DNA from: Terrimonas pollutisoli
GTDB taxonomy: Bacteria; Bacteroidota; Bacteroidia; Chitinophagales; Chitinophagaceae
Assembly: GCF_029360765.1 (NCBI RefSeq)
Contig: NZ_JARKNA010000002.1
Location: 275,334 to 307,333, forward strand
DNA: 32,000 nucleotides
Reading direction: 5' to 3'
The translations under genes and the position numbers were made by a program. Each line of letters opens with the position of its first letter. The first letter of the stretch is position 1. Of the stretch, positions 1 through 32,000 are shown piece after piece. The notes beneath the pieces are model-generated. The model did no database searches, was not told the origin of the DNA, and saw only the letters and a list, made by a program, of their open reading frames with translations.

Positions 1-801
1 AAGAATGTATTCGAAGGTGATCTCGTTTTTAGTTTGCTTATAAAAATAGTTGAGCGCCTCAATCAGCGATTTGATATTATTGGTATCGTTGATCGGCATG
101 ATTTCATGGCGTTTTTCATCAGTAGCAGCATGCAGGGATAAAGCAAGTTTGAATTTTACTTTATCATCACCTAATTGCTTTATCATTTTTGCCACACCGG
201 CTGTTGAAACAGTGATTCGTTTGGGACTCATGGCCAAGCCGTCTGCCGCGGTGATGCGTTCAATTGATCTTAATACATTTTTATAATTTAATAAAGGCTC
301 ACCCATGCCCATGTAGACAATATTGCTGAGCTTTTTGCCATATTCTTTCTCACATAGTTGATTTAGTAAGGCTACTTCATCATATATCTCGTCAAATTCA
401 AGGTTGCGTTTGCGATCCATATAACCCGTAGCGCAAAACTTACAACTAAGGCTACAACCGATTTGGGATGATACACAGGCTGTGTATCGGCCAGACACGG
501 TTGGGATTAACACACCTTCTACAAAATGACCATCATGCGTTTTGAAGCGAAGTTTGAAAGTACCGTCTTCAGAATGTTGCGTGTGATCAATTTGTAAGGC
601 GGGCAGGCTAAACTCCGTAGCCAGCTTTTGCCGTAAATCTTTAGAAAGATTGGTCATTTCATCAAAACTGCGAACCGGTTTTAACCAAAGCCAGTCATAC
701 ACCTGCCTGGCCCTGAATTTCTTTTCGCCAAATGAGGCGAAATACTCTTCTATATCTTTCAGGCTTAAATGGCGGATGTTGCGTTGCGCTGCTTTTAACA
801 T
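1..801 (-). CDS. rlmN: Radical-SAM 23S rRNA/tRNA adenine-C2 methyltransferase RlmN, N-terminal ~267 codons; 3' end runs off the window
   Basis: My own reverse-strand translation from the ATG at 801-799 gives MLKAAQRNIRHLSLKDIEEYFASFGEKKFRARQVYDWLW...SSQIGCSLSCKFCATGYM...VYMGMGEPLLNY...VSTAGV. It has the CxxxCxxC radical-SAM motif and an RlmN-type N-terminus. The frame stays open to position 1, so it is absent from the supplied ORF track. Confidence 0.85.
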   Translation of the reverse strand, partial: MLKAAQRNIRHLSLKDIEEYFASFGEKKFRARQVYDWLWLKPVRSFDEMTNLSKDLRQKLATEFSLPALQIDHTQHSEDGTFKLRFKTHDGHFVEGVLIPTVSGRYTACVSSQIGCSLSCKFCATGYMDRKRNLEFDEIYDEVALLNQLCEKEYGKKLSNIVYMGMGEPLLNYKNVLRSIERITAADGLAMSPKRITVSTAGVAKMIKQLGDDKVKFKLALSLHAATDEKRHEIMPINDTNNIKSLIEALNYFYKQTKNEITFEYIL

Positions 802-1002
802 GTTGCAAAGATAGTCACAAGGAAATAGCAAAAGAGACCGGTCTGCGTATCAAAAGAAGCATTCCTGTATTAAACAATTTTGTATAAAACATTTTTGTTT
901 AATATTTGCCGTGTTAAGGTGAGGTCATTAGTTCGAAAATTCCTGAAGTAATTTTACATTTCACTTAGTTTACATTTTTTAATTGCCAATTTGGATCAGT
1001 TT

Positions 1003-2199
1003 ATGAAAACGGCATTTGTTATTGATGCTATAAGAACACCAATCGGAAAATATGGTGGGGCATTAGCCAATTCCAGGCCCGATGACCTGCTGGCTAATGT
1101 TATCATTGCGTTGCTGCAACGACACGAGTCGCTTGATGTGAGTGCAATAGAGGAAGTGATTGCCGGTGCGGCCAACCAGGCTGGTGAAGACAATCGCAAT
1201 GTAGCGAGAATGGCGGCGCTGCTGGCAGGGCTGCCAGTGAGTGTAGCTGGTTCAACGGTAAATCGTTTGTGTGCTTCAGGTTTGCAGGCTATCATGGATG
1301 CATCAAGGCAGGTGATGTGTGGTGATGCCGAACTGATCATTGCCGGTGGCGTGGAAAGCATGACGAGAGCGCCTTTCGTAATGGCAAAATCGGCAGCGCC
1401 TTTTTCAAGAAGTCATGAAATGTATGATACCACATTGGGGTGGCGCTTTGTCAATAAGAAGCTGGCGGGAATGTATCATCCTTACAGCATGGGTGAAACG
1501 GCGGAGAATGTGGCAAAACAGTGGAACATTTCACGGCAGGAACAGGACATGTTTGCTCTGCAATCACAGGAAAAATATTTTGCCGCACGGGAAGCAAAAA
1601 AGTGGGATGATGAACTGGCAGCAGTAGAATTGTATAATAATGGATTGGTGAGCTGGATGGTGGACGATGAAGCACCCCGGCAAACATCGCTGGAGAAGTT
1701 GGCGACATTAAAGCCGGCTTTTATGAAAGAAGGGACAGTCACCGCCGGTAATTCGTCCGGTATTAATGACGGTGCGGCCGCGATGTTGCTCGCCAGCGAA
1801 GAGGCTGTGAAGAAATATGAGCTGCGGCCGATGGCCAAAATTGTGTCGATGGCGGCAGCAGGAGTAGATCCCGCTATCATGGGCATTGGCCCGGTACCGG
1901 CAACAAGAAAAGCATTGCAGCGGGCCGGTTTAAGAATAGATGATCTTGACCTTGTTGAATTGAATGAGGCGTTTGCCTCGCAATCCATCGCCTGTATCCG
2001 TGAGCTTGGATTGGATAATGAAAAAGTAAATGTAAATGGCGGCGCCATTGCTATCGGTCATCCATTAGGATGTAGTGGTGTACGTATTTCTGCTACCTTA
2101 TTACATGAAATGAAAAGAAGAAATTCCAAATACGGATTGGCTACGATGTGTATTGGAGTAGGGCAGGGAGCAGCAATAATTTATGAAAGAGTGGATTAA
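1003..2199 (+). CDS. Acetyl-CoA C-acyltransferase / 3-ketoacyl-CoA thiolase
   Basis: Thiolase hallmarks are present: NRLCASGLQA (nucleophilic Cys), NEAFA, GHPLGCSG and CIGVGQG at the C-terminus. I prefer the ATG at 1003 (MKTAFVIDAIRTPIGKYGG) over the TTG at 991 used by the ORF track. Confidence 0.9.
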   Translation: MKTAFVIDAIRTPIGKYGGALANSRPDDLLANVIIALLQRHESLDVSAIEEVIAGAANQAGEDNRNVARMAALLAGLPVSVAGSTVNRLCASGLQAIMDASRQVMCGDAELIIAGGVESMTRAPFVMAKSAAPFSRSHEMYDTTLGWRFVNKKLAGMYHPYSMGETAENVAKQWNISRQEQDMFALQSQEKYFAAREAKKWDDELAAVELYNNGLVSWMVDDEAPRQTSLEKLATLKPAFMKEGTVTAGNSSGINDGAAAMLLASEEAVKKYELRPMAKIVSMAAAGVDPAIMGIGPVPATRKALQRAGLRIDDLDLVELNEAFASQSIACIRELGLDNEKVNVNGGAIAIGHPLGCSGVRISATLLHEMKRRNSKYGLATMCIGVGQGAAIIYERVD

Positions 2200-2252
2200 G
2201 GATTAGTAACTTTTGTAAGCTATATTCGTTGCACCACTTAAACTTAAAAACT

Positions 2253-2621
2253 ATGCGGAAATTTCTTTTTTTACTTCTTGTAATCTCAGGTTCAATTATC
2301 ACAAATGCACAGCAAGCTCCAACAATTCCTGCTACAGATTCATTAAAAGAATATATCGGCAAATATGTTTTTCCGGAGGGAAGCGAAGTGCCGGAAATAA
2401 AAGTCGCTTTGGAAAACGGTGTTTTAATGGGGAGTTCATCACAGGGTAGTTCGGAATTGAAGCGGATAGAAAAAGACGTCTTTGAAGTGGTAGCCTATTC
2501 AGGAATGGCCACTTTTAAACGGGATGAAAAAGGAAAAATAAACGGTCTTTATGTAGAAGTCGGCAACTTGATCCTTGATGGGAAAAAATCAGAGGAAGAA
2601 GCCCCTTCTCCGGGAAAGTAA
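2253..2621 (+). CDS. Small secreted hypothetical protein (~122 aa)
   Basis: The ATG at 2253 gives a signal-peptide-like N-terminus, MRKFLFLLLVISGSIITNAQ. I recognise no catalytic motif. A clean terminator follows the ORF. Confidence 0.5.
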   Translation: MRKFLFLLLVISGSIITNAQQAPTIPATDSLKEYIGKYVFPEGSEVPEIKVALENGVLMGSSSQGSSELKRIEKDVFEVVAYSGMATFKRDEKGKINGLYVEVGNLILDGKKSEEEAPSPGK

Positions 2622-2652
2622 CAGGGCAGAAACATTTTGTATATCGAATGAT

Positions 2653-2680
2653 AAAGGGTGGACCGTTCACCCTTTTTTGG
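2653..2680 (+). terminator. Rho-independent terminator after the small secreted protein gene
   Basis: Stem AAGGGTG (2654-2660) pairs with CACCCTT (2668-2674) around a 7-nt loop. A TTTT run follows immediately. Confidence 0.7.
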
Positions 2681-2716
2681 TTGGCTTTTCTTGATCCGGC
2701 AAGTTAATTTTGTCGT

Positions 2717-3220
2717 ATGAGTTTTAAAACGAATTGGCAGACCGATGGATTTTTTGCGGAAGAAACGAATATTGGTGAAGCCATGAACCGGCTTAGTCAT
2801 CACATTGAAGGCATGGAGAGTATCTATGCGACATTTTCTCCTGAACAATTGTTACAGAAACCGGCACCGGGTAAGTGGTCGAAGCAGGAAATACTAGGCC
2901 ACCTGGTTGATTCTGCCATCAACAACCTGAAGCGATTTACTGAGATCCAGTTTTTGCCACAGCCGTACCAGGTTGTTTCTTACCGGCAAAACGAATTGGT
3001 AGCCGTGAATGCTTATCAACAGCTTCCTTTGCAGCATCTGCTTGAGCTGTGGAAGGCATTGAATCAACAGATCATATATGTTGTTCAAAATATTCCCGCC
3101 GAAAAATTAAACTACGCTGTTGATCCGCAGTATGACAATAAAGAACTCAAAACATTAGGTTGGATCATTTGTGACTACGTGGCTCACCTGGAGCATCATT
3201 TAGCGCAGATAAAAGCATAG
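2717..3220 (+). CDS. DinB-family (DinB_2-like) metal-binding four-helix-bundle protein
   Basis: GKWSKQEILGHLVDSAINN and the C-terminal DYVAHLEHHLAQI give the conserved His pattern typical of the DinB/YfiT superfamily. An alternative start at 2783 (MNRLSHH) is possible, because a TAATTTTG box sits at 2705-2712, only 5 nt before the 2717 ATG. Confidence 0.7.
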   Translation: MSFKTNWQTDGFFAEETNIGEAMNRLSHHIEGMESIYATFSPEQLLQKPAPGKWSKQEILGHLVDSAINNLKRFTEIQFLPQPYQVVSYRQNELVAVNAYQQLPLQHLLELWKALNQQIIYVVQNIPAEKLNYAVDPQYDNKELKTLGWIICDYVAHLEHHLAQIKA

Positions 3221-3229
3221 TTGATTTCA

Positions 3230-4426
3230 TCAATAAAGTTTATACAAAAGTCGTTTTACCAGCCTGTAATTGGTTATCAGCGAGAGAAGGATCAATACCA
3301 GGGCGGTAAACAATACCGTCCAATGCAATGGCGTAGAAAGCTCCGGCCGGTTATACATCACCAATTGGTGAAAGGCCCATTGCATTAGTTGTGTAACACC
3401 TAAGGCCATCAATACGATCAGAATGTAAACTGGTATAAACTGGCGGGCCACGTTTTTACTCAACCACCCCGGTGAATATCCTAATGTCAGCAATAGTTGC
3501 AAACTGTCCTTGCTGCGGGCAATCACCAATTGCAGATAGAATGAAAAGAGCATCAGGGCTAGTACAACTACCAGCAAGCCAAATACAGCAAGACCACTGA
3601 AGATGCCCTGGAAAACTTGTTTCATGCGGCCGAATTTTGTTTTATCCTTATTTATCTTATAATTTTTTTGATCCAAAAAATTTAAGAGCTCCGCACTATT
3701 TGCATCTTTTGTTTTTATATAAAGCCTCGACGCATGATCTGACTTTTTGCCTTTGAAAGTTAGGTTGGCCCAGTCCAAAAAACTTTTAGGAACTAATACC
3801 GAGTTGATCCTATCGCTGAATGCCACTACCTGTCCCTGGAAAGTTTGTTCAAGGTTACCATCGCCATGGCAGGTGATATAAACAGGAATACCTGTTGCGG
3901 TTTCCTGTGATACCTGCGGTAGGTTATAGCTTGGACCGAATACATTAAATATTTCCAGGAAATCGGAGGAAATGATAATAGGAATTTTTGTTTGACCCGG
4001 CTGCCATTGAAAGGAGGGTGGGACAGTGTCAAGAAAACTATTTTCGATGGTTTCTAAAAAAAGATTGGTTCTAAACGGTAATACGCCGGCAGCGCTTAAT
4101 TCTACCTGGAACTGGTTGGCCTCAAGCGGAGCCACATCTTCCAAAAATGGTTTTGATTTTAATTCAGCAATATCGGCTGCCTGGAAAAGATTTTTTTCAG
4201 CCTGTCCCATCGTTTCATTGGTGACTGTTTTGGTAATGGAAATAAAATCGAAGCCATCTTTGCGGATCGAGCCTTCTTTCAGCATCTGCTGAATGTTGAT
4301 ATACATTTGAATGGAACACAGCAAAAGCAATACACCGATGCCCAATCCAATGTAAGAGAACCAACGGGATAAGGCATTAGTTCCAGTTTGTAAAAGTGGC
4401 CGTATAGGTTTGAACGATAAATTCAT
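3230..4426 (-). CDS. ABC transporter permease, FtsX/MacB-type (one N-terminal TM, large extracytoplasmic domain, C-terminal 3-TM FtsX domain)
   Basis: The topology can be read from the translation: WFSYIGLGIGVLLLLCSIQ, then about 230 hydrophilic residues, then three hydrophobic helices at the C-terminus. It lies downstream of an ABC ATPase on the same strand. I prefer the start at 4426 (MNLSFKPIRPLL), because the longer ORF start at 4453 lies inside the repeat element. Confidence 0.75.
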   Translation of the reverse strand: MNLSFKPIRPLLQTGTNALSRWFSYIGLGIGVLLLLCSIQMYINIQQMLKEGSIRKDGFDFISITKTVTNETMGQAEKNLFQAADIAELKSKPFLEDVAPLEANQFQVELSAAGVLPFRTNLFLETIENSFLDTVPPSFQWQPGQTKIPIIISSDFLEIFNVFGPSYNLPQVSQETATGIPVYITCHGDGNLEQTFQGQVVAFSDRINSVLVPKSFLDWANLTFKGKKSDHASRLYIKTKDANSAELLNFLDQKNYKINKDKTKFGRMKQVFQGIFSGLAVFGLLVVVLALMLFSFYLQLVIARSKDSLQLLLTLGYSPGWLSKNVARQFIPVYILIVLMALGVTQLMQWAFHQLVMYNRPELSTPLHWTVLFTALVLILLSLITNYRLVKRLLYKLY

Positions 4427-4638
4427 TTGTTTGTTTTTAACCTCACCCTCCATCTCCCTCTCCTTTGGAGAGGGAGCGGCGCTGTATATCTTTAATCAAC
4501 TATATATCTACCACATCACCAACATATCTCTACTCTGCATTTTCGAAGAGTCTGATAAAATTTTGAGTCGTCGAAAAGCGAGGGTTGTGCATTGCAAGTC
4601 TTCCGCCGCGGCGGAGAGATTTAGAGGGGGCCGACCTC
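4427..4638. repeat. Composite ~190-bp structured repeat, copy 1 (partner 21458-21689), filling the ATPase-permease spacer
   Basis: Positions 4441-4630 align by eye over their full length with the reverse complement of 21459-21646. The shared core is GCTGTATATCTTTAATCA.CTATAT..CTACCACATCA, followed by TTCGAAGA.TCT and CGAAAAGCGAGGG.TGTG. There is a terminal hairpin at each end: CTCCCTCTCC/GGAGAGGGAG (4454-4476) and TCCGCC-GC-GGCGGA (4602-4615), the latter followed by GAGATTTAGAGGGGG. Confidence 0.8.
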
Positions 4639-5280
4639 TTATAAATGAAGCAACCTCGTGTAGGGATAAAAATCAATTCTTTCCAAATCTGCAAAAATAA
4701 TGGCAGCATTTCTTGCTCTTGCTTCTTCCAGCATCAGCACCATCGCTTTTTGCGCATTGTTATCATCCAGGTGACTAAATGGTTCATCCAGCAATAAAAA
4801 CTCAAAGGGCTGCAATAATGAACGGATAATAGCAATCCGCTGCTGTTCGCCATAAGAGCAGGTGTTACAGGTGCTGCTCAGCTTATCTCCTATGCCCAAC
4901 CTGTTCGCCATTTCTTTTATCTTCTCAGGTGGATGAAATGGATTTAGCTGTCGTTTTATTTCCAGATTTTCCAGTACAGTTTGTGCCGGAAAGAGACGTA
5001 AATCCTGGAAAACAATACTGAGATGATCTTTTCGGTGATGAGCCGAATCTTCTGCTGAGAAGTCACGGATTGATTTATTATCGTAGCTGATCGTACCGTT
5101 ATAATCATTTCGGATGCCATAGAGGAAATTCATGAGTGACGATTTCCCACTTCCCGATGGCGCCACGATCTTGATCCATTCGCCTTTTTCAAACAAAAGT
5201 TCTTTGCCCCAAACGTCAGATGATTGAGTTCTGCTTTGATCAAAGTATGTCGGAAGCAGGTTGCTGATTCGTAACTCCAT
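4639..5280 (-). CDS. ABC transporter ATP-binding protein (divergent signature and H-loop)
   Basis: Walker A is APSGSGKSS, the Q-loop is VFQDLRLFPAQTV and Walker B/D-loop is FLLLDEPFSHLD. The signature reads CSYGEQQR instead of LSGGQ. There is no His where the switch H-loop is expected (AAIIFADLE). Confidence 0.85.
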   Translation of the reverse strand: MELRISNLLPTYFDQSRTQSSDVWGKELLFEKGEWIKIVAPSGSGKSSLMNFLYGIRNDYNGTISYDNKSIRDFSAEDSAHHRKDHLSIVFQDLRLFPAQTVLENLEIKRQLNPFHPPEKIKEMANRLGIGDKLSSTCNTCSYGEQQRIAIIRSLLQPFEFLLLDEPFSHLDDNNAQKAMVLMLEEARARNAAIIFADLERIDFYPYTRLLHL

Positions 5281-5295
5281 AAAAGATATTGCTCC

Positions 5296-5333
5296 AAATA
5301 ATAAAGGTTACAGTATGTCATTGCTGTAACCTT
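5296..5333 (-). terminator. Candidate rho-independent terminator after the lipoprotein gene
   Basis: A perfect 10-bp stem, AAGGTTACAG (5304-5313) / CTGTAACCTT (5324-5333), encloses a 10-nt loop. On the minus strand it is followed by TATTATTT. It lies between the lipoprotein stop (5357) and the ATPase start (5280). Confidence 0.5.
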
Positions 5334-5356
5334 GTAATGCATTTTAAAGAAATTGA

Positions 5357-7036
5357 CTAAGGATTGACCTGGATGGTTGTGTCCACCACAGCAGGTGCAT
5401 CCATCATAATGTCTTTATACCTGTTCTTTTTTTCTTCGCTGATCTTATACATGGTATTGATATACTGGTTCAGCTGCTTCAGACTGTTAACGTTTTTATC
5501 AACAAGATTTACCGTCATCTCAAATTCCAAAGCATCGCTTTTGTATTCGCCTCCCGTAGCAATGATATCCTGCCACATATTGTAAGACGTTGTCATGGCC
5601 GATTTAGCGCTGCTATCTGATACCGAAGTTTCGCCTGTTTTTATTATTTTTTGAATGTCGACATAAAAACCAAATGGATGACCACCGATCTTCTCTGCTA
5701 CTACATTTTTGTTAGTAGTGCCACCCAGGAATGTGTTCATGTGTTCAGGGGAGTTGCTGGCAGCAAACCAATTATTGTCAAGTTTGTAGTGAATTTCCGG
5801 GGAATTAGCTGATTTCATTCCCTTGGTTTGCTCTACTACCACACCGATCAGTTTATCAAAAGCGGCTTTATCATTGACAGAAGTAGCAAACAAAACTTTC
5901 ATGTCAGGTTCGGTTTTGGTGTATTTATAAGGCTCTTGTCCTTCGCCCATTTCCATTGAAACTTCTTTTGTTTTCATTTCCAGGTCGGAAACAGCCAGCA
6001 GGACCTCGCCTTTGTTTGCTTTGATAAATTCTTCTACGCTATAGCCGGCACGGCCCAGAAAGCCATTAACGACACCATCGAAACCAGTTATTCTTAAAAA
6101 TTCTTTTAAAGCGGCAGGCTGATAGTTCATCGCAAAAACACCCACCACATTTTGTGAAGGGATGCGATTTAATACATCCCCGCTAAGAGGCTTGGAGGGG
6201 TAGTCCGACATCAGTTTACTGATCTCTTTACCATAATAACTCTTCGATTTCATCGCAATTTTGCCGTTGTCGAAATTCAGTGACATAGCCGACACATTAT
6301 TTTCCAACAGCGAGTTGAATTTCATCAAGGACAGCATACCACTTAATGTGTTGCCGTATAGTCCAGACGCATTCATCCATAAATGCATATCGCTGCCATC
6401 CCCGATCATAGACGCAAAACGGGAATCATTGTCGAGGTTATCGTCGGACTTTAGCGTCAATGCGGTTTTTGCAAAAAGTTTGAGACTGTCTTCAGGAAAT
6501 TTATACATTTCAAACCTGCTTTGGCTGTTAAAGCCCTGTTGCATGTCCGGCAAAGGTGAATCTGCCAGGTAAGCAAATTTGGTGCTGTTCCATGCCAGGA
6601 GACCTGATTTATCCGACACCATATAATTAATGTCGCCATCCTTGGTGCGTGTAGCTTTTCCTTTGCTGATTTCTTTATTAAATGCCTCGAATGCTGCTGC
6701 ATCTTTTACGGCTCCTTCAAAAACGATATAGCCTCCACGTCCCTGTCGTTTCATATAAAAAACAAGGTCAGCTTTTGTATCAATGCCTGACTGACCGGGA
6801 TCTTTCAATAATTTTTGTGCAGTACTATCAGTTGCTTCTTTTGACATTTCTTTGAACCAATCTGTCTGGCTGATCTCATCCCAGCTAAGTTTGGAAGAAA
6901 GTGAAGCACTGTTGATATGTACCACGAGAGCTGCGTCTTTTGGAACCAGCAAACCGGTTTTACCGCCTTTTTTACAGGATGCTGCAAATAATAAGGCGGA
7001 AAAAGATAATACAAGGAATAATGGTTTTTGTCTCAT
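5357..7036 (-). CDS. Large hypothetical lipoprotein (559 aa)
   Basis: The N-terminus MRQKPLFLVLSFSALLFAASCKKG has a lipobox-like signal with Cys. I recognise no enzymatic motifs. From memory it resembles Bacteroidota DUF4836-type lipoproteins, which I could not verify. Confidence 0.55.
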   Translation of the reverse strand: MRQKPLFLVLSFSALLFAASCKKGGKTGLLVPKDAALVVHINSASLSSKLSWDEISQTDWFKEMSKEATDSTAQKLLKDPGQSGIDTKADLVFYMKRQGRGGYIVFEGAVKDAAAFEAFNKEISKGKATRTKDGDINYMVSDKSGLLAWNSTKFAYLADSPLPDMQQGFNSQSRFEMYKFPEDSLKLFAKTALTLKSDDNLDNDSRFASMIGDGSDMHLWMNASGLYGNTLSGMLSLMKFNSLLENNVSAMSLNFDNGKIAMKSKSYYGKEISKLMSDYPSKPLSGDVLNRIPSQNVVGVFAMNYQPAALKEFLRITGFDGVVNGFLGRAGYSVEEFIKANKGEVLLAVSDLEMKTKEVSMEMGEGQEPYKYTKTEPDMKVLFATSVNDKAAFDKLIGVVVEQTKGMKSANSPEIHYKLDNNWFAASNSPEHMNTFLGGTTNKNVVAEKIGGHPFGFYVDIQKIIKTGETSVSDSSAKSAMTTSYNMWQDIIATGGEYKSDALEFEMTVNLVDKNVNSLKQLNQYINTMYKISEEKKNRYKDIMMDAPAVVDTTIQVNP

Positions 7037-7067
7037 TTGCTTTTGATTGTTTTGATTTTATAGGAGG

Positions 7068-8489
7068 TCAAATAAAGGAAAAATTAATAAGATCGGCAAC
7101 AGGCACTGTTGTTTGCCCGCCACTTCTAAGGTCTTTTATATTGCAATTACCTTCTACAAGCTCTTTACTGCCAATGATAATTATATATGGAATATTTTTC
7201 TTTTCCGCATATTTAAACTGCTTGTCAAATTTAGCCGTTTCATGAAATAGCTCACATCGGGTGTTATTATTTCTCAGCCGTTGCATCAGTTCAAATGCTT
7301 TCCTGCTTTCTGCTTCGCCCAGGTTAAAAAATAAAACCTGTGTGCCTGTGTGCACTTCCGTTGGAAAAAGATTCAACTCTTCCATTACATCATAAATACG
7401 GTCGACGCCAAATGAGATACCTACGCCGGGAATATTGGGAACGCCAAACAAGCCGGTAAGATCATCATATCTTCCGCCACCGCCGATGCTTCCCATTTGC
7501 ACGTTATTCGCTTTTATTTCGAAAATAATTCCGGTATAATAATTCAGTCCCCGTGCAAGGGTAAAATCTAATACGATTGGTAAGTCTTTATTGGTTGAAT
7601 ATTGTAATACAAATTCAAGTTCTTCAATCCCTTTTTTTCCCAGCAGACTGTCACCCATCAAATTTTTTATCTGCACTGATTTTTCTTCATTGTTTCCCTC
7701 AATACGGAGGTAGTGCTCAATGAAATCAATTTGCTCGTCGTTTAATCCACGTTGGATCAATTCTTCTTTTACTTTTTCCAAGCCGATCTTATCGAGTTTG
7801 TCAATAGCAATGGTAATATCAACCAATTTATCAGTGCCACCACATTGCTCAGCCAGTGCCGCCAATATTTTACGACTATTAATTTTTATTTCTACCGGTA
7901 TACCGAGTTGTTGAAAAACGGTGGCATAAATATTTGTCAGCTCTACTTCATTCAACAAGGAGTGGCTGCCGACAATGTCTGCATCACATTGGTAGAACTC
8001 ACGGTATCTTCCTTTTTGCGGACGATCAGCTCTCCAAACTGGCTGAATTTGGTAGCGTTTGAAAGGAAAGCTTAATTTCCCATGATTCATTGCTACGTAT
8101 CGAGCAAATGGAATTGTGAGATCATACTTAAGAGCTTTGCTAGAGATTTGATTTTTAAACGTCGCTACATATCCCCTTTTAGAAGCTTCAAGTTCTCTCT
8201 CAGAAGATAGTTTCTCTTCCCTATCTCCCATCCATAGGGAAAAAGCTTTTATAAAGTCATTTGAAAACGGATCACCTGAATCAAGAATTCTAAAAATAAG
8301 TTTATCGCCTTCTTCTCCATATTTTCCCATCAGTGTTTCCAGGTTTTCCATCGCCGGTGTTTCCAGTGGCTGGAAACCGTAGAGTTCAAAAACATTTTTT
8401 ATCGTATTGAGAATATAATTGCGTTTACGTACGACCTCGGGTCCAAAATCCCGGGTGCCCTGTGGTAAACCAACTGTAACTTTTGCCAT
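7068..8489 (-). CDS. hisS: Histidine--tRNA ligase
   Basis: Class II HisRS features are present: GTRDF near the N-terminus, YQIQPVWRADRPQKGRYREFYQCDADIVG (motif 2 region), GGGGRYDDL and GISFGVDRI (motif 3), followed by a C-terminal anticodon-binding domain. Confidence 0.93.
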   Translation of the reverse strand: MAKVTVGLPQGTRDFGPEVVRKRNYILNTIKNVFELYGFQPLETPAMENLETLMGKYGEEGDKLIFRILDSGDPFSNDFIKAFSLWMGDREEKLSSERELEASKRGYVATFKNQISSKALKYDLTIPFARYVAMNHGKLSFPFKRYQIQPVWRADRPQKGRYREFYQCDADIVGSHSLLNEVELTNIYATVFQQLGIPVEIKINSRKILAALAEQCGGTDKLVDITIAIDKLDKIGLEKVKEELIQRGLNDEQIDFIEHYLRIEGNNEEKSVQIKNLMGDSLLGKKGIEELEFVLQYSTNKDLPIVLDFTLARGLNYYTGIIFEIKANNVQMGSIGGGGRYDDLTGLFGVPNIPGVGISFGVDRIYDVMEELNLFPTEVHTGTQVLFFNLGEAESRKAFELMQRLRNNNTRCELFHETAKFDKQFKYAEKKNIPYIIIIGSKELVEGNCNIKDLRSGGQTTVPVADLINFSFI

Positions 8490-8497
8490 TAATAAGA

Positions 8498-9016
8498 TTA
8501 TTTCAATTTGAAAGGTGTTTCTAAAGCCCCTTTAGGGCCTGCCTGTCCGGTAGGCAGGGTTGGGGTATATTTTTCGATGATGCAGGTGCATACTTCATTG
8601 ATCATTTTGTACACTTCATGATAACCAGGTTCCGGCCCATACCAGGGGTCGGGTACATCCAGGTTTTTGCCGGGGAAAATTTCATTCATCAGCAAATCCA
8701 CTTTTTTCGGGTCGTACTTGTTTTTGGCTATGCGTTGAATATCATCCAGTACATCACCTGCCAGGGCATAAATTTTATCATACATCTCGAAATCAGCCGG
8801 CACAAACCGGCGGGCACGTTGCCTGCTAATGTCAAGCCCATTCAGCTTTGCAACCTTTTGCGATAAATGATGCGGACCTTCGCCAATATGATAACTATTT
8901 GTTCCGGCACTTTCAACGCTCCAGTTTAATCCGGCCTCAAACGCCTTTTGCTGTAAAATACCTTCGGCCAACGGACTCCGGCAAATATTACCTAAACAGA
9001 CCATTAAGATTTTCAT
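8498..9016 (-). CDS. Low-molecular-weight protein-tyrosine phosphatase (possibly arsenate-reductase-like fold)
   Basis: MKILMVCLGNICRSPLAEG contains the C-X5-R-S P-loop, and DVPDPWYG contains the general-acid Asp. The last ~24 codons (PTLPTGQAGPKGALETPFKLK) are encoded by hairpin repeats; see findings. Confidence 0.85.
   Translation of the reverse strand: MKILMVCLGNICRSPLAEGILQQKAFEAGLNWSVESAGTNSYHIGEGPHHLSQKVAKLNGLDISRQRARRFVPADFEMYDKIYALAGDVLDDIQRIAKNKYDPKKVDLLMNEIFPGKNLDVPDPWYGPEPGYHEVYKMINEVCTCIIEKYTPTLPTGQAGPKGALETPFKLK
8526..8568 (+). repeat. Two adjacent GC hairpins plus G-tail (hairpin/G-tail family), antisense to the surrounding genes and inside the phosphatase 3' coding end
   Basis: The first hairpin is GCCC-CTTTA-GGGC (8526-8538). 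The second is CCTGCCT (8538-8544) / AGGCAGG (8552-8558), followed by the tail GTTGGGGTAT (8559-8568). Confidence 0.7.
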
Positions 9017-9134
9017 CCTGCAAATATAACCACAGCTTATCAGGTCGCCATTTCTTTACCAACCTTCCACGAGTTTATGGATTTAGATAACAGAATGCAT
9101 CTCACTTATGCTTATTTAAATAGAATACACCTGC

Positions 9135-9491
9135 ATGGAAATGCTGGTTAAACCACCCAACTTGCGCATTGAGTCTGATGGTCAACAACTTTTTATCAGG
9201 GCAATCAATAAAAATGTAATAATTTGCCCACCACGAAAGTCACTATTCATGATTGAGGAATATGAAAAACAAAAAAGAAAACAGATTGCGCTGCGAAAAG
9301 CAATAATGGATTACGCAATCGGTGGTCTGATTACCTGCGTCGGCATTTTTTTTATGATCAGGGACAGGCTCACTTTGCAGTTCAATGAAAACTTTCCCCC
9401 TAATGATATTGATAAGATTTTTGGATTTATCTGCATTTTATATGGTGTATGGCGCATGTACCGGGGATACAAAAAGAATTATTTTAAGTAA
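9135..9491 (+). CDS. Small hypothetical membrane protein (two predicted TM helices)
   Basis: Hydrophobic segments are AIGGLITCVGIFFMI and IFGFICILYGVW. The real start may be the ATG at 9249 (MIEEYEKQKRK). I see no similarity to any family I can name. Confidence 0.4.
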   Translation: MEMLVKPPNLRIESDGQQLFIRAINKNVIICPPRKSLFMIEEYEKQKRKQIALRKAIMDYAIGGLITCVGIFFMIRDRLTLQFNENFPPNDIDKIFGFICILYGVWRMYRGYKKNYFK

Positions 9492-9508
9492 GCGATGAAA
9501 GGTGATAA

Positions 9509-10459
9509 ATGAAAAAAAAGGCCCTGATGCAAGCATTTATTAGCAAGAAATACCTGGTTTTTATACTTTCTTGTGCTTTTTTTCTACTGAACGGTTGTCA
9601 GTCATTTAAAGAAAAAGAAAAAACGTTATTGGACACGCCTGACCGGGGCCTTATACATGTGAGTGCGGACGAATCTTTCAAACCCATCATCGATGAACAG
9701 GTAAAAGTGTACGAAGCCAACCACCCCGGCACACAAATAAATGTTACTTACAAGCCGGAAGCAGAATGTTTGAAAGATATGGCCGTAGACAGCATCCGGA
9801 TGATCATTGCTACAAGAGGGTTTAGCGATCAGGAGAAAAAATTTATCGTTGATTCTTTCAGGATTTCTCCCAAAAAAATGGTGATTGCCCGCGATGCGGT
9901 CGCTGTTATTGTAAGCCCTGAGGCTGAGGATTCACTATTTACCATGGCGGAGATCAAGGAAATACTTACCGGAAACTTTAAGAAAAAATTAATCCCGGTA
10001 TTTGACGGAGTACAGGCAACCAGTACGGTACGTTTTATCGTCGATTCTGTATTAAAAAGCGATTCTCTCACTCCCGCAGCAGTGGCTGCAAGAACAAGCG
10101 AAGCTGTTATTGACTATGTAGCGAAAAACCCACAGGCAATCGGGTTTATTGGCGTAAGCTGGATTGGTAATAGAGAAGACGAGAAACAAATCAGTTTTTT
10201 GGAAAAGGTAAAGATGGTGCAATTAGAAAGCATGGATCTGAAAGGCAAGTATATATTGCCCGTGCAGGCCAATATTTACCTGCGCAGATACCCCATGGTA
10301 CGTGATTTGGTATACATATTGAAAGAGAAGCACCGTGGATTGGGGAAAGGATTTGCAGATTTTATGAGCGGCGAGATAGGACAATTAATTTTTAAAAGGG
10401 CTTACCTGATGCCGGCGCAGAAAGATTTTACCTTCAGGCCGGTTCGCGTAAGCGAATAA
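9509..10459 (+). CDS. PstS-family (PBP-like) substrate-binding lipoprotein
   Basis: It has a lipoprotein signal (FFLLNGCQS). The periplasmic-binding-protein pattern includes GLIHVSADESFKPII, AIGFIGVSW and RYPMVRDLVYI, as in Bacteroidota PstS-like proteins associated with TonB systems. I assigned it by recognition without a search. Confidence 0.65.
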   Translation: MKKKALMQAFISKKYLVFILSCAFFLLNGCQSFKEKEKTLLDTPDRGLIHVSADESFKPIIDEQVKVYEANHPGTQINVTYKPEAECLKDMAVDSIRMIIATRGFSDQEKKFIVDSFRISPKKMVIARDAVAVIVSPEAEDSLFTMAEIKEILTGNFKKKLIPVFDGVQATSTVRFIVDSVLKSDSLTPAAVAARTSEAVIDYVAKNPQAIGFIGVSWIGNREDEKQISFLEKVKMVQLESMDLKGKYILPVQANIYLRRYPMVRDLVYILKEKHRGLGKGFADFMSGEIGQLIFKRAYLMPAQKDFTFRPVRVSE

Positions 10460-10502
10460 AACAAAGTGGTTATATTTACAACTCTTAAAAAGTGAAAGAA
10501 AA

Positions 10503-12227
10503 ATGAAGAAAATCTCTATTACATTTTTGGTCACGAGCCTACTGTTTGTAAGTGCTGTTAAGGCACAATCGCTGCAGGATGGTGTAAATGACCTTTACGC
10601 GGAACGTTACAAAAGTGCAAAAGCAACATTCGAAAAATTATTAGCTTCTAATCCTAATAATATTGATGCTACTTATTGGCTGGGCCAGACTTTAGTTGAA
10701 ATGGACGATATAGCCGGTGCTAAAAATCTTTATAGTAAGGCCCTGTTAAGTAGTGCTAATGCTCCTTTGGTAATAGTGGGTATGGGGCAGTTGGAGTTAA
10801 TGGAGAATAAAACCAGCGAAGCCCGTCAGCGTTTTGAAGCTGCTATTACCATGACACGTGGGAAGAAAGGTGATGACCCTGTTATTTTGAATGCAGTGGG
10901 CCGGGCCATCACAAATACGTATAATGTAAAGGAGAAAAAAGGGGGCGATATCAACTATGCTGTAGAAAAGCTGGAAGCTGCTGCACAGAGAGATCCCAAA
11001 AATGCTGATATATTTTTAAACCTGGGAAATGCTATTCGTAAAGCAAAACCAGGAGAAGCTGGTGGAGCGGCTTTTCAGAATTACCAGAAAGCTACTGAAG
11101 CAAATCCAAAATTTGCGCCGGCTTATCATCGCATGGCACAGCTTTTCAACAGCCAGCGTAACTGGGATCTGTATGAAAAATATCTGAATGATGCCATCAA
11201 TGCGGATTCACGGTTTGCTCCTGCTTATTATGATCTTTATTATTTTAAATTATTGAGGCAAGATTTTAATGGCGCGGAGGAATATGCAAAAAAATATATT
11301 CAGAACACAGACCCTGATCCTCAAAATGATTACTTAAGAGTTCAGACACTTTGGGCCAAAAAAGATTTTGATGGGGCTATAGCCGGCGCAAAAAACATTA
11401 TCGCTCAATCAGGGACTAAGGCAAAAGCCAACAACTACAAATTAATTGTTGACAGTTACTTGCAGAAGAAAGATACTGCCTCAGCTAAGGAATATATTGA
11501 CCAGTACTTTGCCAAAGCAAAACCTGATGAAGTTTCCCCAAATGATTTCAAAATGAAGGCAGATGTTTATTCAACCATTCCTGGCCAGGAGGCTGTGGTG
11601 CTGGAAAGCTATAAAGAAGGCATAAAAGCAGATACAGTTTTGGAAAATAAAATTGACCTGTTGAAAAAAGGTACTGTTTTTTTTGCTGGCAAAAAAGACT
11701 ATGTAAGCGAGTCACAACTTCAACAATTAATATTAGCTACAAAGCCTAACCTTACGATCAACGACTATTTTGCCGCTGGTCTTGCTAATTATCGTGCTCA
11801 GCAGTATGCGAAATCATACGACATATTTAAGGTAGTTTCAGAAAAATTCCCTGATCAGCCGTTTGGCTGGGAATGGATGTTCAACAATGCCAATGTGCTT
11901 GATTCGGTAAAGAAAGATAGCATTGGCGTCCCAGCGGCTGAAAAATTGCTCGCATTTGCCCAGAAGGATTCGGTGAAGTATGCCAAACAAATTTCAAGCT
12001 CTTCTTATTTCCTTGCGACTTATCACCTGGAAAAAGGAGATAAAGCAAAAGCAATAGATTATTTGAAGATAATGATGAATGCTTCCGCTGATCCGGCTGT
12101 TAAGCAAAGCATTCAAAAGAACATTGACGATCTTTCAAAGCCAACGCCGGCGCCTAAGCAGCCTGCTAAAGGTGCGTCACCGAAAAGTAGTTCCGGCAGC
12201 GGAGCAAAGAAATCTTCCGCAGGATAG
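10503..12227 (+). CDS. Secreted tetratricopeptide-repeat (TPR) protein
   Basis: It has a signal peptide, MKKISITFLVTSLLFVSAVKAQ. Repeated A..Y/F..A...P.N..A motifs occur throughout. The tail is low-complexity and Pro/Lys/Ser-rich. Confidence 0.75.
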   Translation: MKKISITFLVTSLLFVSAVKAQSLQDGVNDLYAERYKSAKATFEKLLASNPNNIDATYWLGQTLVEMDDIAGAKNLYSKALLSSANAPLVIVGMGQLELMENKTSEARQRFEAAITMTRGKKGDDPVILNAVGRAITNTYNVKEKKGGDINYAVEKLEAAAQRDPKNADIFLNLGNAIRKAKPGEAGGAAFQNYQKATEANPKFAPAYHRMAQLFNSQRNWDLYEKYLNDAINADSRFAPAYYDLYYFKLLRQDFNGAEEYAKKYIQNTDPDPQNDYLRVQTLWAKKDFDGAIAGAKNIIAQSGTKAKANNYKLIVDSYLQKKDTASAKEYIDQYFAKAKPDEVSPNDFKMKADVYSTIPGQEAVVLESYKEGIKADTVLENKIDLLKKGTVFFAGKKDYVSESQLQQLILATKPNLTINDYFAAGLANYRAQQYAKSYDIFKVVSEKFPDQPFGWEWMFNNANVLDSVKKDSIGVPAAEKLLAFAQKDSVKYAKQISSSSYFLATYHLEKGDKAKAIDYLKIMMNASADPAVKQSIQKNIDDLSKPTPAPKQPAKGASPKSSSGSGAKKSSAG

Positions 12228-12253
12228 ATATTATGTATAAATCTGATTTAATT

Positions 12254-12281
12254 ATAGCCCGGGTAACCGGGCTATTTCTTT
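12254..12281 (+). terminator. Rho-independent terminator after the TPR gene
   Basis: A perfect 9-bp stem, ATAGCCCGG (12254-12262) / CCGGGCTAT (12267-12275), has loop GTAA and is followed by TTCTTT. Confidence 0.7.
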
Positions 12282-12304
12282 GCCCCGGATATTTGGAATT
12301 TCCG

Positions 12305-12334
12305 TTGATTATTGATGTTGCTACCTTATTTTTG
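12305..12334 (+). promoter_or_regulatory. Candidate Bacteroidota-type promoter for the nuo operon
   Basis: TATTTTTG (12327-12334) fits the TAnnTTTG -7 consensus, 17 nt before the nuoA ATG. A TTG lies at 12305-12307, roughly at -33. It sits just downstream of a terminator. Confidence 0.35.
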
Positions 12335-12351
12335 CTGCCGAGGCAAAAAAA

Positions 12352-12747
12352 ATGATCCATTTACTCCAGATAAATCCATCCACCTCTGATGCCGGTTCTT
12401 ATTTACCGGTTGCTATACAGGTAATTTTTGCGGTAGGCCTTGTCGCTTTTTTGATGGTAGCGACCCACTTACTGGGCCCTAAAAGGAAAACTACTGACAA
12501 GTTGCAGGGTTTTGCCAGCGGGATTGAAACACATGGCGATGCCCGCCAGCCAATGGCGATAAAATACTTTCTCACAGCGATATTATTTGTCCTTTTTGAT
12601 GTTGAAGTGATTTTTTTCTATCCATATGCGGTAAATTTTAAAGAGCTGGGTTGGAGCGGTTTTTGGGCCGTTATCATGTTTGTAGGATTTTTCCTCTGCG
12701 GATTTCTATATATTATAAAAAAAGGCGCATTGAAGTGGGAAGACTAG
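12352..12747 (+). CDS. nuoA: NADH-quinone oxidoreductase subunit A
   Basis: It is a three-TM small protein with the FDVEVIFFYP motif and is the first gene of the nuo cluster. Confidence 0.9.
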   Translation: MIHLLQINPSTSDAGSYLPVAIQVIFAVGLVAFLMVATHLLGPKRKTTDKLQGFASGIETHGDARQPMAIKYFLTAILFVLFDVEVIFFYPYAVNFKELGWSGFWAVIMFVGFFLCGFLYIIKKGALKWED

Positions 12748-12817
12748 CTTGAAAAACTGGAGAATTGGCTTCACAGAAACGGAACTTTAGCTAGTTACGT
12801 TTGTTTTATTAAGAAGT

Positions 12818-12856
12818 GAGTTCAGATTTTCAAATTGTTGAATTTTCAAATTTGTT
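12818..12856 (+). repeat. AT-rich direct repeat / small hairpin upstream of nuoB
   Basis: ATTTTCAAATT occurs twice (12826-12836 and 12842-12852). There is a TTCAA-ATTG-TTGAA hairpin (12829-12842). The leading AGTTCAGAT (12819-12827) recurs at 22268-22276. Confidence 0.6.
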
Positions 12857-12858
12857 TT

Positions 12859-13443
12859 ATGTCACGTCCTGTATCATATAACATCACGCAGAAGCCACTG
12901 GTAGCCGATATAAGCATGGCTGAAATGCCCGAAGGTTCCCAGGGTGAAGGTTTTTTTGCCACGTCGTTGGATAGTGTTATTGGCCTGGCAAGAAAAAATT
13001 CGATCTGGCCTTTACCCTTTGCAACATCCTGCTGCGGTATTGAATTTATGGCTACCATGGGTGCACATTATGATCTGGCCCGTTTTGGCAGCGAAAGAGT
13101 GGGTTTTTCACCCCGCCAGTGTGATTTGCTGATGGTAATGGGAACTATTGCTAAAAAAATGGGCCCCGTTGTAAAACAGGTTTATCTCCAGATGGCGGAA
13201 CCTCGCTGGGTGATGGCCGTGGGAGCCTGTGCATGTAGCGGTGGTATATTTGATACATACAGCGTTTTACAAGGAATAGACCAGGTAGTGCCGGTAGATG
13301 TGTATGTTCCGGGCTGTCCTCCGCGTCCTGAGGCAATTATTGACGGAGTGATGCGGATACAGGATTTGGTAGGTAGAGAAAGCCTGAGAAGAAGGAATAG
13401 TGAAAAGTATAAAGCGTTATTGGAGAGTTATGGAATACAATAG
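12859..13443 (+). CDS. nuoB: NADH-quinone oxidoreductase subunit B
   Basis: Motifs are SCCGIEF, GACACSGG and PGCPPRPE (N2 cluster ligands). I prefer the ATG at 12859 over the TTG at 12835. Confidence 0.9.
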   Translation: MSRPVSYNITQKPLVADISMAEMPEGSQGEGFFATSLDSVIGLARKNSIWPLPFATSCCGIEFMATMGAHYDLARFGSERVGFSPRQCDLLMVMGTIAKKMGPVVKQVYLQMAEPRWVMAVGACACSGGIFDTYSVLQGIDQVVPVDVYVPGCPPRPEAIIDGVMRIQDLVGRESLRRRNSEKYKALLESYGIQ

Positions 13444-13584
13444 CCCCTGTCTTCGCCAACTGGCGGAGAACTTAGGTCTGGGTATTTTGTCGGGGATAAA
13501 GATTAAATAAACTAAATTTTTAATGACCTGTGATGTCCTTTCGACATTCGGGATTTAAAGCTCCGCCGCGGCGGATTTGGGGTT
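13444..13584 (+). repeat. Bipartite structured spacer nuoB-nuoC (hairpin/G-tail family, two copies)
   Basis: The left copy is CCCCTGT, then CTTCGCC-AACT-GGCGGAG (13451-13468), then AACTTAGGTCTGGG and TATTTTG. The right copy is TCCGCC-GC-GGCGGA (13562-13575) followed by TTTGGGG-TT-ATG of nuoC. Confidence 0.75.
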
Positions 13585-14175
13585 ATGTCTCTTACAAACG
13601 AACATATCAGGCAACGGCTAACGGAAAAATTTAATGACCAGGTCTCTGGCTTTGAAGAGCCGTATGGCATGCTCACTTTTGAAGCCCCGAAAGAAATAAA
13701 TCTCAAAGTCCTGAATTTTTTATACGATGATGAGGAGTTGAAATTCAGGTTTCTCACCGATCTGTGTGCCGTACATTACCCGGGAAATAAAGACAAAGAA
13801 TTAGCGGTTGTCTATCATTTGCACAATCTCGGGGACAACGTCCGCATCCGTTTCAAGGTATTTACCAAAATAGATAAGCCGGACGTTTACACGGCTACAG
13901 GATTATTTTCAGCCGCCAATTGGATGGAAAGAGAAACCTATGATTTTTACGGGATCAATTTTGTCGGTCATCCTAACCTGAAAAGGATTTTGAATGTCGA
14001 TGAGATGGACTACTTCCCCATGCGGAAGCAATACCCATTGGAAGATCAAAGCCGCATTGACAAAGATGATGAAATGTTTGGCAGGGGTGGAACGATTGGT
14101 TTTGGCACGGAAAAAACGGATCATGGAACGATAATCGAATCGGACAAAGACAATGTGGGCGAAAATATTGTTTGA
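13585..14175 (+). CDS. nuoC: NADH-quinone oxidoreductase subunit C
   Basis: It carries the 30-kDa subunit signature SAANWMERETYDFYGINFVGHP. It has a hydrophilic C-terminal tail of ~30 aa. Confidence 0.9.
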   Translation: MSLTNEHIRQRLTEKFNDQVSGFEEPYGMLTFEAPKEINLKVLNFLYDDEELKFRFLTDLCAVHYPGNKDKELAVVYHLHNLGDNVRIRFKVFTKIDKPDVYTATGLFSAANWMERETYDFYGINFVGHPNLKRILNVDEMDYFPMRKQYPLEDQSRIDKDDEMFGRGGTIGFGTEKTDHGTIIESDKDNVGENIV

Positions 14176-14215
14176 ATTATAAACTAATGGTCCCTTAAAA
14201 AAGGATTGGGCTATC

Positions 14216-15439
14216 ATGGCTGAACAGCATATAAAGCTTCCGGAAGGAAGTATTGAGAAAACCACCACCACGTTAAACCTGGGGCCTACTCACCCGGCCA
14301 CGCATGGTGTAATGCAGAATATCCTGGAGTTGGATGGTGAACGCATTGTTTCTGCGGACCAAACAATCGGCTATATTCACCGGGCTTTTGAAAAAATTGC
14401 CGAACGTCGTCCTCTCTACCAAATCACTCCACTTACAGACAGGTTAAACTATTGCTCGTCGCCTATTAATAATATGGGCTGGCACCTTACCTGTGAAAAA
14501 TTATTAGGCGTGAAAACGCCTAAAAGAGTGGATTATCTCCGCATCATTATCATGGAGCTCGCCAGGATATCCGATCACCTGATCTGTAATTCTATTGTTG
14601 GTGTGGATAGTGGTGCTTACACAGGTTTCTTGTACGTAATGCAATACCGTGAGCTGATCTATGAAATATATGAGGAGATATGCGGTTCACGTTTGACCAC
14701 TAATATCGGTCGTATCGGCGGTTTTGAGAGAAATTTCAATGACATCGCGTTTCAAAAAATTCAAAAATTTCTCGACGAATATCCACGGGTATTAAAAGAA
14801 TTTGAAAACCTGTTTACCCGTAACAGGATATTCATGGAGCGGACTATTGGCGCAGGGCCCATTAGTGCTGAGCGGGCCATGAACTATGGCTTTACAGGTC
14901 CTAATCTTCGTGCCGCGGGTGTAGACTATGATGTGCGTACACATACGCCTTATAGCAGCTACGAAGATTTTGAGTTTGATATCCCGGTAGGAACTACAGG
15001 TGATTGCTATGATCGTTTTTTGGTTCGCAACCAGGAAATGTGGCAGTCGCTTCGCATCCTTGACCAGGCATTTAAACAAGTGCAGGAATTCAAAGGGGCT
15101 GAAGCAGATATTTATCACGCTGATGTTCCCGAATATTATTTGCCCGAAAAGAAAGATGTGTACACAAAGATGGAAGCATTGATCTGGCATTTCAAGATCA
15201 TTATGGGTGAAATTGATATGCCGCCGGGTGAAGTATATCAGAGTGTGGAAGGTGGAAATGGGGAACTTGGATTTTACCTGATCAGTGATGGCGGAAGAAC
15301 ACCTTATCGTCTTCATTTTCGCAGGCCTTGTTTCATTTATTACCAGGCTTATGAAGAGTTGACAAAAGGCGCCATGCTCAGTGATGCAATCATCGTGATG
15401 TCATCATTGAATTTGATTGCGGGGGAAATGGATGCTTAA
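14216..15439 (+). CDS. nuoD: NADH-quinone oxidoreductase subunit D
   Basis: It is a 407-aa 49-kDa subunit with LNLGPTHPATHGV and RIGGFER. Confidence 0.95.
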   Translation: MAEQHIKLPEGSIEKTTTTLNLGPTHPATHGVMQNILELDGERIVSADQTIGYIHRAFEKIAERRPLYQITPLTDRLNYCSSPINNMGWHLTCEKLLGVKTPKRVDYLRIIIMELARISDHLICNSIVGVDSGAYTGFLYVMQYRELIYEIYEEICGSRLTTNIGRIGGFERNFNDIAFQKIQKFLDEYPRVLKEFENLFTRNRIFMERTIGAGPISAERAMNYGFTGPNLRAAGVDYDVRTHTPYSSYEDFEFDIPVGTTGDCYDRFLVRNQEMWQSLRILDQAFKQVQEFKGAEADIYHADVPEYYLPEKKDVYTKMEALIWHFKIIMGEIDMPPGEVYQSVEGGNGELGFYLISDGGRTPYRLHFRRPCFIYYQAYEELTKGAMLSDAIIVMSSLNLIAGEMDA

Positions 15440-15597
15440 CCCCCCTGCCCACTAAAGGGGAGACTTAGGTCAGAGGGGTTTGTATTTTTGAAAAGTTGGT
15501 TTAAAGTAAGAGTTGACAAATTGAATTTATAATAAAAGTACACTTTGCTTTTTGGTGGAGTGTTTCAAAACTCTCCGCCGAAGGCGGATTGGGGCAT
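15440..15597 (+). repeat. Bipartite structured spacer nuoD-nuoE (hairpin/G-tail family, two copies; left copy is terminator-like)
   Basis: In the left copy, outer stem CCCCCTG (15441-15447) pairs with CAG(A)GGGG (15471-15478). It encloses CCC-ACTAAA-GGGG-AGACTTAGGT and is followed by TTTGTATTTTT. The right copy is TCCGCC-GAA-GGCGGA (15574-15588) followed by TTGGGG-CAT-ATG of nuoE. Confidence 0.75.
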
Positions 15598-16098
15598 ATG
15601 ATAAAATTTTCAGACGATAAATTAAAAGAGGTGCAGGGAATTATTTCCCGGTACCCGGATGGCAAACAAAAAAGCGCCGTCATTCCTGTGTTACATTTAG
15701 CGCAGCAGGAGTTTGGAGGCTGGCTCGATGTTCCGGTGATGGACTATGTAGCAACACTGTTGAATATTACGCCTATTGAAGTGTATGAAGTGGCTACCTT
15801 CTATAGTATGTTCAATTTAAAACCTGTGGGCAAATATATGTTTGAGGTTTGCCAAACAGGGCCCTGCATGGTCAGCGGATGTGATGATATCATTAATTAT
15901 ATCGGGGAGAAACTGGGTATCAAACCTGGTCAAACAACCAGCGATGGGATGTTTACATTAAAAACGGTGGAATGCCTGGGAGCCTGCGGTTATGCGCCAA
16001 TGATGCAGATGGGCAAATATTATAAAGAGCATTTGACAAAGGAAAGGGTTGACCAGATCATTGATGAATGCAGGAAAAGTGCGGTTGCCAACAACTAA
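15598..16098 (+). CDS. nuoE: NADH-quinone oxidoreductase subunit E (2Fe-2S)
   Basis: Cys ligands are CQTGPC and VECLGACGYAP. I prefer the ATG at 15598 because the TTG at 15589 lies in the repeat tail. Confidence 0.9.
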   Translation: MIKFSDDKLKEVQGIISRYPDGKQKSAVIPVLHLAQQEFGGWLDVPVMDYVATLLNITPIEVYEVATFYSMFNLKPVGKYMFEVCQTGPCMVSGCDDIINYIGEKLGIKPGQTTSDGMFTLKTVECLGACGYAPMMQMGKYYKEHLTKERVDQIIDECRKSAVANN

Positions 16099-16115
16099 AC
16101 CAAACGCTTGCACAT

Positions 16116-16559
16116 ATGAAAAAGATCATCAGTTTGATGAGTTTGTTCTTTGTTTTTGTGGCATGTAATAATGCTGGTGATAAAAAAGAGGAATCGAAAG
16201 ATACCAGCACTACAGTAGATCAGGTAGTAAAAAAGGAGCCAGTGGTAACAGAAAGTTATCATGGGGTCATACCTTGTGCCGATTGTGAAGGTATTGAAGT
16301 ATCTCTTAGTCTTATGGATAACGGCACTTACAGCAGGCATGATTTGTATATTTCAAAAAAAGCGAAAGAGCCGGGCAGTAATGAATTCTCTTACCGTGAT
16401 AAATTCATTATGCATGGCGATACGCTGCAACTGCTGGGCATTACTGAGGGAGCGGATCATTATTTAAAAACAGATTCAACGCTGATCCAATTGGGAGCCG
16501 ATAACCATCGAATAACCGGAAACCTGGCGTATAAATATGTATTAAAGAAAACGAACTGA
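16116..16559 (+). CDS. NlpE-N-terminal-domain-like (copper-resistance-type) lipoprotein
   Basis: It has a lipobox (SLFFVFVACNN) and YHGVIPCADCEGIEVSLSL with a CxxC motif, as in the NlpE N-domain. I prefer the ATG at 16116. Confidence 0.65.
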   Translation: MKKIISLMSLFFVFVACNNAGDKKEESKDTSTTVDQVVKKEPVVTESYHGVIPCADCEGIEVSLSLMDNGTYSRHDLYISKKAKEPGSNEFSYRDKFIMHGDTLQLLGITEGADHYLKTDSTLIQLGADNHRITGNLAYKYVLKKTN

Positions 16560-16566
16560 ATATATA

Positions 16567-16992
16567 ATGGAGGCGATAGTACCATATTTGACATTCAATG
16601 GAAATGCCGCTGAGGCATTAACTTTTTACACAAAGGCATTTGATGGAAAAGTCTTGTTTCAGCAAAGCTTTGGTGAATCACCGATGGGCAACGAAACACC
16701 GGATGAATATAAAAACAAAGTAATGCATGCTACCTTCCAGGCGGGTGATCTTACATTCATGGTATCTGATAATATGCCAGGCCATCAGGTTAGTGGTGGT
16801 ACCAACCTTAGTTTGTCGTTAAATTTTAAAACGGTAGCGGATATTGATAAAATATTTGCTGCTTTATCAGAAGGAGCTAAGATTACAATGCCTTTACAGG
16901 ATACATTCTGGGGAGCCAAATTTGGAATGTTGACTGACAAATTCGGAATCAACTGGATGTTTAATCATGATTATGAAAAGAAGGAAAAGTAA
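16567..16992 (+). CDS. VOC-superfamily protein, PhnB-like (glyoxalase/bleomycin-resistance fold)
   Basis: The pattern is PYLTFNGNAAEALTFYTKAF...VMHATF......TFWGAKFGMLTDKFGINWMFN, typical of PhnB / 3-demethylubiquinone-methyltransferase-domain (PF06983-type) proteins. This is from recognition and not searched. Confidence 0.75.
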   Translation: MEAIVPYLTFNGNAAEALTFYTKAFDGKVLFQQSFGESPMGNETPDEYKNKVMHATFQAGDLTFMVSDNMPGHQVSGGTNLSLSLNFKTVADIDKIFAALSEGAKITMPLQDTFWGAKFGMLTDKFGINWMFNHDYEKKEK

Positions 16993-17418
16993 ATGCGTTT
17001 CTTTCTGACTCTTATATTGTTCTTTACAAGTTTGATTCTTGTTGCACAGGCTGATAGCGTTGGCTTAAAAGAAGCGATGCGAACCCTGGATAAAGCATTA
17101 ATGGAAAAGGATAGTGTTGCTTTATCGAAACTGTTGCACAATAAAGTAAGCTTTGGTCATTCGAATGGTTGGGTACAAATGGGGAAGGAGGTGTGGAATG
17201 ACTTGGTAAGCGGCAAGCTGGTGTATAAGAGGATTGACAATGGCTATACAACAATTGCAGCGATCGATAAAAAATGGGCAACTGTGAGAATGAATATTGC
17301 GGCTGAAGGAAAATTGAATGATAAAGTTTTTGCGATGAACCTGCACGTATTACAGGTTTGGATGAAAACAAAAAAAGGCTGGCAGTTGGTGGCGAGACAA
17401 AGTGCAAAGATTAATTAA
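16993..17418 (+). CDS. Secreted NTF2/SnoaL-like (DUF4440-type) protein
   Basis: It has a signal peptide, MRFFLTLILFFTSLILVAQA. Its ~120-aa size and the pattern LDKA....D...L..LL......GHSNG........W, ending with WQLVARQS, are typical of the SnoaL-like fold. Its start codon abuts the previous stop. Confidence 0.55.
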   Translation: MRFFLTLILFFTSLILVAQADSVGLKEAMRTLDKALMEKDSVALSKLLHNKVSFGHSNGWVQMGKEVWNDLVSGKLVYKRIDNGYTTIAAIDKKWATVRMNIAAEGKLNDKVFAMNLHVLQVWMKTKKGWQLVARQSAKIN

Positions 17419-17427
17419 AAAGCCAGG

Positions 17428-17462
17428 CTCGAAGTTCAAAGCTCGAAGCTGGTAGCTTAGAA
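17428..17462 (+). repeat. Tandem heptamer array upstream of nuoF
   Basis: The array is GCTCGAA GTTCAAA GCTCGAA GCTGGTA GCTTAGA, five 7-mers in phase. It contains the AAGCT-GGT-AGCTT mini-hairpin (17446-17458), 6 nt before the ATG. Confidence 0.7.
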
Positions 17463-17464
17463 AT

Positions 17465-18820
17465 ATGGGAAGAAAATTATTATTAGAAAAAGCTCACGTT
17501 GAAAACATCAGGTATTATGATGTATATCGTCGTGAAGGTGGTTATAGAAGTGTGGAAAAGGCGCTGAAGATGGCGCCTAATGATATTACCGAAGAGGTAA
17601 AAAGGAGTGGGTTAAGAGGACGTGGTGGCGCTGGTTTCCCTACGGGAATGAAATGGAGCTTTTTGGCCAAACCCGAAGGTGTGCCCCGCTACCTGGTTGT
17701 AAATGCTGATGAGTCAGAGCCGGGAACGTTCAAGGATCGTTACCTGATGGAGTTCATTCCCCACCTGCTAATTGAAGGAATGATCGTTTCTTCTTTTGCA
17801 TTAGGCTCTAATCGTTCTTATATCTACATCCGTGGGGAATATGCCTGGATTGTTGATATTCTCGAACAAGCGATAACAGAAGCAAAAAATAATGGGTGGT
17901 TAGGAAAAAATATACAAGGCAGTGGCTTTGATTGCGAGATCTATGTGCAACGTGGTGCGGGTGCCTACATCTGTGGTGAGGAAACAGCTTTGTTGGAATC
18001 CCTGGAAGGCAAGAGAGGTAATCCAAGGATAAAACCTCCATTCCCTGCCGTAAAAGGTCTATGGGATTGCCCTACGGTGGTGAACAATGTTGAAACCATT
18101 GCGGCTGTTGTTCCCATTATCAATGAAGGAGCTGACGAGTATGCAAAGATTGGAGTGGGTAAATCAACAGGTACAAAACTTATTTCAGCCTGTGGTAATA
18201 TTAATAAGCCGGGTGTTTATGAAATCGATATGACCATTTCTGTCGAAGAATTTATTTTCAGCGAAGAATGGTGTGGCGGTATCAAAAATGGTAAAAGACT
18301 GAAAGCTTGTATTCCGGGTGGATCATCTGTTCCCATTTTGCCGGCCAATCTTTTATTGAAAACCGCCAGGGGTGATACCCGCATGATGAATTACGAGAGC
18401 CTGAGTGATGGCGGGTTTGCGACGGGTACTATGATGGGATCAGGTGGATTTATCGTGCTGGATGAAGACCAGTGTGTGGTGAAACACACGTATACATTGG
18501 CCAGGTTCTACCGTCATGAAAGTTGTGGTCAGTGTTCTCCATGCCGTGAAGGAACAGGCTGGATGGAAAAATTATTATTGCGTTTGGATAAAGGACAGGG
18601 CAAACTGAGTGATATTGACCTGCTTTGGGATATACAGCGAAAGATTGAGGGAAATACGATTTGTCCTTTGGGAGATGCAGCTGCATGGCCTGTAGCCGCA
18701 GCTATCCGTCATTTCAGGGACGAGTTTGAATGGCATGTGCTGAATCCTGATGAGTGTACTAAAAGGAATTATGGTTTGGCGCATTATGCGGAGCCTTTGC
18801 AGATGGCAACACCTGCGTAA
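17465..18820 (+). CDS. nuoF: NADH-quinone oxidoreductase subunit F (FMN, 4Fe-4S)
   Basis: Motifs are GLRGRGGAGFPTGMKW, GAGAYICGEETALLESLEG and ESCGQCSPCREG. Confidence 0.95.
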   Translation: MGRKLLLEKAHVENIRYYDVYRREGGYRSVEKALKMAPNDITEEVKRSGLRGRGGAGFPTGMKWSFLAKPEGVPRYLVVNADESEPGTFKDRYLMEFIPHLLIEGMIVSSFALGSNRSYIYIRGEYAWIVDILEQAITEAKNNGWLGKNIQGSGFDCEIYVQRGAGAYICGEETALLESLEGKRGNPRIKPPFPAVKGLWDCPTVVNNVETIAAVVPIINEGADEYAKIGVGKSTGTKLISACGNINKPGVYEIDMTISVEEFIFSEEWCGGIKNGKRLKACIPGGSSVPILPANLLLKTARGDTRMMNYESLSDGGFATGTMMGSGGFIVLDEDQCVVKHTYTLARFYRHESCGQCSPCREGTGWMEKLLLRLDKGQGKLSDIDLLWDIQRKIEGNTICPLGDAAAWPVAAAIRHFRDEFEWHVLNPDECTKRNYGLAHYAEPLQMATPA

Positions 18821-18821
18821 A

Positions 18822-18857
18822 TTTCACGCAAAGGCGCAAAGAAATTAAGACGCAAAG
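18822..18857 (+). repeat. Left inverted-repeat arm of the GxxExxY cassette (four 8-mers)
   Basis: TTTC, then ACGCAAAG GCGCAAAG AAATTAAG ACGCAAAG. The arm ends 3 nt before the ORF ATG. Confidence 0.8.
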
Positions 18858-18860
18858 AAT

Positions 18861-19238
18861 ATGACCGAAAACGATATATCGAGAATGGTTGTTGATTTGT
18901 GTTTTAGAATTCATAAACAATATGGCCCAGGATTGTTTGAGAGTGTTTACGAAGAAATATTTTGCTATGAATGGGCAAAGAATGGGATACCGTTTAAAAG
19001 ACAACATGGCGTTCCGTTAGTTCACGAAGAAATAAGAATGGAAATAGGATTCAGGGCCGACGTAATAGTTGATGATAAGGTAATTATAGAATTAAAGTCT
19101 GTTGAAACACTTGCGGAAATTCATTATAAGCAGATGCAGACATATTTAAAATTGACGCATATTAAATTAGGATTACTGATAAATTTTAATGTGCCTTTAA
19201 TAAAAAATGGGATTCATAGAATAGTCAATAACTTATAA
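18861..19238 (+). CDS. GxxExxY family protein (PD-(D/E)XK nuclease-like motif)
   Basis: GPGLFESVY matches GxxExxY, and RADVIVDDKVIIELK provides a D...ExK arrangement. At 125 aa it is typical of the family NCBI labels GxxExxY protein. Confidence 0.85.
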   Translation: MTENDISRMVVDLCFRIHKQYGPGLFESVYEEIFCYEWAKNGIPFKRQHGVPLVHEEIRMEIGFRADVIVDDKVIIELKSVETLAEIHYKQMQTYLKLTHIKLGLLINFNVPLIKNGIHRIVNNL

Positions 19239-19239
19239 A

Positions 19240-19275
19240 CTTTGCGCCTTGGCTCCTTTGCAGCTTTGCGTGAAA
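19240..19275 (+). repeat. Right inverted-repeat arm of the GxxExxY cassette
   Basis: CTTTGCGC CTTGGCTC CTTTGCAG CTTTGCGT, then GAAA. It starts 1 nt after the ORF stop. CTTTGCGTGAAA (19264-19275) is the exact reverse complement of TTTCACGCAAAG (18822-18833). Confidence 0.8.
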
Positions 19276-19283
19276 CCAAAAAT

Positions 19284-20393
19284 ATGGCTGAAGAAAAAAA
19301 ATTATTTAAAGTAACCATTGACAATATCTCCATCGATGTGGAGCCGGGAACAACTATTCTGATGGCTGCACGAAAAATTGGTGGTGATGTTACGCCACCG
19401 GCAATGTGTTTCTATAGCAAGCTGAAGGGCAGTGGTGGTAAATGCCGCACCTGTTTGGTAGAAGTAGCGGCAGGTTCTGCTGCCGATCCAAGGCCAATGC
19501 CAAAGCTGGTAGCAAGTTGCCGTACTACGGTGATGGACGGAATGATTGTAAAGAATATTACAAGTGACAGAGTAATGGATGCAAGGGCCGGTGTGGTGGA
19601 ATTCCTCTTACTAAATCATCCACTCGATTGCCCTATTTGCGACCAGGCTGGTGAATGTCACTTGCAGGACCTCAGTTACGAGCATGGTAAAGAGGGTACC
19701 CGGTATGAGTTTTCAAGAAGAACATTTGAGAAAGAAGATATTGGTCCCTACATACAACTGCACATGACAAGGTGCATTCTTTGTTATCGTTGTACCTATG
19801 TCGCCGATCAGTTGACCAACAGCCGTGTACATGGTGTGCTGGATCGGGGCGATCATGCTGAGATATCAACCTATATTTCCAAAGCTATCGATAATGACTT
19901 CAGCGGAAATATGATTGACGTATGCCCTGTCGGTGCATTAACCGATAGAACCTTCCGGTTCAAAAACCGGGTTTGGTTCACCAAGCCGGTTGATGCCCAT
20001 CGTGATTGTCCAACCTGTAACGGCAAAGTAACACTTTGGAATCGTGGTGATGAAGTGTTGAGGGTAACTGCCAGGAAAGATGAATGGGGTGAAGTGCAAA
20101 GCTATGATGGCAAACCAGGCTGGATATGCAATGACTGCCGCTTCGATAAAAAGAAATTGAGTGATTGGGTAATTGAAGGGCCAACCAAAGTCAATCGTCA
20201 CTCGGTTATTTCAGCCAATCATTATGTCGGAGCCAGAAAGCCGCAGGAAACTGTTGCTGAAGTAATGGGCGGAAGACAACCGAAATTGTTGATGGATATT
20301 CATGCCATCAGTGATGTAAATGATCCGACTGTTGACCTAAGTGAAATAAACGGGCCAGCTACAGGTGCAACATTTAATAATAAGAAACAATAA
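19284..20393 (+). CDS. nuoG: NADH-quinone oxidoreductase subunit G, short form (2Fe-2S plus 4Fe-4S domains, no molybdopterin-like domain)
   Basis: Motifs are CRTCLVEV, HPLDCPICDQAGECHLQD, CILCYRCTYV and CPVGALT. I prefer the ATG at 19284 because the longer ORF start at 19242 lies in the repeat arm. Confidence 0.85.
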   Translation: MAEEKKLFKVTIDNISIDVEPGTTILMAARKIGGDVTPPAMCFYSKLKGSGGKCRTCLVEVAAGSAADPRPMPKLVASCRTTVMDGMIVKNITSDRVMDARAGVVEFLLLNHPLDCPICDQAGECHLQDLSYEHGKEGTRYEFSRRTFEKEDIGPYIQLHMTRCILCYRCTYVADQLTNSRVHGVLDRGDHAEISTYISKAIDNDFSGNMIDVCPVGALTDRTFRFKNRVWFTKPVDAHRDCPTCNGKVTLWNRGDEVLRVTARKDEWGEVQSYDGKPGWICNDCRFDKKKLSDWVIEGPTKVNRHSVISANHYVGARKPQETVAEVMGGRQPKLLMDIHAISDVNDPTVDLSEINGPATGATFNNKKQ

Positions 20394-20398
20394 TAGCC

Positions 20399-21457
20399 AT
20401 GTATCTTCTAGCAGTTGATTGGTTTTTTATTTTAGAAAAATTTGTGTTGATAGCGGTGATTGTTTCCCTCTCGATGGTGGTGGCGATGTATGCTACCTAC
20501 GCTGAACGAAAAGTAGCCGCCTTTCTGCAGGATCGTATTGGTCCCAACCGTGCGGGTATTTTTGGATTGCTGCAACCTCTGGCGGATGGGGGCAAGCTAT
20601 TTTTTAAAGAAGAGATCATACCTCTTCTGTCTTCGAAGTTCCTTTTCATACTGGGACCAGCTTTGGCGATGATAACCGCATTGCTAACAAGTGCCGTAGT
20701 TCCCTGGGGACCATCTTTCTCCATCGGTGAAAGGCAGATTAATTTACAGATAGCGGACATTAATATCGGCATCCTGTATGTATTTGGAGTAGTCAGCCTT
20801 GGCGTATACGGTATCATGATCGGCGGATGGGCATCGAATAATAAGTTTTCATTATTGGCAGCTATACGGGGAGCTTCCCAAATGGTATCTTATGAATTAC
20901 CAATGGGTCTTGCCCTTATTGCTTTGCTTATGCTGGTAGGCGATCTTCGCATGAGTGCCATTGTGCAGAACCAATTAGGCAACGGATTTTTTAACTGGCA
21001 TATCTGGTATCAGCCATTGGGCTTTCTCATCTTTTTTGTGTGTGCCCTGGCCGAGTGTAACCGTACACCATTTGACTTACCGGAAGCAGAAAATGAATTG
21101 AACTTCGGTTATCACCAGGAGTACTCATCCATGAAGCTGGGTTTCTATCTTTTTGCTGAATACATCAATATGTTTATCAGTGGGGTGATCATGTCAACAC
21201 TGTATTTTGGTGGGTATGATATACCTTTTGTAAATGAAGCAACCTGGGGACTGGCTCCATGGTTACTATCACTGATTGGTTTTTCTGTGTTAATGTTCAA
21301 GGCATCGCTGTTTATATTCCTGTTTATGTGGATCCGCTGGACCATTCCGCGTTTCCGTTTTGATCAGTTGATGAAGTTGGGCTGGCGGACATTGATACCA
21401 TTAGCATTGGTGAATATGATATTGACTGCCGCGGTGGTGTTGTGGTTGAAGAAATAA
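20399..21457 (+). CDS. nuoH: NADH-quinone oxidoreductase subunit H
   Basis: It is a polytopic membrane protein with YAERKVAAFLQDRIGPNR and ECNRTPFDLPEAE. Confidence 0.93.
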   Translation: MYLLAVDWFFILEKFVLIAVIVSLSMVVAMYATYAERKVAAFLQDRIGPNRAGIFGLLQPLADGGKLFFKEEIIPLLSSKFLFILGPALAMITALLTSAVVPWGPSFSIGERQINLQIADINIGILYVFGVVSLGVYGIMIGGWASNNKFSLLAAIRGASQMVSYELPMGLALIALLMLVGDLRMSAIVQNQLGNGFFNWHIWYQPLGFLIFFVCALAECNRTPFDLPEAENELNFGYHQEYSSMKLGFYLFAEYINMFISGVIMSTLYFGGYDIPFVNEATWGLAPWLLSLIGFSVLMFKASLFIFLFMWIRWTIPRFRFDQLMKLGWRTLIPLALVNMILTAAVVLWLKK

Positions 21458-21689
21458 AGCCCATCCCGACCTTCCCGAAGGGAAGGCCATCCAAACACAG
21501 CCCTCGCTTTTCGGAGAATCGGTAATTAGTGAGAGTCTTCGAAAGTGTTGAATAGAGAGATAAAGATGATGTGGTAGTGATATAGATGATTAAAGATATA
21601 CAGCACCGCCTCCTCTCTTTTGGAGAGGAGGAAGGGAGGTGAGGCCTTATATTTGCGAAAAATTAAAATCTCCTGTTGGGAGTTGAGAT
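21458..21689. repeat. Composite ~190-bp structured repeat, copy 2 (partner 4427-4638, opposite orientation), filling the nuoH-nuoI spacer
   Basis: Terminal hairpins are CCTTCCC-GAA-GGGAAGG (21470-21486) and CCTCCTCTC-TTTTG-GAGAGGAGG (21609-21631), the latter followed by AAGGGAGGTGAGG. The interior is the reverse complement of the 4477-4600 core. Confidence 0.8.
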
Positions 21690-22232
21690 ATGCAATTAAC
21701 ACAAAGAGCAAAACAAGTGGATCGCAAGCCGATGACCTGGCTGGAGAAGATCTACCTGTGGAATATTGCGAAAGGAATGTGGATCACGTTAACGCATTTG
21801 TTTAAAAGAAAAGCAACGATACAGTATCCCGAGCAGAAAAGAACTTTTTCAAAAGTGTTTCGTGGGCTTCAAATTTTGAACCGCGACGAAGAGGGCCGTG
21901 AACGCTGTACCGCTTGCGGTCTTTGTGCTTTGGCCTGTCCTGCGGAAGCTATAACCATGGAAGCGGCAGAACGTCAGCCCGGAGAAGAGCACCTGTACAG
22001 GGAAGAAAAATATGCGGCGAAGTATGAGATCAACATGCTGCGTTGCATTTTCTGCGGCTATTGCGAAGAAGCCTGTCCGAAGGACGCAATTTATTTGTCG
22101 CAGACGTTTGCTCCGGCGAATTATGGAAGACAGGGGTTTATCTATAAAAAAGAAGACCTGTTGATCCCTAATCCAAAGGAAAACCCGGAAGCCTATAAAA
22201 AAGCGTTAGGGGATAGGGCGCCGAGGGTATAA
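21690..22232 (+). CDS. nuoI: NADH-quinone oxidoreductase subunit I (2x 4Fe-4S ferredoxin)
   Basis: It has CTACGLCALACP and CIFCGYCEEACP. Confidence 0.9.
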   Translation: MQLTQRAKQVDRKPMTWLEKIYLWNIAKGMWITLTHLFKRKATIQYPEQKRTFSKVFRGLQILNRDEEGRERCTACGLCALACPAEAITMEAAERQPGEEHLYREEKYAAKYEINMLRCIFCGYCEEACPKDAIYLSQTFAPANYGRQGFIYKKEDLLIPNPKENPEAYKKALGDRAPRV

Positions 22233-22235
22233 AAA

Positions 22236-22276
22236 GTTCAAAGTTTAATAGTTTAAAGTTTAAGGTTAGTTCAGAT
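22236..22276 (+). repeat. Tandem 7/8-mer array downstream of nuoI
   Basis: GTTCAAA GTTTAAT(A) GTTTAAA GTTTAAG GTTAGTT CAGAT. The same GTTCAAA unit occurs at 17435-17441. Confidence 0.65.
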
Positions 22277-22341
22277 AAATAATTAATTAAAAAAAGCATC
22301 CAGGGTTTGCATCCGCTACAGCGGAGAAAAGCTATTAGCTT

Positions 22342-22842
22342 ATGGGAATTACACAAATATTGTTTTGGTTACTTTCAGTGATGGCTTTGTTTGGGGCCCT
22401 GATGGTGGTAGTTAGCAAAAATCCCGTTTACAGTGTGTTGTGGCTCATCGTTACCTTCTTTGCCATTTCCGGTCATTATATTTTATTGAATGCGCAGTTT
22501 CTCGCAATTGTAAACGTCATCGTGTATGCAGGTGCGATCATGGTCTTGTTCCTGTTTGTGATCATGCTGATGAACCTGAATAAAGAAACAGAACCACAAA
22601 AAAATCGCTGGTTAAAAATTGCCGGGGCCTTAGCGGGTGGATGTTTATTATTGACGCTTGTTGCAGCCTTAAGGGGCAGCGAGCTGAAAGACGGAATAGC
22701 TGAGGTGAAAGTTGGTAATATCGGCTTGATCAAAAACCTGGGAAATGAGTTGTTCACTACTTATGTAGTACCGTTTGAGATCAGCAGTATTTTGTTTTTA
22801 AGTGCCATGGTAGGTGCGGTAGTGATAGGGAAAAAAGATTAG
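22342..22842 (+). CDS. nuoJ: NADH-quinone oxidoreductase subunit J
   Basis: It is a five-TM protein with VVSKNPVYSVLWLI and YAGAIMVLFLFVIML motifs, positioned between nuoI and nuoK. Confidence 0.88.
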   Translation: MGITQILFWLLSVMALFGALMVVVSKNPVYSVLWLIVTFFAISGHYILLNAQFLAIVNVIVYAGAIMVLFLFVIMLMNLNKETEPQKNRWLKIAGALAGGCLLLTLVAALRGSELKDGIAEVKVGNIGLIKNLGNELFTTYVVPFEISSILFLSAMVGAVVIGKKD

Positions 22843-23078
22843 CCCCTTGTCCCCCTGAAGGGGAGACTTAGGGCGGGCATTCTTTTTAATGTTGGAAATG
22901 TTCTTTTAAATGATAGTTGAATGATGTTGCAAACTTCAGTTCCCTGATTGGGCTTTTGTTGCGTCGCACACTTCAACGTTTAGTTCTTTAATCAATATTA
23001 AAAAACAATAGTTCACTCACGTCCTTAGGACTGTGGGTGGCAAGTCCCCTCCTTGGAAGGGGATTTAGGGGAGGCCGT
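22843..23078 (+). repeat. Bipartite structured spacer nuoJ-nuoK (hairpin/G-tail family, two copies)
   Basis: The left copy is CCCCTTGT, then TCCCC-CTGAA-GGGGA (22850-22864), then GACTTAGGGCGGGC and ATTCTTTTT. The right copy is TCCCCTCC..GGAAGGGGA (23045-23063) followed by TTTAGGGGAGG-CCGT-ATG of nuoK. Confidence 0.75.
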
Positions 23079-23411
23079 ATGCCAATAAATTATTACATAT
23101 TTCTGTCCATTGCTTTATTCTGCATCGGTATTGTGGGAGTGCTCACACGCCGCAATGCGATCATCATCTTTATGTGTATAGAGCTGATGTTGAATGCCGT
23201 GAACTTATTGTTGGTCGCATTTTCAAAAATGCACCACCTGAATGCAGCTGCTACTGGCAATGCAGCAGCCGGTACCGACGGGCAGTTGTTTGTATTCTTC
23301 ATTATGGTAGTTGCAGCAGCCGAGGTGAGTGTAGGATTGGCCATTATCGTAATGATGTACCGCAATATTCATTCGGTAGATGTAAACTTTTTGAACAGGT
23401 TAAAACATTAA
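23079..23411 (+). CDS. nuoK: NADH-quinone oxidoreductase subunit K
   Basis: It is a ~110-aa three-TM protein with [11 protein letters not shown] and [12 protein letters not shown] prefer the ATG at 23079 because the GTG at 23037 is inside the repeat. Confidence 0.9.
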
Positions 23412-23413
23412 AT

Positions 23414-23478
23414 AAGTACGAACTACGAACTACGAAGTACAGCGATCGTACCTCGTACTTCTCACTTCTTACTTCGTA
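23414..23478 (+). repeat. Long imperfect hairpin built from heptamer repeats (nuoK-nuoL spacer)
   Basis: The left arm is TACGAAC TACGAAC TACGAAG TAC (23417-23440) and the loop is AGCGATC. The right arm is GTACCTCG TACTTCT CACTTCT TACTTCG TA (23448-23478). I count 21 of 27 positions paired. It is followed by ATTGGGTT-ATG of nuoL. Confidence 0.75.
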
Positions 23479-23486
23479 ATTGGGTT

Positions 23487-25388
23487 ATGAAGAACGCATT
23501 AGACTTGGTTTATTTAATTCCGCTGTTGCCACTGATCGGTTTTTTGATCAATGGTCTTGGCCGAAAGCATTTGTCAAAAGGACTGATCGGTATTATCGGA
23601 AGTGGTACTGTATTCGTTTCATTTCTCATCAGTGTATGGGTATTCATGCAGGTAAAGGGAGGCAATACACATGTGGCCAATTATTTCACCTTTATCGCTG
23701 TTGACAAACTAAGCATTCCCTTTGCGTTTCAAATTGACCAGCTTTCTTCTATATTCCTGCTCATCATTACCGGCGTTGGATTTTTGATCCATCTCTATTC
23801 CACTTCGTATATGCATGAGGAAAAGACAGAACACTTCGGCAGGTACTTTTCTTATCTCAACCTGTTTGTCTTTTCGATGTTGCTGCTGGTGATGGGCGCC
23901 AACTATGTGATCATGTTTATCGGTTGGGAAGGGGTTGGATTGTGTTCCTATTTGCTGATTGGTTACTGGTTCAGGAATACAGAATACAACAAGGCAGCAA
24001 ACAAGGCCTTTATCATGAACCGGATTGGTGACCTGGCTTTCCTGATCGCTATTTTCTGGTTGATCAGCAAATTGGGTTCTGTTTCTTACGGTGACGTTTT
24101 TGCTAATGTAAAGAACCTGAGTGGAACCGATCTTACAACTATTACCATTTTATTATTTATCGGTGCCACCGGTAAAAGTGCACAAATTCCTTTATACACA
24201 TGGCTGCCTGATGCGATGGCCGGTCCCACACCTGTTTCTGCGCTCATCCATGCTGCTACCATGGTTACGGCGGGCATTTATATGATCGCCAGGAGCAATA
24301 TTTTATACTCATTGTCACCGGTAACCATGACCATCGTGACAATTATTGGATTAGCTACTGCACTGGTTGCCGCTACGATTGCTCTTAAGCAGAATGATAT
24401 CAAAAAAGTATTGGCTTATTCTACGGTAAGCCAGTTGGGATATATGTTTCTCGCCCTGGGAACAGGCTCTTATGTTGCCGCCGTTTTTCACGTGATGACA
24501 CATGCTTTTTTCAAAGCGTTGTTATTCCTCGGAAGCGGTAGTGTGATTCATGCCATGGGCGGCGAACAGGATATCCGCAAAATGGGTGGCTTAAGCAAAT
24601 ACATGAAAACAACCCACTGGACTTTTTTAGTTGGTTGTTTGGCAATTGCCGGTATTCCGGGTCTTTCAGGCTTCTTTTCAAAGGATGAAATATTGGCCGG
24701 TGCATTTGCAAAATCCCCAATTATCTATGCGATAGGTTTAGGGACGGCTTTGCTTACGGCTTTTTATATGTTCAGGTTGTATGCAACAACATTCAAAGGA
24801 AGCTTCCGCGGTACACACGACCAGGAGCATCATTTGCATGAAAGCCCTGCCGCCATTACAATCCCGCTGGTTATACTGGCCATTCTTTCTATCATTGGTG
24901 GCTATGTAGGTGTGCCTGAGTTTATCATGCATGGAGCACACTCCTTAAAAGAATTTTTAGCGCCGGTGTTTGACGGATCCAATAAAATTTTAGAGGCCCA
25001 TGAAGTTTCGCATGCTACGGAATGGATGCTGACCGGGGTATCAACCACACTGATTGTTATCACCATTCTATTTGCCTGGAACAAATTCAGCAAAAAACCA
25101 GATATCGAAGATGCAACAGGATTTGGAAAAGTGTTGGCGGATAAATGGTATGTGGATGAATTGTATGAAAAGGTAATTGTGAACCCGCTTGATAAGCTGG
25201 CCTTGTTTTTCAAAAATATTTTTGAAAAAAATGTCGTGGACGGAATTGTAAACGGAGTGGGGAGGGCTGTGAATTATGGGAGTCGTCAATTGAGGTTGCT
25301 GCAAAGCGGACAGGTGGGTAGCTATGTGTTGTTGATGGTATTGGGCATGGTATTGTTTTTTGTATTTCAATTTTTCCTGAGAAAGTAA
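23487..25388 (+). CDS. nuoL: NADH-quinone oxidoreductase subunit L
   Basis: It is a 633-aa antiporter-like subunit with WEGVGLCSYLLIGYW and SALIHAATMVTAG, plus a C-terminal lateral helix region. Confidence 0.95.
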   Translation: MKNALDLVYLIPLLPLIGFLINGLGRKHLSKGLIGIIGSGTVFVSFLISVWVFMQVKGGNTHVANYFTFIAVDKLSIPFAFQIDQLSSIFLLIITGVGFLIHLYSTSYMHEEKTEHFGRYFSYLNLFVFSMLLLVMGANYVIMFIGWEGVGLCSYLLIGYWFRNTEYNKAANKAFIMNRIGDLAFLIAIFWLISKLGSVSYGDVFANVKNLSGTDLTTITILLFIGATGKSAQIPLYTWLPDAMAGPTPVSALIHAATMVTAGIYMIARSNILYSLSPVTMTIVTIIGLATALVAATIALKQNDIKKVLAYSTVSQLGYMFLALGTGSYVAAVFHVMTHAFFKALLFLGSGSVIHAMGGEQDIRKMGGLSKYMKTTHWTFLVGCLAIAGIPGLSGFFSKDEILAGAFAKSPIIYAIGLGTALLTAFYMFRLYATTFKGSFRGTHDQEHHLHESPAAITIPLVILAILSIIGGYVGVPEFIMHGAHSLKEFLAPVFDGSNKILEAHEVSHATEWMLTGVSTTLIVITILFAWNKFSKKPDIEDATGFGKVLADKWYVDELYEKVIVNPLDKLALFFKNIFEKNVVDGIVNGVGRAVNYGSRQLRLLQSGQVGSYVLLMVLGMVLFFVFQFFLRK

Positions 25389-25469
25389 GCTAAGAGATCA
25401 AGGAGAAAAAGAGACAATTCAGGACGTGTCGAAAGGCGACGGTATTTTTAATAATTAAAATTTTAAATT

Positions 25470-25491
25470 CCCCTTTAGGGGATAGGGGCTT
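25470..25491 (+). repeat. Solo hairpin/G-tail copy immediately upstream of nuoM
   Basis: CCCC-TTTA-GGGG (25470-25481), followed by ATAGGGG-CTT-ATG. Confidence 0.65.
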
Positions 25492-26973
25492 ATGATCGCA
25501 GTTTTATTAATAGTAATTCCATTACTGACCGGGCTGGCTGCATTCCTGATAAAGAATGAAAAAGCGGTGCGGTCATGGGCTTTGTTTTCATCGATTGTTA
25601 CGCTGATCGTTTCATTGGTTGGACTAACAATACTGAAAGAAGCAAAATGGCTGGAACACCAGTCCGCATTCATGTCAACACTGGGAAGCAGTTTTTCTGT
25701 CAAGCTGGATGGCATGGGTCAGTTGCTTTGCCTGCTAAATACGATTGCCTTTCCGCTTATTTTTATTTCTACCTGGAACTCTGCTTATAAAAAACCGAAC
25801 AGTTTTTTTGCCCTGATGCTGTTGTCACAAGCAGGTATGATGGGAGTGTTCCTGGCAATGGATGCTTTGTTGTTTTATTTCTTCTGGGAGTTGGCGCTGA
25901 TACCGGTGTATTTTCTGTGTTCGCAATGGGGAGGCGAAAAAAGGATTGCCGTTACGTTTAAATTTTTCATCTATACATTCGTTGGTTCGCTGCTGATGCT
26001 GGTTGGTATTTTATTTATTTATGCCAAAACACCTGACCATTCTTTCGCAATTCAATCTTTTTATACCACCGGGGCAAGTTTGACCAACAAGGATCAAACC
26101 TGGTTGTTCTGGTTATTCTTTATTGCCTTTGCGGTAAAGATGCCCATCTTTCCTTTTCATACCTGGCAGCCTGATACCTATGAGCAATCGCCTACGGCAA
26201 CTACGATGGTATTAAGTGGTGTCATGGTTAAGATGGGCGTACTGGGGGTGATTCGATGGTTATTACCCGTACTTCCGATTGCTTCTTATTCATTAGGAGA
26301 TAGGGTTTCATGGTTGGCAGTTATTGGAATGATTTACGCTTCATTGATAGCCATAAAACAAGATGATATTAAAAGATTGGTGGCCTACTCTTCCATTGCT
26401 CACATCGGATTAATGTGCGTGGCTATTTTTTCTGAAAATAAATTAGCTATGCAAGGGGTGATGATACAAATGTTCAACCATGGTATCAATATCATTGGAT
26501 TGTGGATAGTGGTAGAACTAATCGAGAGACAATTCGGCACAAGAAAACTTTCAGAACTGGGAGGGCTCGCTCAAAAAGCCCCGTCGATGGCCATTTTATT
26601 TGTGATCATCGCATTGGCCAATATCGCTTTGCCATTAACTAATGCCTTTATTGGTGAATTCCTGATGTTCAGCGGAATTTTTGGATCCCAGGTCACAAAG
26701 CTTAATGTCTGGTTTACAGTATTGGCAGGAATCTGTATTATACTGGCTGCTATTTATACGCTGAACCTGGTTCGAAAAATATTTTATGGTGATGCGGTGG
26801 CAAGAGTTGCCAATGCGCAGGATGTTCGGCTTAATGAAAAGCTTGCATTGGGGGCCATCGTAATATTGATTTTTTGGATGGGCGTATATCCACAATCGGT
26901 TTTGAATATCACAAACGAGATCTCAGATAGTATTTTAAAAATATCAGATGTTCGTCATCTGCTAACGAAGTAA
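25492..26973 (+). CDS. nuoM: NADH-quinone oxidoreductase subunit M
   Basis: It is a 493-aa antiporter-like subunit with FFWELALIPVYF and HTWQPDTYEQSPTATTMVLSGVMVKMG. Confidence 0.95.
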   Translation: MIAVLLIVIPLLTGLAAFLIKNEKAVRSWALFSSIVTLIVSLVGLTILKEAKWLEHQSAFMSTLGSSFSVKLDGMGQLLCLLNTIAFPLIFISTWNSAYKKPNSFFALMLLSQAGMMGVFLAMDALLFYFFWELALIPVYFLCSQWGGEKRIAVTFKFFIYTFVGSLLMLVGILFIYAKTPDHSFAIQSFYTTGASLTNKDQTWLFWLFFIAFAVKMPIFPFHTWQPDTYEQSPTATTMVLSGVMVKMGVLGVIRWLLPVLPIASYSLGDRVSWLAVIGMIYASLIAIKQDDIKRLVAYSSIAHIGLMCVAIFSENKLAMQGVMIQMFNHGINIIGLWIVVELIERQFGTRKLSELGGLAQKAPSMAILFVIIALANIALPLTNAFIGEFLMFSGIFGSQVTKLNVWFTVLAGICIILAAIYTLNLVRKIFYGDAVARVANAQDVRLNEKLALGAIVILIFWMGVYPQSVLNITNEISDSILKISDVRHLLTK

Positions 26974-26979
26974 GAAGAT

Positions 26980-28350
26980 ATGAACGCTTTAATATTGTCG
27001 GCAATTTTTGGAGTTATCATGATGTTCAGCGGTGTTTTTCTGAAAATGAAAAACACAGTGCGGATGGTTGCAATTTTAGGAATAGCATTATTAGTGGTTT
27101 CGAATATCCTGGAGATGAACGGCATTTTATTCTTTAAGGTGAATACAGCAGGTATGATGCATTTTGACAGGTTTGCATTGCTGTTTAACTCCATTGCGTT
27201 TATTTCGGCACTGGTCTATTTTATCTTATCAGCAAAAGATATTGAAAAGGTCGGTGTTCATTATGCCGAGTATTTTGCGCTTACCTTTTTTATACTAAGT
27301 GGTATTGTACTGACTACTTCGTTCAAATCATTGCTAATACTTTTCCTGGGAATTGAAATTATTTCGATCCCGTTATATATTCTCACCGGAAGTGATAAGA
27401 AGAATTTAAAAAGCAATGAAGCATCATTGAAATATTTCCTGATGGGTTCCTTTTCAACAGGATTGATGTTGATGGGAATTACGCTTATCTATGGAGCCAC
27501 AGGCACATTTACTGTGGATCAAATGAAGTTTGTCGTTGACAAGCCTTCCTTACTACCGGTGGCCGGTATGTTGTTGCTCATTTTTTCTATGGCCTTTAAA
27601 GTATCTGCGGCGCCGTTTCATTTCTGGACACCGGATGTATATGATGGTGCCCCAACTGTGTTTACCTCTTTCATGGCTACGATCGTAAAGGCCGCCGTGT
27701 TTATTGGTTTCATCCGGTTGTTCGATGAAACGTTTGGAAGTTTTCATGCGCAATGGCAGTTGTGGATTGCGATCATAACTGTTGCTACTTTATTTATCGG
27801 AAACATCACCGCTGTATTTCAGCAAAGCGTAAAAAGAATGCTGGCTTATTCAAGCATCGCCCAGGCTGGCTTTATGCTGATGGCCTTGTATGCAATGAAC
27901 ACCGATGCAAAAGAGGGAATTCTATTATACGCTGCAGCATATTGCCTGGCCACCATCGGCATTTTTTCCGTGTTAGCAAAAATGAGCGACTATAGTTTTG
28001 AAGGTTTCAATGGCCTGGCAAAACAACAACCACTCGTAGCGGCAGTTACAACGATCTTATTTTTATCACTGGCTGGTATTCCGCTTACAGCAGGGTTCCT
28101 GGCAAAATTCTATATGCTGAAGGCAGCATTAGGCAATGGTAATCATGTTTGGCTGGTGATCTTTGCCGTGTTGATGGCTGCGGTGAGTGCTTACTATTAT
28201 TTCCGCGTCATACAGGCTATGTACTTTAAGGAGGGCCAGGCCACTATACAGGCATCCCCGGCGTTTAAATGGTCTTTGGCAGGATTAGCAGCTGTTATTA
28301 TTATCCTGGGCATATTCCCCAACGTATTGCTTTACTGGTACTATTTTTAG
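26980..28350 (+). CDS. nuoN: NADH-quinone oxidoreductase subunit N
   Basis: It is a 456-aa antiporter-like subunit with FKVSAAPFHFWTPDVYDGAPT and is the last gene of the cluster. Confidence 0.93.
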   Translation: MNALILSAIFGVIMMFSGVFLKMKNTVRMVAILGIALLVVSNILEMNGILFFKVNTAGMMHFDRFALLFNSIAFISALVYFILSAKDIEKVGVHYAEYFALTFFILSGIVLTTSFKSLLILFLGIEIISIPLYILTGSDKKNLKSNEASLKYFLMGSFSTGLMLMGITLIYGATGTFTVDQMKFVVDKPSLLPVAGMLLLIFSMAFKVSAAPFHFWTPDVYDGAPTVFTSFMATIVKAAVFIGFIRLFDETFGSFHAQWQLWIAIITVATLFIGNITAVFQQSVKRMLAYSSIAQAGFMLMALYAMNTDAKEGILLYAAAYCLATIGIFSVLAKMSDYSFEGFNGLAKQQPLVAAVTTILFLSLAGIPLTAGFLAKFYMLKAALGNGNHVWLVIFAVLMAAVSAYYYFRVIQAMYFKEGQATIQASPAFKWSLAGLAAVIIILGIFPNVLLYWYYF

Positions 28351-28444
28351 GTTGGCTGTAGATAGCAGGAGAGCTGGATTCCGCTGGTAAATACTTTCTT
28401 CCCGTATCCGCTTGCTTTCTGTAATTTCGGGTTAAGTATCGAGT

Positions 28445-29725
28445 ATGAATTTCCGCGATGTTTTCTCGCTGGCGTTTCGCACGGTTCGCAGCAATAAATT
28501 GCGCACAGGATTAACTGTTGCCATCATTGCATTTGGCATTATGGCCCTCGTTGGCATTATAACGGCTATCAAGGCGATGAACCAAAAGTTTTCTGAAAGC
28601 TTTTCTTCTATGGGAGCTAATGCATTTACGATTCGGTTCAAAGAAAGAAATATTCATTTTGGCGGTGGTGGAAATAACAATGATGTCAAGCTTTCAAAAA
28701 AATCAAATAAGAAAGAGAAGAAATCTAACCTTGGAAAAAAGATTACAAAAGATGAAGCCGAGCTTTTTGTAAAAGCCTTTCATTATCCTTCAATCACCAG
28801 CATCTCCATTTTTGGCAATAGAAATTCCATTGTTACAAAAGAGGAGAGAAAAACAAGCCCCAATGTTACGTTATTCGGCGGTGATGAAAATTATTTACTA
28901 TTGAATGGCCTGACCATTTCCGAAGGAAGAAATATTAATAAGGCCGAAGTGCAATCGGCAAGCAACGTTTGCATATTGGGAAATGATCTGGCGAAAAACC
29001 TTTTCAAAGAAAGTTTAGGCATGGCCATTAATTCAACTGTACGCATCAATAATATTCCATTCCGGGTTATTGGTGTGATGGCCAGCAGGGGGTCTACTTT
29101 TGGGTTTAGCCGTGACAATATGGTTGTCATAAGTTACACCAGTGCACACCGAAACTTTCCCTCTGACAATTCTTACGTAGTAGCTGTTTTGACGCAGGAT
29201 ATTTTGCAGGTGAACGAAGCTATGGGTGAAGCAGAAGCAGCATTTCGTCCTATAAGAAAATTGACAACAACAGAAGAAAGCAATTTTGTGCTGGACAAAA
29301 GTGACAGTGTCGCTGAAAAAGCAATGAACAGTCTTGGCTTTCTTACTATATCTGCAACGGTAATTGGACTGATCACGTTGATAGGCGCTGCTATTGGTCT
29401 TATGAATATCATGCTGGTGTCGGTATCAGAGCGTACAAAGGAAGTAGGACTGGTTAAGGCAATTGGCGGTAAGAGCAAAATGGTGAGACGGCAATTTTTA
29501 TTAGAAGCGATGATCATCAGTGTGCTTGGCGCAATCTTTGGAATCGTTCTTGGAATTTTAGTTGGAAATATTTTCTCCATTGTATTAAGTACAGGCTTTG
29601 TTGTTCCCTGGAATTGGGTTGCATACGGCATCGTAATCTGCAGCATTGTCGGGCTGCTTGCTGGTCTGTATCCGGCACTAAAGGCCGGAAGATTAAACCC
29701 TATAGAAGCATTGCGCTACGAATAA
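28445..29725 (+). CDS. ABC transporter permease, MacB/FtsX family (no adjacent ATPase)
   Basis: The N-terminus is MacB-type (FRTVRSNKLRTGLTVAIIAFGIMALV). A periplasmic core domain follows. The C-terminal FtsX domain has ERTKEVGLVKAIGGK and ends RLNPIEALRYE. Confidence 0.85.
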   Translation: MNFRDVFSLAFRTVRSNKLRTGLTVAIIAFGIMALVGIITAIKAMNQKFSESFSSMGANAFTIRFKERNIHFGGGGNNNDVKLSKKSNKKEKKSNLGKKITKDEAELFVKAFHYPSITSISIFGNRNSIVTKEERKTSPNVTLFGGDENYLLLNGLTISEGRNINKAEVQSASNVCILGNDLAKNLFKESLGMAINSTVRINNIPFRVIGVMASRGSTFGFSRDNMVVISYTSAHRNFPSDNSYVVAVLTQDILQVNEAMGEAEAAFRPIRKLTTTEESNFVLDKSDSVAEKAMNSLGFLTISATVIGLITLIGAAIGLMNIMLVSVSERTKEVGLVKAIGGKSKMVRRQFLLEAMIISVLGAIFGIVLGILVGNIFSIVLSTGFVVPWNWVAYGIVICSIVGLLAGLYPALKAGRLNPIEALRYE

Positions 29726-29907
29726 TTAATATTATTTGTTATCAAATTATTTGTCAGGGAGTTGGTGCTTTTAAAAAAATCCTTAACTTGAAGCCCTCTG
29801 TGATAAAAAAACAATCACGGGAAGATTTTTGTATAAACTTTTTCATTAGAATTGTAGCCTCAAAATAAGGCTCATTAACATTTAAAAAAACACTAAAAAT
29901 TAAGATC

Positions 29908-30768
29908 ATGGCTGAGACTAAACCAACTGCATCCGCAACAGTTAAGGCTACTTCTGTGCAAGCAAAGAAAAGCAGTAACGCCATTTCGTGGATTGCTCCC
30001 GTAGTATGTATTATTGCCGGTTATGCAATCTGGCGTTTTATTTTAGGAGCTGACTCTGGTTTTGAAGCTCCTGATAAGGCAGGTGGCTTTTGGCCTGAGC
30101 ACAAAGAACCTAAGGATGCATTACACAGGATTTATGAAGGTGGTATCATTGTACCCTTACTGATTGGTATGTTGCTAATGGTGATTGTATTTTCTATTGA
30201 AAGATTTTTGACTATTCGTAAAGCCATGGGTAATGGTTCTATTTCTGACTTTATCCGTAAGGTTCAGTATCACCTGGCTAATCGTAATGTAGATGCAGCG
30301 CTGTCTGAGTGCGACAAACAACGCGGATCAGTTGCCAATGTAATGAAAGCGGGTCTTCGCCGTTACAAAGAAATGATCAACGAAGGCGGACTGGATACGG
30401 ATCAAAAAGTAATTGCAATCCAAAAGGAAGTAGAAGAAGCTACCGCACTGGAACTGCCGATGCTTTCAAAAAATCTTGTATTCCTGTCAACGATTGTATC
30501 CTGCGGTACCCTGATCGCCTTATTAGGTACGGTAATCGGTATGATCAAATCTTTCTCTGCCCTTGGTAAAGAAGGTGGCGCAGGCGCAGCCGGTGAGCTG
30601 GCGGTTGGTATTTCTGAGGCCTTGTATAATACAGCCCTGGGTATCGGTACTTCAGCCTTTTCGCTGATCATGTATAACGTGTTTACTACTAAGATTGACT
30701 CTATTACATATGGCATTGATGAATCAGGTTTTACCCTGACACAAAGTTTTGCTTCACTGTACAAATAA
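29908..30768 (+). CDS. exbB: MotA/TolQ/ExbB proton-channel family protein
   Basis: It has three TM segments. The conserved C-terminal region is GLLGTVIGMIKSF...ISEALYNTALGIGTSAFSLIMYNVF. Two ExbD-type genes follow it. Confidence 0.85.
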   Translation: MAETKPTASATVKATSVQAKKSSNAISWIAPVVCIIAGYAIWRFILGADSGFEAPDKAGGFWPEHKEPKDALHRIYEGGIIVPLLIGMLLMVIVFSIERFLTIRKAMGNGSISDFIRKVQYHLANRNVDAALSECDKQRGSVANVMKAGLRRYKEMINEGGLDTDQKVIAIQKEVEEATALELPMLSKNLVFLSTIVSCGTLIALLGTVIGMIKSFSALGKEGGAGAAGELAVGISEALYNTALGIGTSAFSLIMYNVFTTKIDSITYGIDESGFTLTQSFASLYK

Positions 30769-30841
30769 GATTGTCAGTAAGTGGATGACTTCGTATGGAA
30801 ATTTGATTCCAATTCATCTTATTATTAATAAATTTTTCAAA

Positions 30842-31513
30842 ATGCCAAGTGTAAATATTGCAAAGAAGAATACGGATACCGATATGACACCCTTTGTGGA
30901 TATCGCATTTCTGATCCTTTCTTTTTTCATCATGGCTACCAAGTTTAAACCACCTGAGCCTGTTGAAATTACGACCCCTAATTCGGTTTCGGCTGGTAAA
31001 CTGCCCGCAAATGATGCGGTAATGGTTACAGTAGATCCGGAAAACAAGGTTTTCTTTTCTGTGTTGTCCGAAAAAAATGTAGGAGTTTTTGATAAAATAA
31101 TACAGGAGCTGAATACAACGAATAATCTCGGATTATCGCCTGCTGAAATGGCCAATTTTAGAAAGACACCTGCTATTGGAGTTCCTTTTTCAAAATTGAA
31201 GTCTTTGTTAGCAATTCCTGCGGATCAACAGAAAGGTATTAAACAAGACGGTATTCCTGTTTTGGATTCAGCCACCAATGAACTGGTAAGATGGGTTGCC
31301 GCATCAAAAAATGCTTTTGCTGGTCAGAAATTGACATTCCTGATCAAAGGCGATGCGAAATCCAAATACCCCACGTTTGAAGCGGTAGTAAGTGCCTTGA
31401 AACGGAATGATGAACATAAATACAATCTTGTTACATCACCTGAAGATGCTCCGGCCAACTCCGAATTAGGAATGCAGCGCAGGAAAGAAGGCGGCGGCGG
31501 AGAAAAGAAATAA
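30842..31513 (+). CDS. exbD: Biopolymer transporter ExbD/TolR family
   Basis: The ATG at 30842 gives ...DTDMTPFVDIAFLILSFFIMATKF, the ExbD TM signature. The longer ORF start at 30749 would overlap exbB. Confidence 0.8.
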   Translation: MPSVNIAKKNTDTDMTPFVDIAFLILSFFIMATKFKPPEPVEITTPNSVSAGKLPANDAVMVTVDPENKVFFSVLSEKNVGVFDKIIQELNTTNNLGLSPAEMANFRKTPAIGVPFSKLKSLLAIPADQQKGIKQDGIPVLDSATNELVRWVAASKNAFAGQKLTFLIKGDAKSKYPTFEAVVSALKRNDEHKYNLVTSPEDAPANSELGMQRRKEGGGGEKK

Positions 31514-31541
31514 ATTATCAATTAATTAAAAATCATCTGTT

Positions 31542-32000
31542 ATGGCAAGTTTAGATACTGGTGATGGCGGTGGCGGCCACAAGAAAGGCCCGGGTGTAAA
31601 GAAAGCGAAAAAGCTATCTACCCGTGTAGACATGACTCCCATGGTGGACCTTGGTTTTCTTTTGATCACGTTCTTCATCTTTACGGCAACAATGAATGAG
31701 CCCACAACAATGGACCTCAACATGCCTAAGGATACGGATAAAGATGAGGAAGTAACAAAAGCAAAACAATCAGGCGCTCTGACCATTATGCTTGGAGCCA
31801 AAGACCAGGTATATTACTACGAGGGAGAATTAGCACCTGATGGCAGCAATTTTAAGCAAACTACTTTTAAAGGTATTCGTGATATCATTATCAACAAAAA
31901 GAAATCGGTGATCGCCAGTTACCGTGGAAATGCAGCCTGTGAAGAAAAGGCAAAATCGAAAGGCAAAGATCCTAAGGCTGAATGTGCTGACGAAGACTTT
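31542..32000 (+). CDS. exbD: Second ExbD/TolR family protein, 3' end truncated by the window
   Basis: My own translation from the ATG at 31542 is MASLDTGDGGGGHKKGPGVKKAKKLSTRVDMTPMVDLGFLLITFFIFTATM... The frame stays open to position 32000 (153 codons). Confidence 0.8.
   Translation, partial: MASLDTGDGGGGHKKGPGVKKAKKLSTRVDMTPMVDLGFLLITFFIFTATMNEPTTMDLNMPKDTDKDEEVTKAKQSGALTIMLGAKDQVYYYEGELAPDGSNFKQTTFKGIRDIIINKKKSVIASYRGNAACEEKAKSKGKDPKAECADEDF

Follow-up and report, generated by a model that had tools for sequence, protein, structure and literature searches.

The spacers of the respiratory-complex (nuo) operon of a Terrimonas (Chitinophagaceae) are filled by short hairpin units, which are members of a repeat family found in many Bacteroidota, with the Chitinophagaceae especially rich in copies. 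The units are placed at gene boundaries with a fixed polarity. On balance, we favor the interpretation that they constitute a dispersed family of small palindromic repeats, probably mobile, non-autonomous and of the REP/REPIN or MITE kind, whose RNA hairpins cap the ends of cistrons. The DNA analyzed was a 32,000-nt stretch, designated the window.

Results

Hairpin units of the window belong to a widespread family

A first-pass annotation of the window listed about 12 hairpin copies, and all 12 were recovered, in place or shifted by a few bases (Table 1). Units were counted with a strict grammar that demanded a perfect stem of 5 bp or more with a CT-rich 5' arm, a loop of 2-9 nt and GGGG no more than 5 nt away; the window had 6 such units versus a mean of 0.13 in 30 dinucleotide shuffles, which bore out the proposed excess over composition. 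The pattern CTCCGCC-N2-5-GGCGGATT-N0-1-GGGG gave 2 exact matches versus 0.00 expected from 100 shuffles. In a scan with a covariance model, as had been suggested, the window yielded 7-8 units and two close relatives 5-6 each, and 63 kb of syntenic loci at greater evolutionary distance gave 0-1.

A pattern scan of a genome collection indicated that the family is widespread across Bacteroidota. A 19-base pattern derived from two window copies matched at least 120 stretches; among the matches listed, approximately half were from Chitinophagaceae/Chitinophagales, and other hosts were Paludibacter, Bacteroidales and Cloacimonadota. The post-stop pattern described below was abundant in metagenomes, with at least 130 units among the matches listed, and hundreds of near-identical copies were present in other genomes at consistent positions. 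Rfam contained no match to the window units, no named family fits them, and a literature search found no account of the hairpin-repeat family, which is apparently undescribed so far and which the first-pass annotation had likewise not recognized as a named element. Its observation of REP/BIME-like behavior was confirmed, in that the nuo spacers hold a genuine, dense and non-random hairpin family; its interpretation was supported in part, as detailed below.

Table 1. Hairpin units, composite ends and fillers in the window, with adjacent stop or start codons.
Feature	Position	Strand	Location	Covariance model score	Sequence or remark
Post-stop end, second ~190-nt composite	4599..4630	-	3' of ABC ATPase gene 4639-5280, minus-strand operon		
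Right (pre-start) end, second ~190-nt composite	4441..4484	-			CTCCCTCTCC aaa GGAGAGGGAG ATGGAGGGTGAGG
Unit-like double hairpin	8526..8565	-	in last 22 codons of LMW phosphatase ORF	9.5 bits, weak	on gene's strand: CCCCAAC CCTGCCT accggac AGGCAGG CCCTAAAGGGGC
Post-stop unit	13444..13482	+	directly 3' of nuoB stop		TAG CCCC TGTC TTCGCC aact GGCGGA GAACTTAGG TCTGGG; inverted copy read hairpin-to-G-run
AT-rich filler of nuoB-C pair	13483..13553	+			kept only in two closest relatives
Pre-start unit	13554..13582	+	5' of nuoC	30.4 bits	TTTAAAGC TCCGCC gc GGCGGA TTT GGGG tt ATG
Decayed pre-start unit	14189..14210	+	5' of nuoD		GG TCCCTT aaaa AAGGA TTGGG ctatc ATG
Post-stop unit	15440..15478	+	directly 3' of nuoD stop	14.4 bits, minus strand	TAA CCCCCC TG CCCAC taaa GGGGA GACTTAGG TCAGAGGGG; inner stem partly degenerate
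Pre-start unit	15565..15594	+	5' of nuoE	28.1 bits	TCAAAACTC TCCGCC gaa GGCGGA TT GGGG cat ATG
Post-stop end of ~190-nt composite	21458..21492	+	3' of nuoH		TAA AGCCC ATCCCGA CCTTCCC gaa GGGAAGG CCATCC
Right (pre-start) end of post-nuoH composite	21601..21644	+	ends at conserved promoter-like TATATTTGCGAAAA, ~45 nt 5' of nuoI ATG		CCGC CTCCTCTC ttttg GAGAGGAG GAAGGGAGGTGAGG
Post-stop unit	22843..22878	+	directly 3' of nuoJ stop	22.6 bits, minus strand	TAG CCCC TTG TCCCC ctgaa GGGGA GACTTAGG GCGGGC
Filler of nuoJ-K pair	22879..23038	+			contains GTTGCGTCGCACAC core at 22958-22971
Pre-start unit	23039..23074	+	5' of nuoK	13.2 bits	GGCAAG TCCCCTCC tt GGAAGGGGA TTTA GGGG AGG ccgt ATG
Solo pre-start unit	25461..25488	+	5' of nuoM	29.0 bits	TTTTAAAT TCCCC ttta GGGGA TA GGGG ctt ATG; right end of 101-nt insertion

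Two end types form tail-out inverted pairs

The single unit with one tail described in the first-pass annotation resolves into two end types. Post-stop units read stop, (A)CCCC, TG(T), hairpin, GA(A)CTTAGG, and pre-start units read CTAAAAG, hairpin, TT(T), GGGG, 1-3 nt, ATG. The GA(A)CTTAGG of post-stop copies is an inner flank that is not homologous to the TTTGGGG tail of pre-start copies, and a T-rich tract is conserved 11-20 nt beyond CTTAGG. The basic unit is a GC-rich hairpin of 5-9 bp with a pyrimidine-rich 5' arm, an inner flank of CTAAAAG or CCTAAGT, a linker of 2-4 nt and, on the outside, four to six consecutive G. Because the post-stop unit is inverted when read from hairpin to G-run, the two units of each filled spacer form an inverted pair that is tail-out, with a C-run at one terminus and a G-run at the other; the claim that most nuo copies are in the sense orientation was wrong, yet the bipartite plan noted for the nuoB-C, nuoD-E and nuoJ-K spacers is real.

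Units occur singly, as tail-out inverted pairs 60-110 nt apart, and as the ends of 140-300 nt composites. At least 25 tail-out pairs with an inner distance of 58-113 nt were found in three orders. Positions 4441-4640 (minus strand) and 21458-21650 (plus strand) are two copies of one ~190-nt composite repeat, 74% complementary over 164 nt, and the first ATG of an FtsX-like ORF lies inside the tail of 4441-4484. The GTTGCGTCGCACAC core of the nuoJ-K filler was also identified in fillers of nuoD-E in two close relatives (L123 and L124) and of L021, L065, L109 and L117. Some ORFs extend into a unit, where the loop or CTTAGG supplies their stop. The copy listed at 8538-8568 is part of the 3'-terminal portion of the LMW phosphatase ORF, whose Pfam domain stops at residue 144 of 172.

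Units are placed at gene boundaries with a fixed polarity

Of 80 intergenic units, 49 had the G/C-run end no more than 5 nt from an ORF boundary and none had the opposite end at such a distance, as counted with crude ORF calls at loci chosen through seed patterns. A hairpin was present at 21 of 23 stops followed by CCCC (Mann-Whitney p = 1e-7). In a metagenome replicate, among the matches listed, 99 of 130 post-stop-type units were at or over a stop, and 95 of 117 evaluable units were at stops while none were at starts. AAAG preceded the stem in 19 of 31 start-adjacent seeds versus 1 of 13 stop-adjacent seeds. The proposal that the units colonize operon spacers held for the nuo spacers, but the post-stop type was equally common where gene ends converge (58 codirectional, 43 convergent), and in such spacers native bidirectional terminators lie between two units. 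Solo units were common. An end 0-3 nt from a native stop or start, together with a post-stop subtype that is never pre-start, indicates a targeting rule or a function; random insertion plus tolerance fails to account for the exact end placement or the subtype polarity.

Units differ among relatives by insertion, decay and replacement

Alignment of the same junctions in relatives revealed insertion polymorphism. The nuoL-M spacer is 103 nt in the window versus 2 nt in Terrimonas sp. R1 (L123), and the empty site reads 'TAA TT ATG' in L123 and L128 and 'TAG TTT ATG' in L127. Units are common to the window, L123 and L124 (NuoH 97-98% identical), whereas the same junctions lack them in L126-L128 (NuoH 84-88% identical), which argues that the units are insertions and not ancestral operon signals. 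The junctions are again occupied in the more distant L040 and L097 (NuoD 85%, NuoC 71%). The nuoK-L, nuoJ-K and nuoC-D junctions are each occupied by different repeats from one close relative to the next, and units decay in place, at 14189-14210 and at nuoL-M of L124; at the nuoD start of L040, a more distant member of the Chitinophagaceae, the unit is intact (TCCCCTtcAGGGGAtttagggg cATG). A nested insert of ~20 nt, absent from the window, was found in hairpin loops of L123, L124 and L040, including the loop of 21601-21644 in the first two. No target-site duplication was visible at the compared sites, no target motif could be defined from the unit surroundings, and no transposase or other mobilizing gene was linked to the units.

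Stems switch between complementary types and spacers are predicted to close

Stems had been described as copy-specific yet always complementary. A few types recur (TCCGCC, TCCCC(C), CCTTCCC and CTCC(C/T)CTC), so the stems are not unique, but complementarity was kept when stems changed, both between close relatives at orthologous sites and between paralogous copies within another genome. Stems at orthologous sites switch between a few complementary types while the flanks are conserved, as in the orthologues of 21458-21492, TCCCGAC/GTCGGGA (L123) and TCCCGA/TCGGGG (L124). The main covariation was a two-type switch of G:C and C:G at one pair (CG 46, GC 39, 0 unpaired), a count that is circular because only perfect stems had been admitted to the alignment. 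U.G on the sense strand characterized all three stems that are truly imperfect, and such a wobble is present in 13444-13482. Pairing is maintained, as the first-pass annotation held, but this conservation does not by itself indicate a selected RNA, since palindromic ends of mobile DNA and quasi-palindrome correction yield the same pattern.

As suggested, several copies have alternative folds involving the G-tail that come to within 0.3-1 kcal/mol of the energy minimum. The nuoB-C spacer fold had z = -3.4, and in its minimum-energy form 13444-13482 pairs end to end with 13554-13582, joining UAGCCCC to GGGGUUA beside the AUG. Pairing of C-run and G-run was predicted in 11 of 13 paired spacers. 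The closing helix was predicted equally well with a shuffled interior and therefore follows from the termini alone.

Discussion

REPIN doublets of Pseudomonas are mobilized by RAYT tyrosine transposases. The present units resemble these and the REP/BIME elements of enterobacteria in being short, GC-rich, imperfect palindromes with many extragenic transcribed copies, in their frequent inverted doublets with a short spacer between, in lacking target-site duplications, in their frequent position very close to the upstream gene's stop codon or across it, and in having several subfamilies side by side in one genome. Liang, Rudd and Deutscher reportedly described in 2015 that REPs have effects when a stop lies no more than 15 nt away. 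REP termini frequently provide the stop codon (PMC3733652). Unlike REP/BIME/REPIN, the present units carry neither GT[AG]G nor CGTC as a tag at the base of the hairpin and have flanks of CTAAAAG/CCTAAGT and NNN-GGGG, they always turn one defined end to the ORF, many lie 1-3 nt upstream of start codons, and their core is found in several orders and another phylum. A single RAYT-like gene was encountered among the Terrimonas loci (L015:5623-6189), and the palindrome on either side of it is a different one. The REPs of RAYT subclass 2.6 in Bacteroidetes are 'atypical', genome-dispersed palindromes without GTAG (Quentin et al. 2018, PMC6006769). They share the host phylum, but their listed sequences, for example GCTAG-CGCGAGCG-tcc-CGCTCGTG and GCTG-GCGCGAGC-atat-GCTCGTGCC (PMC6006769), are unlike the present units and resemble other small hairpins of these spacers (GCTCGAAG... 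and CTGCGAAGTC...).

A likeness also exists to the Correia (NEMIS) repeats of Neisseria and the ERIC/IRU repeats of enterobacteria in length (100-300 nt), terminal inverted repeats, long RNA hairpins, location between operon genes, presence or absence among strains and internal deletions. Both belong to the MITE-type repeats that are transcribed together with genes. A TA target duplication, a fixed sequence family and known RNase III processing characterize Correia elements, whereas the present units lack a duplication, their interior is conserved only in close relatives, and their ends also occur alone. Small dispersed repeats of heterocystous cyanobacteria, reportedly described by Elhai et al. 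in 2008, are similar hairpin-forming repeats of ~20-30 nt that nest in other repeats and replace one another in place, but they differ in sequence and phylum, and we know of no gene-boundary rule for them. Rickettsia palindromic elements are likewise tolerated within reading frames, but they are in-frame, mid-gene and translated, while the present units touch only the last codons.

The post-stop C-run and pre-start G-run hairpins could instead be purpose-built RNA elements, selected as Bacteroidota modules for cistron boundaries, with their spread as repeats secondary. C-run/G-run pairing might keep or tune translational coupling, the terminating ribosome unmasking the next start, or polycistronic mRNA might be split into segments with protected ends. 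Bacteroidota make little use of Shine-Dalgarno sequences. The exact and polar placement, the strict orientation of the subtype to the gene (95:0), the AAAG bias, the predicted pairing of spacer termini, including that beside the nuoC AUG, and the sense-strand wobble pairs all fit such a role. We nevertheless regard it as doubtful, since relatives with the same operon lack units at the same junctions, which makes the units dispensable, and since solo units, in-place decay and a closing helix that survives interior shuffling also speak against it. Moreover, G at -2 to -5 and a stable hairpin before the AUG contradict the A-rich, unstructured initiation regions that Baez et al. reportedly found in Flavobacterium in 2019.

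Quite unlikely, in our estimation, is an explanation at the level of DNA, in which the palindromes are bound or cut by a host protein (gyrase or IHF, as for E. coli BIMEs, a nucleoid protein, or a PD-(D/E)XK/DUF559-type nuclease) or extrude as cruciforms, with RNA hairpins as a by-product. The perfect or near-perfect palindromes whose stems are replaced wholesale without loss of complementarity fit quasi-palindrome correction in DNA, and nested insertions lie exactly in hairpin loops. DUF559 nuclease genes are ~30-70 nt from unit pairs in two genera (L073, L034), and the same operon has an inserted PDDEXK_3 gene bounded by 41-nt inverted repeats. However, the nuclease association amounts to two loci, no binding protein for the units was found, and a symmetric DNA site would not be expected to track the direction of the adjacent gene so strictly.

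That the units are ordinary intrinsic terminators, or terminator-promoter punctuation, and merely look alike is very unlikely. The left unit in one genome of the Bacteroidales is a GC-rich hairpin with TTTTTT directly after it, post-stop units have the conserved T-rich tract, and the post-stop type was counted as over-represented at convergent gene ends, yet no window unit has a T-run directly 3' and none was called by a terminator scan. Convergent spacers already hold native terminators between the two units, pre-start units do not follow terminator logic when read on the sense strand, and near-identical sequences of 20-30 nt at unrelated loci and in unrelated genera indicate common descent, not convergence. 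Chance or a compositional artifact, conceivable for short, low-complexity stems of easily paired C- and G-runs, is refuted by the shuffles and the collection scans.

In the dispersed, mobile repeat family that we favor, mobility would be the source of copies, and the G/C-run end would be inserted, or retained, against a native stop (stop-CCCC-hairpin on the sense strand) or a native start (hairpin-GGGG-1-3 nt-ATG). In transcripts, the outermost 3' and 5' ends of cistrons would then fold into stable hairpins, and in paired spacers the post-stop C-run may pair with the pre-start G-run and close the spacer. These RNA hairpins would probably act in a REP-like manner, as stabilizers of segment ends or modulators of termination or initiation, and not as purpose-built regulators.

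Anatomy of the spacer units

Every hairpin listed by the first-pass annotation was found in the window, which is Bacteroidota-like DNA of ~42% G+C. A 19-base exact pattern had 2 matches in the window versus 0.00 in shuffles, and a strict hairpin grammar gave 6 units versus 0.13 in dinucleotide shuffles. The syntenic loci compared were L123 (Terrimonas sp. R1), L124, L125 (a noisy assembly), L126, L127 and L128; NuoH identity was 98% with Terrimonas sp. R1 and 97% with a metagenome contig, which makes the source a Terrimonas (Chitinophagaceae), and an exact-sequence look-up of the window NuoC returned no match. A covariance model, as the first-pass annotation had suggested, was built from 85 units and run over these loci. 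It recovered 7-8 units in the window, 5-6 each in L123 and L124, and one weak match in 63 kb of L126-L128.

Two end types were distinguished. Read from the hairpin toward the G-run (the U orientation), pre-start copies consist of (T)CTAAAAG-C, TCCGCC or TCCCC(T), a loop, GGCGGA or (A)GGGGA, then TT(T), TA or TTA, GGGG, and 1-5 nt before the ATG. Post-stop copies read, on the sense strand, stop codon, (A)CCCC, TG(T) or TTG, stem-loop-stem and GA(A)CTTAGG. Reverse-complemented, this string becomes CCTAAGT(T/C)-stem-loop-stem-CA(A)-GGGG, and post-stop copies are therefore inverted units. In the 85-unit alignment the stem is preceded by CTAAAAG/CTAAGT and followed by NNN-GGGG. The description of all copies as one unit with one tail was consequently not upheld: because post-stop copies are inverted, GA(A)CTTAGG is their inner flank and not the counterpart of the TTTGGGG tail of pre-start copies. 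Likewise, the bipartite plan proposed for the nuoB-C, nuoD-E and nuoJ-K spacers stood as to its two copies and AT-rich filler, but not as to their like orientation, since the two copies in each spacer are inverted with their tails pointing outward, so that a C-run and a G-run bound an AT-rich stretch.

Such tail-out pairs, 58-113 nt apart by inner distance, numbered at least 25 and were the commonest arrangement in the Chitinophagaceae, Paludibacter and Bacteroidales loci. The nuoH-I spacer and one minus-strand spacer each represent one copy of a ~190-nt composite built to this plan, with other stems and a GGAGG(G)TGAGG tail. Past CTTAGG, the post-stop element goes on with a conserved TCG.AGAAAC and then a T-rich tract; no conserved motif was found upstream of the post-stop C-run. 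The idea that the pair is the sole mobile unit and owns its filler was weakened by the existence of solo units and by a native terminator lying between two units. Spacer interiors form families kept only among close relatives, GTTGCGTCGCACAC being one core that recurs more widely, and inspection of the fillers by eye revealed no consistent TTTG/TAnnTTTG pair of Bacteroidota promoter motifs. In relatives (L123, L124 and the more distant L040), a nested palindromic insert of ~20 nt, (G)TCCTGAGC(G/T)..GTCGAAGGA, sits exactly in the hairpin loops of units; the orthologous window hairpins are without it.

Features of the window and of the loci compared with it (L-numbers are loci of other genomes)
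Feature	Locus	Position	Strand	Description
nuo operon, 14 genes	window	nuoA 12352 to nuoN 28350	+	interrupted by accessory genes
~190-nt composite, copy 1	window	4441-4640	-	
~190-nt composite, copy 2	window	21458-21650	+	nuoH-I spacer
FtsX-like ORF, first ATG	window	4427-4453		MEGEVKNKQ-M...
LMW phosphatase ORF, read-through	window	8498-8565		22-aa tail (TPTLPTGQAGPKGALETPFKLK)
Three accessory genes	window	16068-17418		between nuoE and nuoF; NlpE-like, glyoxalase/3-dmu-9_3-mt, DUF4440
GCTCGAAG-type hairpins	window	17419-17460		nuoE-cluster/nuoF
PDDEXK_3 ORF, 125 aa	window	18861-19238		PD-(D/E)XK; between nuoF and nuoG
41-nt inverted repeat	window	18822-18862 / 19235-19275		CGCAAAG-rich; flanks PDDEXK_3 ORF
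CCTTATATTTGCGAAAAATT	window	21646-21671		upstream of nuoI; probable internal promoter
AAAGTT(C/T)AA tandem units	window	22233-22265		nuoI-J
Long imperfect hairpin, GTACGAAC-type	window	23414-23478		nuoK-L
nuoB post-stop stem	window; L123; L124			TTCGCC; TCCGCC; CCCCC
nuoC pre-start stem	window; L123; L124			TCCGCC; TCCGCC; CCCT/AGGG
nuoH post-stop stem	window; L123; L124			CCTTCCC/GGGAAGG; TCCCGAC/GTCGGGA; TCCCGA/TCGGGG
Nested ~20-nt insert	L123	11240-11280, 12470-12510		
Nested ~20-nt insert	L124	11225-11265		
Nested ~20-nt insert	L040			nuoD-E spacer
Purine-rich tandem array, 536 nt	L126	5897-6432		other filler, nuoD-E
Three ~119-nt tandem copies	L128	3538-3894		nuoB-C; rich in TTTGAAAATTTG
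RAYT-like gene, 188 aa	L015	5623-6189		Terrimonas sp. R1, trp operon, between trpF and trpB
RAYT-like gene with flanking palindromes	L015	5555-6241		
DUF559 gene	L073	1699-2393		Bacteroidales
DUF559 gene	L034	4398-4926		Paludibacter

Stem switching

The first-pass annotation held that stems differ between copies yet stay self-complementary, and this was borne out at orthologous sites with conserved flanks in close relatives (nuoB, nuoC and nuoH stems in the table). Three paralogous copies in a Bacteroidales genome likewise showed stem switching. Pair 16-25 of the 85-unit alignment was CG in 46 units, GC in 39 and unpaired in 0, a count that is circular because the alignment had been selected for perfect stems. 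Structure-blind sampling was more telling as to whether hairpins are kept. A hairpin was present at 21/23 ORF stops with CCCC within 10 nt, where mean fold energy was -11.9 kcal/mol compared to -5.7 at 285 other stops (p = 1e-7), and at 6/6 non-seed starts preceded by GGGG. A wobble-versus-mismatch test of RNA-level selection was abandoned: most 'one-mismatch' cases were perfect stems in an alternative register, and the informative imperfect stems, all U.G on the sense strand, were three, too few for such a test.

Placement at gene boundaries

The G-run end lay <=5 nt from an ORF boundary in 49 of the 80 intergenic units of the Chitinophagales loci (29 starts, 20 stops), and the opposite end lay that near in 0 of the 80. 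Among the matches listed, ~30 of 45 Chitinophagales seed loci had an ATG ORF 0-12 nt past the G-run, mostly at 1-3 nt. Boundary-adjacent units numbered only 3 of 43 in Paludibacter and Bacteroidales. The NuoB and NuoD stops and the NuoC and NuoE starts are native: all four proteins align full length to relatives without units.

The metagenome collection contained at least 130 matches to the post-stop pattern, and a replicate was seeded on this type. A long ORF ended 0-15 nt before the C-run (43 at 0-2 nt) or inside the unit in 99 of the 130 matches listed; where it ended inside, the stop was either a loop TAA/TGA or the TAG within CTTAGG. Among the same listed matches, 95 of 117 evaluable units were at stops and 0 before a start, and the next gene was codirectional in 58 and convergent in 43. 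The post-stop type is therefore not confined to operons, and the finding that units occur only in codirectional spacers (13/134 versus 0/57), which arose because that sample had been seeded on the pre-start type, was withdrawn. Where two genes converge, the stop of the other gene often has a second unit directly against it, with the native bidirectional terminator between the two units.

Random insertion followed by tolerance does not explain the exact polar placement at stops and starts or the strict orientation of each subtype. A targeting rule may lie behind these features, or a genuine role in termination, re-initiation or the protection of transcript ends. Two window ORFs overlap units: an LMW phosphatase ORF reads through one and gains a tail, and the first ATG of an FtsX-like ORF, within a unit tail, is probably not the true start.

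Insertion and turnover

Spacers were compared one junction at a time across relatives. Unit-bearing spacers were common only to the window, L123 and L124, and at the same junctions L126-L128 had short or unrelated spacers. The empty nuoL-M site reads 'TAA TT ATG' in L123 and L128 and 'TAG TTT ATG' in L127; the filled site of the window reads TAA, 101 nt ending ...TCCCCTTTAGGGGATAGGGGC, then TT ATG. Repeat types at nuoK-L, nuoJ-K and nuoC-D differ between close relatives. The units are insertions with fast turnover between close relatives. No target-site duplication was found at nuoL-M, empty versus filled, or in six Paludibacter pairs, and a TA duplication (ACCCC...GGGGT flanked by TA) was ruled out by the clean empty site and by those pairs. 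Units were found again at the nuoB/C and nuoD/E junctions of the more distant L097 and L040 (NuoC 71%, NuoD 85%), which implies that the junctions were either colonised repeatedly or gained units early and later lost them.

Other parts of the operon also vary. The accessory set between nuoE and nuoF is DUF2442/DUF4160 in L123 and DUF4440 alone in L124 and L126. The PDDEXK_3 gene is present at the same site in L123, L124 and L127 and absent from L126 and L128, and with its inverted repeats it therefore looks like a mobile gene cassette. CCTTATATTTGCGAAAAATT, which the right end of the composite repeat exactly abuts, is kept across the six syntenic genomes and is probably an internal promoter, because TATATTTG within it fits TAnnTTTG, the Bacteroidota -7 promoter consensus.

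Distribution of the family

The pre-start pattern matched at least 120 stretches of the genome collection. About half of the genome matches listed were from Chitinophagaceae/Chitinophagales, the genera among them being Ferruginibacter, Terrimonas, Niastella, Parafilimonas, Taibaiella and Flavipsychrobacter. Others among those listed were from Paludibacter, other Bacteroidales and Cloacimonadota, and listed matches in high-G+C genomes look like chance occurrences in coding DNA. BLAST of the nuoB-C spacer against plasmid and phage collections found nothing similar, and the only two matches of the seed pattern in viral contigs were due to chance, in coding DNA. A contig labelled Candidatus Saccharibacteria (L103) has five hairpins in 8 kb of a CCCTCTCC/GGAGAGGG plus TTGGGG(T/A)GAGG subtype, with the same tail as window 21601-21644; their presence in another phylum may reflect mis-binning or horizontal spread.

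Relation to known repeat systems

Rfam 15 covariance models run over 158 kb in all gave nothing at the gathering threshold, in keeping with the first-pass annotation, which had recognised no named element; at E <= 5 only two matches appeared, both unrelated and due to chance. Neither topic-based nor sequence-string searches of the literature turned up a description of the nuo-spacer units. The most economical reading is that the family consists of REP/REPIN- or MITE-like mobile palindromes, new in sequence and habit.

Like REP/REPIN elements, the units are short (20-40 nt), GC-rich imperfect palindromes with many dispersed extragenic copies, and their tail-out pairs (at least 25) correspond to the inverted doublets with a short spacer, a long hairpin being possible. 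REPs are defined in part by a conserved tetranucleotide, GT[AG]G or CGTC, at the 5' base of the hairpin (PMC3733652, PMC6006769), whereas the units of the 85-unit alignment have neither. With MITEs derived from DDE transposons they share terminal inverted repeats, the ends being (A)CCCC...GGGG(T) (TGACCCCC...GGGGGTCA in Paludibacter), but not the flanking target-site duplication. Tail-out pairs separated by 0.6-3.5 kb bracketed no full-length insertion sequence with such ends and no transposase: the ORFs between them were ordinary genes (araD, trpE-like) or encoded a DUF559 nuclease.

A single RAYT-like gene turned up in the 1 Mb of sequence examined (L015, Terrimonas sp. R1). It has a weak Y1_Tnp match and the motifs NHIH and YIHENP, as in RAYT subclass 2.6 (PMC6006769). 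It is flanked by inverted palindromes, GCT-CTGCGAAGTC-tcc-GACTTCGCAG, which are not nuo-spacer units, and gene and palindromes likely form the REPtron of a second repeat system in Terrimonas. The REPs of Bacteroidetes RAYTs and the L015 palindrome are like other small spacer hairpins (GCTCGAAG..., GTACGAA...) and unlike the units; the GCTCGAAG-type and GTACGAAC-type hairpins resemble the REPs of subclass 2.6. In two genera (L073, L034), genes for DUF559 (Vsr-like) nucleases are found ~30-70 nt away from unit pairs. The L073 gene sits between two direct post-stop-type copies, and its reading frame extends through one more hairpin. As a mobiliser of the units, a DUF559 nuclease may be taken as a lead only.

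RNA folding and biological meaning

The minimum-energy fold of the nuoB-C spacer is a single long hairpin with UAGCCCC paired to GGGGUUA beside the AUG (z = -3.4); the remaining spacers form local hairpins together with closing helices. Pairing between the post-stop C-run and the pre-start G-run was predicted in 11 of 13 paired spacers. It was rejected as a sign of selection because interior-shuffled controls pair alike, which means that the termini by themselves account for it. Alternative folds of the G-tail, which the first-pass annotation had described, lie within 0.3-1 kcal/mol of the optimum. A scan for intrinsic terminators called none of the window units, whose hairpins have no directly following T-run. 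Post-stop units have a T-rich tract 11-20 nt downstream, and in one Bacteroidales genome the hairpin is followed by TTTTTT. As RNA, the hairpins would end up capping cistron ends.

Bacteroidota ribosomes ignore Shine-Dalgarno sequences. A speculative reading, which we consider improbable, is that the units are a mobile 'cistron-junction cassette' suited to a phylum with little Shine-Dalgarno-guided initiation. Such a cassette would land precisely at the junction of a stop codon and the start codon that follows, its C-run/G-run termini would re-close the inserted spacer as a helix, and the two codons would be kept physically adjacent; a terminating ribosome would then unmask the next AUG and re-initiate there, a bacterial counterpart to ribosome shunting across the base of a stem. 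If this were true, tightly coupled operons such as nuo could be invaded without breaking stoichiometric expression, and a targeting rule recognising stop/start junctions would exist.

The small palindromic repeats of Proteobacteria have been studied well, those of Bacteroidota, to our knowledge, hardly at all. The units also affect gene calling in metagenome-assembled genomes, where they lengthen or shorten ORFs at their ends and can introduce false first ATGs, and they are likely break points in short-read assemblies. The family is widespread in soil Chitinophagaceae and is placed with single-nucleotide regularity at stops and starts, a fixed end facing the gene. Should this placement result from targeting, a novel insertion mechanism able to recognise gene junctions would be indicated. 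Should it result from function, it would bear on the translation and processing of polycistronic mRNAs in Bacteroidota, and on the tolerance of an essential, stoichiometric operon for insertions of 100-300 nt at most of its junctions.

Follow-up and report, generated by a model that had tools for sequence, protein, structure and literature searches.

We propose that positions 18822–19275 of the window, the whole 32-kb stretch of DNA that was analysed, are a selfish "ORF-in-palindrome" cassette, IVS-like or REP/RAYT-like in character, that is gained and lost and has been inserted in the sense direction between the nuoF and nuoG cistrons. The boundaries of this cassette and its presence/absence polymorphism are shown by the comparisons described below, as is the decoupling of its history from the histories of nuoF and nuoG on either side. 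Its mechanism is inferred, and we assign the reading as a whole a probability of about 0.55.

The nuoF ORF occupies 17465–18820 and the ATG of nuoG lies at 19284, leaving a spacer of 463 nt between them. The features of the region are as follows.

17465..18820, + strand: nuoF, the host gene upstream of the insertion point, outside the cassette (Pfam Complex1_51K and NADH_4Fe-4S)
18822..19275, + strand: the whole cassette (left arm, GxxExxY ORF and right arm), 454 bp; homology with cassettes at other loci is bounded by TTTCACGC and GCGTGAAA, and the segment is missing in the closest relatives
18822..18860, + strand: left arm, made up of the TTTCACGC terminus, four tandem octamers and then AAT before the ATG
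18861..19238, + strand: GxxExxY / PDDEXK_3 gene, 125 aa, with a PD-(D/E)XK nuclease fold (Pfam and NCBIfam matches, residue conservation and model)
19239..19275, + strand: right arm, made up of four octamers in inverse orientation and the GCGTGAAA terminus, ending 8 nt before the nuoG ATG
19284..20393, + strand: nuoG in a short 369-aa form, the host gene downstream of the insertion point, outside the cassette (Pfam Fer2_4, NADH-G_4Fe-4S_3 and Fer4_Nqo3)

The left array (18826–18857) reads ACGCAAAG GCGCAAAG AAATTAAG ACGCAAAG and stops 3 nt short of the ATG, while the right array (19240–19271) reads CTTTGCGC CTTGGCTC CTTTGCAG CTTTGCGT and begins 1 nt past the stop codon. The termini have the form TTCAC...GTGAA (TTTCACGC on the left and GCGTGAAA on the right), the outer 12 nt, TTTCACGCAAAG and CTTTGCGTGAAA, are perfectly complementary, and by hand count 25 of the 32 array positions are complementary. 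An inverted-repeat search returned arms of 41 nt at 18822–18862 and 19235–19275 with 78% complementarity. An initial annotation, made from the sequence alone, had reported nuoF, nuoG, the 463-nt spacer, the ORF, the octamer arrays, the 12-bp repeat and the 25/32 count, and all of these coordinates and sequences held.

The composition of the cassette sets it apart from its surroundings, with a GC content of 33.9% versus 41.8% for the window and ∼45% for nuoF and nuoG, and a GC3 of 29% in the cassette ORF versus 40–41% in the two host genes. A scan of the + strand inside the cassette detected no sigma-70-type promoter and no terminator. Judged by eye and without a formal test, the right arm fits neither the Bacteroidetes TTTG/TAnnTTTG spacing nor the sigma-54 GG-N10-GC spacing. 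ACGCAAAG occurs 4 times in the window versus 1.2 expected, with 3 of the 4 occurrences within the arms. No further copy of the arrays or of a GxxExxY gene is present elsewhere in the 32-kb window, so that nothing here points to recent proliferation within these 32 kb.

Over its full length and above the curated cut-offs, the encoded protein matches PF13366 (PDDEXK_3) with E = 1e-36 (126.2 bits against a cut-off of 22) and TIGR04256 (GxxExxY) with E = 4e-38 (130.5 bits against a cut-off of 35). The ORF contains GPGLFESVY, in which the GxxExxY motif is G24-L-F-E27-S-V-Y30, and RADVIVDDKVIIELK. Among 53 diverse family members G22 is invariant, and conservation of P23, G24, L25, E27 and Y30 reaches 90% or more; of the nuclease-type residues in the diverse alignment, D67 does not vary at all, and conservation of E27, E77 and K79 is again 90% or more. 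We predict that E27, D67, E77 and K79 are the catalytic residues, with an intact E-D-ExK arrangement; the metal-dependent phosphodiesterase activity of the superfamily is putative here. An AlphaFold2 model (pLDDT 95.8) has the order of elements H-H-E-E-E-H-E-E and meets the criterion for the PD-(D/E)XK alpha-beta-beta-beta-alpha-beta core. The best PDB matches found by Foldseek are lambda-exonuclease-like enzymes and Cas4 SSO0001 (query-normalised TM 0.48–0.57); there is also a match to a viral PD-(D/E)XK nuclease (TM 0.73) and a weak one to the homing endonuclease I-Bth0305I. Profile search and structure prediction thus confirm the GxxExxY family and the PD-(D/E)XK fold suspected in the initial annotation. 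The PADLOC defence models gave no significant match (best E = 0.014 and 0.037, the latter to Cas4), and neither did a phage-family library. The exact protein sequence is not on record. The dN/dS of the ORF does not exceed about 0.1, and dS is saturated.

The GxxExxY/PDDEXK_3 family comprises 15,793 clusters at 50% identity, and its function is given as "Unknown" in a survey of PD-(D/E)XK proteins (PMC3424549). In the literature that we searched, GxxExxY is rarely named, in one paper only in passing, no description of such a cassette was found, and searching by the repeat sequence returned unrelated papers only.

The same architecture recurs at other loci. Among 80 species representatives the gene lies at the nuoF-nuoG junction in 28, all of them Chitinophagaceae-like genomes, at preT-preA in 18, between miaB and a sigma54 regulator in 3 and at fdsB-fdsA in 2. 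Cultured strains that carry the cassette include Lacibacter luteus TTM-7 (L002), Niabella aurantiaca DSM 17617 (L031) and Ferruginibacter sp. SUN002 (L015). Further homologous units of ORF plus arms are found at fabD-fabG in Sphingomonas and at radA in Bacteroides, and the host contexts of these other cassettes comprise pyrimidine catabolism, fatty acid metabolism, tRNA modification and DNA repair. Where cassettes from different loci are compared, arm homology ends precisely at TTTCACGC and GCGTGAAA. A strong inverted repeat flanks 67% of 151 GxxExxY genes, versus 1% in a composition control and 15% for non-cognate pairs, and in most of the family members that fall below the strong-repeat threshold arrays are visible by eye. 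The repeat unit is 7–8 nt long and has lineage-specific variants that are always purine-rich upstream and pyrimidine-rich downstream of the gene. The cassette gene is co-oriented with both neighbours at 88 of 106 loci and opposed to both at none, with median gaps of 68 and 55 nt. Other replicons are poor in these genes: none was present in any of 50,697 phage records, and only 8 of 72,556 plasmid records contain one. No rRNA motifs were found in loci L001–L200.

Sequence conservation extends to the arms themselves. The left arm is 85–90% identical, and the right arm 86–95% identical, to the corresponding arms of four related cassettes (L001, L002, L009 and L015), versus 47–56% identity at the third codon positions of the ORF. 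The arms are thus conserved as strongly as nonsynonymous sites where synonymous sites are saturated, showing that purifying selection acts on both the ORF and the arms. The proposal in the initial annotation that the nuclease acts on its own palindromic ends remains unproven, and it is consistent with this selection at the nucleotide level.

Presence and absence of the cassette can be followed at the nuoF-nuoG junction. In the closest NuoG relatives (84–91% identity) the junction is empty (loci L111, L112–114 and L115), with spacers of 24–53 nt, no gene and no clear arms. One relative (L203) has a decayed cassette copy at this junction that retains its arms, and another (L204) has a copy with expanded arms. 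No target-site duplication is evident at the junctions in the window, no conserved target sequence was found at the junctions, and divergence prevents alignment of the relatives' empty sites across the junction. Pairwise distances for nuoF and nuoG correlate well with each other (rho 0.75), whereas the correlation between host and cassette is only 0.22, which shows that the history of the cassette is decoupled from that of its flanking genes. On the protein tree 3 site changes are needed, versus 17 with random labels and 2 if inheritance were strictly vertical; cassettes are mostly site-faithful, and movement to new sites is therefore rare. We considered repeated independent insertion at nuoF-nuoG on the basis of the protein tree alone, but this inference is weakened as the nuo-site proteins may simply be paraphyletic. 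The weak correlation of host and cassette distances is better evidence of turnover than the tree.

These results bear on the claim in the initial annotation that a discrete cassette, as opposed to an ordinary operon gene, occupies the region. Three outcomes had been named beforehand as refuting it: a lack of flanking inverted arrays at other GxxExxY genes, relatives having the gene at this position with unrelated flanks and no empty sites, and a lack of conservation of the D/E/K residues. None of the three was obtained. Strong repeats flank two-thirds of the genes surveyed, empty sites exist and arm homology between loci ends at the termini, and the D/E/K positions are conserved; the claim is supported.

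The two arms are predicted to pair strongly. Their duplex has an energy of −39.7 kcal/mol, versus a mean of −12.0 (sd 4.4) for 2000 random window pairs of the same geometry, none of which reaches the observed value, and the fold of 18810–19295 is closed by the arm stem with z = −4.0 (0 of 100 shuffles as good). The left arm alone is unstructured (−2.7 kcal/mol). Across elements, cognate arms outpair non-cognate arms (−33.9 vs −26.1 kcal/mol, p = 3e-8). The arm mismatches give no positive support for selection of this pairing as RNA: G-U wobbles are not in excess at them, and 169 G-U-compatible mismatches on the sense strand compare with 176 on the antisense strand and 550 transversions. The difference between sense and antisense duplex energy across elements is small (51 vs 26 elements, p = 0.014), and the window runs the other way, with the antisense duplex the more stable (−50.9 vs −40.7 kcal/mol for the sense). 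Because there is no G-U wobble signature and the energy difference is small and reversed in the window, we do not claim a selected RNA helix. The suggestion that the arms pair in the nuo mRNA thus remains unproven: it is plausible by analogy with rRNA IVSs (PMC4990558), but lacks a wobble signature. Searches of Rfam found no family matching the arms or the compact hairpins described below.

The third octamer is conserved yet non-complementary between the arms, and this is so across cassettes at different sites. A "stop-codon trap" role for it, in which an AT-rich octamer would supply stops against upstream read-through, was rejected, as stop codons are no more frequent in the arms than in shuffled sequences. 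A separate heptamer structure at nuoK-nuoL in the window does not fold as a significant hairpin (z = −1.2).

Arrays are also found without the gene. In several relatives, compact hairpins that have the same arms and no ORF adjoin cassettes; there are none in this 32-kb window, and no whole-genome census was made. The spans of array pairs in the fetched loci fall into 23 of <150 nt, which have no ORF, and 45 of 420–700 nt, which matches two arrays with a GxxExxY gene between them, with only 13 others. Viral or prophage contigs, 30 in all, contain the array motif without a nearby GxxExxY gene, and there it often lies immediately 5' of unrelated start codons; the motif flanks unrelated genes too. 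Since arrays are seen without the GxxExxY gene, they may have a nuclease-independent function. PF05635 "23S rRNA IVS protein" genes in relatives have the same architecture with a different repeat unit (AATTATGA arrays). At two loci, L148 and L003, RAYT-like genes are flanked by hairpin repeats. Relatives also show other inverted short-tandem-repeat structures.

We propose the following working of the cassette, in which recognition of the arrays by the encoded nuclease, the copying mechanism and processing by RNase III are all inferred, without binding or cleavage data. Having neither promoter nor terminator, the cassette would be transcribed and translated from the RNA of the host operon; this dependence would explain why no cassette was found antisense to both of its neighbours. 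The arms would act in cis as sequence-specific sites, which the encoded nuclease most likely binds and/or cuts as DNA. Cleavage at arrays, either at the cassette's own ends or at ORF-less hairpin copies, would be followed by recombinational repair, through which the cassette is copied or exchanged among sites that bear arrays or are allelic, and decay would yield ORF-less hairpins and eventually clean loss. In RNA, the arms may pair into an interrupted stem of ∼30 bp, and by analogy with rRNA IVSs RNase III would excise the insert from the host transcript. Such excision would let an essential operon tolerate the insertion.

Several other explanations deserve consideration. The cassette might be an RNA-level element whose arm stem processes, stabilises or translationally couples the cistrons, with GxxExxY being a patchily distributed, host-useful accessory protein for which general recombination is the only means of spread. 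In favor of this are the strict sense orientation of the gene inside operons, the abutment of its start and stop codons by the arms, the minimum-free-energy fold closed by the arm stem (z = −4), the known RNase III excision of rRNA IVSs of like architecture (PMC4990558) and the strong purifying selection on the protein. Against it, there is no wobble or compensatory signature, with transversions dominating and G-U-compatible mismatches equal on both strands; the antisense duplex is the stabler one in the window; the third octamer is conserved across sites but non-complementary; the arms keep their primary sequence to the degree seen at nonsynonymous sites, which a pure stem would not need; and the element is missing in close relatives. 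We consider this explanation unlikely. We hold the same view of a free-standing homing endonuclease, which would cut the empty nuoF-nuoG host sequence and be copied by repair from flanking homology, with the arms serving only expression or insulation. Such an enzyme would account for the position between conserved genes with clean empty alleles, for the decoupling of cassette and flank histories at the same site and for a second independent case between NuoF-like and NuoG-like formate dehydrogenase subunits. PD-(D/E)XK homing endonucleases exist as well, among them I-Ssp6803I and I-Bth0305I, the latter with a weak structural resemblance to the protein. However, proteins that are 70–80% identical sit at unrelated junctions with no common flanking sequence, it is the arms and not a host target that are conserved between copies, and a single domain of 125 aa leaves little room for recognition of a long target.

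A merely coincidental association appears very unlikely. It holds that the octamer-array hairpins are generic intergenic repeats, REP-like or generated by slippage, with a function or mobiliser of their own, and that small genes (GxxExxY, PF05635) accumulate there. Gene-free arrays in phage-like contigs and around unrelated genes, and the other inverted short-tandem-repeat structures in relatives, are compatible with this. It is opposed by the two size classes of array pairs, by the fixed polarity of the arrays relative to the gene, by the co-segregation of unit variants with the gene across phyla, Alphaproteobacteria included, and by the different unit of the PF05635 cassettes. The remaining possibility, an ordinary operon gene for a complex I accessory or assembly factor that co-evolved with nuoF and nuoG, can draw on the presence of the gene at this junction in 28 species representatives, and is all but ruled out by its absence from the closest relatives, the same cassette in pyrimidine-catabolism, fatty-acid, tRNA-modification and DNA-repair contexts, the nuclease fold and the weak correlation of its distances with those of nuoF and nuoG.

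The selfish-cassette reading would give GxxExxY/PDDEXK_3, a large and ubiquitously annotated family without known function, a testable role as the array-specific nuclease of a selfish element. On this reading, precisely bounded cassettes colonise the intercistronic junctions of essential operons in several phyla. They also illustrate how an essential polycistron can take up a foreign gene with no apparent harm. Pairs of nuclease and array with lineage-specific units are a possible source of sequence-specific DNA- or RNA-recognition modules. The shared architecture also connects the cassettes to ORF-containing rRNA IVSs, whose origins and functions "remain unclear" (PMC4990558). A bolder reading, toward which we are inclined to slight disbelief, is that GxxExxY genes with their arrays, the PF05635 four-helix-bundle cassettes and the ORF-bearing rRNA IVSs form one unrecognised cross-phylum class of mobile element. 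These "palindrome-bounded single-ORF cassettes" would reside in operon or rRNA transcripts, be silenced or excised as RNA via their paired arms, be propagated as DNA by an array-specific protein and leave behind REP-like hairpins without an ORF. Were this so, it would account for how rRNA IVSs arose and provide a function for a nuclease family of >15,000 clusters at 50% identity.

Among known systems, integron cassettes (attC) likewise are promoter-less, co-oriented ORFs that need outside transcription and have one imperfect palindromic site per ORF. They differ in that the palindrome here is split around the ORF and not placed at one end, that the neighbourhood consists of nuo genes with no integrase or attI, and that the termini are TTCAC/GTGAA and not GTTRRRY. 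Transposons and MITEs share terminal inverted repeats with conserved tips and the existence of ORF-less derivatives (here the decayed L203 copy and the compact hairpins), but the cassette has no recognisable transposase family, no target-site duplication was seen and site fidelity is high. Free-standing homing endonuclease genes are known from the seg/mob type of T4, with I-Ssp6803I and I-Bth0305I as PD-(D/E)XK examples. They resemble the cassette in being nuclease genes between conserved genes, with presence/absence polymorphism and a history decoupled from the flanks; the cassette differs in having conserved terminal inverted arrays of its own and related copies at unrelated junctions, and there are no cleavage data for it.

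The REP/REPIN-RAYT system consists of a small enzyme gene flanked by inverted short repeats, together with dispersed ORF-less hairpins. It shares with the cassette a single small gene for a nucleic-acid enzyme between inverted copies of a short repeat and, near cassettes in several relatives, hairpin copies of the repeat without an ORF in intergenic regions of operons. The enzyme of the cassette is a PD-(D/E)XK nuclease whereas RAYT is a HUH/Y1 (IS200-like) transposase, the arms are tandem octamer arrays whereas REPs are single palindromes with a GTAG head, and a further difference is that genomes can have several GxxExxY copies (L028 and L046 in one MAG, and two each in L021 and L173).

The ORF-containing IVSs of 23S rRNA in Coxiella and Leptospira (S23p / PF05635 ORF) are also comparable. 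In Coxiella the stem of the IVS is formed by terminal inverted repeats, and tandem GACAGAT heptamers precede its ORF; RNase III excision of rRNA IVSs has been shown, and a hypothesis that they are mobile elements has been cited (PMC4990558). The host of the cassette differs, being the protein-coding nuoF-nuoG operon and not helix 9, 25 or 45 of 23S rRNA, and so does its ORF, which encodes a PF13366 PD-(D/E)XK nuclease and not an S23p / PF05635 four-helix bundle. Purifying selection on the cassette ORF is strong, in contrast to the S23p ORF of Coxiella, for which decay has been reported. Common to both are a size of ∼430–450 nt, a single promoter-less sense ORF of ∼120–125 aa, terminal inverted repeats that form an enclosing stem of ∼28–40 bp, a GC content below that of the host, a sporadic distribution and toleration in an essential transcript. 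Both also have tandem repeats of 7–8 nt between the terminus and the start codon, three copies of GACAGAT in Coxiella and four of the ACGCAAAG type here.

The GxxExxY cassette lies on the + strand between nuoF and nuoG, where the sequence reads as follows.

18820, +, end of nuoF
18826-18857, +, left array of four tandem octamers, its last base 3 nt ahead of the ORF ATG
18861-19238, +, GxxExxY ORF of 125 aa, the sole ORF of the 463-nt nuoF-nuoG spacer
19240-19271, +, right array of four octamers in mirror orientation, beginning 1 nt past the ORF stop codon
19284, +, ATG of nuoG

The limits of nuoF and nuoG, the spacer length, the ORF, the octamer arrays, a 12-bp inverted repeat and pairing at 25 of 32 array positions had been claimed in the initial annotation, and all held in the sequence, with the outer 12 nt of the arms fully complementary. 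An inverted-repeat search of the window returned arms of 41 nt with 78% complementarity. The arm duplex has an energy of -39.7 kcal/mol, whereas 2000 random window pairs of the same geometry average -12.0, and the predicted fold of the whole cassette segment is closed by the arm stem (z = -4.0). Because none of the random pairs was as low and the fold is significant, arm pairing is not a product of chance. A scan of the cassette's + strand for sigma-70-type promoters and intrinsic terminators was negative, from which we infer that the GxxExxY gene is promoter-less and would be transcribed by read-through from the host operon. GC3 is 29% in the ORF versus 40-41% in nuoF and nuoG, so that on this measure the cassette is compositionally foreign to its nuo surroundings.

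When cassettes from the nuo site were aligned with those from a second site, homology began at TTTCACGC and stopped at GCGTGAAA, which sets the unit at window 18822-19275. In the closest NuoG relatives among those looked up (loci L111, L112-114 and L115, at 91%, 89% and 84% identity) the junction is empty: nuoF and nuoG lie 24-53 nt apart, and the spacer holds neither a gene nor clear arms. A decayed cassette occupies the junction in another comparison locus (L203:2255-2530), where both arms are kept, the left one unit shorter, and the ORF is interrupted by a stop codon after 34 codons and has an internal deletion; the cassette of L204 has an intact ORF and multiplied arrays. The cassette is a bounded unit, polymorphic at nuoF-nuoG and decaying to arms-only forms. 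Its initial description as a discrete cassette held, since empty sites, exact boundaries and homologous units elsewhere were all found.

Two further observations concern insertions in this operon. In a Chitinophagaceae MAG the nuoF-nuoG junction is occupied by an unrelated, unannotated 282-aa gene (L117:2143-2991) whose product has a signal-peptide-like N-terminus and no Pfam match. In the window, three non-nuo genes (16068-17418) lie between nuoE (15589-16098) and nuoF:

16068-16559, NlpE-like gene, its first 31 nt shared with the end of nuoE
16567-16992, VOC/glyoxalase gene
16993-17418, DUF4440 gene

Relatives carry subsets of these (L111 has VOC and DUF4440, L112 and L115 have DUF4440 alone, and L028 apparently has none), which makes the nuoE-nuoF junction a second place in the nuo operon where insertions vary.

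We surveyed a first sample of 80 species-representative loci encoding relatives at 56-83% identity. The gene lies between nuoF and nuoG in 28 of the 80 (Lacibacter, Ferruginibacter, Niabella, Agriterribacter, Chitinophaga, Puia and Flavitalea by record title) and, by sequence inspection, between the two dihydropyrimidine dehydrogenase subunits in 18 and between miaB and a sigma-54 regulator in 3. In 2 of the 80, both Flavobacteriaceae MAGs (L062:2231-7152 and L063), it lies between formate dehydrogenase subunits, NuoE/F-like on one side and a NuoG-like molybdopterin subunit on the other. This junction is homologous to nuoF-nuoG in an operon only distantly related (~34% identity); its use may be coincidence or target preference, and we have no explanation for it. 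In the alphaproteobacterium Sphingomonas parapaucimobilis (NZ_CP155749.1, L202:2437-2902) a cassette separates fabD from fabG in the fatty-acid synthesis operon, with the same TTCACGC / GCGTGAA termini, a GC-rich unit variant and an annotated CDS that extends through the right arm. In Bacteroides a GxxExxY gene follows radA. Among 106 evaluable loci both neighbors are co-oriented with the gene in 88, one in 18, and both opposed in none, with median gaps to the neighbors of 68 and 55 nt, arms included. The cassette is thus sense-oriented, and it turns up again at junctions in other operons as well as in other phyla.

Nearly all of the 80 loci have upstream TTCACGCAAAG-(N)CGCAAAG arrays and downstream CTTTGCG...CTTTGCGTGAA arrays; such arrays are also present, not always in the same arrangement, in loci from MAGs labelled Acidobacteria and Nitrospirota. 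In a wider sample of metagenomic relatives (45-86% identity) the arm architecture is kept, with unit variants by lineage (CGCAAAG, CGCAGAG, CACAAAG, CACAGAG, GCAGAT, ACCGCAA), termini that are usually TTCAC.../...GTGAA, and a usual polarity of purine-rich array upstream and pyrimidine-rich array downstream. Among annotated genomes, Sphingomonas has TTCACGCGAAG... / ...CTTCGCGTGAA, and Bacteroides finegoldii has TTCACCACAGAG... / ...CTCTGTGGTGAA. The cassette claim also held when relatives' genes were checked for flanking inverted arrays: an inverted repeat scoring ≥30 flanks 67% of 151 genes, compared with 1% in a composition control and 15% for non-cognate flank pairs. Cognate flanks also pair more strongly than non-cognate ones (-33.9 versus -26.1 kcal/mol, p = 3e-8). 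Inverted-array arms are a hallmark of the GxxExxY family.

This family (GxxExxY/PDDEXK_3) is catalogued with its function listed as unknown (PMC3424549). Profile searches identify the window ORF as a full-length member of both PF13366 PDDEXK_3 (E = 1e-36) and TIGR04256 GxxExxY (E = 4e-38), and an exhaustive HMMER search places 15,793 clusters at 50% identity in the family. Across 53 diverse aligned members, three residues (G22, D67 and N108) never vary, and E27, Y30, E77 and K79 are each ≥90% conserved. This is the canonical E...D...ExK arrangement; nuclease activity is inferred from sequence and fold only. The AlphaFold2 model of the 125-aa protein is confident (pLDDT 95.8), and among solved structures it comes closest to lambda-exonuclease-like enzymes and to Cas4 SSO0001 (TM ~0.5-0.57), with small viral PD-(D/E)XK nucleases matching at TM 0.70-0.73. 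The nuclease-type identity proposed initially therefore held for family, fold and D/E/K conservation. No solved structure of any family member is detectable by sequence search, a defence-model search matched the protein to no known defence protein, and the gene is absent among 50,697 phage genomes searched and scarce on plasmids (8 of 72,556 records).

Strong purifying selection acts on the window ORF (dN 0.10-0.21, dS saturated, dN/dS at most ~0.1), and the arms too are under purifying selection. Between the window and loci L001, L002, L009 and L015 the arms are 85-95% identical, compared with 88-90% at ORF codon positions 1+2 and 47-56% at position 3. The arms are conserved like nonsynonymous sites, so their primary sequence itself is functional. 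Cassettes seldom change site: 3 site changes suffice for the protein tree, versus 2 if inheritance were strictly vertical and ~17 with random labels. At the nuo site cassette history is decoupled from the flanks, as distances for nuoF and nuoG correlate with rho 0.75 and those for host and cassette with only rho 0.22 (Mantel p = 0.017). The cassettes nearest to the window's (L001 and L002, 82-83% amino-acid identity) do not have the nearest flanks: several genomes whose cassettes are more distant have nuoF and nuoG more similar to the window's. This pattern is consistent with the cassette having been replaced, or acquired again, at the nuoF-nuoG junction.

An RNA helix kept in the sense transcript should enrich G-U-compatible mismatches on the sense strand. 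No such excess was found in 107 elements, whose arms show 169 transitions of the sense-compatible kind against 176 of the antisense-compatible kind, along with 550 transversions. The sense duplex is slightly favored (51 versus 26 elements), with the window showing the reverse preference, and the third unit is conserved yet non-complementary between arms (AAATTAAG-type left, GAGCCAAG-type right). Since primary sequence is conserved, the third unit does not pair, wobble is not in excess and the sense preference is marginal, the arms look like terminal inverted repeats of a recognized motif rather than a purely structural stem; this is inferred from sequence alone, without binding data. RNA pairing, with a predicted stem of ~30 interrupted base pairs, is not ruled out. 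Of the two mechanisms initially suggested, arm pairing in nuo mRNA lacks the wobble signature and is neither shown nor excluded, and a nuclease acting on its own ends is consistent with arm conservation, again as an inference without binding or cleavage data.

Arrays also occur without the gene. Compact ORF-less hairpins of 60-110 nt, sharing the termini and units of the cassettes, adjoin cassettes in many loci (fold z = -9.8 in L076 and -6.0 in L032); left-to-right array pairs in the loci fetched form two size classes, spanning <150 nt in 23 cases and 420-700 nt in 45, with only 13 of other lengths. At preT-preA, closely related cassettes are arm-ORF-arm in L004 and hairpin-ORF-hairpin in L003 and L005. 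In the gene cluster of L173:700-4750, which includes two GxxExxY genes amid a confirmed response-regulator gene and a larger regulatory gene, every intergenic spacer holds a right-array-loop-left-array hairpin with a conserved, palindromic, TCCGAATTCGGA-like loop. An exact search of viral contigs for the left-arm motif (TTCACGCAAAG-NCGCAAAG-...) returned 30 IMG/VR loci (L081-L110, GC 35-69%), none of which encodes a GxxExxY gene. There the array often lies 4-15 nt ahead of unrelated ATG or GTG starts, sometimes overlapping the Shine-Dalgarno sequence, and a contig often carries several copies on the same strand; in L088:4200-6400 the motif belongs to a longer element that is found again in several intergenic spacers in a row. 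The arrays may possibly serve a function beyond the cassette, and these gene-less arrays are our main caveat.

Other repeats were observed in passing. The GC-rich viral contig L094, which also has CGCAAAG arrays, carries long inverted heptamer arrays (GGGGACA / GGGGATA and AGTGGGT / ACCCACT; 1-160, 1973-2026, 3597-3671). IS200/RAYT-like genes at L148:3344-4078 (weak Y1_Tnp match) and L003:847-1608 (motif inspection only) have inverted hairpin repeats of 34-37 nt on either side, the classical REP/RAYT arrangement. Other nuo spacers of the window hold short tandem 7-8-mers (12821-12853, 22233-22267, 23417-23475): TTCAAATT x4 before nuoB, AAAGTTT x5 after nuoI, and, between nuoK and nuoL, TACGAAC x3.4 and then CTTC-rich repeats that are partly complementary to it. 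The nuoK-nuoL fold is not significant (z = -1.2). In the closest relative, clear inverted arrays of TGTGGAA type enclose a loop of ~125 nt in the nuoJ-nuoK spacer (L111:6537-6712).

The reading we favor, which we hold to be somewhat more likely than not (probability about 0.55), is a composite one, resting on inference. The encoded nuclease would recognize the arrays as DNA, cleavage and subsequent repair would copy or exchange the cassette between array-bearing or allelic sites, and arms paired in the operon RNA would be cut by RNase III, as in rRNA intervening sequences (IVSs), insulating the host operon. An RNA-only regulatory stem enclosing a host-useful gene is unlikely, as the sense strand lacks a G-U excess, the third unit is non-complementary and primary sequence is conserved. 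We also doubt that the product is a homing endonuclease aimed at the empty junction. Coincidental residence in generic repeats draws support from the gene-free viral arrays and nonetheless seems very improbable, and a genuine complex I accessory gene is all but excluded.

We found no description of the cassette architecture in the literature searched by family accessions. In the literature searched, the array sequences are absent in a relevant context and "GxxExxY" is rarely named, in passing where checked.

A second protein family has this cassette design too. In Chitinophagaceae, PF05635 genes ("23S rRNA-intervening sequence protein", a four-helix bundle) lie between amidohydrolase (dihydropyrimidinase-type) and CN-hydrolase genes of the pyrimidine-catabolism operon that also hosts the GxxExxY cassette between preT and preA. 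They sit inside inverted 8-nt arrays abutting start and stop codons, GAATTATGA-type upstream and TCATAATT downstream, the octamer differing from the GxxExxY unit (L020:1210-1660; L207-L213 around 1430-1960); a second example has AAGATTGAGATT arrays (L170:4637-5095).

The Coxiella 23S rRNA IVS is a 428-nt element closed by a 28-bp stem of terminal inverted repeats. Its S23p ORF directly follows three tandem GACAGAT heptamers and a degenerate fourth, RNase III cuts the element at the first of these repeats, its GC is below that of the host and its distribution is sporadic; an old hypothesis holds that the IVS was once a mobile element whose ORF served mobility (PMC4990558). The window cassette shares this architecture but has another ORF in another host transcript, and its logic resembles that of REP/RAYT systems. 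When tested for the defining features of these families, it met neither the rRNA location and S23p ORF of the IVSs nor the HUH transposase of REP/RAYT, and so it belongs to neither. The architecture is already known from rRNA IVSs, while no account of the GxxExxY gene and its inverted arrays as a bounded cassette turned up in the literature searched.
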